Assembly (NCBI GenBank): GCA_965602015.1 | Contig: OZ271918.1 | Span: 3,328,001 to 3,392,000 of the forward strand | From: Salinispira sp. | GTDB lineage: Bacteria > Spirochaetota > Spirochaetia > DSM-27196 > Salinispiraceae | Direction of reading: 5' to 3' | Length of the DNA: 64,000 bases | Part shown: positions 1 to 64,000 of the stretch, piece after piece | Numbering within the stretch: the first letter of the stretch is position 1 | How the letters are laid out: every line of letters begins with the position of its first letter | Translations under genes and position numbers: made by a program | Notes under the pieces: generated by a model | Told to the model about the DNA's origin: nothing | What the model saw: only the letters and a program-made list of their open reading frames with translations | Database searches by the model: none

Positions 1-233
1 CGCTTGAGAATCCGGGCCTTGTGAAACTCAAGCTTCTGCATCCATCCCGGATGATCGGTAAAAATGATCAGGGATCCGTTTTTAACATCTACGGGCTCGG
101 TATGGGCGGCGATATCTTCCAGGTCGTCTCCGAGAATATGGCTCCAGGATGAAAAGAGATTTATATAATTCCGGGCTTCCCTGCTTCCCAGTACGGGAAT
201 AAACGCCCGAAGGACTTCATCAGCCTTTTTCAT
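1..233 (-). CDS. DUF721/DciA family protein (helicase loader), runs off the window edge
   Basis: Manual translation MKKADEVLRAFIPVLG...SSWSHILG...IAAHTEPVDVKNGSLIIFTDHPGWMQKL fits the DciA pattern. Its ATG overlaps the recF stop (ATGA), the usual position after recF. Confidence 0.8.
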   Translation of the reverse strand, partial: MKKADEVLRAFIPVLGSREARNYINLFSSWSHILGDDLEDIAAHTEPVDVKNGSLIIFTDHPGWMQKLEFHKARILK

Positions 234-1315
234 GTTTCTCGAATATACTCCCCGTTGCGCACCCGGTATACCAGGGCATCGCTGCCACTGTACAAGCTTA
301 TATTCTCATCGGGTAAAAAGGTAAAGAAGGCCTGCTGGTATTCCGGCAATTGATCCATGAATTTCCGCCGTTTTGGTTCATCGAGTTCCAACAGGACATC
401 GTCAAGCAGCAGGACCGGAGCCTTGCCTGCCATCCGGGCGTATAACCGCGCCTGGGCAGCCCGGAGAACCAGGCTCATGAGCCGAAGCTGTCCGGTGCTG
501 GCTTCGCGGATAAAATCCCGGTCGGCGATGCGGAACATAAACCGGTCCCGATGGGGACCCGAGGTGGTGGTGCTCATGGCGATATCCCGGTCCCGATGAT
601 CGGCCAGGTATCGTTCGATGTCCCCCTCGTTTTCTGTTTTCCATGACGGGCGGTATTCGATTTTTAGCGTTTCCTCCAGCCCGCTAACCTCGGCGTAGAG
701 GGGGGTGAACAGCTCATTAAACTCGGCGGTCAGGGTGTTTCGGGCCCGCATGAGCTCAAGGCCCACGGCGGCGAGCTGACCGTTGTACAGTTCGAGCATG
801 TCGTAATTCCCGTCACGGATGACCTGATTTCGGGTTTTGAGCAGGCGCGAGTAATTGCGCAGAAGGTCGATGAAGCTGATCTGATAGGTGCTCAGGCATT
901 GGTTAAAAAACCAGCGCTGCTGATCCGGCGCCCCTTTGACGAACTCGATGTCGTCGTGGCTGAACACGATACAAGGAACCTGCTCGGCCAGCTCCTTTCG
1001 GTCCCGCACCGGGCTGTCGTTTATGCGAATATCTTTTTTGCGGCTCTGGTATCTCAGGGAAATTTTTGCGTCGACGCCGCTTTCCGGTTCGCGCCACAGA
1101 CCGTGCACCGCCATTTCCTCGGTTCCGCGCATGGGCAGGACATCATCCCGCTGGCTTCGAAAACTCCTGCCGTATGACAGCAGGTACAGGGCCTCGAGGA
1201 AATTGGTTTTGCCCTGTCCGTTGGGGCCAATAAAAAATACCTGTTCGCTGTGAACAGGTATTTTCTGATTCCGAACGTTGCGGAAATTAATAAGCTGTAT
1301 CTCCCTGAAGGGCAT
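230..1315 (-). CDS. recF: DNA replication and repair protein RecF
   Basis: NFRN, Walker A GPNGQGKTN, GPHRD, STGQ, LLLDDVLLELD; downstream of dnaN. Confidence 0.97.
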   Translation of the reverse strand: MPFREIQLINFRNVRNQKIPVHSEQVFFIGPNGQGKTNFLEALYLLSYGRSFRSQRDDVLPMRGTEEMAVHGLWREPESGVDAKISLRYQSRKKDIRINDSPVRDRKELAEQVPCIVFSHDDIEFVKGAPDQQRWFFNQCLSTYQISFIDLLRNYSRLLKTRNQVIRDGNYDMLELYNGQLAAVGLELMRARNTLTAEFNELFTPLYAEVSGLEETLKIEYRPSWKTENEGDIERYLADHRDRDIAMSTTTSGPHRDRFMFRIADRDFIREASTGQLRLMSLVLRAAQARLYARMAGKAPVLLLDDVLLELDEPKRRKFMDQLPEYQQAFFTFLPDENISLYSGSDALVYRVRNGEYIRET

Positions 1316-1328
1316 GGGATGTTAGCTC

Positions 1329-2435
1329 CTAATCGTTCAGGTTCATTGGCATAACGATGTGAAAGTAATCTTCCTGTGGTACGGCGTTGATGCTGATGGC
1401 ACGGGTGGTTTCGGTGAACTGCATCTGGATTTCATCGGCTTCAATGACCTTCAGGGGATCCGACAGATAGGTGAAGTTCATGGCTATTACGGTTTCCGGA
1501 CCGTCGTATTCGCAGGGGATGTCCTCCCGCCCGATTCCCAGATCGCTCTCGTCGGAACGCAGGGTGATCTGTCCGGGTGTCAGATCGACATAGATCCTTC
1601 TGGATCGCTCGACCATCAGGGAAACCCGGCGCAGGGCCTCGTTGAGCTCGCTCCGGTTGACCGTGAGGCTGTGTTCCTGGCTTTCGGGGATTACCCGCTG
1701 ATAATTGGGGAAGGTTCCCTCGATCAGGGCCGAAGAAATTTTCTGGTTATCGAACTCCATAAACACGTGCTTGTCGGTAATCGCCAGCGAAATCATTCCC
1801 TCGCCCGAAGAGAGCTTCTTCACCAAAGACAGGATTTTCGGCGGGATGATCACCCCGGAAAAATCCGGAACCGGCGTTCCGAATTCCTTGCTGATGTAGG
1901 CCAGTCGCTTACCGTCAGTGGCTACCATCAGAACCTTCTCGTCCTGCTTTTCGAAGTACACCCCGTTCATGAAATACCGGGTTTCGTCGTCGGAAACCGC
2001 GAAAATGGTCTGGGAAATCATTTCGTTGAATTCTTTCTGGGGGAGCTGGAAAAAGCGGTCAGAGTCGGCCTGCTGTATTTCGGGGTACTTCTCCGCCGCC
2101 ATGGTCTTCAGTCGGAAATCGATTTTCTTGAAGCGGGGCGCGATAATAAAGCGATCGCCTTCCTGCTCGGAGAATTCGATTTCGCCGCTGGGAAGGGTCC
2201 GCAGGATTCCCGAAAGTTTTTCGCAGAAGGTTGTGGTCCGGCCTTCCTCCATGACGTCTACGGGGATTCTCGTTTCGAAGCTGACCTTGAGATCCGTCGC
2301 ACGGATGAGCAGGCTGTCGCCCTCAACCTCGAGTAAAACATTCGACAGTATGGAAAGGGCGTTTCTCGACGATATTATTTCCTGTGCAATGGAAATTTCT
2401 TTTAGTAGGCTGTCCCTCTCGCATGAAAACTTCAT
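1329..2435 (-). CDS. dnaN: DNA polymerase III beta sliding clamp
   Basis: MKFSCERD start with AGGAG RBS; ATDL, DETRYFMNGV, VATDGKRL, GTFPNYQRVIP, VMPM. Confidence 0.97.
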   Translation of the reverse strand: MKFSCERDSLLKEISIAQEIISSRNALSILSNVLLEVEGDSLLIRATDLKVSFETRIPVDVMEEGRTTTFCEKLSGILRTLPSGEIEFSEQEGDRFIIAPRFKKIDFRLKTMAAEKYPEIQQADSDRFFQLPQKEFNEMISQTIFAVSDDETRYFMNGVYFEKQDEKVLMVATDGKRLAYISKEFGTPVPDFSGVIIPPKILSLVKKLSSGEGMISLAITDKHVFMEFDNQKISSALIEGTFPNYQRVIPESQEHSLTVNRSELNEALRRVSLMVERSRRIYVDLTPGQITLRSDESDLGIGREDIPCEYDGPETVIAMNFTYLSDPLKVIEADEIQMQFTETTRAISINAVPQEDYFHIVMPMNLND

Positions 2436-2494
2436 ATCAGGCTCCTTTGCTGCAATCCCTGCATTCAATCCAGGGAAATGATACACAGTCCCTG

Positions 2495-2680
2495 TTATTA
2501 CCTTATTTATATTAATTAGTAGTAGTAATAGTAGGGCCTGTTGAAATGTGAATTCAGGGCCTAAGTCATTCCAGTACCACTATCTATCTATGTGGATACT
2601 TTCCGGGCAACCGGGTTTTTTTATCCACATTTCCACATATACTTACGGTTTTCCACATAAACTGTCAATGAATTCACATT
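2495..2680. other. Chromosomal replication origin oriC (DnaA boxes, DnaA-trios, AT-rich element)
   Basis: dnaA-dnaN intergenic region. Perfect TTATCCACA at 2621-2629; near matches TGTGGATAC 2591-2599, TTTTCCACA 2649-2657, ATTTCCACA 2629-2637. Six TAG/TAA trios at 2517-2534 next to GGCC, with an AT-rich tract at ~2495-2516. Confidence 0.92.
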
Positions 2681-2699
2681 GTATCAGCTGTTTGGAGAA

Positions 2700-4142
2700 T
2701 TAGCTCCTATTACTTGCCTCGCGGATATCCTTCTTGAGATTGTCCAGCTGGGAGATAAAATACGGATCGGTTTTCATCCGCTCCTTGATCCGGTCGCAGG
2801 CATGCATGACCGTAGTATGATCTCTGCCGCCGAACTCAAGGCCGACCTCCGTTGTTGAGTATTCGGTGATATCCCGGGCTATGTACATGGCAACCTGACG
2901 GGGAAAGGTGATTGTTTTTGTCTTCCTCCGGCTTTTTAATTCCTGGACGGTAACGCCGAAATACTCGGAAACCATTCGCTGGATTACGCTGATGGTTATG
3001 TTCTTTTGAACCGGGGAGGCAAAAAAATCCTTGAGCTGCTGCTTGGTGATTTCAACAGTAATGGTTTTGTTCACCAGTTCGGCATAGGCGATGAGCTTGG
3101 TGAGGGCCGCCTCCAAATCACGGACGTTTGTGGTGACGTTCTCGCAAATCAGATTTATCGATTCCTCGGGTATTTCGATATTCGCCGCTTCGATCTTCTT
3201 TTTTAAAATGGCATAACGGGTCTCATAATTCGGCGGCTGGAGGTCGACGTTTAATCCCCGCTCGAACCGGCTCCGTAGCCTGTCGGTGAGGTCCTTGAGC
3301 TCGGAGACCGGGCGGTCGCAGGTGAACACCATCTGCTTGTTCGAATCGTACAGGGCGTTGAAGGTGTGAAACAGCTCCTCCTGGGTTTCGGGTTTTTTCT
3401 GGAGGAAGTGGATGTCGTCGATTAGCAGGACGTCGGCATGGCGGTATTTATTTTTGAACGTGTGCTGCTTTTTCTCCCGTATCGCCTGAATGAATTCATT
3501 GGTGAAATTCTCCATGGTGACATAGATGATTTTCATGTCGGCAAAATCGCCGTATACCGAATTGCCGATTGACTGGAGAAGGTGGGTTTTGCCCAGGCCG
3601 ACGCCGCCGTACACCAGACATGGGTTGTAGCCCGTGCCGGGATTCTTGGCTATGGCCATGGCGGCGTTTGCCGCGAAGGCGTTGTTCTCCCCGATGATGA
3701 AGTTATCGAAGGTGTATTCCTGTTTTAATGCCGGGTGGCTTCGGTTCCTGCTGCGGAATTGAACCGGCGCATCACCGCTGGGACGGGGCTGAACCGGTTC
3801 AGGTGATTCGGATTGCGAGCTCGAAGCCGGCGCGTGGTCAGGGGTGCGGGCCTGGGGTCCCGGGGCCTTGGCGGCGTCAAGGGCAACAGCCTTGACTTCG
3901 AACTCCAGGGCGATCCGCGATCCCGAAAGCTCGAGGAGTTTAGTTTCGATGAGGTTGTGATAGCGGGATTTGACCTGATCGCGGTAAAACGACGAGGGGA
4001 CGGAAACGACGATGGTATCCTGGCGGGAACTGAGATAGGCCATCCGATTGAACCAGAGGCTGAACTCCTGCTCAGTCAGTTCCTCCTGAATCTGTTTTAC
4101 CGCTTCCGACCAGAATAAGCGGTAATCATCCCATTCACTCAT
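2700..4142 (-). CDS. dnaA: Chromosomal replication initiator DnaA
   Basis: YTFDNF, GGVGLGKTHL, LLIDDIHF, QEELFHTFN, GGRDHTTVMHA. Start MSEWDD has a GGAGGTG RBS. Confidence 0.98.
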   Translation of the reverse strand: MSEWDDYRLFWSEAVKQIQEELTEQEFSLWFNRMAYLSSRQDTIVVSVPSSFYRDQVKSRYHNLIETKLLELSGSRIALEFEVKAVALDAAKAPGPQARTPDHAPASSSQSESPEPVQPRPSGDAPVQFRSRNRSHPALKQEYTFDNFIIGENNAFAANAAMAIAKNPGTGYNPCLVYGGVGLGKTHLLQSIGNSVYGDFADMKIIYVTMENFTNEFIQAIREKKQHTFKNKYRHADVLLIDDIHFLQKKPETQEELFHTFNALYDSNKQMVFTCDRPVSELKDLTDRLRSRFERGLNVDLQPPNYETRYAILKKKIEAANIEIPEESINLICENVTTNVRDLEAALTKLIAYAELVNKTITVEITKQQLKDFFASPVQKNITISVIQRMVSEYFGVTVQELKSRRKTKTITFPRQVAMYIARDITEYSTTEVGLEFGGRDHTTVMHACDRIKERMKTDPYFISQLDNLKKDIREASNRS

Positions 4143-4252
4143 GTCACCTCCCGCAACTGTCCATAATACGCGCAAGTCGGCCCTTTTTCAATGAGCGATG
4201 CAAATCGCCGATAAATCACGATTTGAGAATCAGTTAGGCTATTTCGCCTTCC

Positions 4253-4281
4253 TTTACTTTTTGGCCCCCAAACGGTATAAT
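4253..4281 (+). promoter_or_regulatory. Putative sigma70 promoter of gyrBA
   Basis: TTTACT-17 nt-TATAAT, 40 nt upstream of the gyrB ATG. Confidence 0.6.
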
Positions 4282-4314
4282 CGCCGCACGTAAATCATAA
4301 AAAGGAATCACTAA

Positions 4315-6231
<1,917 letters not shown>

Positions 6232-6256
6232 CGCATAAAGACAACACGGAGCACAG

Positions 6257-8737
6257 ATGGAAGAACGAACGGGCAAAGTCATACCTATTGCCATAGAAGA
6301 CGAGGTAAAAAAGTCATACCTCAACTACGCCATGTCGGTCATCGTTTCCCGAGCGCTGCCCGATGTCAGGGACGGCCTGAAACCGGTTCACCGGCGGATA
6401 CTGTTCGGAATGAACGAAATGGGACTCAGGTCAGACCGGGCTCCAAAGAAATCCGCCCGTATAGTCGGAGACGTACTCGGTAAATATCATCCCCACGGCG
6501 ATGCCAGCGTATACGACGCCCTTGTCCGACTGGCACAGGATTTCTCGATGCGTTATCCCCTGGTGGACGGCCAGGGTAACTTCGGGTCGGTTGACGGCGA
6601 TCCCCCGGCGGCCATGCGTTACACCGAAGCGCGAATGGCAAAGCTGGCTGAGGAAATGCTGCGTGATATCAATAAGGAAACCGTTGACTTCGTTCCGAAC
6701 TACGACGACTCCATGGAAGAACCCGAGGTACTTCCAGCAAATTTCCCCTACCTTTTGGCTAACGGCGCCAGCGGCATCGCCGTCGGTATGGCCACCAATA
6801 TGGCCCCGCACAATCTCAATGAAATCTCGGCGGCCATAAACGCGTACATCGAAAATCCGGAAATAAGCATCGACGGCCTGATGGAACACATCACCGGACC
6901 GGACTTCCCCACGGGAGGGATTATTTTCGGAACCAAGGGAGTCCGCCAGGCCTACAAGACCGGCAGGGGAAAAATAACCATTCGGTCGAAGTTTTCCGTT
7001 GAGACGACCAAGAGCGGACGGGACGTCATCATCATCCATGAAATTCCGTACCAGGTGAACAAAGCGAACCTGGTGATGAAAATAGCCGATCTCATCCGGG
7101 ACAAAAAAATCGACGGCATATCCGACCTGCGGGACGAATCCGACAGGAACGGCATGCGAATCGTCATTGAACTTAAGAAAGGCATCAGCCCGAAGATTAT
7201 CCTGAACCAGCTGTTTAACCAGACCCAGCTGCAGATCAACTTCAATGTCAACGCCCTCGCCCTGGTCGACGGCAAACCCCAGCTCCTGACGCTGAAGGAC
7301 ATGATTCACCATTATGTCCGCCACCGGCGGGAAGTGATAATCCGCAGGACAAAATATGATCTGAGAAAGGCCGAGGAGCGGGCGCACATCCTCGAGGGCC
7401 TGAAGATAGCCCTTTCGAACATCGACGAGGTCATTCAAACCATAAAAGAGAGCGAGAACGTCTCGGTTGCCCGGGTACGCTTAATGGAGCGTTTTACCCT
7501 GAGCGAGATACAGGCCCAGGCGATTCTCGATATGCGTCTGCAAAAACTGACCAGCCTTGAGACCCAGAAGATACTCGATGAACTCGAGCAGCTCAACGCC
7601 CTCATCAAGGAGCTGCGGGAACTTCTGGCCAGCGAAGAGAAGATTCTCGGCGTGGTCGGTTCCGAGGTAGCAGAGCTGGCCGACCGATTCAGCCAGCCCC
7701 GTCAGACAGACAAGGTTATCGATGAAATCGAAGAGATTAATATCGAAGACCTCATACAAAAAGAAGACATGGTGGTTATTATCAGCCACAAAGGGTACAT
7801 CAAGCGGGTGCCTGTCAGCTCCTACCGCGTGCAGGGACGGGGCGGAAAAGGGGTGAATGCCAGCAACCTCAGAGACGAAGACTTCATCCAGAATATCTTC
7901 GTGGCATCGACCCACGATTACATTCTTATCGTATCAAGTGAGGCCAAGGCGTACTATCTCAAGGTACATGAAATTCCCGAGGGCTCCCGGACCAGCCGGG
8001 GATCCCACATCCGATCGCTTCTCAGCATCTCGGCAAACGAAGAGGTCGCCGCCGTGGTAGCCCTCCAGGCATTCCGGGACGACGAGTTTATATTCCTGGC
8101 CACCGCCAGGGGCATGGTGAAAAAGGTCGCAACATCTGATTTTAGCAATGCCCGGACCCGGGGAATTATCGCAATGGTCATGCGCGGCGACGACAAGATC
8201 GTCTCAGCTATTCTGTGCAGCTCGGACAAGGATATTATTCTCGCAACCAGGACGGGAATCGGGTTGCGCTTCAGCCAGGAAGAAGTTCGCCCCATGGGAC
8301 GTACCGCCCAGGGAGTCGGGGGCATACGGCTGACTGCTGGAGACGAGATTGCCGGAGCTGTGGAAGCTGAAGAGGACTATCAGGTTCTGTTTATTACCGA
8401 ATACGGCAGCGGCAAACGGATGGAAATCAGCGAACTCATGCCCCACGGCAGGAATACCCGGGGGCAGATAATCTATACAACCACCGAACGCTCAGGAGAG
8501 GTCGTAGGCATCCTGAACGTACAGGAAGACGATGAGGTTATGGTTATCACCAGCGGCGGAACTTCCATCAAGGTAAAAGCCGCCGATGTAGCTGTCCAGG
8601 GACGTACCGCCCAGGGAGTTCGGGTGTTTGATATCAGCAAGCCCGACGTGGTTGTGGGTATCGACAGGGTTGCCAAGGATGATCCGGAAGAGAAGAGCGA
8701 AGCGAAACCCTCCTCTGACGGAGAGCAAATCGAGTAG
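6257..8737 (+). CDS. gyrA: DNA gyrase subunit A
   Basis: [29 protein letters not shown], GyrA-box QGRGGKG. Confidence 0.98.
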
Positions 8738-8765
8738 CGCGAAAGATCTAATACAATGCTATTAA

Positions 8766-8795
8766 AGGCCGCCGGATTACCGGCGGTCTTTTTTT
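8766..8795 (+). terminator. Rho-independent terminator after gyrA
   Basis: AGGCCGCCGG-ATTA-CCGGCGGTCT followed by a T run. Confidence 0.8.
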
Positions 8796-8804
8796 GCGCT
8801 ACAA

Positions 8805-8820
8805 TGTTTCACGTGAAACA
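8805..8820. promoter_or_regulatory. parS centromere site 1
   Basis: Perfect TGTTTCACGTGAAACA within a 24-bp palindrome (8801-8824); close to oriC, parAB in window. Confidence 0.93.
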
Positions 8821-8870
8821 TTGTGTAGTACGATAATAATGTAGTTCAGTAGCGCGGCCTAGTCTTGCAC

Positions 8871-8886
8871 TGTTTCACGTGAAACA
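8871..8886. promoter_or_regulatory. parS centromere site 2
   Basis: Second perfect TGTTTCACGTGAAACA. Confidence 0.93.
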
Positions 8887-8903
8887 ATTTTGGAGAACAC
8901 ACA

Positions 8904-9518
8904 GTGAACACCGTCGCAGGGTCTTCCGAGTTTTTGTATACGGAGAAAAAGTCCCGGTTTATCTCCCGCTGTTGGCAGGTTGACAGCCGGGATGCCCTTG
9001 GACTCATCCTTTTGGATTCTAAAAAACATCACCCTGATGTGTCTCTTCTTGTATACGCATTTATTATTGGCGATGAAAACAATGAGGACATGGGTTACAG
9101 CGATGACCGAGAACCGCGGGGTACCGCAGGAAGGCCGACCTATGAGGTTCTGAAAGGTTCGGGTTTGCGCAATACGCTTATCACGACCCTCCGGTATTTC
9201 GGCGGTACAAAACTGGGCACCGGTGGACTTGTAAGGGCCTACACCAGTGCTTCCAAGGGAGCTATTGAGCTTGCGGAAGTTATCGAGGTCAAATCACTGT
9301 GGCAAATCAGCGTGGAGCTTGATTATGCCTCGTATGAGCAGCTGGTCGGATATATTGCCGAATTACCCGGGGAAATCGTCCGGTCAGAATTTGACAGCAT
9401 GGTTCATTCACATATTGAAATTGAGGAAGCTGCCTTACCGCGCTTGAGAGAATTTATCCAAGATACAACCAGAGGCAAGGCAGAAATTACAATCGTGTCT
9501 GGGAACGAAACTTTTTGA
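8904..9518 (+). CDS. YigZ/IMPACT family protein
   Basis: EKKSRFI, SDDREPRGTAGRP, RYFGGTKLGTGGLVRAY. Confidence 0.93.
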   Translation: MNTVAGSSEFLYTEKKSRFISRCWQVDSRDALGLILLDSKKHHPDVSLLVYAFIIGDENNEDMGYSDDREPRGTAGRPTYEVLKGSGLRNTLITTLRYFGGTKLGTGGLVRAYTSASKGAIELAEVIEVKSLWQISVELDYASYEQLVGYIAELPGEIVRSEFDSMVHSHIEIEEAALPRLREFIQDTTRGKAEITIVSGNETF

Positions 9519-10560
9519 CAGCGAGGGCATACTCATCGACCAGCTTCGTTTTTTCGTCTTTGGTAAGAAACGCCGCATTCAGAGCCGTAAGATTGGCTTG
9601 TACCAGGTCTTCCAGGCTGAGGTCAAAATATTTCACCGCTTTGACGTAGTCATCGCTGAGATCGGTATCCTGAATAGAGGGGTCATCGGAATTGAGGGTC
9701 ACCGGCACTCCCTGCCGGAACAGGCGTCCGAAGGGATGGTTTTCTTCTTCCTTCCAGGAGCCGGTTTGGTGATTTGAGGTGATGCATTGTTCGAGAACGA
9801 TGAAGTTTTCCTTGAGGTATTCCTGCAGTTCGGGGTCGTCTATTGTGCTGGTGCCGTGGCCGATTCGCCGGGCATAGAGCCGCTTTATTGCCGTCCAGAT
9901 CTGATCCGATTTGGTTACTTCTCCAGCATGAACCGTCGCCTTGTATTTTCTATCCTTCCTGATTCGAGCGAAAAACTTGTCAAAAAGATCCGGGGGATAG
10001 TTAAGTTCGTCACCCGCCAAATCGATGCCGACGATGTCCGGTTCATTGAGGGAGGTGATAATGTCGTAGAGCTCAAGCATCTCTTCCTGGGTCTGCTTGT
10101 TTCGGTTAAAGGTGATGAGGTATTTAATGCGGAATCCCGCATCCGCCGCAGCCTTGTTTGCCGTTTTGATAATAAGCCGGGTTATCTCCGCCCTGTCGAA
10201 GTTATTCTGCAGCGAAAAATGTTCGGGACTGAAGCGCAGTTCGATGTAGAACATGCCGTCGTCCTTCATGTTGTAGACCGAGTGGTAGGTTATGTTCTCG
10301 ACATCATCATGGCTTCTATACCAGTCGGTTCTAAACTTGCTGAGAAACAGCAGAAAGTCCGGGTCCTGATCTTTGGGGAACTGAATAGTCGTTTTAAACT
10401 CGTCAAAATCTGCTGGTATGTCTAATTTATTCTTTTTCGCTATTTCAAAGAGGGTTTTTGGATCAAAGGTTCCTTCCAGGTGCCGGTGAAGTTCGATTTT
10501 TGGAAAGGTCCGCATTACCTGGGGATCCTGCAGTTTATCATTCGCAATATCTTTTTTCAT
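9487..10560 (-). CDS. add: Adenosine/adenine deaminase family
   Basis: PKIELHRHLEG, TVHAGE, RIGHG, NSDDP metal-binding motifs. Confidence 0.9.
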   Translation of the reverse strand: MKKDIANDKLQDPQVMRTFPKIELHRHLEGTFDPKTLFEIAKKNKLDIPADFDEFKTTIQFPKDQDPDFLLFLSKFRTDWYRSHDDVENITYHSVYNMKDDGMFYIELRFSPEHFSLQNNFDRAEITRLIIKTANKAAADAGFRIKYLITFNRNKQTQEEMLELYDIITSLNEPDIVGIDLAGDELNYPPDLFDKFFARIRKDRKYKATVHAGEVTKSDQIWTAIKRLYARRIGHGTSTIDDPELQEYLKENFIVLEQCITSNHQTGSWKEEENHPFGRLFRQGVPVTLNSDDPSIQDTDLSDDYVKAVKYFDLSLEDLVQANLTALNAAFLTKDEKTKLVDEYALAVKKFRSQTRL

Positions 10561-10743
10561 CTGAAAGCAACCTTTCGTACTACTCTAATGGTAAACCCCG
10601 GGAATTGCCAAATTTTCCGCCAGGGCCTGATGGATTGTAATGTCCAGAACATTTCAATTTTCGGCAGCATGAAGGCGGTAGTTTATTTTTTTATGGGATT
10701 TTCATGTGAAGCTGTCGCAGGAGTCAGGTTCCCCCGGCTTATC

Positions 10744-10890
10744 AGCCACATATCAGGGAGTTGTAGTCTACCACAAATCGCATTAATACTCACGGATTTG
10801 GTTTGGTGACCGGAGCAGTTTTGCAGAGGGGATTTCTGTGCTGAAGGTATGTTGAAAGAAAGAAATGAATGGGGCGCGAGGATTCGCGCC
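10744..10890. repeat. ~150-bp island repeat, copy 0
   Basis: Homologous to 15689-15836 and 18676-18822; ends in hairpin GGCGCGA-GGAT-TCGCGCC. Confidence 0.9.
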
Positions 10891-10936
10891 TTCTGTATAC
10901 TGGAAAATAGTATCATTATTTGATATCATTCTTATT

Positions 10937-11190
10937 TTGAATGCCAAGAACCGTAAAATTCTGAAGGCGATCTTCACTGACCCGTGAAATCGAATATTGC
11001 CTGGTCCGACATCGAATCTTTACTGCTTAATCTGAATGCAGGAAGGAAGGAGGGTTCTGGTTCCCGAGTCGCATTCACATTGAACGGTGTTGTCTTAGTC
11101 ATTCATAGACTGTATCCGAGAAAAGAAACTGATAAAGGGGCTGTTAAATCGGTTCGGAGATTTTTATCGAACTCAGGAGTAATGCCATGA
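10937..11190 (+). pseudogene. hicA: HicA toxin, frameshifted
   Basis: TTG at 10937 gives MNAKNRKILKAIFTDP, then TGA at 10985-10987. The rest (VKSNIAWSDIESLL...EGSGSRV...DKGAVKSVRRFL) is in the -1 frame. Confidence 0.8.
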
Positions 11191-11522
11191 AATATAAAGG
11201 GTATACCGGTGTGGTCGAATATGATGATGACGCTCATATTTTCCACGGAGAAGTTATTGGGCTAAAAGATGTAATCACTTTTCAGGGATCATCGATTGAA
11301 GAACTTGAGGCAGCGATGGCCGAATCAGTGGATTTTTATCTCGAAGTATGTCGTGATAAGGGAAAGGAACCTGAGAAGCCGTTCTCAGGGAGATTTGTCG
11401 TCAGGACTTCTCCCGACCTTCATAGCCGCGCCGCTACCGCTGCAGCAAAACTGGGCTTATCACTGAATAAATATGTTGAAAAAGCTATCGAGGATGAAAC
11501 CCGACAAGTATTGCCCATGTAA
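11187..11522 (+). CDS. hicB: HicB antitoxin
   Basis: MKYKGYTG...FHGEVIGLKDVITFQG...EKPFSGRFVVR...LSLNKY; ATGA-coupled to hicA. Confidence 0.93.
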   Translation: MKYKGYTGVVEYDDDAHIFHGEVIGLKDVITFQGSSIEELEAAMAESVDFYLEVCRDKGKEPEKPFSGRFVVRTSPDLHSRAATAAAKLGLSLNKYVEKAIEDETRQVLPM

Positions 11523-11635
11523 TAACAACCACTTAACCTGTGAGCCGTATACTGGCGACTGGCGCGTGTCCTTGCCGGCGAAGCCGATGCAAGGACCGTG
11601 AAAATAGGCGAATCAGGTTGAAGTGCTTGTTATAT
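11519..11635 (-). mobile_element. Integron attC site downstream of vapC
   Basis: Minus strand: R'' ATATAAC, 5 nt, L'' CTTCAACC (extra C), variable stem with GTCCTTGC/GCAAGGAC, L' GGTTAAG, 5 nt, R' GTTATTA. Confidence 0.75.
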
Positions 11636-11684
11636 AGCAGTCGTGATAGGCTTCCGCAAATTTAGCTGCCAACACTGGTCCTGA

Positions 11685-12095
11685 CTAATCTGACACCCAA
11701 TTTTCCATCTTTAGATCCGGAATCCGTTCAAACTCTCGAAGATTATTTGAGACCAAAATCAGATCATGTGCCCTCGCCTGAGCTCCGATAAGCATATCCA
11801 TATTTCCTATAAGCTCACCTTTCCTGGAAAGCATTGCCCTGATATTTCCATATTCAAATGCAGCACTCGAATCAAAATCGACGATCGCAAAGGGTAATAA
11901 AAATTCAAAAAGGGCCTCCCGATTCCGCTCTCTAAATTCGATTGCAGATTTCGCAATTCCAAACTCCAATTCTGCGATCGTAATTGTGGATATTCCAATT
12001 GAGTCGATTCCGTGAGCTTCGATGCGCTCAATCAGGGATTGGAATTTTCGATTGATGAGATAGATACAGATATTCGTATCAAAGAGGTACTTCAT
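11685..12095 (-). CDS. vapC: VapC PIN-domain toxin
   Basis: YLFDTNICIY, ITIAELEFG, DMLIGAQA, LVSNNLREFERI. Confidence 0.95.
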   Translation of the reverse strand: MKYLFDTNICIYLINRKFQSLIERIEAHGIDSIGISTITIAELEFGIAKSAIEFRERNREALFEFLLPFAIVDFDSSAAFEYGNIRAMLSRKGELIGNMDMLIGAQARAHDLILVSNNLREFERIPDLKMENWVSD

Positions 12096-12098
12096 CTC

Positions 12099-12326
12099 TT
12101 ACAAATCTTCACGTGACTGAGGAAGATCATTTTCGTGAGCGAGTTCGAAATCAGGTGAAAACTTATCGAAGGATTGTTTAAAAAGATCCCAGACTTTATC
12201 TTTTGGAATGAGCATGACGATGTCATCGATCTTTTTGATAAATACGTCATCCCCAGAAAATCGATATTCCTTAGGAAGTCTGACTGCTTGGCTTCGCCCA
12301 TTTTCAAATAGTTTAGCTGTATCCAT
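12099..12326 (-). CDS. vapB: VapB antitoxin (AbrB/MazE-type)
   Basis: [20 protein letters not shown]; directly upstream of vapC. Confidence 0.93.
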
Positions 12327-12345
12327 TTCGTGCCCCTAGAAAATA

Positions 12346-12365
12346 ATATATATTCAAGTATATAT
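12346..12365. promoter_or_regulatory. Putative VapBC operator
   Basis: Inverted repeat ATATATA-N6-TATATAT just upstream of vapB. Confidence 0.5.
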
Positions 12366-12417
12366 CTACCGTCATAATCAATCAATGATTTGAGATCGAT
12401 CACAAATCAGGAACAAG

Positions 12418-13768
12418 AATGGTGTCCAAATTAGTTCGCAATTTCATGTAGGAGCCAGCTTCCTCCAGCGGGTTAAGCGGCTATTTTCGGGATGAGATCT
12501 CGTTGCTCATCCAGTATTTCCTTTTTAATATAGGCCTTGCCGGCTGTCCAGTCTTCCGTGTATTCAATCAGGAAACAGGTCACCAATCTCAGGTAAGAAT
12601 CCTGAGATGGGAAAATCCCGACGACTTTCGACCGCCGACGGATCTCCCGGTTCAGTCTTTCCAGCATGTTTGTCGAAGCGACCTTCCGATGATCGAGCTT
12701 TGGAAATTCATAGAACTGGAGTGAGTCTTCAAGTCCGTTATCCAGGATTTCCACCGCCTCAGGGAATTGCGATTCCAGATCATCCATCACCTGTTTGGCA
12801 TATTCCCGTGCGGTACCGGCATCCGGTTGAAGCCAGATATGTTTGATACGGGCGGCAACATGCTCTTTGTGTTTGGCTCTCACTTTTGCCAACACGTTCC
12901 GCATGAAATGTACTTTGCAGCGTTGCCAGCTGGAACCAAGGAATTCTTTCTGGATAGCATTCTTCAATCCCAGATGCGCATCTGAGACCACAAGCCACAC
13001 GGACCGAAGGCCACGCTCCTTCAACCTCTGGATCAGGAACCGGTAATTGTCTTCATTTTCAGCATCCATGGGCTCTATTGCCAGGATTTCCCGTTCTCCA
13101 GCCCTGTTGAGGCCGCACACGACCATAACCGCATGATTGTAGACTCTCCCGTCATCCCGGATCTTTTCATACAGGGCGTCTATCCAGATTACTGGGTACT
13201 CCGCTTCAAGGGGGCGATTGCGAAATGTATCAACCTGTTCATCAAGACCTTTGTTGATTTCTGAAACCTGGCTTGCGGAAATATTCTCGATTCCCAGCTG
13301 TTTTGCCAGACGATCAATCTTCCGGGTTGAAACGCCGTTAATGAATGCTTCCTGGACAACCTGAAGAAGCGCCTGCTCAGACCGGCGCTTCTCGGTGACA
13401 AAGAAGGGGATATACCCTCCCTTTCGGAGCTTTGGAACCACCAGATACATGGTACCTAATCGGGTATCAAAACGGCGAACCCGTGTTCCGGAAAAGTGAG
13501 TAGCCCGGTTGTGGGAGTGCTGACCTTTGGGGGCACCGACCTTGAATTCGACTTCGATTTTCATAAGCTGCTCTGTTGTCCATTTGAGCATCTCAAACAA
13601 GGGATCGGATTCACCGGTGAATTGGGATAGCAGATTCTTGAAATCTGCGGTAGAGTTTTTTGGGGCCATGATTACTTACTCCTTCTGGTTGTGTATCGCT
13701 ACTTAACCTTCGGAGAGAATTGTGGCTCCTTTTACTTTTCTAAATTGCGAACATTATTGGACGTGATC
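12418..13768 (-). mobile_element. IS256-family insertion sequence
   Basis: Imperfect terminal IRs AATGGTGTCCAAATTAGTTCGCAATTT and (rc) GATCACGTCCAATAATGTTCGCAATTT around the transposase. No target duplication visible. Confidence 0.88.
12473..13669 (-). CDS. IS256-family (mutator-type) transposase
   Basis: GVSTRKI, IWIDALYEK, LVVSDAHLGL, WQRCKVHFMRN, STNMLERLNREIRRR. Confidence 0.96.
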   Translation of the reverse strand: MAPKNSTADFKNLLSQFTGESDPLFEMLKWTTEQLMKIEVEFKVGAPKGQHSHNRATHFSGTRVRRFDTRLGTMYLVVPKLRKGGYIPFFVTEKRRSEQALLQVVQEAFINGVSTRKIDRLAKQLGIENISASQVSEINKGLDEQVDTFRNRPLEAEYPVIWIDALYEKIRDDGRVYNHAVMVVCGLNRAGEREILAIEPMDAENEDNYRFLIQRLKERGLRSVWLVVSDAHLGLKNAIQKEFLGSSWQRCKVHFMRNVLAKVRAKHKEHVAARIKHIWLQPDAGTAREYAKQVMDDLESQFPEAVEILDNGLEDSLQFYEFPKLDHRKVASTNMLERLNREIRRRSKVVGIFPSQDSYLRLVTCFLIEYTEDWTAGKAYIKKEILDEQRDLIPKIAA

Positions 13769-13833
13769 TGATTTTCAGCTACTCCTTTTTTCTGTTGCCG
13801 AAGAAATAGTAATGATGAACAACTTGAACAATA

Positions 13834-14076
13834 CTATATCCGTATCTCCTTTCCAATTGATAGAATGGTGATAAGTATTAGGAGGATGTAACCAATTGCG
13901 ACTCCATAGAATCTATAATCTATTTTAGATTTTTTTTTGATTTTGCTTATGAAATACGGTATCACAACGAAAGTCCCTAGTAGAAAGGGTACTAATATCA
14001 CGGGAAGACCCATGTTCTCAAATAACACAAATATTGGATCTAATATCCGCCGAAATAAATCTACTTTGGTATTCAA
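13834..14076 (-). CDS. Small two-TM protein, putative immunity for Rhs tip 1
   Basis: Starts 8 nt after the Rhs1 stop with an AGGAG RBS; AT-rich; two hydrophobic segments. Confidence 0.65.
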   Translation of the reverse strand: MNTKVDLFRRILDPIFVLFENMGLPVILVPFLLGTFVVIPYFISKIKKKSKIDYRFYGVAIGYILLILITILSIGKEIRI

Positions 14077-14084
14077 ATATACTC

Positions 14085-15644
14085 CTAATTATCAGGTAGA
14101 GTTTCACCAACAGTAAAGACAGAAACCCCAATGGAAGCCTCGGCAATTAGTACAGCTCTTGCACTATTTGTAGCAATAAATCGACCATTCGCCGAATTTA
14201 TAAATCTCTGAGCGCCTTGGTTAAATGCAGGTGCAGGGAGAATAAACCCAAGTACACCAGAAAAAGCTGATAGACCAGCACTTACATAATCACCCTCCAC
14301 GACATAGGCAACGCTTGCAAGCAAATCTAGTCCTGCAGATATTCCAAAAAGTATCGGTGCGGCGGCTGGTAAAGAAAAGACTGCAACCATCCCACCGGCA
14401 GTAAATGCTAAAGAAGCATTCGAAACAATGTCAGCAAATTCACCTACACCATCCAGACTATCGCTAGAAGGATCGTTATTCTGACTGTCAATCAAACCCG
14501 ATAGATCATATCCTGCAGCTTCATAATCCTGGATTCCTCGGAGCAGCTCTTTTGCTAAATCCTCTAACTCTTGCTTGTAGGCAAGAAATTCATCCAGCGT
14601 CATGCCGCTGGTATCTTGTTGTGAGAGTTTAACGAGTTTTTCTGACTGTTGGGTTATTGATTCCTGGGCAGAAATACCAGTGGAGACATGATTGATCTGT
14701 TCGGTTATTTCCTCATAGCTGGCAACCTCTGTTGTTGTTTCTTCTACGTTTCCATAATTCTCATTTTCAGGGGTTTTTGTATGGTAATCCCCGGCATCGA
14801 AGATCGTTGTACCCCAGCTCACTTCATTCAAACCGGTTGGATCGAAGTATTTGAGGGGATTGCTCGCTGCATACCGATACCAGTTCGAACCGAACCGTGC
14901 AGGATCCTCGCTTATAAACCTACCCGTCCCCGGGTCATACCACCGAGTATTGAAATAATACAGCCCGGTATCTTCATCCAGGTCCTTTCCGGTGTACATG
15001 AGGTTTTCTGTGTCAGCCATGGGTCCTAATTCTGATACCGAGTCGCCGAAGGGGGTGGTTTCTGCTGAGAAGACTTCGTTGCCGTCTTCGTCTGTCATCA
15101 GCACGGTGCTTCCCAGGTGGTCTGTGCCGTAGAAGTAGGTCTTTTCCGTGTTGGTGCTGTGGTCTACCACCCGTTTGGCAATGTGGCGGAGGTTTCTGAA
15201 TATGTAGTATTCGCTTTTCTCTTCTGTGTGCCGTTCGATTCTGTTGCCCTTTTGGTCGTAGACGTAATGGGTGATCTGGCCGTGTCGGTTTTTCTCCCAT
15301 ATCCTCAGGTTATTCACATCATAGCCGTATTCTTTTATTACCTCCAGATTGCCCTCTTCATCGAGCTCTTCGACGGTCTCAAGGCGGTTTAACAGGTCCC
15401 AGCTGTAGTGGCGGTAGGTTCCTGTCCGGTTGATGGTGATTTCACTGCCGGTGATTGTGGCGCTGTCTCCCCGTTCTGTGAGGTTGCCGTTCTCATCATA
15501 GGCATAGTAGTAGGTTCCGTCGTATTGGAGCAGGTCTGAGTTGGGGTAGTACTGGTATTGCTCACTCTGCATGCTGCCGGCGAGGATGCTTCGCATGGAG
15601 CGGTTGCCGTCGGGGGTGTAGTTGTAGAACTCGTTGCGGCCCAT
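14085..15644 (-). CDS. Orphan Rhs module 1: truncated RHS core plus hydrophobic (putative membrane-active) tip
   Basis: YD repeats, TDHLGS, YTGKDLDEDTGLYYF..RWYDP..GRFISEDP, NPLKYFDPTG cleavage motif; hydrophobic Gly/Ala-rich C-terminus. Confidence 0.9.
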   Translation of the reverse strand: MGRNEFYNYTPDGNRSMRSILAGSMQSEQYQYYPNSDLLQYDGTYYYAYDENGNLTERGDSATITGSEITINRTGTYRHYSWDLLNRLETVEELDEEGNLEVIKEYGYDVNNLRIWEKNRHGQITHYVYDQKGNRIERHTEEKSEYYIFRNLRHIAKRVVDHSTNTEKTYFYGTDHLGSTVLMTDEDGNEVFSAETTPFGDSVSELGPMADTENLMYTGKDLDEDTGLYYFNTRWYDPGTGRFISEDPARFGSNWYRYAASNPLKYFDPTGLNEVSWGTTIFDAGDYHTKTPENENYGNVEETTTEVASYEEITEQINHVSTGISAQESITQQSEKLVKLSQQDTSGMTLDEFLAYKQELEDLAKELLRGIQDYEAAGYDLSGLIDSQNNDPSSDSLDGVGEFADIVSNASLAFTAGGMVAVFSLPAAAPILFGISAGLDLLASVAYVVEGDYVSAGLSAFSGVLGFILPAPAFNQGAQRFINSANGRFIATNSARAVLIAEASIGVSVFTVGETLPDN

Positions 15645-15688
15645 AAGTTCGGCGGTGAGAATTTTCTAAAGTCGGGGGGATGAGAGAA

Positions 15689-15836
15689 AGCCACGTATCA
15701 GGGAGTTGGGGTCTACCACGTATCAGCACCAATAATCACGGATTTGGTTTGGTGACCGGGGCGGTTTTGCAAAAGGGATTTTTCTGCTGACGATATGTTG
15801 AAAGAAAGGAATGAATGGGGCGCGAGGATTCGCGCC
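15689..15836. repeat. ~150-bp island repeat, copy 1
   Basis: Homologous to copies 0 and 2; contains the direct repeat CCACGTATCAG twice. Confidence 0.9.
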
Positions 15837-15986
15837 ATTTTCACAAAGCACTTGGGCTGTGCTGTTTCAGGCTTCCTCCGTTTTTCTCAAGTGTATCTCT
15901 CCGCTCCTCGCGGTCAAGCCGCGCTTCGCTCAGGGGCGTTGACCACTCGTCGCTTCGAGACTGCCTCCTGAAAAAAGGAGGTCAGC

Positions 15987-16358
15987 ATGGCTGAGTATCT
16001 TTTCAAGGAACTGTCCTACACGGTGGTGGGAGCGTTGTATTCGGTGCACAACATCCTGGGTCCCGGGCTTTTGGAAAGCGCGTACGAGGGTGCGCTGGTT
16101 ATTGAGTGTCGCAGGCTGAATCTGGCGGTGGAACAGCAGAAGGTGTATCCGGTGTACTACAAAGGCGAGCTTGCCGGGGCGTACATTGCAGACCTGGTAA
16201 TTGAAGGAAAGCTCATCCTCGAACTAAAAAGTGTTTCCAAGCTCACTCCAGTTATGGAAGCCCAGCTCATAAATTACCTCAGGCTTTCGGGCATCCGCAT
16301 AGGGTACCTGGTAAACTTCAACGGCAGCAGGGTGGAGTTTAAGCGTTTTGTTGTGTGA
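15987..16358 (+). CDS. GxxExxY protein (PD-(D/E)XK nuclease-like), copy 1
   Basis: LGPGLLESAYE, YIADLV..EGK.I.ELKSV, AQLINYL, GYLVNF; AGGAGG RBS. Confidence 0.95.
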   Translation: MAEYLFKELSYTVVGALYSVHNILGPGLLESAYEGALVIECRRLNLAVEQQKVYPVYYKGELAGAYIADLVIEGKLILELKSVSKLTPVMEAQLINYLRLSGIRIGYLVNFNGSRVEFKRFVV

Positions 16359-16366
16359 AGTTTTTT

Positions 16367-16409
16367 CTCTTCTGCAGGCTGCTGCAAGCATCAGCGGTCT
16401 GCAGAAGAG
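16367..16409. terminator. 18-bp-stem hairpin after GxxExxY copy 1
   Basis: CTCTTCTGCAGGCTGCTG-CAAGCAT-CAGCGGTCTGCAGAAGAG; identical at 19373-19415. Confidence 0.55.
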
Positions 16410-16493
16410 TTCTTGCTCAGCGGGAGCAAGATGCTCTTCGATAGGTCCGTCACTGACTGACGTATGTCAAAGAACTTGTTTGTCGGCTCAACC

Positions 16494-16562
16494 CCCATAA
16501 GAAGGATACTTGGAGCTGACGCCGGGATTGGATCCGGCGCAGCTCAAGTCTGGTCTTATGGG
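16494..16562 (+). repeat. Variant attC-like hairpin A
   Basis: CCATAAG-7 nt-CTTG(G)AGCTG(A)CGCCGG-loop-CCGGCGCAGCTCAAG-6 nt-CTTATGG; two bulged bases as in attC. Confidence 0.6.
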
Positions 16563-16598
16563 TTTGTAGTACCCTGTCTTGTATGGCAAAATTGATCA

Positions 16599-17102
16599 TC
16601 ACATTGAAGACCAATCTATTTCGTAAATTTCAATTATTTTTGTTTTGTTTGAATATACCAGATTATAGGGATCAGATGAGGTCAAATCATTGCAATCATG
16701 TTCAATAACTCTCACAATGAACCTATACTCCTCAACCAAGGACGGTTGAATCTCCAATTCAACACCGACTACTGAATCGGTTTCGCGCAGTGTTTCGAGG
16801 ATTAAGTTCCCTTTCCCATCAAAAAAAGTCTGGGAATCATACTTGAGGAGTACATGAAAATCACGATATTCGGAATTTCTCGAAAAAAGTATCGCTTTTT
16901 CAATTACAGAGTTGCTCCCATCACAGAACGAGGCAGCAATTAAATATTGGATATTCTCGATAACAATAGTCGTATCCAATATGCTGAATTCAGTTGAAGA
17001 GAAAAAATCTTCGACTTCCGGGTTTATGTATTCTCCATCACCACATAGATGCGCTAAAAAAATTAACATATAAATTAATAAAAATGTATTTAATTTCTTC
17101 AT
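16599..17102 (-). CDS. Exported protein, putative immunity for the NlpC/P60 tip
   Basis: Starts 8 nt after the Rhs2 stop; N-terminal signal-like segment MKKLNTFLLIYMLIFLAHLC; acidic; AT-rich. Confidence 0.7.
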   Translation of the reverse strand: MKKLNTFLLIYMLIFLAHLCGDGEYINPEVEDFFSSTEFSILDTTIVIENIQYLIAASFCDGSNSVIEKAILFSRNSEYRDFHVLLKYDSQTFFDGKGNLILETLRETDSVVGVELEIQPSLVEEYRFIVRVIEHDCNDLTSSDPYNLVYSNKTKIIEIYEIDWSSM

Positions 17103-17110
17103 TTCATTTC

Positions 17111-18631
17111 CTACTCAAATAATATGTATCGCCAGTTTACTTGGCGGTTCTGGACATTGTGAACGGGTCTGAACGATCCTCGTATGATAATTGTACCGGC
17201 ATTAGACGGCGTATCATTGGTCCGTCCTCCCTGTGGATGTACCATCAGGCCATTTCCCAATTTTATTGTTACATGGTCGTAAACACCGTCCGGATCAGAT
17301 AGATTTCCCCAATCGTAATAATTCAGTGTACCTCTCGATCCATCACCCGCAACAGTTAAATTAGGATCGGTTGCTTGCCCATTAGCATTGCGTGTTCTGA
17401 GGAGTATTCCAGAAGCTTGTTCAATTACAGCCTCAGCCGTACCAGAGCAGTCTAATCCCCCCTTGTCATTATCTGGTTTGCCTCCCCAAATATACGGAGT
17501 GCCAACATATTTTTCGGCTTCATCCGCTAATCTGTCATTCAGTATTAGATTAACAAGCGGCTCTGACTGGTTATAATCTTCAACCAAAATATTGCGAATC
17601 AGATCATCTTCTGCAGACTGAATTTGTGAGTCAATTTCTTGAATCCATTCTTCATCATTGGTAATTGACTGGATTTGATCTCGTTCTGCATACAATTCTG
17701 AGATTCCGGTTTTTTCCTCTTCGATCATCGTGTACCGGATATTGGACAATACAGACTCTGGCATCCCTAAGTCACGTAGATTTTCTAGTTCAGTTTCATG
17801 TTCCTGGGAAATTAATCCGGACGGGTCTACATACCTCAACGGATTGTTTGCAACATAAACATACCACGCCCGGCCGTCGCGAGCAGGATCCTCGCTTATA
17901 AACCTCCCCACCGTTGGGTCATACCAGCGCGCATTGAAATAATACAGCCCGGTATCTTCATCCAGGTCCTTTCCGGTGTACATGAGGTTTTCTGTGTCAG
18001 CCATGGGTCCTAATTCTGATACCGAGTCGCCGAAGGGGGTGGTTTCTGCTGAGAAGACTTCGTTGCCGTCTTCGTCTGTCATCAGCACGGTGCTTCCCAG
18101 GTGGTCTGTGCCGTAGAAGTAGGTCTTTTCCGTGTTGGTGCTGTGGTCTACCACCCGTTTGGCGATGTGGCGGAGGTTTCTGAAGATGTAGTATTCGCTT
18201 TGCTCGTCGGTGTGCCGTTCGATTCTGTTGCCCTTTTGGTTATAGACGTAATGGGTGATTTGGCCGTGTCGGTTTTTCTCCCATATCCTCAGGTTATTCA
18301 CATCATAGCCGTATTCTTTTATTACTTCCAGATTGCCTTCTTCATCGAGCTCTTCGACGGTCTCAAGGCGGTTTAACAGGTCCCAGCTGTAGTGGCGGTA
18401 GGTTCCTGTCCGGTTGATGGTGATTTCACTGTCGGTGATTGTGGCGCTGTCTCCCCGTTCGGTGAGGTTTCCGTTCTCATCATAGGCATAGTAGTAGGTT
18501 CCGTCGTATTGGAGCAGGTCTGAGTTGGGGTAGTACTGGTATTGTTCGCTGACCGGGGGGCTGCCGGCGATGATGCTTCGCATGGAGCGGTTGCCGTAGG
18601 GGGTGTAGTTGTAGAACTCGTTGCGGCCCAA
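17111..18631 (-). CDS. Orphan Rhs module 2: truncated RHS core plus NlpC/P60 peptidoglycan-hydrolase tip
   Basis: Core nearly identical to Rhs1; NPLRYVDPSG; tip has YVGTPYIWGG, GLDCSG, YDHV, MVH (Cys-His-His). Confidence 0.9.
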   Translation of the reverse strand: MGRNEFYNYTPYGNRSMRSIIAGSPPVSEQYQYYPNSDLLQYDGTYYYAYDENGNLTERGDSATITDSEITINRTGTYRHYSWDLLNRLETVEELDEEGNLEVIKEYGYDVNNLRIWEKNRHGQITHYVYNQKGNRIERHTDEQSEYYIFRNLRHIAKRVVDHSTNTEKTYFYGTDHLGSTVLMTDEDGNEVFSAETTPFGDSVSELGPMADTENLMYTGKDLDEDTGLYYFNARWYDPTVGRFISEDPARDGRAWYVYVANNPLRYVDPSGLISQEHETELENLRDLGMPESVLSNIRYTMIEEEKTGISELYAERDQIQSITNDEEWIQEIDSQIQSAEDDLIRNILVEDYNQSEPLVNLILNDRLADEAEKYVGTPYIWGGKPDNDKGGLDCSGTAEAVIEQASGILLRTRNANGQATDPNLTVAGDGSRGTLNYYDWGNLSDPDGVYDHVTIKLGNGLMVHPQGGRTNDTPSNAGTIIIRGSFRPVHNVQNRQVNWRYILFE

Positions 18632-18675
18632 AAGCTCGGCGGTGAGAAATTTTTAAAGCCGTGGGGATGGGAGGA

Positions 18676-18822
18676 AGCCACGTATCAGGGAGTTTTGGTC
18701 TACCACCTATGGTACAAATCCTCACGGATTGGGTTTGGGGAGCGGGCCGGTTCTGTAAAAGGGATTTCTCTGCTGATGGTATGTTGAAAGAAAGCAATGA
18801 ATCGGGCGCGAGGATTCGCGCC
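18676..18822. repeat. ~150-bp island repeat, copy 2
   Basis: Homologous to copies 0 and 1. Confidence 0.9.
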
Positions 18823-18992
18823 TTCTTCCCTATGCCTTGGGCTGTGCTGTCTGGCTTCCCCCGTTTCTCTCAAGTGTATCTCTCCGCTCCTCGCGGTCAA
18901 GGCAGCCTGGTTGTTTTCTCAATTTATTGGCAGGTCTTCCCACCTTGACCACTCGTCGCTTCGAGACTGCCTCCTGAAAAAAGGAGGTCAGC

Positions 18993-19364
18993 ATGGCTGA
19001 GTATCTTTTCAAGGAACTGTCCTACACGGTGGTGGGAGCGTTGTATTCGGTGCACAACATCCTGGGTCCCGGGCTTTTGGAAAGCGCGTACGAGGGTGCA
19101 CTGGTTATTGAGTGTCGCAGGCTGAATCTGGCGGTGGAACAGCAGAAGGTGTATCCGGTGTACTACAAAGGCGAGCTTGCCGGGGCGTACATTGCAGACC
19201 TGGTGGTCGAGGGCAAGGTCATTGTTGAATTAAAAAGCGTTTCGAAACTTACCCCGGTCATGGAAGCCCAGCTCATAAATTACCTCAGGCTTTCGGGCAT
19301 CCGCATAGGGTACCTGGTAAACTTCAACGGTAGCCGGGTGGAGTTTAAGCGTTTTGTAGTGTGA
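18993..19364 (+). CDS. GxxExxY protein, copy 2
   Basis: Three amino-acid differences from copy 1. Confidence 0.95.
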   Translation: MAEYLFKELSYTVVGALYSVHNILGPGLLESAYEGALVIECRRLNLAVEQQKVYPVYYKGELAGAYIADLVVEGKVIVELKSVSKLTPVMEAQLINYLRLSGIRIGYLVNFNGSRVEFKRFVV

Positions 19365-19372
19365 AGTTTTTT

Positions 19373-19415
19373 CTCTTCTGCAGGCTGCTGCAAGCATCAG
19401 CGGTCTGCAGAAGAG
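19373..19415. terminator. 18-bp-stem hairpin after GxxExxY copy 2
   Basis: Identical to 16367-16409. Confidence 0.55.
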
Positions 19416-19452
19416 TTCTTGCTATCTGTCCGCATCATATGGAGTAAAAACA

Positions 19453-19478
19453 TTGACAATCCGTCGCTTATATGCGAC
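19453..19478 (+). promoter_or_regulatory. TA promoter -35 and palindromic operator
   Basis: TTGACA at 19453 followed by GTCGC-TTATAT-GCGAC. Confidence 0.55.
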
Positions 19479-19490
19479 ATTAATTCGATA

Positions 19491-19823
19491 GTGAGTATTG
19501 AATATGAAGTGATAATTTATTCGGACGAAAGTGGTAAAGAGCCATTTTCTAAATTTATCTCATCTATAACAACTCCGTTTCGCGCGCGGATTTTTTCTCG
19601 TCTTGACCGCGTCTCTCGAGGTAATTTGGGCGATGTAAAAATGCTTGGAGCGAATTTTGGCGAAATGAGATTCCATTTCGGTCCAGGGTTTCGAGTGTAT
19701 TTTGGAATCCATGAAAGGACACTCATTGTCCTACTACATGGTGGTACAAAACATCGTCAGAATAAGGATATTGAAAAAGCCAGAGTGTTTTGGCAGGACT
19801 ATTTAGAAAGGATGGTAAAATGA
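19491..19823 (+). CDS. RelE/HigB-like addiction module killer toxin
   Basis: GKEPFSKF, RLDRVSRGNLGDVK, EMRFHFGPGFRVYFG, LLHGGTK..QNKDIEKA; GTG start inferred. Confidence 0.9.
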   Translation: MSIEYEVIIYSDESGKEPFSKFISSITTPFRARIFSRLDRVSRGNLGDVKMLGANFGEMRFHFGPGFRVYFGIHERTLIVLLHGGTKHRQNKDIEKARVFWQDYLERMVK

Positions 19824-20116
19824 AAAATTATAGAAAATTGGTTCAAGAATATGTCAAAGATCCTAACGAAGCATACGAATACCTAAAGGCATCACTTGAA
19901 GATTATGAAACAGATGGGGATCTCGATGCATTCCTTCTCGCTATACGAACAGTTGCAGATGCGCAGGGCGGGATGACAAAACTTTCAGAAGTTACCCATC
20001 TTAATCGACAACATCTATACCGTTCGCTTGCTCGAAATGGGAACCCAACGATAAAAACCCTTGATTCGATACTGCATGCCCTCGGGCTAAAACTGACAGT
20101 AACAAAGGCTTCCTGA
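19820..20116 (+). CDS. Addiction module antidote (HTH) antitoxin
   Basis: YLKASLE, FLLAIRTVADAQGGMTKL, LNRQHLYRSL...GNPT; ATGA overlap with the toxin. Confidence 0.92.
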   Translation: MKNYRKLVQEYVKDPNEAYEYLKASLEDYETDGDLDAFLLAIRTVADAQGGMTKLSEVTHLNRQHLYRSLARNGNPTIKTLDSILHALGLKLTVTKAS

Positions 20117-20201
20117 ATTTCAATTGGGATTGCCGAAGGTAAGCTCTTTGACTGAATGGTCACTTACTTACGTTTTTCAAAGAAGGCTTCGCCGGCTTTC
20201 C

Positions 20202-20272
20202 CCCCATAAGAAAGATACTTGGAGCTGACGCCGGGTTTGGATCCGGCGCAGCTCAAGTTGGGTCTTATGGGG
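20202..20272 (+). repeat. Variant attC-like hairpin B
   Basis: Same architecture as 16494-16562; differences fall in spacers and loop. Confidence 0.6.
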
Positions 20273-20348
20273 TGTTTATCTTGCGCTGAAACAAGAATTC
20301 TTTTGAACAGAATAGAATCTTCAACATCACTCCACTCATTTGACCATA

Positions 20349-20534
20349 TCATTGAAGTAGCGTAAGGATAAATTCAATTGTACCAGCACCGATAAACATG
20401 ATTCCGCCAAAAATAAATAGTTGCCTGCGCTTACGCTTTACGAAACTTGCATCTCTGTCTTGGCTATTAACAAAAAACAGCGATAAAACTATTGATGAGA
20501 TACCTATGAAAATGTATACGAATCCTTCAAACAT
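20349..20534 (-). CDS. Small two-TM protein, putative immunity for Rhs tip 3
   Basis: GGAGG RBS; two hydrophobic helices joined by a basic loop KRKRR; follows the Rhs3 tip. Confidence 0.65.
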   Translation of the reverse strand: MFEGFVYIFIGISSIVLSLFFVNSQDRDASFVKRKRRQLFIFGGIMFIGAGTIEFILTLLQ

Positions 20535-20543
20535 ACGACCTCC

Positions 20544-21903
20544 TTATTGAGTTATTTCTCCTACCCCTAATTCATACATGTCACATATAAACCAAGCAAA
20601 ATCTTCATTTTGTGTTATGGCAAGCACAGTCGGAAATACAATATTTTCTGGTATTGATTGTTCTGTTCCCATAAGCCCTTCTATAAACCTTTCCGTAATT
20701 TAATGTCAGATCAGCAATACCGGTTAGTATTATTGGTATTCCAACAAAATCTCCAGGACCAGGAATTGGTGAATCTAGTGCAGCAAAGCCTAATCCGACA
20801 CTAATCTGACCGAAGCCTCTGAACATTCCGCCTATTCCTTCAAGGGTCCTTACTAAATCAATCTGCCAAGTTTGAGAAACGCTACTGTGAGCACCTGCTG
20901 TTGATTCTGTTGCTTCACTCATGTATCCAGCAGCTTCATAATCCTGGATCCCTTGGAGCAGCTCCCTTGCTAAATCCTCTAACTCTTGCTGGTAAGCAAG
21001 AAATTCATCCAAGGTCATGCCGCTGGTATCTTGTTGTGAGAGTTTAACGAGCTTTTCTGACTGTTGGGTTATTGATTCCTGGGCAGAAATACCAGTGGAG
21101 ACATGATTGATCTGTTCGGTTATTTCCTCATAGCTGGCAACCTCTGTTGTTGTTTCTTCTACGTTTCCATAATTCTCATTTTCAGGGGTATCTGTGTGAT
21201 AATCCCCGGCATCGAATATGCTCGTGCCCCAGCTCACTTCATTCAAACCGGTCGGATCGAAGTATTTGAGGGGATTGCTCGCTGCATACCGGTACCAGTT
21301 CGATCCGAACCTCGCCGGATCCTCGCTTATAAACCTCCCGGTCCCCGGGTCATACCACCGAGCATTGAAATAGTACAACCCGGTATCTTCATCCAGGTCC
21401 TTGCCGGTGTACATGAGGTTTTCTGTGTCGGTCATGGGTCCTGATTCGGAGACCGAGTCGCCGAAGGGGGTGGTTTCTCCGGAGAAGACTTCGTTGCCAA
21501 AGCTGTCTGTCATCAGGACGGTGCTTCCCAGGTGGTCTGTGCCGTAGAAGTAGATCTGGGCTACATTGGTTTGCTTGTCCACTACCCGTTTGGCGATGTG
21601 GCGGAGATTTCTGAAGATGTAGTATTCGCTTCTTTGGTCTGTGTGCCGTTCGATTCTGTTGCCCTTTTGGTCGTAGACGTAATGGGTGATTTGGCCATGT
21701 CGGTTTTTCTCCCATATCCTCAGGTTATTCACATCATAGCCGTATTCTTTTATCACGCCCAGATTGCCCTCTTCATCGAGGTCTTCGACGTTTTCCAGGC
21801 GGTTTAACAGGTCCCAGCTGTAGTGGCGGTAGGTTCCTGTCCGGTTGATGGTGATTTTAGTGCCGGTGATTGTGGCGCTGTCTCCCCGTTTGATGAGGTT
21901 TCC
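20544..21903 (-). pseudogene. Orphan Rhs module 3, 5'-truncated, tip frameshifted
   Basis: Core homology to Rhs1/2 begins ~21903 with no start codon until GTG 21756. An alternative frame from ~20690 runs to TAA at 20544 beside the immunity RBS. Confidence 0.8.
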
Positions 21904-21914
21904 CTCGGAGGTGT

Positions 21915-22763
21915 TTAGCGGTCCATTGGAAACTCTTCACAGTGAACGCATTCGTAGTTTTTGTCCTGGGGGTTTTGGATCATAACCTGGCCGCAGCGAG
22001 GGCAGAGGGGTTCGGGTTCGGCTGTGAGGTTGTGGTTCACTGTGATCCGGCCGTCGAAGACGAAGCAGCGGCCATTCCAGCTACTTTTTTCCTTTGGAAT
22101 GGTCTCGAGGTATTTGAGTATTCCCCCGTGAAGGTGGTAGACGTTTTCTATTCCCAGGTTTTTCACGTAGGCGGTGGCTTTTTCGCAGCGGATTCCGCCG
22201 GTGCAGAACATGGCGACTTTCTTTGGCTTGGTTTCCTCTATCATGTTCTTTGCGGCTTCGGGGAACTGTCTGAAATTTAGTGTTCGCGGGTCAACCGCGC
22301 GGTCGAAGCTTCCCAGGCGGTACTCGTAGGCATTTCTCGTGTCGATGACCAATACTTCAGGATCGGATATGAGTTCATCCCATTGTTCGGCCTCCACGTA
22401 GGTGCCTGAATTTGCCGCCGCATCGATTCCCTCGACGCCCATGGTGACGATTTCCTTCTTAATCCGAATTTTCAGCTTCCTGAAGGGTTTGCGGTTCAGA
22501 TTTGCCGAGGAGTACTTTACCTCCAGATCATGAAATCCGTCCCTGCTGCGGAGGGCGGCGATAAATGAGTCTATATTCTCCCTGCTGCCTGCAATGGTGG
22601 AATTTATTCCTTCGCCGGCGAGCAGAATGATCCCGATGAGGTTTAGATCATCTCCGAGGCGTTGAAGTTCGGCTTTTAGCTGTTCCGGGTTTGTGATTGG
22701 CGTGAATTTATAATATGTGGCGAAGGCGTATTGGACGCGCTTATTGCCGATAGTTTTTGTCAT
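21915..22763 (-). CDS. trhO: Rhodanese-related tRNA U34 hydroxylase TrhO (UPF0176)
   Basis: YYKF, LAGEGIN, KIRIKKEIVTMG, IDTRNAYE, MFCTGGIRCEKA, LHGGILKY, GRCFVFDGR; start inferred. Confidence 0.9.
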   Translation of the reverse strand: MTKTIGNKRVQYAFATYYKFTPITNPEQLKAELQRLGDDLNLIGIILLAGEGINSTIAGSRENIDSFIAALRSRDGFHDLEVKYSSANLNRKPFRKLKIRIKKEIVTMGVEGIDAAANSGTYVEAEQWDELISDPEVLVIDTRNAYEYRLGSFDRAVDPRTLNFRQFPEAAKNMIEETKPKKVAMFCTGGIRCEKATAYVKNLGIENVYHLHGGILKYLETIPKEKSSWNGRCFVFDGRITVNHNLTAEPEPLCPRCGQVMIQNPQDKNYECVHCEEFPMDR

Positions 22764-22874
22764 ATACGCTGTATAGCATATCCTCCGGGAAATGAGAATA
22801 TTTAATGCCGACGGCACGAGTTAGGCGTAAATCGCAATGACACAAGCGGAAGCTTTTATTATACTGTGGCCTCT

Positions 22875-23630
22875 ATGGCCAGGATTATCGTATTTGCAAA
22901 TCAGAAGGGCGGTGTTGGTAAAACCACATCGGCGGCAAACCTCGGAGCATATCTCGCGGAGGAAGGTCAGCGCGTCCTTCTGGTTGATTTTGATCCCCAG
23001 TGTAACCTCAGTTCTTCGGTCGGGGCCGACAAGGACCGCGGCGGTATTTACGAGCTCATTACCAGCAAAGAGGATCCGCAAAAATACATTCAGGATACCT
23101 CGGTGGATCGGCTCAGGATTATTCCCGCGAGCCCCGATCTGTCCGGAGCGACAGTGGAACTGGTGGGAGAACAGAACCGGGAGTATTTTCTTAAAAAGGT
23201 TCTCACCGAACTCAGGGATCAGTTCGACTACATCTTTATCGACTGTCCCCCCAGCCTGGGCATATTAACCCTTAACGGATTGAGCGCCGCCGACCAGGTT
23301 TACATTCCCCTGCAGACCGAGTATTTCGCCCTCGAGGGAATTACCCAGCTGATGCAGAGCATAAAAATGGTGCAGCGTTCAAGCAATCCGAAGCTCAGCA
23401 TCGGGGGCATTATTTTTACCATGTATGATTCCCGAACCCGTCTCGCCCAGGATGTTGTCAAGGAAGTTGTAGGATACTTCGGCGACCTGGTGTTCAAGTC
23501 GATTATTCCCCGCAATGTCCGGCTTTCCGAGGCCCCCTCCCATTCCGTTCCCATAAATCAGTACGATCCGGGCTGTGCCGGCGCGAAGAGCTACAGGGAA
23601 CTGGCCCGGGAGGTAATTCAGCGTGGCTAA
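22875..23630 (+). CDS. parA: Chromosome partitioning ATPase ParA/Soj
   Basis: NQKGGVGKTT, DFDPQ, IDCPPSLG, IPRNVRLSEAPS. Confidence 0.96.
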   Translation: MARIIVFANQKGGVGKTTSAANLGAYLAEEGQRVLLVDFDPQCNLSSSVGADKDRGGIYELITSKEDPQKYIQDTSVDRLRIIPASPDLSGATVELVGEQNREYFLKKVLTELRDQFDYIFIDCPPSLGILTLNGLSAADQVYIPLQTEYFALEGITQLMQSIKMVQRSSNPKLSIGGIIFTMYDSRTRLAQDVVKEVVGYFGDLVFKSIIPRNVRLSEAPSHSVPINQYDPGCAGAKSYRELAREVIQRG

Positions 23631-24615
23631 AAAAGCCCTCGGCCGAGGCCTGAGTTCCCTGATGCCCGAGACCGTTGCCCAGGCTGAATCCCAGGGGCAG
23701 CAGGTCCTCATGATCGGCCTGGCCGATCTCGAGCCGAATCCCGACCAGCCCAGAAAAGATTTCCAGGCGGATCTGCTTGAAGAACTCGCCGCCTCAATTC
23801 GCGAAAAGGGTGTCATCCAGCCCCTTGTGGCTGAACAGCAGGATTCCGGTAGATATATGATTATCGCCGGGGAGCGCCGGTTCCGGGCTTCGAAGATAGC
23901 AGGTCTCAGCGAGGTTCCCGTGGTCGTCCGGTCCTTCAGCGACGAGGATAAACTGGAAATCGGCCTCATCGAGAACATCCAACGGGAAGACCTCAACGCC
24001 ATTGAGGAGGCCTTGGGTTACCGCAATCTCATGGAGCGCTTTGCGCTTACCCAGGAAGATGTGGCCCGCAAACTGGGAAAGAGCCGTTCTGCGGTGGCCA
24101 ATGCCCTCAGGCTGCTCAAGCTCCCTCCGGAAATTCAGGACGCCATATCGGCTGAGGGCATCTCCGCCGGCCATGCCCGCGCCCTTCTCTCCATAAAGGC
24201 GGAATTCGAAGAACAGCTTACCGAACTGTTCAGTCTCATCGTCGATGAAGGCCTCTCCGTTCGCCTAGCGGAAAAAGCCGCGCGGATGATTAACGACGGT
24301 CACCGGATCGACGGTCTTCACGCCCGCCTCATCGGAGAAGACGGGGAAACAGATGATCCGGAGGAAAACCAGCGGCTGCGCCGGGAACTCATGGAGATGG
24401 CGTCCGGCGCGAAAACCGCATCTGGAGGATCGGCTTCCTCATCCGCTGCCGCCAGGCCCCGGAGCCCCGAGCTCTGGTCCATGGAAGAGAAGCTCATCGT
24501 CAAAACGGGTACCAAGGTCGAAATACGGGGAGACGAGAAGAAGGGCAAAATAGAAATCCATTACTTCAACCCCGATGATTTACAGCGATTGTACGAACTG
24601 CTGCTCAACGACTGA
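23623..24615 (+). CDS. parB: Chromosome partitioning protein ParB/Spo0J
   Basis: LGRGL, PNPDQPRKDF, IAGERRFRA, ENIQREDL, GKSRSAVANALRLL, GHARALL. Confidence 0.96.
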   Translation: MAKKALGRGLSSLMPETVAQAESQGQQVLMIGLADLEPNPDQPRKDFQADLLEELAASIREKGVIQPLVAEQQDSGRYMIIAGERRFRASKIAGLSEVPVVVRSFSDEDKLEIGLIENIQREDLNAIEEALGYRNLMERFALTQEDVARKLGKSRSAVANALRLLKLPPEIQDAISAEGISAGHARALLSIKAEFEEQLTELFSLIVDEGLSVRLAEKAARMINDGHRIDGLHARLIGEDGETDDPEENQRLRRELMEMASGAKTASGGSASSSAAARPRSPELWSMEEKLIVKTGTKVEIRGDEKKGKIEIHYFNPDDLQRLYELLLND

Positions 24616-25285
24616 TCCACTCTTTTACATTAAAATAGAAGCGGCCGGGAAACTCCCGGCCTTTTTTTATGCCGATTCGGGTTCCGCACATAATTTCAGC
24701 GTCCCGGATAATGTTAGTTTGCCTTTCCCCGGGATGACAGAGCCGCAACGGCCCGCGTTCACCGGAGTTTCCGCTCTCAAAGGAACTGCTGCCGTCGAGA
24801 AAACGATCGACAGCAAAAGCCTGGCATATTTTGCCCGGCCCATCCAGGAGTCCGTGAAGATCGGTTACACCGGAGCCGTTATCCGTGGAATGACGGACCC
24901 CGAACCTCCGGAGAGCCATCTGATCCTCACCGAGTAGGGGATACATGGCCCTTATGAGAACCGCTTCGCCGATGCCTGCCGGAGCTGAAACCAGGTTGAG
25001 GCAATGGTGAATTCCGTAAATCAGATACACGTACCATCGGCCGGGTTCCAGAAACATACTTTTGTTGCGTGATGTGAGTCCGGCGAAGGAATGGGATGCC
25101 GGATCATCATGAAGATAGGCCTCGGTTTCAAGAATCAAGCCCGCCATCTCAATGCCGGCCTGCCGAGCCGTACTGTCGGCTGCTTTTGCAGGGAGGCGCC
25201 GGCGCACGATAACTTTTCCCAACAACCATCTGGCCAGCTCTACTGTGTCGGCGGGATATTCGCTGGGATGAATGGTTTTATACAT
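24605..25285 (-). CDS. mpg: DNA-3-methyladenine glycosylase (MPG family)
   Basis: LLGK, ETEAY, DPASHS, YVYLIYGIHHCLN, AVLIRA, GPGK, RIGI. Confidence 0.94.
   Translation of the reverse strand: MYKTIHPSEYPADTVELARWLLGKVIVRRRLPAKAADSTARQAGIEMAGLILETEAYLHDDPASHSFAGLTSRNKSMFLEPGRWYVYLIYGIHHCLNLVSAPAGIGEAVLIRAMYPLLGEDQMALRRFGVRHSTDNGSGVTDLHGLLDGPGKICQAFAVDRFLDGSSSFESGNSGERGPLRLCHPGERQTNIIRDAEIMCGTRIGIKKGREFPGRFYFNVKEWISR
24643..24668 (+). terminator. Rho-independent terminator after parB (inside the mpg 3' end)
   Basis: GGCCGGGA-AAC-TCCCGGCC followed by T7. Confidence 0.65.
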
Positions 25286-25339
25286 GATCTTTCTATTTTA
25301 TAGCTGATTTTGCGCTAATCCTGGCGTAAAAAGGGCTTA

Positions 25340-25368
25340 TTGACAAAGAAAATACGGTTCTATATATT
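25340..25368 (+). promoter_or_regulatory. sigma70 promoter of the tRNA cluster
   Basis: TTGACA-17 nt-TATATT followed by a GC-rich discriminator. Confidence 0.75.
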
Positions 25369-25384
25369 TAGGCCTCGCTAAACT

Positions 25385-25472
25385 GGAGAGGTGTCCGAGT
25401 GGTTTAAGGAGGCGGTCTTGAAAACCGTTGTACGGTAGCCCCGTACCGTGGGTTCGAATCCCACTCTCTCCG
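25385..25472 (+). tRNA. tRNA-Ser(TGA)
   Basis: GGAGAGG acceptor, anticodon arm GCGGT-CTTGAAA-ACCGT, long variable arm, GTTCGAATC. Confidence 0.95.
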
Positions 25473-25538
25473 TTTGCGCAATGTAATAAAACAGTATATA
25501 AATGAGTGTGCGCGGCCGGTATTACCGGCGCATATTCT

Positions 25539-25626
<88 letters not shown>

Positions 25627-25631
25627 TTTTT

Positions 25632-25705
25632 GATCCCGTAGCTCAGCTGGATAGAGCATCAGTTTGCGGAACTGAGGGTCGGTGGTTCGAGTCCACTCGG
25701 GATCG
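25632..25705 (+). tRNA. tRNA-Arg(GCG)
   Basis: GATCCCG/CGGGATC acceptor, anticodon arm TCAGT-TTGCGGA-ACTGA. Confidence 0.93.
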
Positions 25706-25777
25706 TAGGGCTGTTCGGCGCTTTGCCGCGCCGCCGCCTTAATGCAGTACCCCGGTCCCGCCGGGTCGTGTTTTTCT

Positions 25778-25865
25778 GGAGAGGTGACCGAGTGGTTGAA
25801 GGTGCACGCCTGGAACGCGTGTGTGCCCTATCCGGGTACCGAGGGTTCGAATCCCTCTCTCTCCG
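25778..25865 (+). tRNA. tRNA-Ser(GGA)
   Basis: Anticodon arm CACGC-CTGGAAC-GCGTG, long variable arm. Confidence 0.95.
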
Positions 25866-25869
25866 TTCG

Positions 25870-25994
25870 CCCCTTTAGTGTTGAAAGTCAGGCACTGTGC
25901 AATGTGCCGTTACCCAACCCCGTCAGGCCCGGAAGGGAGCAGCGGTAAGTAATCGGTGTGTGTGCCGCAGTTCGCTTGACCGGAGCTAAAGGGG
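25870..25994 (+). ncRNA. ffs: Signal recognition particle RNA (4.5S)
   Basis: Domain IV motif TCAGGCCCGGAAGGGAGCAGC, closing stem CCCCTTTAG/CTAAAGGGG; upstream of dnaX. Confidence 0.9.
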
Positions 25995-26028
25995 TTTTTT
26001 CTTTTTAAATTATCCGTACAATACCGCT

Positions 26029-27786
<1,758 letters not shown>

Positions 27787-27810
27787 TCACGCCCTGCCCA
27801 GGAGAAATCA

Positions 27811-28128
27811 ATGAACCCCATGGATCTGTTAAAGAATTTCGGAAACATTCAGGAAAAGCTCAAAGAATCCCAGGAACGGCTTAAAGCCCTTGAAGCCACC
27901 GGCCATGCGGGAGGCGACATGGTACAGGTCGTCATGAGCGGCGATCTCGAGGTGAAGTCCGTGAAGATATCGCCGGAAGCCGTTGATCCCGAAGACATAG
28001 AGATGCTTCAGGATCTCATCGTGGCCGCCTACGCAGACGCCCTGTTTCATGTACGCCAGCTTATCAATGATCAAATGAGCGATCTTACCGGCGGAATGCC
28101 CATTCCTCCGGGAATGTTCGGGAAGTGA
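27811..28128 (+). CDS. ybaB: YbaB/EbfC nucleoid-associated protein
   Basis: GHAGGDMV, DPEDIEMLQDLIVAA; between dnaX and recR. Confidence 0.93.
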   Translation: MNPMDLLKNFGNIQEKLKESQERLKALEATGHAGGDMVQVVMSGDLEVKSVKISPEAVDPEDIEMLQDLIVAAYADALFHVRQLINDQMSDLTGGMPIPPGMFGK

Positions 28129-28715
28129 TGAATCACCTCGATCAGCTCATTCAGGCGCTGTCCCGTCTTCCGGGAGTGGGAAAAAAAAGTGCCGCCCGGA
28201 TGGCCTATCATCTCCTTCAGAGCGACAGGGAATATATCCAGCAGCTCGGACAGCTGATCGGCGATTTGCCCCATAAAATCGTTCGATGCCGAACCTGCGG
28301 TAATTACAGCGACAGCGAACAATGCTCCATCTGCGCCGATCCCCGGCGTGATGCCCGGGAGATCTGCGTGGTCGAGCAGCCGCAGGACGTGGCGGTTATC
28401 GAAGGTTCCCACGAGTACCGGGGATACTATCACGTGCTCCACGGCGTTCTGGCGCCCCTGGACGGCATCGGACCGTCGGAGCTGAACTTAAAGAGCTTAA
28501 TCGGCAGAATCGGATCGGGAACCATTGAAGAACTGATAATCGCAACCAACCCCACGGTGGAAGGGGATACCACCGCCCTCTATATAAAAAAGCTGGTGGA
28601 GCATTTGGGTATCAAGGTAACCAGGCTCGCGTTGGGCCTTCCGGTCGGGGGAGATCTGGAATACGCCGACCGCCTTACCCTCGCCAGGAGCCTGAAGGGC
28701 CGAACCGACCTATAG
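28125..28715 (+). CDS. recR: Recombination mediator RecR
   Basis: LPGVGKKSAAR, C4 zinc finger, ATNPTVEGDTT, GLPVGGDLEYAD. Confidence 0.97.
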   Translation: MMNHLDQLIQALSRLPGVGKKSAARMAYHLLQSDREYIQQLGQLIGDLPHKIVRCRTCGNYSDSEQCSICADPRRDAREICVVEQPQDVAVIEGSHEYRGYYHVLHGVLAPLDGIGPSELNLKSLIGRIGSGTIEELIIATNPTVEGDTTALYIKKLVEHLGIKVTRLALGLPVGGDLEYADRLTLARSLKGRTDL

Positions 28716-28791
28716 TATATTGGGCAGGTAAATCATGCCCGGGGCCGGCGGTTCAGCTGCAGACGGCGGGCATGAACGATGATTCCGACGC

Positions 28792-29361
28792 TTATAAGCC
28801 CCAGATTTCGCCTATAATTTCATCAAAGGCCCGTGCCATGTCAGCCTTGTCGTCTTGGGAAAATGCCGAGAGCACCCAGCGATCGACGGGAAAACCCGAA
28901 TGCGAGGGCCGGCCGATTCCCAGAGAGCAGCGGTAAAAATCATTGCTTCCCAGCTGTTGCTTCACCGAGCGAAGGCCGTTGTGTCCCTTGAGCCCGCCGC
29001 CCTTCTGGAGCTTCCACTTGCCGGGCTGCAAATCGAGTTCATCGTAAAAAACCGCGATATGCTGCGGCGCAACGGAAAAAAATGACGCTGCTTCCTTAAG
29101 CCCCTCTCCGCTCTTATTCATAAAGCTGTGCGAACGGTAAAAAAGCCCTTCCCCTCCGATTGCTTTGATTCCGCCGCTATGTACGGCGGGGAGGGAAAGT
29201 TTGGCGTATTGGCCCTTGAACTTGAGTTTCCAGTCCGGCGGGCTCGGCAGACGGGACTCCAGTTCCTCCAGCAGCAGCCAGCCGGCGTTGTGACGGGTGT
29301 TTTCGTACTGCCGGCCGGGGTTGCCCAGGAAGGCATACAGGCGGATCTGGCGATCGGACAT
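28792..29361 (-). CDS. pth: Peptidyl-tRNA hydrolase
   Basis: LGNPGRQYENTRHNAG, FMNKSG, DELDL, GHNGLRSV, GIGRP. Confidence 0.95.
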   Translation of the reverse strand: MSDRQIRLYAFLGNPGRQYENTRHNAGWLLLEELESRLPSPPDWKLKFKGQYAKLSLPAVHSGGIKAIGGEGLFYRSHSFMNKSGEGLKEAASFFSVAPQHIAVFYDELDLQPGKWKLQKGGGLKGHNGLRSVKQQLGSNDFYRCSLGIGRPSHSGFPVDRWVLSAFSQDDKADMARAFDEIIGEIWGL

Positions 29362-29364
29362 TGC

Positions 29365-30786
29365 TTACAGCTTATCGATGAGCATTGAGCATTTGCCGCT
29401 TGGGATGGGAAGGGTTTTTTTCTTCTCGCCCAGTATGTCTATGGTGAAGTAGTAGAGCTTTTCGCTCTCGAGGCGGATTTCCCAGCCCCTGTTGGTTTTA
29501 TTACTCAGAATGGTTATGAGATTCCGCTTGAGCGAGAGGTTTTCGATTCCCATGGCCTCAAGGGTCGGAACAATCCAGTCGACGGTTTTTCGCGGAAGGC
29601 TGATGTACAAACCGATGATGTTTTCAATCATCAGCGCGACGGTGGATAGTCCGAGCCAGGGCAGGTGCATCGCCCGGGGCAGATGGTCGTTGCCGTCCCA
29701 GGTGGCGGCGCCGTCCCTCATCGGGCGGTAGGCTTCCCACACATTGCCCCGTTTATTGTCGTCGGGGTGAAGGGTGTCGAGCATGTAGTACATGTGACGG
29801 ATGCTGGAATCCCGGGCGAGATCGTAGGCCGAGTATTTCTCAAGGCCCTTTATCACCATAAAATTGAGGTAAGGCAACACAGACCCGCAGTACCCGTTGC
29901 CGTTCTCGTCGAAGGCCGGTTCGTCGGCCGCGAGGCTGGGAAAGGGGTGGGGGGTTCCGAAGGTATCGGGGTTTTTCAGATGAGCCAGAAGCTGATCGAA
30001 GCGCGCGTCATTGGGCAGTTCGGCAATGAGGCTCCAGAATCCGTTTATGGTCTTAACCGGAAGCTGCTTCTCATCGGCGTCCAGGTCGAAGTAGAAGCCC
30101 GCGTCGTCATTCCACATTTTTTGGTTGATCTTGGTTTTTAATGAGAAGTAATGGCGCTTGTACTTAAAGGCTATTTCCTTATCGTTCAAGATGTCGCCGA
30201 GTTCGCTCATGTACAGGGCGTTGATAGCCATGGCGGTATTGAAGTCCAGCAGGTATTTCGCGTCTTTCCGGGGCGAGTTGACCATTCCGGTTGCCGAAAG
30301 GGGAACGACGTACATACCGCTGTCATCTTTAAAATTGCCGTCTATCCAGTCGAAATAGGCTTCGAGATAGGGCATTACTTCCTTAATGCGCTTTTTGTTT
30401 CCGAGCTTGTGAAACAGATTGTACTCCGCCCATGAAAATAGGGGCATGCCCACGCCCTGGGGATTATCCTTCTCCAGAACCGGGCTTCCGTCTTTGGCGG
30501 AATATCTGTCCCGTATTGCCCCGTCCTTTTCCTGACGGCTGTAAAAGAAGTCAAGTTGGGTGAGGCTGGGGTATATTTTATTGCTGTACACCAGAAAAAA
30601 GGTGGAAAATATACTTTCGAGCGACCGGATGGTCTCGGTTTGGGGAGAAATAAAGATCCGCTCAGGGCTTCCATGTATTTCCAATTCCTCGGTATAATGA
30701 TCCTCTACCCAGGCCCAGGTCTGATTATATATGTCCACAAAATCCTGATCGTAGAATCGGATACTGGGGAATTCCTTTTTTTGCAC
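29365..30786 (-). CDS. MGH1-like/trehalase-family (alpha/alpha)6 glycoside hydrolase homologue
   Basis: PLFSWAEY, GMVNSPR (cf. GMDNSPR), MWNDDAGFYFD, PFPSLAADEP, WEAY. Confidence 0.75.
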   Translation of the reverse strand: MQKKEFPSIRFYDQDFVDIYNQTWAWVEDHYTEELEIHGSPERIFISPQTETIRSLESIFSTFFLVYSNKIYPSLTQLDFFYSRQEKDGAIRDRYSAKDGSPVLEKDNPQGVGMPLFSWAEYNLFHKLGNKKRIKEVMPYLEAYFDWIDGNFKDDSGMYVVPLSATGMVNSPRKDAKYLLDFNTAMAINALYMSELGDILNDKEIAFKYKRHYFSLKTKINQKMWNDDAGFYFDLDADEKQLPVKTINGFWSLIAELPNDARFDQLLAHLKNPDTFGTPHPFPSLAADEPAFDENGNGYCGSVLPYLNFMVIKGLEKYSAYDLARDSSIRHMYYMLDTLHPDDNKRGNVWEAYRPMRDGAATWDGNDHLPRAMHLPWLGLSTVALMIENIIGLYISLPRKTVDWIVPTLEAMGIENLSLKRNLITILSNKTNRGWEIRLESEKLYYFTIDILGEKKKTLPIPSGKCSMLIDKL

Positions 30787-30993
30787 TGAGTCTCCTTGGT
30801 ACCGTATATGTATACAGGGTCTATTATAGCATGTTTGATTCGTGTTGAGATTAGGAATCTGAAAATAGCACAGTTGAGTCTTTCAAGTCAAATTTTCTTT
30901 ACAGGCCTGTTTTTGCATATTTATTCGATATTTATGCAGTAAAAGCGTATATTTGCTTGACTTTCGCCCTCCCACTGTGTACAAAAACCAGAT

Positions 30994-31272
30994 ATGGACA
31001 GAAAAGAACTGGAAATCACTGCCGAACTGGCTCACATCGAGCTCAGCGATGCGGAAATCGAAACGTTTTCCCGTGCAGTTTCCCAAATGGTGGAATACTT
31101 CGCGGTGATGGACGAGTTAAAACTCGAGGGCGAATCCGCGTCTCACCACATTCCCGGAGGCGGTAACGCCCTGAGGAAGGACCGCTCCGGCGACTCGCCC
31201 TACGCCGACGACATTCTCGAACAGGCTCCGGATCTCGAAGACCGCTTCATCGCCATACCCAACGTTCTCTAA
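30994..31272 (+). CDS. gatC: Asp/Glu-tRNA amidotransferase subunit C
   Basis: AELAHIEL, NALRKD, QAP...FIAIPNVL; precedes gatA. Confidence 0.92.
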   Translation: MDRKELEITAELAHIELSDAEIETFSRAVSQMVEYFAVMDELKLEGESASHHIPGGGNALRKDRSGDSPYADDILEQAPDLEDRFIAIPNVL

Positions 31273-31335
31273 TTCTATCAGCAACTGCGAAGATCATGCG
31301 GCGCCGGACCGGCGCTGCCATAAGGATGGATCAGT

Positions 31336-32766
31336 ATGAAAACCTGGACCGCTGCACTGGCCGACGGATCAGCCGAATATCGGCAGTTCGTAACCCGGCG
31401 GGATGAAAACATCGGATCGTTTCTCAGCTTCGATCCGGACTACAGCCCTGATGAACCGGATAGCCAGGACTTTACCATCGCCGATTCTGACCGGGCTTCC
31501 ACCGGAGATGAGGGGGCAATGCTTGAAGGCATGCCCTTTGCGGTGAAGGACAATATCGCGGTCCGCAACATGCCGCTGACCTGCGGCTCCAAGCTTCTCG
31601 AAAATTTTTCATCTCCATACAGCGCCACGGCGGTACGCAAGCTCATTAGCGCCGGCGCCCGTCCGGTGGGCAAAACTAACCTTGATGAGTTCGGCATGGG
31701 TTCTTCCACCGATAACTCAGCGTTAAAAACCACCAGCAATCCCTGGAATCCGGCTATGGTTTCCGGCGGTTCATCCGGAGGATCCGCCGCGGCTGTGGCC
31801 GCCGGCCTGGTGCCCTTCGCCCTCGGTACGGACACCGGAGGCTCCATTCGGCAGCCGGCGGCGTTTTGCGGGGTTTACGGACTCAAGCCCAGTTACGGGG
31901 CAGTCAGCCGCTACGGCCTGGTAGCCTATGCCTCGTCGCTCGAAGTAATCGGTGTATTGAGCAAAGATCTGGATCTGACCAGAACGGTTTTCCATGCAAT
32001 GCGCGGAGCCGACGGAATGGATCACAGCTCGGTCGACTATCGGGAATTCCCCGCAGACGATGGGGCAGTCAAGACCATCGGCGTTCTCACCGGCGATCTA
32101 GGTCTGAGTGACGAAGTAGCCGAAGCCTACTCGCGAAGCATCGAAGTCCTTCAAAAATCCGGGGTTTCCCTCGCCGAGGTTGAACTACCGAGCCTAGAGT
32201 ATGCTGTTCCGGCGTACTACACCATTGCCACCGCAGAAGCCAGCGCGAATTTGGCCAGGTTCAACGGGGTGCGATACGGTGAGCGTCCGCTGTATGCGGA
32301 AAATCCCGACGAACTCGTCCGGAAAAGCCGAGACCTGGGTTTCGGCGACGAAGTCAAACTCCGTATTCTCCTGGGAACCTATGTTTTGCGCTCGGGATTT
32401 CAGGACCGTTACTATCACAAGGCCCAGGCAATCCGGGGAGAGATAAAAAAGGAGTTTACCGAACTGTTTTCCTCGGTGGATACCCTTATGCTGCCGGTGT
32501 ACCCGGTACAAGCCTTCCCCCACGGCGAAGGCGGCCTCGACCCCTTTCAGCAGAAGGTGGCGGACCGCTTCACCACCGCGGCCAATCTCAGCGGGTTGCC
32601 CGGGCTTTCCTGTCCCGGACCGGTGATCGGCGGCCTCCCGTCCGCTGTTCAGTTCATGGCGCCGGCCTTTCACGAGGAACGGCTTTTTTCTTCAGCCCGG
32701 CTGCTTTCCGGCGAGTTTCCCGTTTCTCATGCGCCGGATTTCCCCGAAGAATACCAGCTGACCTGA
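31336..32766 (+). CDS. gatA: Asp/Glu-tRNA amidotransferase subunit A
   Basis: Intact amidase triad AVKDNI, GGSSGGS, DTGGSIRQPA; ANLARFNGVRYG, EVKLRILLG. Confidence 0.95.
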   Translation: MKTWTAALADGSAEYRQFVTRRDENIGSFLSFDPDYSPDEPDSQDFTIADSDRASTGDEGAMLEGMPFAVKDNIAVRNMPLTCGSKLLENFSSPYSATAVRKLISAGARPVGKTNLDEFGMGSSTDNSALKTTSNPWNPAMVSGGSSGGSAAAVAAGLVPFALGTDTGGSIRQPAAFCGVYGLKPSYGAVSRYGLVAYASSLEVIGVLSKDLDLTRTVFHAMRGADGMDHSSVDYREFPADDGAVKTIGVLTGDLGLSDEVAEAYSRSIEVLQKSGVSLAEVELPSLEYAVPAYYTIATAEASANLARFNGVRYGERPLYAENPDELVRKSRDLGFGDEVKLRILLGTYVLRSGFQDRYYHKAQAIRGEIKKEFTELFSSVDTLMLPVYPVQAFPHGEGGLDPFQQKVADRFTTAANLSGLPGLSCPGPVIGGLPSAVQFMAPAFHEERLFSSARLLSGEFPVSHAPDFPEEYQLT

Positions 32767-32778
32767 GGAGGAGGGAGA

Positions 32779-35166
32779 ATGTACCAGTCATTTATCGGAT
32801 TAGAGATACATGTTCAGCTCACCACCGAGTCCAAAGTGTTCTGCAGCTGCCGCAACCGCTTCGGCGACGAGCCCAATACCAACGTGTGTCCGGTTTGCAT
32901 GGGCCTGCCGGGAAGCCTGCCGACCCTCAACGAGGAGGCGATTGCCAAGTCATATGCCGTAGCCCGGGCATTGAACTGCGAGCTGACCTCGGAATGCGTG
33001 TTCGAGCGGAAGAACTATTTTTATCCGGACCTGCCGAAAAACTACCAGATCAGCCAGTTTGAAAAACCATTGGGTACCAACGGGTACATAGATATTGAAT
33101 TCCGCGGCAAAACCAAGCGCATCCGCATTCATGAATGCCACCTCGAAGAAGACGCGGGAAAAATGATCCACGCCGGCGACATGAGCCTTCTTGATTACAA
33201 CCGCACCGGCACACCCCTGCTGGAAATCGTCACCGAGCCCGATATGGAGATGGCCGAGGAGGCGGAGGTTCTTATTCAGGAACTGCGGCGCATCGTCCGC
33301 TACCTGGAGGTCAGCGACGGAAACATGGAGGAAGGCTCCATGCGGGCCGACGCCAATGTATCGATAAATCTGATGGGCAAGGGCCTGGGCAACAAGGTAG
33401 AGGTGAAAAACCTCAACTCTTCCCGCTTCGTGAGAAAATCCCTGGCGTTTGAAATCGAACGTCAGCAGGAAATCATGGAGAAGGGCGGCACCATTGTACA
33501 ACAAACCCGGTTGTGGAACGAGAACCGGGACCAGACCGAGGTCATGCGGACCAAGGAGAATGCCAACGACTACCGGTATTTCCCTGAGCCCGACCTGCCG
33601 CCCTTCAAAACCGACGATACCTTTCTCCGGCGCATAGAGGCCATGCAGGTTGAACTCCCCATCAGCCGCAGGGAGCGCTACCGAAGGGATTTCGGGTTAA
33701 GCGCCGCTCAGGCGGATTTTATCGCCGATGAAAGGGCGACAGCGGAGTATTTCGAAAGCTGCGTTGCCCAGGGGGCGGACCCCCTTCAGCTGGTCACCTG
33801 GCTGAGTTCCGACGTGCAAAAAGAAGTAAACCGGGCCGGCACCAGTCTCGCCGACAGCCCTTTGAGCCCCGATCGCATGGTCTCCATCCTCCAGTTGCTT
33901 GAAAGCGGAAGAATTCACGGAAAAATCGCCAAGCAGGTGCTGCAGGTGATTTTTCAGGAAGATAAAGACCCCGAAGCGATCATAACCGAGCGGAACTGGG
34001 AGCAGATTACCGATCCGGATGCAATCCGGGAAATCGTCGACCGAATAATCGGAGAGAACCCCAAGGCTGCCGAGGAAATTGCCGCCGGCGACAGCAAGCC
34101 GGTGAAATTTCTCATGGGTAAGGTTATGCAGGCCAGCTCAGGCAGGGCAGAGCCCCGTCTTGTCCAGAAAACCCTGGAAGAAGCCCTGCTTGTCAGGACC
34201 CTCGATGTGCTCAGCTTCGGCGGCGCCATCAGCGGAAAGCGGCGGGGCGACGGGCTCATAGAGCCCGGCGACATGCTGGGAGTAAAAAACCGGGTGGCCG
34301 GAGACCGCGATATTGGCGCCGATCTGCGGTTCGAGGAGCTCTCGGTAGGCAGCTTCCTCTCCGAGGAGCTGTCCCCGTCTGACTGGGCGAACCTGACCTA
34401 CCGGGTGGCGTCTCTCGTCGCCCAGGGAAGCGGCGGTATTATCATCGCCCACGGAACCGACACCCTCTCGTACACCGCCGCCCTGCTTCACTGGCTCTTC
34501 GGAGATGTGAAAATTCCCATCGTCCTTGTGGCCACGCTGAATCCAATTGAGGAAGATCCAAAGGGAGAGGAGGATCTGAAGGCCGCTATCCGCAGCGCCG
34601 AAAGCGCACAGGCGGGAGTCTTCGTCCAGATCGGAAAAAGCACCTTTCCGGCGTACAATCTGAAATTCACTAATTTCGAACCGGCGGAAGGAGTTCAGAG
34701 TTTCGCCACCTGGAACGCCGGTATGATTACCAGGGCTCCGGTGGACGGGGCGCTGCTTTTCAGCAGATTTGGAGAGCTACCTGCTCTGAGCGTCCTCGAA
34801 CAGCTCTTTGAAAAGGCGGTTAGCGCCAGCGCATTGGTGAAAATCTACCCGGGTATCAAAAGCAGTTTTATCACCGCCCTCATCGATCAGGGAGTGCGTC
34901 ACATCGTCCTCGAGCTCTACGATTCGGGAACCGCAAATCTTCGTCAGAGCCCGTTCTCCATACGGGAGGCCCTTGAATACGGCAAAAAGGCCGCGGTATC
35001 ATTTTACTGCACCTCCCAGCAGGAGGGCGCCGTTGATTTTGCTGATTACGTCACCAGCCATGAACTCTGGAAGGAAGGGGCGCTGCCCATGGGGCTGGAC
35101 AGCAGCGAAAGTGCCTATGCCCGGGTCATTGCCGGCAGGGTAATCGCCGGGCTACTGGCGGACTGA
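32779..35166 (+). CDS. gatB: GatB fused to a C-terminal asparaginase/GatD-like domain
   Basis: aa 1-~470 GatB (GLEIHVQL, RKNYFYPDLPK, HLEEDAGK, YRYFPEPDLP, YqeY tail). aa ~472-795 has SFGGAISG, IIAHGTDTLSYTA, KIPIVL, VKIYPG, VLELYDSG. Confidence 0.93.
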   Translation: MYQSFIGLEIHVQLTTESKVFCSCRNRFGDEPNTNVCPVCMGLPGSLPTLNEEAIAKSYAVARALNCELTSECVFERKNYFYPDLPKNYQISQFEKPLGTNGYIDIEFRGKTKRIRIHECHLEEDAGKMIHAGDMSLLDYNRTGTPLLEIVTEPDMEMAEEAEVLIQELRRIVRYLEVSDGNMEEGSMRADANVSINLMGKGLGNKVEVKNLNSSRFVRKSLAFEIERQQEIMEKGGTIVQQTRLWNENRDQTEVMRTKENANDYRYFPEPDLPPFKTDDTFLRRIEAMQVELPISRRERYRRDFGLSAAQADFIADERATAEYFESCVAQGADPLQLVTWLSSDVQKEVNRAGTSLADSPLSPDRMVSILQLLESGRIHGKIAKQVLQVIFQEDKDPEAIITERNWEQITDPDAIREIVDRIIGENPKAAEEIAAGDSKPVKFLMGKVMQASSGRAEPRLVQKTLEEALLVRTLDVLSFGGAISGKRRGDGLIEPGDMLGVKNRVAGDRDIGADLRFEELSVGSFLSEELSPSDWANLTYRVASLVAQGSGGIIIAHGTDTLSYTAALLHWLFGDVKIPIVLVATLNPIEEDPKGEEDLKAAIRSAESAQAGVFVQIGKSTFPAYNLKFTNFEPAEGVQSFATWNAGMITRAPVDGALLFSRFGELPALSVLEQLFEKAVSASALVKIYPGIKSSFITALIDQGVRHIVLELYDSGTANLRQSPFSIREALEYGKKAAVSFYCTSQQEGAVDFADYVTSHELWKEGALPMGLDSSESAYARVIAGRVIAGLLAD

Positions 35167-35230
35167 GTATTTCCCGGCGGTATGCGCCGGAAGCCCCAAT
35201 GTGCAATTTTGATAATATCGAGGTGAACAT

Positions 35231-36508
35231 ATGATGGAACGGGTTTTAGCCGGAGAACTTTCCGGACATGAAGGACAGGAAGTAACAGCATCCGGATGGG
35301 TACACCGCATCCGCGAACTGGGGGCCATCAGTTTTGTATTGTTGAGAGACCGAAGCGGTCAGATGCAGCTCGTGTTCGACGGCAAGGTCGACTTCAGTCT
35401 CGAATCAGTGATTCAGGCAAAAGGAATCGTCAAGGCAAACGACAAAGCCCCGGGCGGATACGAACTGCAGGTCGGCGAAGCGTCGGTTATTGCGCCCGCG
35501 GCTCCCGAACTGAGCTTCCCGGTGAACCAGGATCCGGACAACATCGGCATTGACGCGGTGCTGGACAACCGGATGATGAGCCTGAGAAACCCAAAAATAC
35601 TCGATATTTTTCGGCTCCAGAGCGGCATTGTGGGGTTCTTCCAGGAATACCTTCGGTCCCGGGACTTTACGGAAATAAAGACATCGAAATTAATCGGATC
35701 GGGAACCGAGGGCGGAACCGGGCTTTTCGAAGTGAGTTACTTCGACACCAGGGTATTCCTCGCCCAGAGCCCGCAGTTTTACAAACAGGCCATGATTGCC
35801 AGCGGACTTGAGCGGGTGTTCGAGGTGGGGGCGGCGTACCGCGCCGAAAAACACGACACCCCGCGACACCTGAATGAGTATGTGTCCCTCGATGTAGAAA
35901 TGGCTTTTATCGACAGCGAAGAAGACCTCATGGACCTGGAATGCGGAATTCTCAAAGCCGTTTTTTCCGGGGTAAAGGACAAATACGCGGATATTCTCGA
36001 ACGCTACGGCGCGACGGTGCCGGATGCGGATCGGGTGGACGCCATTCCCCGCATCACCCACGAGGAAGCAAAGGACATCATTTCCAAACGGGGCGGAAAA
36101 AAGGTTTTCGAAATTAATCCCGAGGGGGAACGCCTAATCTGCGAGTGGGCCGAAGAAGAACACGGCATCTCAGCGGTATTTATTACCGCTTTTCCCCGGA
36201 AAAAGCGGCCATTTTACACCTTCCCCGAGGGTCAGAAGACCAAAAGTTTCGATCTCATTTTCAGAGGGCTGGAAATCACCACCGGAGGCCGGCGGATAAA
36301 CGACTATTCCATGATGCAGGAAACCCTGCCCAAGTTCGGCATGACCGAAGAGGGTTTGGGCGGGTACATCGATATTTTCAAATACGGCTGTCCGCCCCAC
36401 GGTGGATTTGCCATCGGCCTGGAGCGAATTACCCAAAAAATCCTCGGCCTGTCAAATGTAAAAGAAGCGAGCCTCTTCCCCCGGGATCGAAAGCGGATCA
36501 CTCCCTAG
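35231..36508 (+). CDS. aspS: Non-discriminating, archaeal-type aspartyl-tRNA synthetase (AspRS2)
   Basis: 425 aa with no GAD domain; GWVHRIR, KAPGG, LAQSPQFYKQ, YRAEKHDTPRHLNE, PPHGGFAIGLER, FPRD. Confidence 0.93.
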   Translation: MMERVLAGELSGHEGQEVTASGWVHRIRELGAISFVLLRDRSGQMQLVFDGKVDFSLESVIQAKGIVKANDKAPGGYELQVGEASVIAPAAPELSFPVNQDPDNIGIDAVLDNRMMSLRNPKILDIFRLQSGIVGFFQEYLRSRDFTEIKTSKLIGSGTEGGTGLFEVSYFDTRVFLAQSPQFYKQAMIASGLERVFEVGAAYRAEKHDTPRHLNEYVSLDVEMAFIDSEEDLMDLECGILKAVFSGVKDKYADILERYGATVPDADRVDAIPRITHEEAKDIISKRGGKKVFEINPEGERLICEWAEEEHGISAVFITAFPRKKRPFYTFPEGQKTKSFDLIFRGLEITTGGRRINDYSMMQETLPKFGMTEEGLGGYIDIFKYGCPPHGGFAIGLERITQKILGLSNVKEASLFPRDRKRITP

Positions 36509-36512
36509 GGCT

Positions 36513-37544
36513 ATGATTTTTGCTCTTCTCGCGGTATCGCTGGTTTTGCTTGGAGGATGCGGCACCGGCCCAATAAACCCGCCGTTCGCCGAGTATGCCC
36601 GGGGAGACGCCCGGCTGATTATTGCGGCAAGCGCCGAGGGTTTGACCCAGCGGGCCTATCGCCGGCTGGCGAGGGCAGATAACCCTCTGTTTGATCTTTT
36701 GAGAGATAGCGACCTGCTATTCTATGGCGCCGGAGCGTCGGGGGACGTCGGCACCGGTACGCCGGGGAGCGGGGGACCTGGTCTTCCCCGCGACAGCGGT
36801 CGGCCTGGGCGGGAAGACGCTGATTCCCCGAATTCCCCGCCCCTCACAGTCGGACAATACATCAATAGCTGGCTGCCCGAACGGAAAACCGCATTCATAG
36901 ACGCCCTTGCCTCTCTTCCGGGAATGGATAATCCCGGGGCCCGGGAGGCGGTGCTAAGCTCCGCGCCGTTTTCCGCCCTTAAAATCCTGGAACATGACAT
37001 CCTTGCCCCTGCGGCGGGTTTTGAAAATCTCCGCTCTTCGGGCCGGCTCTACGCAGACCTGGCCGCCCGGCGCCGAATAGAAATTCGGCCTTTGCCCGCG
37101 ACGCTTTCGGAGTTCGACGACGAAATCCCCCACGAGATTAGCATGAATTTCCTGGAGCACCTGGTTTTGCTCCGCCCGGATCAGGCGAGGCTTATGTCCT
37201 CCTATGAGCGCAGATCGGAGTCGGCCCTTGAGCGGATATCCGGCAGCGGCGGAAGCGATGACCAGGAGTCCGGGTTCTATGAGCTCCTGGGAGGGCTCAT
37301 GGGAGCCGGGTGGGAAGCCGACAAACCACTCATGGACTTTATCCGGGAGAAGGAGGCAGCGGGGAACCGGATAATCCGGAGCTACTGGATGCCCGTCATA
37401 GAGGAGTTTTTCGCCCAGTCGCCGGCGGACAGCGCTGTATTTCTCATTGCTCCGCTGGAACTACTTGGCGGATCGGCTGAGTTATTTTCGGGAATGCTCG
37501 AAGCGGCGGGGTGGCGGCAGTTGAGAGCGACGGGGTTCCGGTAA
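36513..37544 (+). CDS. Lipoprotein, possibly degenerate TraB/GumN-like
   Basis: Lipobox LLGGC; C-terminal WMPVIEEFF...VFLIAP...MLEAAGW resembles the TraB/GumN tail. Confidence 0.5.
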   Translation: MIFALLAVSLVLLGGCGTGPINPPFAEYARGDARLIIAASAEGLTQRAYRRLARADNPLFDLLRDSDLLFYGAGASGDVGTGTPGSGGPGLPRDSGRPGREDADSPNSPPLTVGQYINSWLPERKTAFIDALASLPGMDNPGAREAVLSSAPFSALKILEHDILAPAAGFENLRSSGRLYADLAARRRIEIRPLPATLSEFDDEIPHEISMNFLEHLVLLRPDQARLMSSYERRSESALERISGSGGSDDQESGFYELLGGLMGAGWEADKPLMDFIREKEAAGNRIIRSYWMPVIEEFFAQSPADSAVFLIAPLELLGGSAELFSGMLEAAGWRQLRATGFR

Positions 37545-37569
37545 ACCCGGCGGCCAGGCATCCGGAAAA

Positions 37570-37600
37570 TAAAAAAACCGGGAGCGAATCGCCCCCGGTG
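37570..37600 (-). terminator. Terminator after the SPFH operon
   Basis: A run followed by CCGGG-AGCGAATCGC-CCCCGG between convergent genes. Confidence 0.55.
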
Positions 37601-37622
37601 TTGATGTGCCGATGACTGAGAC

Positions 37623-38555
37623 TTAGGTAAGACTCTTGCCTACGGAAATTTTCTTGAGCTTTTCCAGGGCCTCGTCGATTCTCGTGAGGTCTATGGGCAG
37701 GATCACCTGGGTGTCCTTTTTTGCCAGGGAGCTCATGGATTTCACATAACCTTCCATAATTTGCAGATTCAAAGCTTCATCGCCCCCGGGCACCGAAATG
37801 GCTTCTGCCAGAGTGGAAATACTCGCGGCGGTCGCCTTGGCAATGGAGAGAATTTCCGCCGCCCGGCCGTTGGCCTCGTTTATCAGCTGTTCCTTGATAC
37901 CCTCGGAACGGTTGATGTTTTCCTGCATTTCACCCTGGCTGTGATTAACTTTTGAAGCCCTTTCGCCCTCGCTTCTGGCAATTACCGCCCGTTTTTCACG
38001 CTCTGCCTTGAGCTGGATTTCCATGGCGACCAAAATGTCCTGGGGAACCTCAATGTTTTTAATTTCATAGCGGGTGATTTTTACCCCCCAGGGGTCGGTT
38101 GCCTGATCGACTTCCTTGACGATGGCTGCGTTTATCTGGTCCCGTTCCTCAAAGGTTTTATCCAGGTCCAGTTTTCCGATTACCGAGCGCATGGTGGTCT
38201 GCGCCAGCTGCACCGTGGCCATCCGGTAGTTGGTGATGCCGTAACTGGCCTTGCTGGGGTCGATCACCTGGAAATACAGCACGCCGTCGACCTTGATTCG
38301 GACGTTGTCGTGGGTGAAGCAGCTCTGGCTGGGGACGTCCAGGGCCTGTTCCTTCATGGAGTGGGTATACCGCACCTTGTCGATGAAGGGTATGAGCAGA
38401 TGCAGACCGGCTTCGAGGCTGTTGGTGAATTTCCCCAGGCGCTCGACGACCCGCACCTGCTTGGAGGGAATAACCTGAATGCTGCGGAGCAGGGAAATTG
38501 CCACGGTCAGGCCGAAGCCCCCCGCAAGGATGTAGAGAAATAGCATTCCGCTCAT
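37623..38555 (-). CDS. SPFH/stomatin-like (paraslipin) protein
   Basis: VVERLGK, TTMRSVIGKLDLDKTFEER, PWGVKITRYEIK, AEREKRA. Confidence 0.94.
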   Translation of the reverse strand: MSGMLFLYILAGGFGLTVAISLLRSIQVIPSKQVRVVERLGKFTNSLEAGLHLLIPFIDKVRYTHSMKEQALDVPSQSCFTHDNVRIKVDGVLYFQVIDPSKASYGITNYRMATVQLAQTTMRSVIGKLDLDKTFEERDQINAAIVKEVDQATDPWGVKITRYEIKNIEVPQDILVAMEIQLKAEREKRAVIARSEGERASKVNHSQGEMQENINRSEGIKEQLINEANGRAAEILSIAKATAASISTLAEAISVPGGDEALNLQIMEGYVKSMSSLAKKDTQVILPIDLTRIDEALEKLKKISVGKSLT

Positions 38556-39481
38556 GAGTTGCCTCCCTTGGAATTGCCCGGCAGCATGGTTGAAACCACC
38601 GACTGAATTTGCGCCAGATCGTGGGGCATTACCGAAACCTGGGCGTCCGAGAGAATGCCTTCCAGCTGCTGTACGAACTGGTTGGTGAGCCGCAGATTCA
38701 CCGCCTTGTCGCCTCCCGGTGACTTAATGGCGTCGGCGACCATTTTGATGCCTTCGGCGGTGGCGTTTGCCACGATGGTAATGGCTTCCGCCCGTCCTTC
38801 GGCTTCGTTGATCCGCTTTTGCTGATCACCCTTTGACTTGTTTATGGATTCTTCCCGGTCGCCCCGGGAAACGTTGATGCGGCTTTCCTTCACCCCTTCG
38901 GATTCGAGTATTTCCGCCCGTTTCTCCCGTTCGGCCCGAACCTGGGCTTCCATGGCGTCCACCACCGTCGGGTTGGGAATAATATCCTTGATTTCGTACC
39001 GGGTAACCTTGATTCCCCAGGGGTCGGAGGCCACGTCGACGGCTTTGACAATGGCATTATTCATGATTTCCCGTTCCGAGAAGGTCCTGTCCAAATCGAG
39101 TTTTCCGATTTCGCTTCGCATGTTGGATTGGGCAAGCTGGGCGGTGGCGAACCGGTAGTTGTCTATGCCGTAACTCGCCTTTTCTGCATCCATCACCTTC
39201 AGATAGAGGATTCCGTCCACAGTCACCTGGACGTTGTCCTTGGTAATACACACCTGCGGGGGCACGTCGATGACTTCCTCTTTTAGTTCGTGCTGATCAA
39301 CTACCCGCTGCAATCCGGGGACTACCAGGTGAAAACCCGGGCCCAGGGTCTTTTGGTATTTTCCCAGGAACTCCAGGACCCAGGCCTGCTGTTCAGGCAC
39401 GATCCGCAATAACTTAAAAAACAGGATGAATACCCCAAGGGCTATTCCCCCGCTTACCAATAAACCGGTAATCACGTCCAT
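38552..39481 (-). CDS. SPFH/stomatin-like (paraslipin) protein
   Basis: Paralog of the above: ITKDNV, MRSEIGKLDLDRTF, AEREKRAEILESEG. Confidence 0.94.
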   Translation of the reverse strand: MDVITGLLVSGGIALGVFILFFKLLRIVPEQQAWVLEFLGKYQKTLGPGFHLVVPGLQRVVDQHELKEEVIDVPPQVCITKDNVQVTVDGILYLKVMDAEKASYGIDNYRFATAQLAQSNMRSEIGKLDLDRTFSEREIMNNAIVKAVDVASDPWGIKVTRYEIKDIIPNPTVVDAMEAQVRAEREKRAEILESEGVKESRINVSRGDREESINKSKGDQQKRINEAEGRAEAITIVANATAEGIKMVADAIKSPGGDKAVNLRLTNQFVQQLEGILSDAQVSVMPHDLAQIQSVVSTMLPGNSKGGNS

Positions 39482-39537
39482 ACTGCCTCCTTACGTATTC
39501 CAGTCAATCTATGTGTATTACCCCAATGGATGGGTTT

Positions 39538-40002
39538 TTATTCACCGTTTTCAGGTAGAAGGGGATCGCCAACGTAATAGGTCATTCCCTCTTTTTTTAA
39601 GATCCAGACGCTGCTGCCCTTTTTGTAGGTCTTGTCAAAACTCAGGGCTGCCCAGCTGGTGCCCATATAGCTGATGCGGCCGGGTTTCTCAGGAGTAATG
39701 GTTTCGAGAACCTTGGCGCTCCGTCCGCCGTCGTCGTAGTCGTGGTCTCCGGCTGTTATTTGCTTGCCGGTGAATATTTTCTTGAAATACTTCCTCAACG
39801 AAACCAGGGAAAGGGTGGACATGCCGACAAAAAGCAGGATCTGGGGTGCAATCAGGGACGACAGGCCGGGAATGAGGGCCGTCAGAAGGGAGGTAAGCAG
39901 GGCGCCGGCACCGAAAAAAATTATCACCAGGCCGGGGATGAAGAACTCCGATATAACCATCAGGAAACCCACAATAGCCCAGAAAATCGCCATAATATCC
40001 AT
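39538..40002 (-). CDS. NfeD family protein
   Basis: Three N-terminal TM helices (EFFIPG) plus OB domain GRISYMGTSWAA; upstream of the SPFH pair. Confidence 0.9.
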   Translation of the reverse strand: MDIMAIFWAIVGFLMVISEFFIPGLVIIFFGAGALLTSLLTALIPGLSSLIAPQILLFVGMSTLSLVSLRKYFKKIFTGKQITAGDHDYDDGGRSAKVLETITPEKPGRISYMGTSWAALSFDKTYKKGSSVWILKKEGMTYYVGDPLLPENGE

Positions 40003-40021
40003 GTTCTACCTCTCCTGCACT

Positions 40022-40960
40022 TTACCAGTTTCGTACGCGGGTATTCATTTTTTCAATGCCAAAGACCCGGCAAATATCATCTTCAATGTTATCTATGAGG
40101 TGCTCCGACCAGTGGAAAAATGAGGTTTTGTCCCCCAAATCCGATCCGGCGACGCGCTGGGCAATCCATGATTTTTCCTTTTCATCCATAAGGGACTCCA
40201 CCACGATGAGACGGTCAAAGGAGCGGTCGGGAAAATCTCCGTCCGGCGCTTCATCCGGGCAGCTGAGAAAAAGCAGCCTGTCGGCCTGGCGGCTCAGGGC
40301 ATTTTCCATCGCAGCCTGGGCATGGGCGATGGTGGCTTCGGCGGACTCGTGGATGGTGTGATGCTCGTTGTGAACCGCCTTCACTTCCTGATAGTATCTC
40401 CGGTAATGAGGGGCATAGAGGGTGCGGAAGTGGGCGGCCAGCCGTCGGCTCAGTACCTCGCTGTCCTTTCCGGCAAATATGCCCACCCGTTTGATAAAAT
40501 AAGGCCGCACAACTTCCGGAAGAAAGCGCCAATGCCGAAGGGGTTCATTGCGGATGTCGCTGCCGGAAACCGGCAGCTGATCCCGGTTCGGGTCGACGGG
40601 CAGGAATTCCGCCCCCAGTTCGCCGGCGAGCTTCCAGCCGTAGTCTTCCGAGGCGAAAAGGTAATCGATGTTTTCGTCGCGCAGCCGCGAACGGATTGCA
40701 TCAGCCCAGATGACGTGTGCATCGGGCCGGTTGCGGTTGGCGTCGGGGTTCTCCTCAGTGATGTGGACGATTTCCGCCGAGGGATAGAGTTCTTTCATCC
40801 ATTCGAAGCGGAGATCCCCGGGAATTTCATCTCTCGAGAGGGTGCACACGAATATATAGAGCCTGTCCACAAATGAAGTGGCGAAATCCACCAGATAACG
40901 GTGGCCGTTATGAGGCGGGTTGAAGCGTCCGATTATCACCCCGCTGCCGCTTTTGATCAT
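40022..40960 (-). CDS. NadR-type NMN adenylyltransferase with eroded kinase domain
   Basis: GRFNPPHNGH, IPGDLRFEW, FASEDYG, PVSGSDIR, WRFLPEVVRPYF; start inferred. Confidence 0.8.
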   Translation of the reverse strand: MIKSGSGVIIGRFNPPHNGHRYLVDFATSFVDRLYIFVCTLSRDEIPGDLRFEWMKELYPSAEIVHITEENPDANRNRPDAHVIWADAIRSRLRDENIDYLFASEDYGWKLAGELGAEFLPVDPNRDQLPVSGSDIRNEPLRHWRFLPEVVRPYFIKRVGIFAGKDSEVLSRRLAAHFRTLYAPHYRRYYQEVKAVHNEHHTIHESAEATIAHAQAAMENALSRQADRLLFLSCPDEAPDGDFPDRSFDRLIVVESLMDEKEKSWIAQRVAGSDLGDKTSFFHWSEHLIDNIEDDICRVFGIEKMNTRVRNW

Positions 40961-41078
40961 ATGGTCCAGAATACTACCTGGATCGAAACACAATCAATAT
41001 ATTCTTCCTGTATACTGGGAATAGATGCGTAAAGCCGGCGCCAACGCCGGCAAATCCGGAACCGGAGCGGAGGGGTTT

Positions 41079-42050
41079 ATGGTAATTTCTATTGATCTCG
41101 GGGGCACAAAAATGCTGAGCGCGCTGATGGATGATCAGTTTCGCGTTCGGGATAGTATTAAATTAAAAACGCCTCAAACCACTGATGGTGATGAAATTCT
41201 CGATCTCATGGCCGACTCGGTGCGGGATCTGCTTAAGTCCGCAGACCTTTCGCCCGCTGATATTCTGGGAGTGTCCGTCGGCGTACCCTCGGCGGTTAAT
41301 TTCACCGACGGCGTCGTGCTGTCAGCCACCAATATCGGATTTGAGAACTACCCCTTGCGAGACCGCCTGTCCGCGGCGACCGGTGTACCGGTCTTGGTGG
41401 ACAATGACGTCAACGCCGGCATTTACGGGGAGTTCCTCCGGGGCGCCGCCGCGGGTAAGCGGAACATCATCGGCCTGTACCCCGGGACGGGCATCGGGGG
41501 CGGCATGGTTCTGGACGGCCGTCTCTACCGGGGGGCCAAGGGCGGAGCCGGTGAAATGGGGCATATGATCATCCAGTCCGGCGGGCGGCTGTGCGGGTGC
41601 GGCCGTTACGGCTGCCTCGAGACCCTGGCCTCCAAGACCGCCCTGGCCAAGGACCTGGTTCAGCTGGCGGCCACCGGCAAGGCGCCGAGCATTCTGGAGA
41701 AGGTCGGTTCGGATTACACCCTTATCAAGAGCAGCCACATCAAAAAGGCCATTGATTCCGGCGAAGAGGCGGTTATCGACCTGGTCAACCGGGCGGCGGA
41801 TTTCCTGGGAATCGGCATGGCCAACTATGTGAATATTTTTAACCCGGAAGTCATCGTTCTCGGCGGGGGCCTCATTGAAAAACTCGGGAATTCATTTGTC
41901 CAACGGGCAGAGGCCAGCATGCGATCCAACGCCATGCCCGTCCTGCTTCAGGATGTGGAGGTAAAAATCGCCAAGCTGGGAGACGACAGCGTAATCACCG
42001 GAGCCGCCCTCTTGCTGCGGGATTTCCTTGAGGAGAGCAAGAACTCTTGA
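41079..42050 (+). CDS. ROK family sugar kinase
   Basis: IDLGGTK, DNDVNAG, GTGIGGG, GEMGH, CGCGRYGCLE. Confidence 0.93.
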   Translation: MVISIDLGGTKMLSALMDDQFRVRDSIKLKTPQTTDGDEILDLMADSVRDLLKSADLSPADILGVSVGVPSAVNFTDGVVLSATNIGFENYPLRDRLSAATGVPVLVDNDVNAGIYGEFLRGAAAGKRNIIGLYPGTGIGGGMVLDGRLYRGAKGGAGEMGHMIIQSGGRLCGCGRYGCLETLASKTALAKDLVQLAATGKAPSILEKVGSDYTLIKSSHIKKAIDSGEEAVIDLVNRAADFLGIGMANYVNIFNPEVIVLGGGLIEKLGNSFVQRAEASMRSNAMPVLLQDVEVKIAKLGDDSVITGAALLLRDFLEESKNS

Positions 42051-43585
42051 GTAAAAACGACACCATTGTAGCAGTCATCGATATCGGATCCACCGCTGTC
42101 CGGCTGGTCATTCTCGAGCTCGATAAAAACGGCGATTACCACCGGCTCGACCGGGCGTCCCGGCCCGTGAGTCTGGGGCGCGACGTGTTTATTTCCCGGA
42201 CCATCCGGGCGGAGAGCATGATGCAGGTCATCGCCGTACTTTCGGGCTTCTCCGAGCTCATCCGAAGCTACGGGCTGCGGCCGAAGGACTCCTACGTGGT
42301 AGCCACCAGTGCAGTCAGGGAAGCGCGAAACCGCGATACCTTCGTCGACCGGGTGCAGATAAAAACCGGTTTTCAGGTAAGCATTATCGACGGGGTTGAA
42401 GAAAACCACCTTACCTATATTGCGGTGCTCCACGCCGTGGAAAATTTCCGCGGGGCATTCTCCCGGGCCAACTCTATTATTATGGAAGTGGGCGGCGGTT
42501 CCACCGAGCTGATGATAATGTTCCGAGGCAGCATGCAGGCGGCTCAGAGTCTGAAAGTTGGAACCGTGCGGCTGGAACAGCAGCTAAAGGCCAAGGTCGG
42601 TTCGGAGTTCGTCCTCGAAGAATTTTTGCGGGAACAGCTGAGGCTCAATCTGGCTACCCTGCACAATGACACGGACCTGAAAAGAATACGGTATTTTGTC
42701 ATGGTGGGCGGCGACGCCCGCATTGTCAGCTACCGCATCGGAACCGCTCAGGGGGAACACTATTCGGTTATTAAGCGGGATGACTTTCTGTCCTACCTTG
42801 ATGAACTCAGCCGCAAAACCGTCGATGAAATAGTCCGGGACCTGAGCATCTCGTACAATGAAGCCGAAGGTCTCATGCCGGCGCTAATTATCTACCGGAT
42901 ATTCCTTGAAGAAACCTCAGCCCAGGAAATCATCGTTCCAGACGTGAGCATCCGCGAAGGAATTCTCCTGCGGAACGTCATGGGACAGTCGACGAGCATT
43001 GACCGCAACTTCGCCCGCCAGGTGGTGGCGTCGGCCCGGAGCCTGGGTACCCGGTATCATATTGATGAAGAGCATGCCGATCAGGTCACAAAACTAAGCC
43101 TGGAGCTCTTCGATGCCCTACTGGATGAACACGGGCTGGGAAACCGGGAACGGCTCTACCTCGAGGTGGCGGCCATCCTGCACGATGTGGGCTATTTTAT
43201 TAACCAGTCAGGCCATCACAAACACGGCATGTACATCGTAGCCAACTCCGAGATATTCGGGCTTTCCCAGGAAGAGCTCCACCTGGTAGCCACGGTGGTG
43301 CGCTATCATCGGGGCGCAAAACCCGTACGGACCCATCCGGAATACGGCCGGCTTTCCCGGGCTCAGCGGCTTATCGTCATGAAGCTGGCGGCCATCCTCC
43401 GGGTAGCCGACGCGCTGGACCGGGCGCACGGTCAGAATATCAAGGGCATAGAAGTGGAAATCGAAAACAATGCCCTTCATATCAGCGGGGGTCAGCGGGG
43501 AGATCTCTCCATCGAGCGCTACGGACTCATTTTGAAGTCCGGGCTTTTCGAAGACGTATTCGGCTACAAGGTATTATTTAAATAA
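42047..43585 (+). CDS. ppx: Exopolyphosphatase Ppx/GppA with HD domain
   Basis: IDIGSTAVRL, ATSAVREARN, EVGGGSTE, IREG, LHDVG, HHKH. Confidence 0.92.
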   Translation: MSKNDTIVAVIDIGSTAVRLVILELDKNGDYHRLDRASRPVSLGRDVFISRTIRAESMMQVIAVLSGFSELIRSYGLRPKDSYVVATSAVREARNRDTFVDRVQIKTGFQVSIIDGVEENHLTYIAVLHAVENFRGAFSRANSIIMEVGGGSTELMIMFRGSMQAAQSLKVGTVRLEQQLKAKVGSEFVLEEFLREQLRLNLATLHNDTDLKRIRYFVMVGGDARIVSYRIGTAQGEHYSVIKRDDFLSYLDELSRKTVDEIVRDLSISYNEAEGLMPALIIYRIFLEETSAQEIIVPDVSIREGILLRNVMGQSTSIDRNFARQVVASARSLGTRYHIDEEHADQVTKLSLELFDALLDEHGLGNRERLYLEVAAILHDVGYFINQSGHHKHGMYIVANSEIFGLSQEELHLVATVVRYHRGAKPVRTHPEYGRLSRAQRLIVMKLAAILRVADALDRAHGQNIKGIEVEIENNALHISGGQRGDLSIERYGLILKSGLFEDVFGYKVLFK

Positions 43586-43595
43586 GGGGATTAAT

Positions 43596-45716
43596 GTGGA
43601 AGAAATAAAAAAAGACCCGCCCTACTTTAACCGGGAGCTCAGCTGGATTGAATTCAACCGGCGGGTGCTCAACGAGGGCCTGAGAGATGACAAACCCCTG
43701 CTGGACCGCCTCAAGTTCCTGGCCATTGTAACCAGTAATTTTGATGAATTCTTCATGGTGCGGGTGGCGACCTTAAAAAACGAGTTTTTAACCGGCAATT
43801 ACGTCAGCTGCCCGAGCAAATTGAGCCCCGAGGAGCAGCTCAAGGCCATCAGAAAGGAATACCGGGAGATAATCGCCGCCCAGTACCGCTGTCTTCACGG
43901 CGAACTGCTACCCGAACTGGCTCAGCGGGGATTCGTCTACCACGACCTGGAGTCAATCACCGCGGCGCACAAAAGCCGTCTGAAGGAGCTTTTCCACAGC
44001 GAGCTCTTCCCGCTTTTGACGCCCATCAGGGTTAACGAAACCGAACCCATGGTGAAGGCGGGGAACATGCGCCTTCACGTGGGCTTCCTGATAAAAAAGG
44101 ACGGGGAGGAGAATGAACTGCTGTCGGTTGCGCAGCTTCCCAGCTCGGTGGACCGGGTCATACGGATTTCCGAGGGTGAGGGGGAGTTTCACTTCACCTT
44201 CCTCGAAAACCTCATAATCATGTTTGCCGCATCGCTGTACCCCGGGTACCAGATTCTCGAGCACCTCTGCTTCCGTATTACCAGGGACGCCGACTTCGCA
44301 GTCGACGAGACCAGGGACGGCGATTTTGTAGAAGCCATGGAAGAGGTATTAAACGAGCGCTCCAAGTCAGAGGTGGTCCGGCTCAACAGTGGCAAGACCA
44401 GCGAAAAGATCGCAGGTCTCCTGATGTCAAACCTCGGACTGTCGCAGGAGGACCTGTTTACCACCCCGGATCCCCTGGAAATAAACGATTTTATGGACCT
44501 GGTGTATACGCCGGGATTCGACGATTTGCGGGAAGCATCCTGGAAGCCCGTGGATCCCTTCCCCATGGATGAGGAACGGAGCATCTGGCAGTGGATTACC
44601 GAGCGGGACAGGATGCTCATCCATCCCTTCGAGTCCTTTTCGCCGGTCATCAGGTTTATCGAGACCGCTGCTGCGGACCCCAAGGTGCTTTCCATCAAAA
44701 TGACCCTCTACCGAACCAGCCGAAACAGCCCCATTGTTTCGGCCCTGGAACTGGCCGCCCAGGCGGGAAAACAGGTTACGGTCCTGGTTGAAATCAAGGC
44801 GCGCTTCGACGAACACCGTAACATCCATTGGGCTGAGCGGCTGGAGAAGGCTGGGGTCATCGTGGTGTACGGAATCGCCGATTTGAAGGTACATGCCAAG
44901 GCCGCCCTGATTATCCGCCGGGAACCCAAGGGTATCCGTCGCTATCTCCACGTCAGCACGGGAAATTACAACGATAAAACCGCCCGGCTGTATACCGATG
45001 TGGGACTCCTGACCGCCAGGGACGATCTGTGCTACGAGGCGGGCCTGTTTTTTAACGCCATAACGGGATATTCGGCGGTGCCGGCGTTGAAAAAACTGAT
45101 GATGGCCCCCTATGCCTTGAAGGCCCGGCTCATTCAGCTCATCGACCGCGAAATAGACAAGCATAGAAGCGGGGGGAACGGCCATATCGCCGCGAAAATC
45201 AACTCGGTGAGCGATCCGGATATAATCGATGCCCTGTACCGGGCAAGCTCCGCCGGCGTGAAAATTGACTTAAATATCCGGGGAATTTGCATGCTCAAAC
45301 CCGGGGTTCCGGGATTAAGCGAAACCGTGCGGGTGGTATCGGTAATCGACCGCTATCTCGAGCACCCGAGAATCGTCCGGTTCAACAACGGGGGCAACGC
45401 CGAGCTGTATATATCCAGCGCGGACTGGATGGGAAGGAATCTCGACCGGCGGGTGGAACTTATGACGCCTATCGAAGACCCCCGGGCCGCCCGGCGCTTG
45501 AGCGATATGCTCGACCTCTACATGCGGGACACCCGGCAGTCCTACGAGCTTCAAAGCGACGGCTCATTCCGCCGGGTTAAACCCGCAAAGGGCAAAAAAG
45601 CCGTTCGCGCCCAGCAGGAAATGTACCGCTTGGCGGAAGAGGCAAACAGCCGGCGCGGAGATGAAAGCGGCGAGCAGATATTTAACGTTCGCCGCCGTCC
45701 TCCTCAGGCCAAATGA
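43596..45716 (+). CDS. ppk1: Polyphosphate kinase 1
   Basis: NRELSWIEFN, SNFDEFFMVRVA, IKMTLYRT, ARFDE, KVHAK, LEHPR, SSADWM. Confidence 0.96.
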   Translation: MEEIKKDPPYFNRELSWIEFNRRVLNEGLRDDKPLLDRLKFLAIVTSNFDEFFMVRVATLKNEFLTGNYVSCPSKLSPEEQLKAIRKEYREIIAAQYRCLHGELLPELAQRGFVYHDLESITAAHKSRLKELFHSELFPLLTPIRVNETEPMVKAGNMRLHVGFLIKKDGEENELLSVAQLPSSVDRVIRISEGEGEFHFTFLENLIIMFAASLYPGYQILEHLCFRITRDADFAVDETRDGDFVEAMEEVLNERSKSEVVRLNSGKTSEKIAGLLMSNLGLSQEDLFTTPDPLEINDFMDLVYTPGFDDLREASWKPVDPFPMDEERSIWQWITERDRMLIHPFESFSPVIRFIETAAADPKVLSIKMTLYRTSRNSPIVSALELAAQAGKQVTVLVEIKARFDEHRNIHWAERLEKAGVIVVYGIADLKVHAKAALIIRREPKGIRRYLHVSTGNYNDKTARLYTDVGLLTARDDLCYEAGLFFNAITGYSAVPALKKLMMAPYALKARLIQLIDREIDKHRSGGNGHIAAKINSVSDPDIIDALYRASSAGVKIDLNIRGICMLKPGVPGLSETVRVVSVIDRYLEHPRIVRFNNGGNAELYISSADWMGRNLDRRVELMTPIEDPRAARRLSDMLDLYMRDTRQSYELQSDGSFRRVKPAKGKKAVRAQQEMYRLAEEANSRRGDESGEQIFNVRRRPPQAK

Positions 45717-48700
45717 CCGGAGGCAGGCCCGCGCCGGCCCGGGTATCCGGCGAACCGTCCGCCGAGCCCGCCGCCAGGTAGGCGTAGCGCTCGGCGAGCT
45801 CGGGATCAAGTCGGCTCAGCCGCTCAAAATCCCGGCTCAGGGCCCCGTCGTCATTGAGGGCTGCATGGGCCAGGGCAAGGCTCAACAGGAGGTAGGGCGA
45901 GTCCGGCCGTATCTCAAGGCCCTCTTCGGCGGTCCGGGCGGCCCGCTGGTAATCGCCCTGTTCGAGGTACAGGTTCGTCAGGTATTGGTAGGCGGTCATG
46001 TTGCCGCCGCCGATTTGATTTGCGTCACGGAGGGTTGCTTCGGCCAGCCCGAATTCCCCGAACACGCTGTACAGGGCACCGAGACGGTTCAGGAGCCGGG
46101 ACCTCCTTCTTCCGGTAAGAGCCTGACTTTGGCGGGTCAGCTCGCCGGCCTTTTGCACGAACAGCTGCTCGGTGAACTCTTCCATGGTTTGGGCGATGCT
46201 CCGCCCCGCGGCCGCCGGGGAAGGGGGAATTATCCGGTAATCAGTCGGGGGAATCGGCATGGGCGGATACAGCTCCCTGGCTTCGCTGACGGGAATAAAC
46301 TCCATTTCGTCGGAACCCCGGTGCCGGCTCACCAGCAGCGATGCCTGCTGCCAGGTTTCGAAAAAACCCTGATCGAGCACGGTGGTCTCGATGGGGATCC
46401 ACAGGGTTCCGCCATGGGAAATCAGTTCCAGTCCGCCCTGCTCCAGAAGCCAGCGGTTTTCTTCGGGTATGTCGCTGTCAAAGGCGGCGAATACATGCCC
46501 CGGACTGGTGATAATGGCCGTGGATATGCCGGCGGCTTCAAGCATCGAATTGAGCAATGCCGTGGTGTCGTCGCAGTCGCCGCTCTGGTAGAACAGGGTC
46601 GCCCCGGGGAAACGGACGGTATCGACGGCACCGGGTCGGCCGAGCACCAGGGTTATGGGGCTGGCGGGGTCTTCTATGTACTCGATTCCCCGGGTTCCCA
46701 GCGTGTCGATAATTCGTATTGCTCTGAACAGCCGTTCATCGAGCCTGATAGTGTCCGGCGTCAAATCTCGGTAATCCGCACTGCCGGAGGCGGTCAAGGC
46801 GAAATTTCGGATGTTGATCTCATTGGGAACGATGAACGAGGCAAGCTTCGCGCTGTCGTCCCAGGACAGGGCGGTATTCCGTTGAATCTGCACCGAGTAA
46901 CTGGCTTCCCGCACATTTTCCACCCCGTCATACCTTCCTTTTACATCGAGAATCACCTGGGCGGGCAGGGACTCCTCCTGGAGGAGTAATCGCTCGTTGA
47001 ACACCGGGTTCAGGCTGATCTCCAGCTCTTCGCCCGGGGCGAGTTCCCCGTCGACGTCGACGGCCACCGGAGCCTCCATAAATCCCGGTATATACAGTTC
47101 AAGCGTTATTTCGCTAACCGGCAGTTCGTGGGGATTGGCGATCGTCAGGCTGCCCCATCCGCTTAAGCGGTAGTAGGGCACCAGAGCGGGAAATACGTCC
47201 GGGAGCCGGGCATCGCGGATATCCAGCATGTTCCGCTGCTGACCCGGGCGGGCGGCTTCAATGTCGAATTGCTGCTGAAGCCGTTCTTTGGCCCGGCGGA
47301 TTTCCCTGTCATCCGGCCGGCTGAACAGTATTTCTTCGTAAAGTGCCACGGTCTTCTGGTACATAGACCGGGCGCTTTCGGGTCCGAACCGCCGGAGGGT
47401 GTCGAGCACCCGGGCGCGGAGAATCTCGGTCTGTTCGATGAGGGACGCAAGTTCAAGATCTTCCAGCTCCTCCCGGGCGGTTTGGTTGTCCGGATTGATA
47501 AGAAGGGCGGTATTCCAGTAATAGCGGGCCATTTCCACCGCGCCATTTTGATGGTGAAACCCCGCGAGTTCTGCGATGGCGTCCTGATCTGCGGGATTTT
47601 CGAGAATTGCTGCGGTCCATTTCGCCAGTTCCACGCTTTCAGGGGTTTCGAGGGCATTGCGCTCAAGATAGTCACCGTCCAGGAGCCTGAGTATGTAGTT
47701 TTGGGTGCTCATGGGAATGGCGATTTCACCGCTGGCTTCATTAAAGGCAAGACCCATGGCAAAGGTGTAGTCCCTGTCCTCTTCTCCGGGTATTCCTTCC
47801 AATCGCCATATAATATCTCCCCCCGGGGAAAAGCGGTACAGGCTGGTCATGGTCATCATAAGGAAGCTTCCGTCGCTGGCCGGCTGGAGGTGTTTTACGC
47901 TATAGCGCTCGCCGACGGGGAACAGGGGAAGCAGGGTTCTCACGGGCTCGCCGGAGGGGGTAAAGATTTCCACAAATCCGCTGCTCGGATTGTATATCCA
48001 CAGTTCCCCCGAGGGGCCCGCTGCCATGGCGCTGGGAGAAATCAGCGCATTTTCGAGCAGCCTCAGCTCTTGCGGCCGGCGGTCCTGCACTCTAAAAATC
48101 CGGGGACTTGTCATATCGGAAAGAACAAGAGACCCGTCGGGCAACACAATAAAGTCCGAGGGATACTGAAAGGGAATGGGCAGACTGTCCGGGGCTGGGT
48201 TTCCCGGAATATACCGGGAGACCCGCAGCTGCTGAATGGATCTGCTGTATAACGTGCCCGACGGGGTTACGGCAATATCAAAAAATTCCCCCTGCTGTCC
48301 GTTGAGGATAGCCTCCCGTCCGTATACATCGGCGAGACGCATGGAGCTGTCCAGGCGAACAGCCAGACTGTTGGCGCCGATGTACAGCGATCCGTCCTCG
48401 CCGTAGGCCGCGCTTATCGGGGAGAGAATGGGCTGGTAGGGAAGGTCCCTGAAGCTGAGATAGTCCAGGGTGAAGCGCTCCAGCAATAACGGCGGAACCC
48501 TATCAGCCGGCGCTGCGAAATCGTCCAGAGACAGCAGCAGATACTGCACCAGGCTCGCGGCGTACCTGCCGTCCAGGCCGCTCCAGGCGTCCAGCACCGA
48601 GAACGGTTGGGAGGTTTTGCCGTCGGCGGACCTGGTCAAGGTAAGCATAAACACGGAATTTTCCCCCGAGTCTACGGCGCTGATGGAGAGGCGGTAATCT

Positions 48701-48930
48701 GCTGCGGGGCCCGGACCGTACTCAATGACGGTGTTTCCCCCGTAAATCAGGGGATAATAGTATGCGCTTTCCTCAAACAAGTCCCGGAAAAACTGCCGGT
48801 TCACGCGGGTATCTGGATAGAGAGACTGCATTTCAACACGCAGGGATTGGGCGCTTTGCCCCCAGGAAATGGACAGTACTCCAATGAGAAAAAAGAGGAA
48901 AATAATGGTCTTTTTTACGGCACCCGGCAT
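45682..48930 (-). CDS. Large exported protein: beta-propeller + TPR + transglutaminase-like domain + TPR
   Basis: Signal peptide; NHL-like repeats; TPR motifs; GDCDD, GHVF, WIPIETT putative triad. Confidence 0.75.
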   Translation of the reverse strand: MPGAVKKTIIFLFFLIGVLSISWGQSAQSLRVEMQSLYPDTRVNRQFFRDLFEESAYYYPLIYGGNTVIEYGPGPAADYRLSISAVDSGENSVFMLTLTRSADGKTSQPFSVLDAWSGLDGRYAASLVQYLLLSLDDFAAPADRVPPLLLERFTLDYLSFRDLPYQPILSPISAAYGEDGSLYIGANSLAVRLDSSMRLADVYGREAILNGQQGEFFDIAVTPSGTLYSRSIQQLRVSRYIPGNPAPDSLPIPFQYPSDFIVLPDGSLVLSDMTSPRIFRVQDRRPQELRLLENALISPSAMAAGPSGELWIYNPSSGFVEIFTPSGEPVRTLLPLFPVGERYSVKHLQPASDGSFLMMTMTSLYRFSPGGDIIWRLEGIPGEEDRDYTFAMGLAFNEASGEIAIPMSTQNYILRLLDGDYLERNALETPESVELAKWTAAILENPADQDAIAELAGFHHQNGAVEMARYYWNTALLINPDNQTAREELEDLELASLIEQTEILRARVLDTLRRFGPESARSMYQKTVALYEEILFSRPDDREIRRAKERLQQQFDIEAARPGQQRNMLDIRDARLPDVFPALVPYYRLSGWGSLTIANPHELPVSEITLELYIPGFMEAPVAVDVDGELAPGEELEISLNPVFNERLLLQEESLPAQVILDVKGRYDGVENVREASYSVQIQRNTALSWDDSAKLASFIVPNEINIRNFALTASGSADYRDLTPDTIRLDERLFRAIRIIDTLGTRGIEYIEDPASPITLVLGRPGAVDTVRFPGATLFYQSGDCDDTTALLNSMLEAAGISTAIITSPGHVFAAFDSDIPEENRWLLEQGGLELISHGGTLWIPIETTVLDQGFFETWQQASLLVSRHRGSDEMEFIPVSEARELYPPMPIPPTDYRIIPPSPAAAGRSIAQTMEEFTEQLFVQKAGELTRQSQALTGRRRSRLLNRLGALYSVFGEFGLAEATLRDANQIGGGNMTAYQYLTNLYLEQGDYQRAARTAEEGLEIRPDSPYLLLSLALAHAALNDDGALSRDFERLSRLDPELAERYAYLAAGSADGSPDTRAGAGLPPVIWPEEDGGER

Positions 48931-48965
48931 AAGTCACCCCGATTTTTACGTATATTGGTGTAATT

Positions 48966-49826
48966 ATGAATGATACCACGAGATTCGCCATCATCGACGA
49001 CGACGCGGTCGAACTAGAGAATGCAAATATACCACTAAGCGACGCGAATTACGCGTACGGCATCGGGGTTTATGAAACGCTCCGCCAGCGGGGAGGGCTG
49101 CGTTATTTTACACAAATGCATCTCGAGCGGCTGTTCGAATCGGCGCGGATCATCGGCCTTTCCACAGATGCGGACGCCCAGCGGATGATCTCCCGTCTCA
49201 ACCGGCTCAGGGATCTCAATCCGGAAGAAGACGTGAATATCCGTATCCTGCTTGTAAAATCCGGGCCAAAAAACAGCCGGTCCTATATTTTTCCGGCGGA
49301 CATTCCAAGGGTTAAGGGGGTCGAGGATTTGCGGGTGCCCGAACCGGTGGGCGTCACCATGCTGGGTTATCCCGGGGAGCGGCATTTCCCGAGGGCCAAG
49401 TCCCTGAGCATGCTTCTTTCCTCGGTGGCCCTGGCAAAGGCCAAAGAGCGGGATTGCTGGGATGCCCTTCTTTTGGACAGGGACGGGCTTATCACCGAAG
49501 GAAGCCGTTCGAATGTTTTCTGGATGCAGGGTGGCAGGCTGTACTCGCCGCCGGAAGACAGAATTCTGGCCGGGGTGACCCGGGCGAACATCATCGCCTG
49601 CGCTGAAAAAGCCGGGTTTGAGTTCAGATACGGCGAGCTGTACGTTGAAGACCTGGCAAGGGAGCCCAGGACATTGATCTGCAGCTCGACATCCATTGGG
49701 CTCCAGCCGGTCACCACCCTCTTTATGGACGACGGACGGGAAATCTCCCTGCCGAGGGACCCGGCGGTGGGTAAGCTCAGCCGCAGCTACGGTGATTTCA
49801 TCCGCAACGAGGCGCTGACCGACTAG
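48966..49826 (+). CDS. Aminotransferase class IV (PLP fold IV)
   Basis: YGIGVYET, HLERL, AKSLS, ITEGSRSN, ILAGVTR. Confidence 0.9.
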   Translation: MNDTTRFAIIDDDAVELENANIPLSDANYAYGIGVYETLRQRGGLRYFTQMHLERLFESARIIGLSTDADAQRMISRLNRLRDLNPEEDVNIRILLVKSGPKNSRSYIFPADIPRVKGVEDLRVPEPVGVTMLGYPGERHFPRAKSLSMLLSSVALAKAKERDCWDALLLDRDGLITEGSRSNVFWMQGGRLYSPPEDRILAGVTRANIIACAEKAGFEFRYGELYVEDLAREPRTLICSSTSIGLQPVTTLFMDDGREISLPRDPAVGKLSRSYGDFIRNEALTD

Positions 49827-49839
49827 CCGCGCCCCAGGG

Positions 49840-51021
49840 CTATTCCAGCCGCAGGTAACTCACCGAGTACCCGTAGCGCCAGCTCGATGAATCGCCCCTG
49901 GGCCTGAGTATGGTCAGGAAGCGTTCTTCGCCGGCTTCAAGGACGATGTCGATGGGGCTTGCGACGGTGCTGGTCATGTTTTGCAGTCTCAGGCTCACCT
50001 CGGCCTCGATGGAATAATCAAAGCCGTTGCCGATGAATACCACGTAGGTGAGATCGGTCTGTTCGACCCGGAAATCGAGTTCGTTCCGCGCATCGGTGCT
50101 TCCAGTGTAGCTTTGGAAATCCTCGTTTGTAAAATCCCTGCCGAACACTACCTCAAATTCCGGGCCGCCCGGATGGTAGGCGTAATATATCTCGTCCTCG
50201 ACGGGATCAACCGCTTCGCCGTTCAGCCCGAGCATGCGTATGGGTATGGACTGCATGCCGCCGTCGGTCAGGGGAACCCGAACGTCAAAATGCAGGTGGG
50301 GACCGGAAGAACGGCCGGTATTGCCGCTGTATCCGATAAAATCACCGGCTTCGACAGTATCTCCCACTTCTACCTCAGCGCCGTTCTGCACCAGATGCAC
50401 GTAGTTGCCGAAGGTCCCGTCGTCATGCATCACAAGCACGTAGTTGGCGTAGGGTCCGTACTGAACCCCCGGTCCTCCGATGTTTGAATCTTCCTTTACC
50501 TCAACCACTATCCCTCTTCGTGCGGCGCGAATTTCAGTTCCCACATCGAGATCAAAATCAAGGGCGAACTGATTGTCGTCGAAGTGGGTGAACCTGCCGT
50601 TGAACCCCTGGGTTACCCGGTGTTTGGTGCCGTGTGCGAAGGGAAACCAGTAGAGGAAGTCGGTATCCGGTTCGACGGTTTCCGGATTACCCCGGGAATA
50701 GCTGTAGGAAAAGCGGTAAGAGAGCCGGTTTCCCTCGCCGGGTTCCAGGGCGAATAAATATTCTCCTTGGGCTCCGGCTTCAAGCTGCATGCCGAAGGGC
50801 ATTTCTACATCTGGCTGCAAATTCTCAAGGCTCTGGAATTCGATATACACGTATGCCGGGATTACCAGATCATTATCCGCAAAAAAGAGAATGCGGAAAT
50901 CATCCTGCTGTTCGCCGTAGACCCGAACCGGGGTGTTATCCTGGGCGGAAATCGGAGCGGCAAGTATGAGCAGCGCGGCGATTGCCGCGATAAGAAATGG
51001 TTTACTGTTAAATCGCTTCAT
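49840..51021 (-). CDS. M23 family metallopeptidase, exported
   Basis: Signal peptide; VTQGF, THF...ALDF, AARRG, YVHL, SGNTGRSSGPHLHF. Confidence 0.9.
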   Translation of the reverse strand: MKRFNSKPFLIAAIAALLILAAPISAQDNTPVRVYGEQQDDFRILFFADNDLVIPAYVYIEFQSLENLQPDVEMPFGMQLEAGAQGEYLFALEPGEGNRLSYRFSYSYSRGNPETVEPDTDFLYWFPFAHGTKHRVTQGFNGRFTHFDDNQFALDFDLDVGTEIRAARRGIVVEVKEDSNIGGPGVQYGPYANYVLVMHDDGTFGNYVHLVQNGAEVEVGDTVEAGDFIGYSGNTGRSSGPHLHFDVRVPLTDGGMQSIPIRMLGLNGEAVDPVEDEIYYAYHPGGPEFEVVFGRDFTNEDFQSYTGSTDARNELDFRVEQTDLTYVVFIGNGFDYSIEAEVSLRLQNMTSTVASPIDIVLEAGEERFLTILRPRGDSSSWRYGYSVSYLRLE

Positions 51022-51043
51022 AATATTCTCACCTGAGAATATA

Positions 51044-52366
51044 ATGATTTCCGCCGTGAAAAGTACAACGAGCCCGCCCACGCGCGGTTATATTTATGCA
51101 TCATTGGTCTTTTTTGCGATCATCGCCACCCTCGTGCCATCGTCATGCCGTGTATCCGATGACCAGCGGTCTTCGCCCCAGGCCGGACTTCGGTCCGGAC
51201 TTCGGTCCGGGCTCCAGTCCGGGCTCGAGGTTGGGGGTCTTGAATCCCGCGAAACATCCGGCGCACAGGAGGAAAGAAGCCTCCCGCCTCTCAGCCTCAG
51301 TTTTGTCGGGGACTTAATGGCTCACCCGCCGAATTTCCGCATGTCTGACTATTCGCGAATATACGCTGCCGTGGAAGAGCAGTTTCACGACGATGATCTC
51401 AGTTTTATCAACCTGGAGTTCGTCATAGACCCTTCCCGGGCCATGGCCGGTTTTCCCCGGTTCAACGTTCATCGGGATTACGTCGAGGCTGCGGTGGATG
51501 CGGGCTTTGATGTGTTTTCTTTCGCCAATAATCACATAAACGACTACGGCAGTGCGGGAATTCGGGCGACCCGGATTCAGCAGCATCTGCTCAGCCGCTA
51601 CGCCAGGGAAGGCTGGAATCGCCCGGTTTACTTCTCGGGCATCCGGGTGCCCGGCGAGGATGAGTTTCGCATAACCGCAATCGAGCATCGGGGCTGGCGG
51701 ATCGCGTATTTGTCGGTGACGGGGATTCTGAATCAGTACTGGGACGGCGCTGACGACACCTATCTCGTTCGGTACTGGAGCGAGGCCGATAATTCCGCAT
51801 TGCTGGGTTTCATCAAGGAGCGGCGGAGGGACTACGATCTGTTTATTCTGGCGTATCATGGGGGAACCGAATACATCCTGACGCCAAATGAGGGCAAGGC
51901 GGAGCTGTTCACATCGCTTGCGGATGCGGGGGTCGACGTCGTCTGGGGTCATCATCCTCACGTTCTTCAACCGGTGCACTTTTTCCAGCGCCCCGACGGC
52001 CGTTCCGGCGCAATTATGTATTCAATGGGCAATTTCGTGAGTTCCCAGACAGCCTGGCTCGGTCCGGAAGACGGGGGAACCCGCCGCGCCTATACCGGCG
52101 ATTCGGCGATTGTCCGCCTGGAGATACGGAACACTCCACAGGGACCCGATGTTCGGCGAATCGACATGAACCTGATTACCCACCTCAGGGAGTACGATAC
52201 CGACGACCCCGCACGGGACGGATACGAAGTCCATTTTACCGAAGATGCGCCGGGCATAGCCCGGAAGGAATGGAAGCCTTTCTATGAGCAACGCCTGAAA
52301 GAAATGACTCGCTTGATAGGACCGGCTCCCGCGCGGTATTATCAGACCACCGATTCCATGCCCTAG
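51044..52366 (+). CDS. CapA/PGA_cap family metallophosphoesterase lipoprotein
   Basis: FVGDLM, INLEF, FANNHIND, HGGTEY, GHHPHVLQP, YSMGNF; start inferred. Confidence 0.88.
   Translation: MISAVKSTTSPPTRGYIYASLVFFAIIATLVPSSCRVSDDQRSSPQAGLRSGLRSGLQSGLEVGGLESRETSGAQEERSLPPLSLSFVGDLMAHPPNFRMSDYSRIYAAVEEQFHDDDLSFINLEFVIDPSRAMAGFPRFNVHRDYVEAAVDAGFDVFSFANNHINDYGSAGIRATRIQQHLLSRYAREGWNRPVYFSGIRVPGEDEFRITAIEHRGWRIAYLSVTGILNQYWDGADDTYLVRYWSEADNSALLGFIKERRRDYDLFILAYHGGTEYILTPNEGKAELFTSLADAGVDVVWGHHPHVLQPVHFFQRPDGRSGAIMYSMGNFVSSQTAWLGPEDGGTRRAYTGDSAIVRLEIRNTPQGPDVRRIDMNLITHLREYDTDDPARDGYEVHFTEDAPGIARKEWKPFYEQRLKEMTRLIGPAPARYYQTTDSMP
51179..51226 (+). repeat. 12-bp tandem repeat x4 in the CapA linker
   Basis: CAGGCCGGACTT CGGTCCGGACTT CGGTCCGGGCTC CAGTCCGGGCTC encodes QAGL RSGL RSGL QSGL. 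Confidence 0.7.
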
Positions 52367-52374
52367 GAGCGCCC

Positions 52375-53280
52375 ATGGCCCACTCGTGCAGTAAAAGCGC
52401 GGAAGATATCCTCGACCGTGAATTTCCCGTATTGGACAAGGGTTTTGTCCGATTGGTGGATTATATGGGATCCGACGATCGGATAGTCCAATCCGCCCGG
52501 GTCAGCTACGGAAGCGGCACCAAGAGTTTTCGGCAGGACAAGGGCCTGATCGATTATCTTCTTCGAAACGAGCATACTTCCCCCTTTGAACAGGTGGTGC
52601 TCACCTTCCACGCCAAAATGCCGATTTTTGTCGCGCGTCAGTGGGTCCGTCACCGGACTGCCAGGCTTAATGAAATATCCGGCCGCTACAGCGTCATGAA
52701 GGACGAGTTCTACGTGCCTGCCGGCAAAGACATCGCCTTCCAGAGTGAAGACAACAAACAGGGCCGCCTGGCCGAGGCGGTAAGTCCGGATCTTCAGCAG
52801 AGAATCGCCCGGGAGCTGGAGGACAGGCAAAGCGAGGCCTACAGAGCGTATACCGCCCTTATTGACGGCGGGCTGGCCAGGGAGCTGGCGCGAATTAATC
52901 TGCCCCTCAGCCTGTACACCGAATGGTACTGGCAAATCGATCTGCACAACCTGTTTCACTTCCTGAGGCTCAGACTTGATCCCCACGCCCAATATGAAAT
53001 CCGAGCCTATGCCGAGGTGATGCTGACCGTCGCAGAGGCAGTGGCGCCTCTGGCCACCGAGAGTTTCCGAAACCATCTGCTCGGGGGTGTGAGATTCACC
53101 GCTCGCGAGCTGGAAGCAATACGGGCGACGCTTGCTGTGTCCGCCGATGGCCGGCATGACGGAAATGATCCGGTGGAAGCCCTTCCTGCAGCTTTAAGGG
53201 AAACACTCGATGAGTTGAAATTTACCGGACGTGACAAAGAACGTTTGGCCATCAAGCTTTTAGACGGCCGTCAGACCTAA
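52375..53280 (+). CDS. thyX: FAD-dependent thymidylate synthase
   Basis: ARVSY, HTSPFE, RQWVRHRTARLNEISGRY, ELARINLP, HAQYEIR. Confidence 0.97.
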   Translation: MAHSCSKSAEDILDREFPVLDKGFVRLVDYMGSDDRIVQSARVSYGSGTKSFRQDKGLIDYLLRNEHTSPFEQVVLTFHAKMPIFVARQWVRHRTARLNEISGRYSVMKDEFYVPAGKDIAFQSEDNKQGRLAEAVSPDLQQRIARELEDRQSEAYRAYTALIDGGLARELARINLPLSLYTEWYWQIDLHNLFHFLRLRLDPHAQYEIRAYAEVMLTVAEAVAPLATESFRNHLLGGVRFTARELEAIRATLAVSADGRHDGNDPVEALPAALRETLDELKFTGRDKERLAIKLLDGRQT

Positions 53281-53317
53281 AACCCGGAAAAACTAGCCGG
53301 TGAGAGAGATAAATATT

Positions 53318-54073
53318 ATGGAAGACAATAGCTTGCAAAAACGACTTGCCGTGCTGATCGACGCGGATAATGCCCGGCCCTCGATAATCGAGGCTGTGCT
53401 GGAGGAAGTTGCCAACTACGGCATCGCCAGCGTAAAACGCATCTACGGGGACTGGACGAGCCCCAATCTTCGCTCCTGGAAGGAGCTGGTGCTCGAATAC
53501 TCAATTCAGCCCCATCAACAGTTCGCGTACACCACGGGCAAAAACGCCACCGATTCGGCGCTGATAATCGATGCCATGGATCTGCTGTATTCCGGAAGTC
53601 TGGAGGGATTCTGCATCGTGAGCTCGGACAGCGATTTTACCCGGCTCTCATCCCGGCTCAGGGAATCCGGAATGACGGTTTACGGTTTCGGGGAGAAAAA
53701 GACGCCGGAGGCCTTCGTCGTCGCCTGCGACAGGTTTATCTATACGGAAAACCTGCGCAGCACCAAAACCGTCACCGAGGAACAGGATATCCCCCGTATG
53801 TCCTCAAACCAGATGAAGCAGGACTCCCGGCTTATCAATTCAATCCGCAAAGCAATCGAGGACAGCGAGGATGATGAAGGCTGGGCGAACCTGGGTACCG
53901 TCGGCCAGATAATCATGAATGCCTGGCCCCAGTTCGACCCGCGGAATTACGGTTACTCCAAGCTGGGAGAGCTTGTACGGAAAATCGACCTTTTCGAAAT
54001 CGACGCCCGCAAGAGCCCCAGCAACTCCGGCCGTTCGCTGTATATACGGGACCGGCGGAAACACGGCCGCTGA
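53318..54073 (+). CDS. NYN (LabA/DUF88) domain protein with OST-HTH
   Basis: AVLIDADN, YGDW, KNATDSALIIDAMD, SSDSDFT, FDPRNYGYSKL. Confidence 0.93.
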   Translation: MEDNSLQKRLAVLIDADNARPSIIEAVLEEVANYGIASVKRIYGDWTSPNLRSWKELVLEYSIQPHQQFAYTTGKNATDSALIIDAMDLLYSGSLEGFCIVSSDSDFTRLSSRLRESGMTVYGFGEKKTPEAFVVACDRFIYTENLRSTKTVTEEQDIPRMSSNQMKQDSRLINSIRKAIEDSEDDEGWANLGTVGQIIMNAWPQFDPRNYGYSKLGELVRKIDLFEIDARKSPSNSGRSLYIRDRRKHGR

Positions 54074-54107
54074 ACCCGGAGGATGGGGCGGGAGCCTGAA
54101 AAGACCA

Positions 54108-54536
54108 ATGGATAAGCCCAGGTTCTGGCAACAATTTAAATCAGTCATCGCCTTCGTTAAGCCGGCAGACCTGGCGGTTGTCGTTGTGTACCTGTCGCTT
54201 TTTGGGGTTTTCCTTGCCTTGTCGCTGCAAAACGTCGGCGCCGCCGGGTCAATCGTCATTCAAAGCTCGGGGGAAGAGTACCGCTACAGCTTTGATGAAG
54301 ACCGGACCCTGGAGTTCCTCGGTCCCGTAGGAAGCACCTCGGTGGAAATCGATGATGCCGGACGGGCCCGGTTTACCCATTCCGATTGCAGAGATCAAAT
54401 TTGCGTTAACGCCGGATGGCTGGAACGGGGCGGCGAATGGGCCGCCTGCCTGCCGAACCGGGTAATTCTCCGGCTCGACAGGGCTGCTGAAGCTGAAGAG
54501 GGCATAGAAGCGGAAATCGATGCCACTGCCTTTTGA
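54108..54536 (+). CDS. NusG domain II-like membrane-anchored protein
   Basis: KPAD + TM helix; GPVG...VEI, SDCRDQICV, ACLPNRV. Confidence 0.85.
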   Translation: MDKPRFWQQFKSVIAFVKPADLAVVVVYLSLFGVFLALSLQNVGAAGSIVIQSSGEEYRYSFDEDRTLEFLGPVGSTSVEIDDAGRARFTHSDCRDQICVNAGWLERGGEWAACLPNRVILRLDRAAEAEEGIEAEIDATAF

Positions 54537-54584
54537 AGGGCTATAGGCCAGTGCAGCAGCTATGCCGCCGCGTGCGCCGCCGCA

Positions 54585-55679
54585 CTACCTGAGGTCCTCA
54601 GGCTCCCCCATTTCGTATTCCTGGTCCAGCAGGACAAAGGATTCCAGGAGACCGTCGCTGGGATACACTTTGCGGTCGGCGGTAATAAACACCGCCTCGA
54701 TGTAATCAAGCTCGTTCGCCAGCTCCAGGCCTTCCCGCAGTCCCAGACCGAACAGGGCCGTGGAGTAACCGTCCGCGGTCATGCTGACATCGGAAACGAT
54801 CACCACCCCTTCCAGACCGTTGTTCACCGGAAAGCCGTCGTCGGGATTTAACAGATGATGATATCTGACGCCGTCTTCCTCAAAATACCGCTCATAAATG
54901 CCGGAAGTGACGATGGAAAGGTCTTCAGCCGGAAGGGTGCCGAGGTAGGATCCGCGAACCATGTCCGGCCGCTGAACGCCGATTATCCAGGGCCGTTCTT
55001 CTGAGCGCCGGCCGATGGTGAGAATGTTGCCTCCGAAGTCCAGAATGGCCTTTTTGACACCCTGTTCCTTGAGGTAGTCCGAAACCAGATCGGCAGCGTA
55101 GCCCTTGGCTATTCCCCCCAGATCAACACCGGCTCCCGGCTGAGTAATAAAGGCCCGGTCGGGCTGCCCGTCCCGTCCGTCCGCAGGGTAGAGTTCGAGA
55201 AAGTCGCCGCGAATAAGGGGCAGGGTATTTCGCATCTCTGTTTCAGAAGGAATTCGGGGGTTTTCTCCGCCGATATCCCACAGGGCGACCAGGGGTTCAA
55301 TCATCGGGGTGAAGCGGTTCCGGCTGTTCTCCGCGATTTCGACTGATGCCTGCAGAACCTCCATGGTCATTGGGTCCACGTTCACCGGGGACATGCCCGC
55401 CGCCTCATTCAGGCTCACCAGTTCGCTGTCCTGAAGCTGAAGGCTCATGAGCCGATACACCCTGTCGACGATTTCGAATGACTCTTCGAAAAAGCGGGGC
55501 TTGGGATCGTCGTAAATCGTGATGGTGACAATGGTTCCCAGGCTCTGAACAGATCGTCTGACGGGCTCCGTCTCACTATTTTGCGCGCAGGATGTCAATA
55601 ATGTGAACACAATCACAACAATAGGGATAATTTTATCTATAAAAAACGTCTTTGCACATAGCGCGTTTTTAAATCGCAT
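54585..55679 (-). CDS. apbE: FAD:protein FMN transferase ApbE (lipoprotein)
   Basis: Lipobox LLTSC; LGT, DLGGIAKGYAAD, FGGN, TSGIYER, YHHLLNP, ADGYSTA; start uncertain. Confidence 0.94.
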   Translation of the reverse strand: MRFKNALCAKTFFIDKIIPIVVIVFTLLTSCAQNSETEPVRRSVQSLGTIVTITIYDDPKPRFFEESFEIVDRVYRLMSLQLQDSELVSLNEAAGMSPVNVDPMTMEVLQASVEIAENSRNRFTPMIEPLVALWDIGGENPRIPSETEMRNTLPLIRGDFLELYPADGRDGQPDRAFITQPGAGVDLGGIAKGYAADLVSDYLKEQGVKKAILDFGGNILTIGRRSEERPWIIGVQRPDMVRGSYLGTLPAEDLSIVTSGIYERYFEEDGVRYHHLLNPDDGFPVNNGLEGVVIVSDVSMTADGYSTALFGLGLREGLELANELDYIEAVFITADRKVYPSDGLLESFVLLDQEYEMGEPEDLR

Positions 55680-55749
55680 GATAGACTCGGTCATAGTAAA
55701 AACTTATACCAATCTAAACCACGTAACACAAGCTGAGCAGGAGGCTTCT

Positions 55750-57849
55750 GTGAGCGATACGACAAAAATCGTCGTCCTTGGCGGTGGTTACGGCGGAGTA
55801 CACGCCGTAAAAACCCTGTACAAGGCATTTAAAAAAGATAAGTCGGTTGAGATAACCCTCATCGACAGGAATCCGTACCATACCCTGATGACCGAACTAC
55901 ATGAAATTGCCGGTCACAGAACCGAGCCTGAAGCTGTTCAGGTCAGCTTCAAGCGGATATTCGGCGGCAAGCGGATCAACGTAATCAGCGATGAAGTTCA
56001 GGGCATCGACTTTGAAGAAAAGATCATCAAATCCGAGAGCTATTCGTATGAATACGATTACCTGGTTCTGGCAACCGGCGGTCAGCCGGAATTTTTCGGC
56101 GTAGAGGGAATACAGGAAAACTCCTTTACCCTCTGGAGCCTGGAAGATGCTATCCGGATTCGCGAGCATGTGGAACTGATGTTCCGCGAAGCAGCGAAGG
56201 AGCCCAATGCGGAAATTCGCGCTGAAATTCTCAACTTCGTCATTGCCGGCGCCGGATTCACCGGAATGGAACTGGCCGGCGAACTCCTGGAACTGCGCGA
56301 TGTGCTCTGCGCCAAGTATCACATTGATGTGAAAGAAGTAAAAATCGTCATAGTCGAGGCCCAGGACACCATCCTTCCCATTCTCCCGGAAAAGCCCCGG
56401 AGAGCCGCCGCCAAGTACCTCAAAAAACACAATGTCGATGTCCACCTCAATGCCGCCGTGGCCAAGGGCGAAGAGAACAAGTTCACCCTGTCCGACGGAA
56501 CGGTGTATAAAACCCGCACATTCGTCTGGACCTGTGGAATTCACGGTTCGGAGTTTACCGCCCGAATCGGCCTGACCAAGGGAAAAACCTCAAACGACAA
56601 GTGTTCCATTGCCAGCCCCGAGGGAATCCACGGAATGGCGGGCTGTCACTTTGATGACGACGACCGCTACGTAGTCGGAGAGCGGGGACGTATCCTGGTT
56701 ACCGACCAGATGCGCTCGGTGGACTACACCAACGTGTATCTCTGCGGAGACATGATCTGGTATCTCAATGAAGAAAAAGTGGTACCCCAGATCGTGGAAA
56801 CCGCGATTCAGAGCGCCGATGTTGTTGCCCACAACATTATCTGCGACATCAAAGAAAAGACAGAGGACAAAAAATCCTTCAAACCCAACTATCATGGTTT
56901 TATGGTCTCCATTGGCGGCCGCTACGGCGTGGCCCACGTCATGGGCATCAGCCTTTACGGTTTCATGGCCATGGCAGCGAAACACATGATAAACGTTCAC
57001 TATCTCTTCGAGATCGCCGGCGTCAACGCCGTCTGGGGATACCTCAAAGAGGAGTTTCTCACCATCCGCAACCGCCGGTCGATTCTCGGCGGCCACGCCG
57101 CCGCGAAAGTTCCGGCCTACTGGGCTCTTCCTGCCAGGCTCTGGCTGGGATTCGCATGGCTGGTGGAAGGCCTGAACAAGGTCGGCGAAGGATGGCTTCG
57201 ATTCGCAGAGGGAACCAAGTCCGGCTGGATGTTCTCCCCGGGTGTAACCCAGGCTGGCGTTCAGATAGCCGATGCTGCTTCGGCCGCCAGCGAGGAATGG
57301 GTGGAAGGCGGTGAAGCCGCCGCCGATACCGCAGCCGCGGCTTCAGAATGGGTTGAACCTGCAGCCGACGCTGCTGCCGCCGCAACCGAGTGGGTCGAAC
57401 CCGCCGCCGAATCCGCAGCCCAGGCGGTCCGGGGATTTTACATCAACCTCGAAGCCGCAATCCTGTCCTGGGACTCGGGACTCGTCACCTGGTTCCGGGA
57501 AACCTTTATGGACGGCCTGTTCGCCCTGCTGCCCTTCTCGCTCTTCCAGCTGATGATCGTCGGGGCTGAAGTCGCTATCGGACTGGCGCTCATCGGAGGA
57601 CTGTTTACCTGGCCAGCCGCTGTAGCATCAATCGGCCTGGTGGTGGTGTTCGTCCTTTCGGGGATGTTCAGCTGGATGCAGCTGTGGTACGTGTTTATCG
57701 CCATCGTAATGATGGGCGGTGCGGGTCACGTCGCCGGTTTGGACCACTGGGTAATGCCCTGGCTCAAACGGCGCTGGAACTCCACCACCCTTGCCCAACG
57801 CACCCATCTGTATACCGATGAGCCGGTAATGCGGAACAAGAAAAAGTAA
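55750..57849 (+). CDS. Type II NADH dehydrogenase with C-terminal DoxX-like membrane domain
   Basis: VLGGGYGG, YDYLVLATG, AGAGFTGMELAGEL, VWTCG. Tail has RLWLGFAWLVEGLNK, EVAIGLALIGGLFT, GLDHW. AGGAGG RBS before GTG. Confidence 0.88.
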   Translation: MSDTTKIVVLGGGYGGVHAVKTLYKAFKKDKSVEITLIDRNPYHTLMTELHEIAGHRTEPEAVQVSFKRIFGGKRINVISDEVQGIDFEEKIIKSESYSYEYDYLVLATGGQPEFFGVEGIQENSFTLWSLEDAIRIREHVELMFREAAKEPNAEIRAEILNFVIAGAGFTGMELAGELLELRDVLCAKYHIDVKEVKIVIVEAQDTILPILPEKPRRAAAKYLKKHNVDVHLNAAVAKGEENKFTLSDGTVYKTRTFVWTCGIHGSEFTARIGLTKGKTSNDKCSIASPEGIHGMAGCHFDDDDRYVVGERGRILVTDQMRSVDYTNVYLCGDMIWYLNEEKVVPQIVETAIQSADVVAHNIICDIKEKTEDKKSFKPNYHGFMVSIGGRYGVAHVMGISLYGFMAMAAKHMINVHYLFEIAGVNAVWGYLKEEFLTIRNRRSILGGHAAAKVPAYWALPARLWLGFAWLVEGLNKVGEGWLRFAEGTKSGWMFSPGVTQAGVQIADAASAASEEWVEGGEAAADTAAAASEWVEPAADAAAAATEWVEPAAESAAQAVRGFYINLEAAILSWDSGLVTWFRETFMDGLFALLPFSLFQLMIVGAEVAIGLALIGGLFTWPAAVASIGLVVVFVLSGMFSWMQLWYVFIAIVMMGGAGHVAGLDHWVMPWLKRRWNSTTLAQRTHLYTDEPVMRNKKK

Positions 57850-57861
57850 CCTGCGGGTACG

Positions 57862-59043
57862 ATGAAAAATTTTTGGAAACCCCTGAAGTGGTTAATCCCC
57901 GAACTAGAAATAGTCCGGGGATTAATTCTTCTCGCCATCGAAGAGTCCCATCTCCCCCACAAGGTTCTTGAACAAACTGCACGGGATCTCTTTGATCCGC
58001 CGGGAAAGATGATTCGGCCCGGAATGCTGCTGCTCAGCGCCAGAAGTTTCGCCGGCGCTGCGCTAAAATCGGAGCGTATGTCGGTGCCGGCGAGTTGGGG
58101 CGCCAAACAGTTTGTCGAAGAGCTGAGAAAGAGATTCAAAAGCCTCGACGACCTAATTTCCGCCGATCTCAATGAGGCGCCTCTTCCTGGAGCGCTGCCG
58201 CTGCGATTTTATCTCATGGCGGCCGCCGTCGAGATGCTTCACTCGGCTACCCTCCTCCACGATGACGTCCTGGACTCGGCGGAGACCCGGCGAAACCGCC
58301 CGAGCGTACCGTCGCGAATCGGCAATCATCAGGCCATACTGCTGGGAGATCAGCTGCTGACCATGGCCTTTGAAATTATCAGTGAAGCCGCCTCCATCAA
58401 CTCGGCGCGGCTTATCAGCCGGGTGGTCAGCGGAATATGCCGCGGCGAACTCCTGCAGAACTCCATGCTGTACTCCGTGGAGGACGGAATCAGCCTCCGG
58501 CGTTACCGGGAGCGAATTGCCGGCAAGACCGCGGCCATGTTCTCCCTCGCAATGTACCTCGGCGCCAGAGAAATGGAGCATTTTACCAGGGATAGGCACA
58601 GCCTCGGAGAAATCCACGATCCCAAACGGGACGACCCCAGGACCGACAGCCCGGCCTGCCGCTACATTCGCCGCTTCGGCTATGCCACTGGTATGGCGTT
58701 CCAGATTATCGACGATGTACTCGACCTCGATGTATCGGCGGATAACGGGAAAACCAAGGGGACCGATATCCGCGAGGGAATCATCACCCTGCCACTCATC
58801 CTCATGCTCCGGAACGGGACCTTGAGCAAAGAGCAGCTGACGGCACTGTGGAGCGAACCGGAAGCCGTCGAGATTTTTTTACAGAGCAGGGAACTCTCAG
58901 GCGCGTGTGCAGACGCCATTGCGGAAGCCGATATATACGTCAGAAGAGCCCAACGGGCTATCGAAGCTGCCCGGGATGAATCTGGTTTTGATTTGGATGG
59001 TCTTTCCCTGGTTTCCCAACTGCTGCTTCACCGAAGGTATTAG
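57862..59043 (+). CDS. Polyprenyl (trans-isoprenyl) diphosphate synthase
   Basis: GKMIRP, LLHDDVLD..RR, GKTA, FQIIDDVLD, DIREGIITLP. Confidence 0.92.
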   Translation: MKNFWKPLKWLIPELEIVRGLILLAIEESHLPHKVLEQTARDLFDPPGKMIRPGMLLLSARSFAGAALKSERMSVPASWGAKQFVEELRKRFKSLDDLISADLNEAPLPGALPLRFYLMAAAVEMLHSATLLHDDVLDSAETRRNRPSVPSRIGNHQAILLGDQLLTMAFEIISEAASINSARLISRVVSGICRGELLQNSMLYSVEDGISLRRYRERIAGKTAAMFSLAMYLGAREMEHFTRDRHSLGEIHDPKRDDPRTDSPACRYIRRFGYATGMAFQIIDDVLDLDVSADNGKTKGTDIREGIITLPLILMLRNGTLSKEQLTALWSEPEAVEIFLQSRELSGACADAIAEADIYVRRAQRAIEAARDESGFDLDGLSLVSQLLLHRRY

Positions 59044-59048
59044 TTGTG

Positions 59049-60300
59049 AAGTGCCCCCAAAACAGCTGATTTCCTCCCCTCAGGCCACCGCATAATCGGG
59101 CAGATCGATCTTCAGCGCACTCACCGGTGTCTTCCAGATCCGGTGCCAGGTCTTCCATTGGCTGATGTCCAACACCAGATGATGAACGAAGGCCCGCTGT
59201 GTAAACATCCTTTTTGCCAACGTGAGTACCCGCCTTCGGTCAAACCCGGCAACCTCACCATGGCTGATATCGTTTCGTCCGTTTATCCGATACGGCTTGA
59301 GCAGGTTATGATAGGCGATGTAAATCATCATCCGCTCCATGCTGTTGTTCACCGATTTTGACCACTGGACACTCTGGCGGACATGACAGGATTGATCCTT
59401 TCGTATCTCCCGATCCAGGTAATTCACCGGAAACAGCGGGTTCTCAGTGGTCCTGACTACCCTCGATGAGGTTCGGTGATGGATAACCCGCCCTGCATTT
59501 TCCAACTCCGCCCAGTCCCGATGAGCGCACAGCTCACGGCGGTATTCGAGTTTTTCATCGCTCAAGAGATAGCATGGCTTCTTCGATGAATAGGCCTTCC
59601 ACCGGGGAAGAATGGTGTTTATCACATCCTGGAAAGATCGCGCAATTTGTCCCCCTGCAATAGGATACCGGCGATTGAGCTCATCGCGCCGGCGCTTTTG
59701 TGCGGGGGTCATCCGCCCTTTGCGCCGCATCTGCGCATAGTCGCACGCATAGACAACCTGGCTGTCGGAACCTACCGCGAGAGTGAAGTTGTTCGGCCAG
59801 TATTGGCTGTACACAAAGCTTTCAAACCCATCAACGGCAATATCCTCATCGATTGTATGATCGCTCAATAACTGGGCCATGGCAGCGATCGCCTGACGGG
59901 ACAGGCGGCTCAGCCGATTGAGAATGACCTTGTCAGTGACATAAAATTCCCGGGCAATGTCGCGGATGCCGGAGGCCGAGTTGATCGAAGAGAAGATGCG
60001 CCGGTAATCGAGGCGATGATGTGTGCGATAATCGAGGTGAAACGCGCTTTCGCAGAAGTATCGACGGCAATGCTTACAGCGATAGCGCTGTGAAGAACCG
60101 AGGCGGCGGCAGTGATAGTGGCCGTTTCGGACAAACCAGCATCGGCTTGATTCTCTGTCGCGATGATGCTGAGAACAGTCCGAGTACGGACAGAAACGAG
60201 GGATTAATGCCATGGTAATCTCCTATGAGCGGGAATCGTGTCATAGAAGACTACTGGCAAAAGAGTTATGTTGATTCGATCAGCTGTTTTGGGGACACTT
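59049..60300 (-). mobile_element. IS1-like insertion sequence
   Basis: 22-bp terminal IRs AAGTG(C/T)CCCCAAAACAGCTGAT at 59049-59070 and 60279-60300 (1 mismatch) around one ORF. Confidence 0.85.
59080..60213 (-). CDS. Putative transposase (zinc ribbon + HTH + DDE-like)
   Basis: CPYSDC...QRYRCKHC, SGIRDIAR, VDGFES, LSDEK, VNYLDREIRK, YHN. Confidence 0.78.
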   Translation of the reverse strand: MALIPRFCPYSDCSQHHRDRESSRCWFVRNGHYHCRRLGSSQRYRCKHCRRYFCESAFHLDYRTHHRLDYRRIFSSINSASGIRDIAREFYVTDKVILNRLSRLSRQAIAAMAQLLSDHTIDEDIAVDGFESFVYSQYWPNNFTLAVGSDSQVVYACDYAQMRRKGRMTPAQKRRRDELNRRYPIAGGQIARSFQDVINTILPRWKAYSSKKPCYLLSDEKLEYRRELCAHRDWAELENAGRVIHHRTSSRVVRTTENPLFPVNYLDREIRKDQSCHVRQSVQWSKSVNNSMERMMIYIAYHNLLKPYRINGRNDISHGEVAGFDRRRVLTLAKRMFTQRAFVHHLVLDISQWKTWHRIWKTPVSALKIDLPDYAVA

Positions 60301-60303
60301 TCA

Positions 60304-61092
60304 TCACATACCTAGATCGGGATACTCGTAGAGGGGAATAAAACCCCTAACCAGATGGCTGGCGAGCCATGCGTCCGGTTTTATGTGCCGGTGGGATCTC
60401 ATGCGCATCGGGCTGTTGACCAGTTCGCCCGCATCGTTTGTGTATTCATCGGGCTTGAACAGATTCATTTTTTCGAGCACCACACCACGGACGTAATTGT
60501 AATGGAGGTAGGTGATCTGGCCGTTCTCGCTCACCGATACTACAATGCCGGCGTGGGTGAAGGGATCGCCCCATTTACCGTCGCCGTCCTTGTCATAGGT
60601 GTCGTCCCAGATGATGACGTCGCCGGGACTCGGGAGGGCATCGAAATAGTTCAGCTCATAAGCTTCGCCCATGTCGTTGAGCCGTTTGACCCCGTTGCCG
60701 CTGTATAGGTGGAAGTATTTTACCGGGTTAAGACCGGCGCCCCAGTAGGCCGCCAAAACGGTGCCGGTGCAGTCCGCCGGGAACTCCTGCCCGTTTACCA
60801 CCAGGCGCTCGGTCTCAGTGAGGCTGATACCCGACTCGACGATCATCCTCTGTATTTCCGTCGGATACACATAGCCGTCGATAATTTCGAGGGTCCGGTC
60901 ACCCCTTTGAACTGATTTGCCGTTGAGCTCGGGCAGAGCCTGGGGCTTAACGGCGGGCTTGTAGGGCCGGGAGTCCGGGAAAGCGGTCTCCAGGCTTGCG
61001 CAGGATGAGAGAAAAACTGCCAGGCTAATGAGCAGGGCAGCAAGCCGTATATTTTTACGCCGAAGGGACGGCGAGGGGTTCTCCTTGACCAT
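60304..61092 (-). CDS. CHAP/NlpC-P60-like lipoprotein
   Basis: Lipobox LSSC; DCTG, PGDVIIWD, THAGIV, YLH. Confidence 0.75.
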   Translation of the reverse strand: MVKENPSPSLRRKNIRLAALLISLAVFLSSCASLETAFPDSRPYKPAVKPQALPELNGKSVQRGDRTLEIIDGYVYPTEIQRMIVESGISLTETERLVVNGQEFPADCTGTVLAAYWGAGLNPVKYFHLYSGNGVKRLNDMGEAYELNYFDALPSPGDVIIWDDTYDKDGDGKWGDPFTHAGIVVSVSENGQITYLHYNYVRGVVLEKMNLFKPDEYTNDAGELVNSPMRMRSHRHIKPDAWLASHLVRGFIPLYEYPDLGM

Positions 61093-61134
61093 TTAGACCT
61101 CCCTGGGTAATTTTTTACATAATCTGGAGTACAC

Positions 61135-61800
61135 ATGAAAGAAAATTCTATTTTGCGAAAGCAGTTTCCCTTCGCCTACTACAATATAACACTATATATA
61201 ATTATCGCGAATCTTCTCGTATTTCTTATCGTTAATGTAATAAATGGGCCGGTCATTCGTCTGCGGGACGGTAACCTCGGGCTTACCTCTGCGTTAAGCA
61301 TGGTTCCCCTTCTGGTGAACCGGGGGTTTGTATGGCAGTTTTTTACCTATATGTTTGTGCATGCGGGTACGAATCACCTTATTTTTAACATGCTGGGACT
61401 CTTTATCTTCGGTTCCCAGGTGGAACGGGAGATGGGCAGCTGGGAGTTTCTCATGTTCTATCTGATTACCGGAGCCCTTGCTGGCGTTCTATCCTATGCA
61501 ATCTACCTTGCAGGCGGAGCCCTGGCGGTTCATCTACTCGGAGCCAGCGGGGCCTTATACGCAGTTATGCTCGCCTTTGCAACCTATTTTCCCAATGCCA
61601 GAATTTTTGTCATGGGAATACTTCCGGTGCGCTCGGTAACCCTCATTCTGGTGTACGCCGGCATTGCGGTGTTTTCCCAGTTTACCGGATCCCAGTCGGG
61701 AGTCGCCCATATGACACATCTTGGGGGATTCATTTTTGCCTTCCTGTATTACCTGATCCGCTTTAATCACAACCCGGTCAACAGTTGGCGGAATCGATAA
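61135..61800 (+). CDS. Rhomboid intramembrane serine protease
   Basis: WQFFTYMFVH, HLIFNM, GASG, AHMTHLGG. Confidence 0.94.
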   Translation: MKENSILRKQFPFAYYNITLYIIIANLLVFLIVNVINGPVIRLRDGNLGLTSALSMVPLLVNRGFVWQFFTYMFVHAGTNHLIFNMLGLFIFGSQVEREMGSWEFLMFYLITGALAGVLSYAIYLAGGALAVHLLGASGALYAVMLAFATYFPNARIFVMGILPVRSVTLILVYAGIAVFSQFTGSQSGVAHMTHLGGFIFAFLYYLIRFNHNPVNSWRNR

Positions 61801-61804
61801 CCAG

Positions 61805-62461
61805 ATGAAAATATTAGAGTTCCCCGGGGCGGCCTCGGGCAACCGGGGTCACCGCTCGGTAACTCTCATCCTTACTTCGATGCTCATTCTGGAACTCACC
61901 CCTGTCATGGGACGGCTCATGGCTTCCCTCGGCAGCTTGTCCGGCGGAAGCGGCAGCCTTTCCGTCCTGCTGGTAAACGTCGCCCTGGCCGGGGGCAACG
62001 TTTTAATGTTCATCGCCCTTCTCGGTTTCCGCCGCTGCCTCTATGGTGCGGCGGCGAAAAAAGGCGGGCTATTGCTGTTGATCTCCACGGTTCCGGCGCT
62101 GATATCCGCCATCATCGGCCTCATAGGCTCGGGAGTTCCCGTCGGCACTCAGGCAGGGCAAGCGGGATTTCCGGGCTGGACCACCCTGGTGGCTGCACTG
62201 TTTGCCCTCGTCACCCCGCTGCTGGCCGCCGCAGCGTACATTTACCTGAACCGCGCCGAGCAGTTCAGCGACCGCGGTCAGCTGGGAACCGGGCTGCTCG
62301 TTATCGCGTCGGTGCTCAATGCGCTGATGCCCTTGGCAGTCATTTTTCCCCTTCTGCTGGGCACTCTTTTTTCCGGAGCTGATTTTATCGCCCTGCTCCT
62401 CGGTATCTTCGGATGGACCCAAATTCGAAAAGATTTCCCCCCCCTGCGATACGATTCCTGA
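61805..62461 (+). CDS. Hypothetical multi-pass membrane protein
   Basis: About six hydrophobic segments; follows the rhomboid gene by 4 nt. Confidence 0.65.
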   Translation: MKILEFPGAASGNRGHRSVTLILTSMLILELTPVMGRLMASLGSLSGGSGSLSVLLVNVALAGGNVLMFIALLGFRRCLYGAAAKKGGLLLLISTVPALISAIIGLIGSGVPVGTQAGQAGFPGWTTLVAALFALVTPLLAAAAYIYLNRAEQFSDRGQLGTGLLVIASVLNALMPLAVIFPLLLGTLFSGADFIALLLGIFGWTQIRKDFPPLRYDS

Positions 62462-62596
62462 CTATCTCTTCCTGATTTTGATTTCTGGTTTTTGATTTCT
62501 GATTCCCGCAGTTAGTTGTTTCCTGATTGCCGGGGGGAGCGGCGTTCATAAAAAGCGGCGCTAAGCACCGGGAAGGTCATTGCCGACAATATACCC

Positions 62597-63301
62597 ATGA
62601 TCGGCCTCCGCAGGATGTTTCTTCTCATACTCGTGCTTTCCTCCAGCCTCGGGCTCCAGGCGCAAGAATCTCTTTACCGGGATTTCTCCCAGGTTAAGGG
62701 GGTCTTTTGGATAAACCGGAGCCACATTAATGCATATTCCATCGCCCTGCCGGATCAGAACCTGGAATACCGCGCCGACGAAGAGTATGTGACCGACCTG
62801 CTGGAGCTGGCGCGCCAGTGGTTTTCCGGCATGATATACGGCTATGACTTCGTATACCGTCCCTCGGATGTCGCACGGAATGTCGAGGAGTTTTTTTCAT
62901 TGACGCCGATCTTTCAAATTCCCTGGGGGGATCCATCCCTCGAATACACGGGCTATTACGAGGAAAACGAAAAAATTGAAATGGGCTTTCGGTATTTCAC
63001 CCGGAATTACGAACAGGCGAGATTGCGCGGATGGAGCAGCGTTCGCCTGGTGAATATCCAGGGGGACGCATCGACCCGGGACCGGACCGACATAAGAAGC
63101 CGTGAAGAATCGTTCGATGAGGCGGTAAAACAGGCCCTTCGAAATTATTTTCGTCAGGTGGTTCCCAATAAACCGAAGAGTATCAGCGGCAGCCTGGCGC
63201 TCACAGAAATGCCCCGAAGCTTTGCCGACGGGGGAATGGTACATAGTAGCGTGCGGATAGTTATCGATGTGGACGAGGTTGAAGCCTGGGAGAATTTCTA
63301 A
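62597..63301 (+). CDS. Hypothetical exported protein
   Basis: Signal peptide (LQAQE); protein-like composition. Confidence 0.7.
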   Translation: MIGLRRMFLLILVLSSSLGLQAQESLYRDFSQVKGVFWINRSHINAYSIALPDQNLEYRADEEYVTDLLELARQWFSGMIYGYDFVYRPSDVARNVEEFFSLTPIFQIPWGDPSLEYTGYYEENEKIEMGFRYFTRNYEQARLRGWSSVRLVNIQGDASTRDRTDIRSREESFDEAVKQALRNYFRQVVPNKPKSISGSLALTEMPRSFADGGMVHSSVRIVIDVDEVEAWENF

Positions 63302-63855
63302 ACCGATCCGATTGCGATTAATCCGGCTCGAATCGCCGCGTAATACAAAATGAACCTCGGAATCCTGCTCAACGAAGCCATCAGGTATTCCCGGCTGCCC
63401 ATGCCGGCCATTGCGGCGATCCAGCTCACTGTCGAGTACGGAACCGGCGTAAGTCCGGCTATAACCACTGCCCACACGCCGAAGCGGCGGATCAGTTCCT
63501 CCCCCCGATGACGGTAGTAGGCCACCGCGTCCTGCACAGCCTTTATGTGGGCCAGGCGACGGGCGATGAGGAACCCGCAAAACCCGCCGATGATCGAAGC
63601 GGCGCTGACTACCGACAGCAGCAGTATCGGCTCCCATCCTATGGTCAGGGGGAACACCAGGTCTGCTGTGGCAGGTATGATGAAGCAGTCGATAAGCAAC
63701 ACAAAGGCGAACACCCCTGCCAGCCCCAGATTCTCGACGGTCCATTGCCCCAGGCTTTCCAGTTCAGAGCGAAAAAACAGGAACAGCAAGCCATAGAGCA
63801 GTCCTATCGCGAAAAAAAACCCAAGGGTTTCAAGAATGATTCGCCGAAGCCTCAT
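63298..63855 (-). CDS. YqaA/VTT (DedA superfamily) membrane protein
   Basis: ASIIGGFCGF, RFGVWAVVIAGLTPVPY, SRIPRF. Confidence 0.88.
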   Translation of the reverse strand: MRLRRIILETLGFFFAIGLLYGLLFLFFRSELESLGQWTVENLGLAGVFAFVLLIDCFIIPATADLVFPLTIGWEPILLLSVVSAASIIGGFCGFLIARRLAHIKAVQDAVAYYRHRGEELIRRFGVWAVVIAGLTPVPYSTVSWIAAMAGMGSREYLMASLSRIPRFILYYAAIRAGLIAIGSV

Positions 63856-64000
63856 GGTTGTTTCATAATCATCCGGACCTATCTACCCGAGGTTTCCCGG
63901 GGAAACAGGGCGTCCATTTTTTTTATGTCATTCTGAGACAATTCGATTCCCGAGGCTTTAACATTGGCTTCCAGTTGATGGACGCTAGAAGCTCCGGTAA

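Follow-up and report, generated by a model that had tools for sequence, protein, structure and literature searches.

Natural integrons are taken to have an unvarying GTT triad, and only laboratory mutants have shown that CTT and ATT sites are orthogonal to it. Two hairpins in a 64,000-nt stretch of a Salinispira sp. genome (the window) look like attC sites and carry AAG/CTT in place of the conserved AAC/GTT triad, i.e., C|TT instead of G|TT at the cut site. Are they sites on which an integron integrase (IntI) acts, relics of ordinary attC sites, or structures of another kind? They belong to a natural family of integron-type sites with a changed cut-site letter, often placed behind predicted toxin-immunity pairs. 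We tentatively favor, with slightly less than even confidence, the reading that they are insulated IntI sites delimiting predicted toxin-immunity modules. The case is built on four observations: the hairpins have the anatomy of attC, families with C|TT or A|TT exist more widely, the sites follow toxin-like modules, and on either side of the hairpin the flanks vary between loci.

Hairpins A and B and their island

Both hairpins have the anatomy described in the first-pass annotation, with an outer box CCATAAG/CTTATGG, spacers of 7 and 6 nt, and an extra G and an extra A on the left arm. They are 94% identical, with four mismatches that all lie in spacers or loop, the placement that had also been claimed, whereas identity drops to 64% in the 55 nt upstream. 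Both strands fold with energies of -24 to -26 kcal/mol (z about -7), and 0 of 200 shuffled sequences folded equally well. As in attC aadA7, VCR, and the Treponema-type chromosomal attC, there is a 7-bp R box, an unpaired spacer, an L box whose position 4 holds an extra base, a second extra A after another six or seven bases, and a short terminal loop. The L-box letters resemble those of the genome's own attC sites. The hairpins differ from integron attC in their triad (AAG/CTT, or AAT/ATT in relatives), in the 7-nt left spacer of the copies in this genome, and in not lying beside intI. Moreover, the gene closest to them on the R' side is predicted to confer immunity and runs convergently, and nearly all copies have self-complementary R'' and R'.

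The island that carries them (Table 1) is missing from the syntenic place in three other genomes (G001, G002, and G005), and no target duplication could be defined at its ends. The word CTTATGGG at the start of the short Rhs frames probably has no significance beyond being part of the coding sequence in a diverged allele.

Table 1. Features of the island in the window and the integrase gene of the genome (window positions unless a contig is given)
Feature	Position	Strand	Remarks
Whole island	10740..21910		Between UPF0176 gene and adenosine deaminase
Canonical AAC/GTT attC	11520..11635	-	Belongs to the native integron family of the genome; follows vapBC, overlaps hicB stop
Predicted immunity gene of third Rhs module	13834-14076		Followed by IS256, no hairpin
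Third Rhs module	14085..15644	-	
Conserved noncoding linker	15688..15986	+	Opens the repeated unit; more copies at 18675-18992 and (short) 10744-10894
GxxExxY gene	15987..16358	+	TIGR04256, PF13366; upstream of hairpin A
Conserved 130-nt stretch	16359..16494	+	From GxxExxY to hairpin; terminator-like stem at 16367-16409
Hairpin A	16495..16561	+ (= attC top strand)	attC-like, AAG/CTT, spacers 7/6, two bulged bases; 7-bp outer boxes (16494-16562 with extra C/G pairs)
Predicted immunity gene	16599..17102	-	167 aa, no Pfam match; stop 38 nt from hairpin A; role predicted from position
Short Rhs module	17111..18631	-	Rhs core + NlpC/P60 C-terminal domain; TIGR03696, PF00877
GxxExxY gene, second copy	18993..19364	+	
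RelE/ParE toxin + antidote pair	19419..20116	+	TIGR02683, TIGR02684; between GxxExxY and hairpin B
Hairpin B	20204..20270	+	Same type as A; 7-bp outer boxes (20202-20272 with extra C/G pairs)
Small ORF, predicted immunity gene	20349..20543	-	64 codons from one stop to the next; ends 79 nt from hairpin B; putative role
Rhs module	20605..21905	-	5' end truncated at island edge
intI of the genome	C1:1742714-1743973		TIGR02249 match

Copies in the genome and families in wider collections

The genome contains eight near-identical copies of the hairpin at three loci, all islands of short Rhs toxin-immunity modules. Every copy faces the end of an Rhs module, and six of the seven Rhs cores in the genome are followed by a hairpin. 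Both the copy number and this placement go beyond the first-pass annotation. A triad-blind attC-like pattern matched the real genome 8 times and none of five Markov-shuffled genomes; a generic genome-wide attC scan covered 3.0 of the 3.87 Mb. All eight copies carry the AAG/CTT triad, pair R'' with R' over 7 bp (one with a G-T pair), and show two bulges at the usual attC L'' positions, the extrahelical bases on the bottom strand being C and T. The seven copies measured lie between convergent genes, 6 to 79 nt from the facing stop. All eight are embedded in a larger repeated unit of 0.9 kb (80 to 97% identical), and identity runs 6 to 8 nt beyond C|TT, so that the break of homology at this point, which the first-pass annotation proposed to look for, is not seen among them. 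R'' does not covary with the module starts, which are near-identical. No crossover maps to C|TT in these data, a point against insulated IntI sites. C-TT stands at the linker end in 7 of 9 linker copies, with no cassette-type start after it. Contigs from four runs of one sample gave no usable circle junction, the joints found being explained by repeats.

Close DNA relatives of the hairpin were absent from 60 related genomes, except for one 24-nt match, and the 7-spacer pattern gave 0 hits in 400 other genomes of the phylum. In viral contigs the A|TT pattern had 0 matches, and the 5 matches of the 7-spacer C|TT pattern folded poorly. Scans of the GTDB collection for the A|TT pattern and of metagenomes for C|TT with a 6-nt right spacer revealed attC-like families that occur in nature, chiefly in DNA of spirochaete type; their C|TT or A|TT is matched on the two arms, both bulges are present, and the stems covary. 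The further copies that the first-pass annotation had anticipated thus exist in the genome and, as relatives, in these collections, and the hairpins are homologous to real attC. Among 39 distinct non-GTT sites, which were chosen by patterns that we set and an energy filter and include kin that are not independent, the second bulged A stands opposite a T in none, and 31 have all three outer positions of the R box paired, neither feature being fixed by the pattern. In an alignment of 30 sites (26 non-GTT and 4 canonical), 95.9% of cells pair, and two-sided changes number 96, versus 32.8 in shuffles. The cut position is T-A in 16 of these sites, G-C in 8, and C-G in 4, plus two misaligned window rows.

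The window's family stands somewhat apart. Its right spacer is 5 to 6 nt, but its left one, at 7 nt, is outside the attC norm (5 nt left, 5 to 6 nt right), whereas the left spacer is 5 nt in all 32 other non-GTT sites (right, 5 to 7 nt). The bottom strand folds better in 25 of those 32, which had been prefiltered on bottom-strand energy; in all seven distinct copies of the window's family the top strand folds equally well or better, contrary to the bottom-strand preference of attC. All three stem changes in this family give G-T on the top strand, opposite to the bias reported for attC sites in PMC5027507. The window's own copies may be partly decayed members of the wider family.

Placement recurs beyond this genome. 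With the triad-blind pattern, an Rhs core was found upstream of 7 of 13 A|TT sites and of 0 of 12 G|TT sites checked, and of 11 distinct C|TT sites from metagenomes, 8 are oriented toward the end of a gene pair, the arrangement seen in the window. Loci L171 and L188 have module and hairpin in common and the other flank different, while L188 and L185 have hairpin and other flank in common and the module different; L123/L139, L194/L171, and L174/L171 have only the hairpin in common. At L111, R'' of a site agrees with R' of the upstream site and not with its own R', one case fitting the crossover rule. Besides the spacer and strand features of the window's family, several findings count against insulated IntI sites: several sites are solitary in their genome, a 60-kb Rhs array (G644) contains no more than two sites, which are identical, G633 has an Rhs-linked site that is G|TT with 6/6 spacers, and the window's genome has no full-length Rhs gene with the same core that could receive modules. 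Most scanned Rhs loci have no site, revealing that toxin arrays do not need them.

The resident integrase and competing explanations

The IntI encoded in the genome scores 380 bits against TIGR02249 (cut-off, 265), aligns colinearly with VchIntIA, has the IntI insertion, and keeps the cut-site residues Y26, K160, G161, and W219, as counted on the alignment. It is conventional, and its attI and attC sites use G|TT. The nearest hairpin (C1:1924730) lies 180 kb away, and neither intI nor attI adjoins a hairpin as in a cassette array. Among nine site-bearing genomes tested, IntI was above the cut-off in seven, a fragment in one, and absent from one; G003, which bears a site, gave no match. A toxin-family match near intI in G655 proved to be an M23 domain only.

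Bearing on whether such an enzyme could use C|TT sites are the triad mutants of Frumerie et al. (PMC2811028, Table 4), where IntI1 recombined matched attC-CTT at 0.97 and matched attC-ATT at 1.0 of wild type. Against G|TT, CTT fell to 1.5e-3 and ATT to 3.1e-3, a loss of about 300- to 700-fold, while matched TTT gave 0.044 and one unmatched arm already lowered activity to 6e-6. In that data set, two changes, to C|TT and to A|TT, left IntI1 fully active on matched sites. The same source states that GTT was retained in all integrons then known, and its assay was attC × attI1 with IntI1, not attC × attC with a spirochaete enzyme. Those engineered sites carry the two compensatory changes seen here, active when matched and insulated from G|TT; they were laboratory constructs tried against matched attI1, whereas ours are natural and clustered at toxin-like loci.

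If the hairpins, attC-type sites with C in place of the cut-site G on both arms, are insulated IntI sites, each would mark the 3' end of a predicted toxin-immunity module. Supplied by an integron far away, IntI would act on two matched sites, recombining their folded bottom strands, and the module between them would be excised as a circle. Through the Rhs core common to the circle and a toxin gene, homologous recombination could then install a new toxin tip with its immunity gene. Under the one-base homology rule, such modules would neither enter attI nor rearrange with the ordinary array. The sites are likely to let predicted toxin modules be excised and swapped without mixing with the ordinary integron. 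Extending this to spirochaetes at large, as a second orthogonal integron channel in which the same IntI serves G|TT cassettes and, separately, excises or reshuffles modules at C|TT or A|TT toxin-module sites, with the cut-site base as address code, is a bolder proposal that we regard as possible, on the unlikely side.

A strong rival, only somewhat less probable than insulated IntI sites, is the retired attC already put forward in the first-pass annotation. Ordinary cassettes beside toxin loci (toxin-antitoxin, GxxExxY, or immunity-like genes) would have left sites that lost G|TT, were matched on the second arm by palindrome correction, and, being no longer excisable, survived; homologous recombination between repeated Rhs core and linker would have spread them, with no recombination role today. 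The 0.9-kb unit can account for the spread of the eight copies, a canonical attC lies behind vapBC in the same island, and Rhs arrays without sites exist. The odd spacer and top-strand-biased changes of the window copies fit as well, as do singly changed AAT/GTT sites found away from arrays in two genomes. However, one arm change inactivates a site in the PMC2811028 data, so that retirement does not require a change on the other arm, yet most of the non-GTT matches listed are matched pairs. Palindrome correction should also erase the bulges, which are kept, and the hairpin is better conserved than its flank. The same placement moreover occurs with two unrelated toxin-like families.

The other half of the first-pass proposal, a divergent integrase with altered core specificity, does not agree with the conventional resident enzyme. 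A second, divergent IntI whose attI carries C|TT or A|TT would explain the family-wide use of one non-G triad, which needs a matched partner, and G644 does have three IntI genes. The window's genome has just one, however, the attC beside intI in relatives are all AAC/GTT, and no altered enzyme is needed, because IntI1 itself handles matched C|TT in the PMC2811028 assay; we hold this explanation to be very improbable.

Two further explanations seem improbable, though less so. An RNA-level element, a stem ending or protecting transcripts, would account for the convergent placement and for window-family stem changes that all keep pairing on the + strand. The bidirectional terminator of the first-pass annotation is a version of it and finds weak support: there is no T-run on either side, the hairpins are absent from the terminator scan list, and GxxExxY has its own separate stem. 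Neither bulges at attC positions nor the triads used would be explained, and Rfam gave no relevant match. Alternatively, the XerC/XerD-like pair of a ParA-primase-recombinase element abutting Rhs modules, rather than IntI, could use the sites. Its 3' recombinase fragments lie near three sites (L110, L117, and L194), in G633 full elements abut an Rhs core, and the HTH gene of such an element comes after one site in G002. Similar genes occur in G617 and G502, but these two genomes gave no site and the window's genome has no close homolog. The proteins score as XerC/D-like and far below the IntI cut-off, in split stretches, and therefore appear to lack the IntI insertion, the part that reads attC bulges.

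Relation to Rhs arrays and integrase-less attC clusters

Orphan Rhs toxin-immunity arrays consist of tandem core-CT-immunity modules with constant spacers, reshuffled by homologous recombination. The islands described here share this layout and differ in the attC-like hairpin at the module 3' end, of which we found no description in the searched literature, a set mostly outside subscription journals. Natural CTT/ATT families behind toxin-like modules would show nature using the one-base homology rule, would tie integron enzymes to the shuffling of toxins, and would reveal a class of sites that annotation relying on GTT may miss. If they are retired, they still document how attC leave the integron network.

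CALIN, defined as attC clusters without integrase (Cury et al., PMC4889954), offer another comparison. As described in that paper, they resemble the present loci, which have two to four attC-like sites 3 to 5 kb apart in IS-rich surroundings, with intI elsewhere and far. Here, in contrast, the triad is non-GTT, and the units are repeated inverted Rhs modules with a constant linker and GxxExxY rather than unrelated cassettes.

Hairpins and the units they close

The two attC-like hairpins reported by the first-pass annotation were present as described, and their folding departed from chance (z about −7). BLAST and nhmmer searches of the genome, a single contig of 3.87 Mb, raised the number of copies to 8, and an attC-like pattern blind to the triad matched 8 times in the real genome vs 0 in 5 shuffled genomes. 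All stem cells were paired over the 8 copies (176/176), and there were only three stem changes, each one-sided and producing a G-T on the top (+) strand. The inner (L) box and spacer letters resemble those of the genome's native attC sites. The hairpins share the construction of attC and probably function, or once functioned, as such sites do; strictly defined, they fall outside the class, given their AAG/CTT triad and their spacers.

Every one of the copies stands at the end of a repeat unit about 0.9 kb long, made of a 300-nt linker, a GxxExxY gene (in 7 of the 8 units, one being interrupted by an IS), 130 conserved nucleotides and the hairpin. On its far side, 6 to 79 nt away in the 7 copies measured, lies the facing stop of a short Rhs module on the opposite strand, with an Rhs core, a variable C-terminal domain (NlpC/P60 in one module) and a small low-GC gene, putatively for immunity. 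The 7 TIGR03696 cores of the genome, none of them full length, all fall within the three hairpin loci; 6 are followed by a hairpin and the seventh by IS256. The window's island, which was not at the syntenic place in the genomes G001, G002 and G005, has the dnaA-gyrB-gyrA cluster on one side and parA-parB on the other, within about 10 kb of the probable replication origin. Linker homology stops at a minus-strand CTT in 7 of 9 copies, and the linker is faintly attI-like. The three islands share, within 3 nt, an endpoint inside the Rhs core, with five further bases common to two of them, which suggests a shared element end or ancestor.

Features and their coordinates (C1, contig of the host genome G000; other G numbers, compared genomes; L numbers, individual loci)
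Feature	Location	Remark
Hairpins in the window	window 16495-16561 (+), 20204-20270 (+)	2 copies
Hairpins elsewhere	C1:1.925-1.938 Mb; 3.790-3.796 Mb	4 and 2 copies
Window's island	window about 10740-21910	also carries vapBC, hicAB, RelE-type pair
Canonical attC in island	window 11520-11635	
dnaA-gyrB-gyrA; parA-parB	window 230-8737; 22866-24615	gene names from translations
Linker openings	window 15688-15725, 18675-18712, 10744-10781	11-nt direct repeat, 24 nt apart
Island endpoints	window ~21905; C1:1922868; 3788419	
More distant GxxExxY copy	C1:1270120-1270490	frameshifted, without hairpin
tRNA-like repeats	window 25383-25870	n = 3, about 95 nt each
attC array headed by IntI	C1:1.716-1.742 Mb	AAC/GTT, 5/5 spacers
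attI	near C1:1742570	
Second attC cluster	C1:3.44-3.456 Mb	integrase-less
Second attI-like stretch	C1:3456691-3456809	heads second cluster; 84% identical to region upstream of intI
Native attC with long loops	C1:1716706, 1738105, 3445378, others	
AAA/TTT attC-like site	G593:C137:1566-1626	folds well; Rhs not nearby
Convergent attC-like stem pairs	L091:8715-8963; L123:673-867; L056:5592-5717; L217:1226-1342	behind toxin-like modules
HTH-ParA-CHC2/Toprim primase-XerC-XerD element	L209:9900-18335 (G633); L212 (G617); L213 (G502)	

The resident integron and the base at the cut

The genome encodes a single integron integrase (IntI; 380 bits), colinear in alignment with VchIntIA, and its integron is ordinary. 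Its attI was placed near the point where homology of the first cassette's duplicate begins, at GTT. In the native attC sites the loops are long and variable and contain a strong palindrome; among these sites is a type of 155 nt.

The authors of an IntI1 assay (PMC2811028) describe absolute conservation of GTT across the integrons known at that time. There, matched attC and attI sites recombined at 0.97 (CTT) and 1.0 (ATT) of wild type, matched TTT sites at 0.044, and CTT and ATT sites against GTT each at about 1.5–3 × 10−3; a site with unmatched arms gave 6 × 10−6 in absolute terms vs 2.2 × 10−3 (PMC2811028). If this one-base rule holds, the hairpins are poor partners for the native GTT sites. 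An attC-like site in another genome carries AAA/TTT, the triad that was poor in that assay.

Related sites in other genomes and metagenomes

AAT/ATT attC-like hairpins lie behind Rhs genes of the relatives G002 (2), G003 (1) and G005 (2). In the GTDB collection this form had 34 matches, 11 folding at −14 kcal/mol or better (9 labeled spirochaete, 2 Polyangia); upstream of these 11 lay a same-strand Rhs core in 4 and an Imm8 gene in one more. The AAG/CTT form had 54 matches in JGI metagenomes (53 scored), 17 of them folding at −13.8 or better, which left 11 distinct sites with 5/6 spacers once one chance-like match and identical copies were removed. Eight of these have a gene pair ending toward them in a window-like layout, two by layout alone; at the other six the large gene is a member of a single non-Rhs family of putative toxins, judged by architecture, in which the N-part is common and the tips vary (two have M23 peptidase). 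The remaining three follow this family in the same direction, follow a toxin-antitoxin-like pair, or lie in an ordinary-looking cassette array (one each). This large polymorphic family (L152, L171, L188, L189 and L190) has modules of 770 to 825 aa, observed in tandem in L152, L188, L189 and L190, and had no Pfam or NCBIfam match beyond the M23 tips. Over 39 distinct non-GTT sites both bulges were retained and stems covaried, figures inflated by relatedness and the energy filter. Of the convergent stem pairs, that of L091 has its second stem after hicB, likewise AAT/ATT. Neither natural CTT or ATT attC families nor attC-like sites at polymorphic toxin loci were found reported in the literature searched, which included few subscription journals.

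The triad-blind pattern was run on 401 genomes of the class and matched in 36. Most of the matches listed (149 others exist besides) were canonical and belonged to a single family's large arrays. Context was compared among the matches listed for all 13 ATT and 12 GTT sites, leaving out large arrays and three GTT sites on short contigs. An Rhs core lay upstream of 7/13 ATT sites (no more than 5 kb away in 6, at 5.5 kb in the other) vs 0/12 GTT sites, two of which fold poorly, with one compared locus largely masked (Fisher P = 0.005, the sites not being independent). The surrounding 5 kb contained intI at 3/12 GTT vs 0/13 ATT sites. Among the results against the reading proposed below, one Rhs-linked site, in G633, is GTT with 6/6 spacers, and IntI had no match in G003 and a fragment only in G544.

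Proposed readings: insulated or retired sites

Our tentative reading, which we consider quite possible, is that the hairpins are insulated IntI sites. Recombination between matched sites would release toxin-immunity modules as circles, and the changed base would keep the sites separate from attI and ordinary cassettes. The circles would return through homologous recombination in the toxin core, a step known for Rhs. Signs of exchange at the metagenome CTT loci, where flanks are swapped across the hairpin, bear on this reading: L171 and L188 have only module and hairpin in common, L188 and L185 only the opposite flank and hairpin, and several pairs the hairpin alone. The right arm of L171 matches the left arm of L188 over 11 nt vs 7 nt for its own, and the R'' outer box of one ATT site in L111 agrees with the R' of the preceding site, not with its own. 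The swapped flanks and the L171 and L111 arms fit a junction at the site, without mapping the crossover to the cut base. The first-pass annotation suggested checking for a break of homology at CTT; the genome's copies are too alike to reveal one, and their homology ends 6 to 8 nt past CTT.

The main alternative, somewhat doubtful to us, is that the hairpins are retired sites, which would persist because they are not excisable. The window's copies deviate from the wider family in ways that count against activity: their left spacer is 7 nt (the spacer on the would-be cut arm is still 5 to 6 nt), the stem changes give G-T on the top strand, and this strand folds equal to or better than the bottom one in 7/7 copies of the window family, attC being described as bottom-strand biased (PMC5027507). 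In 400 further genomes of the phylum there was no match to the 7-nt spacer form. Present activity is less probable in the copies of this window than in the family with 5/6 spacers. Most Rhs loci scanned had no attC-like site, and the 60-kb Rhs array of G644 has only two, identical to each other, which counts against a need for such sites.

A XerC/D-like recombinase fragment near three sites is part of a ParA-primase element abutting Rhs modules. The protein is not IntI-like, and no close homolog was found in the window's genome. The HTH-ParA-primase-XerC-XerD element may swap toxin tips via integration into Rhs genes; in G633 its last recombinase abuts an Rhs core, a toxin tip and a predicted immunity gene.
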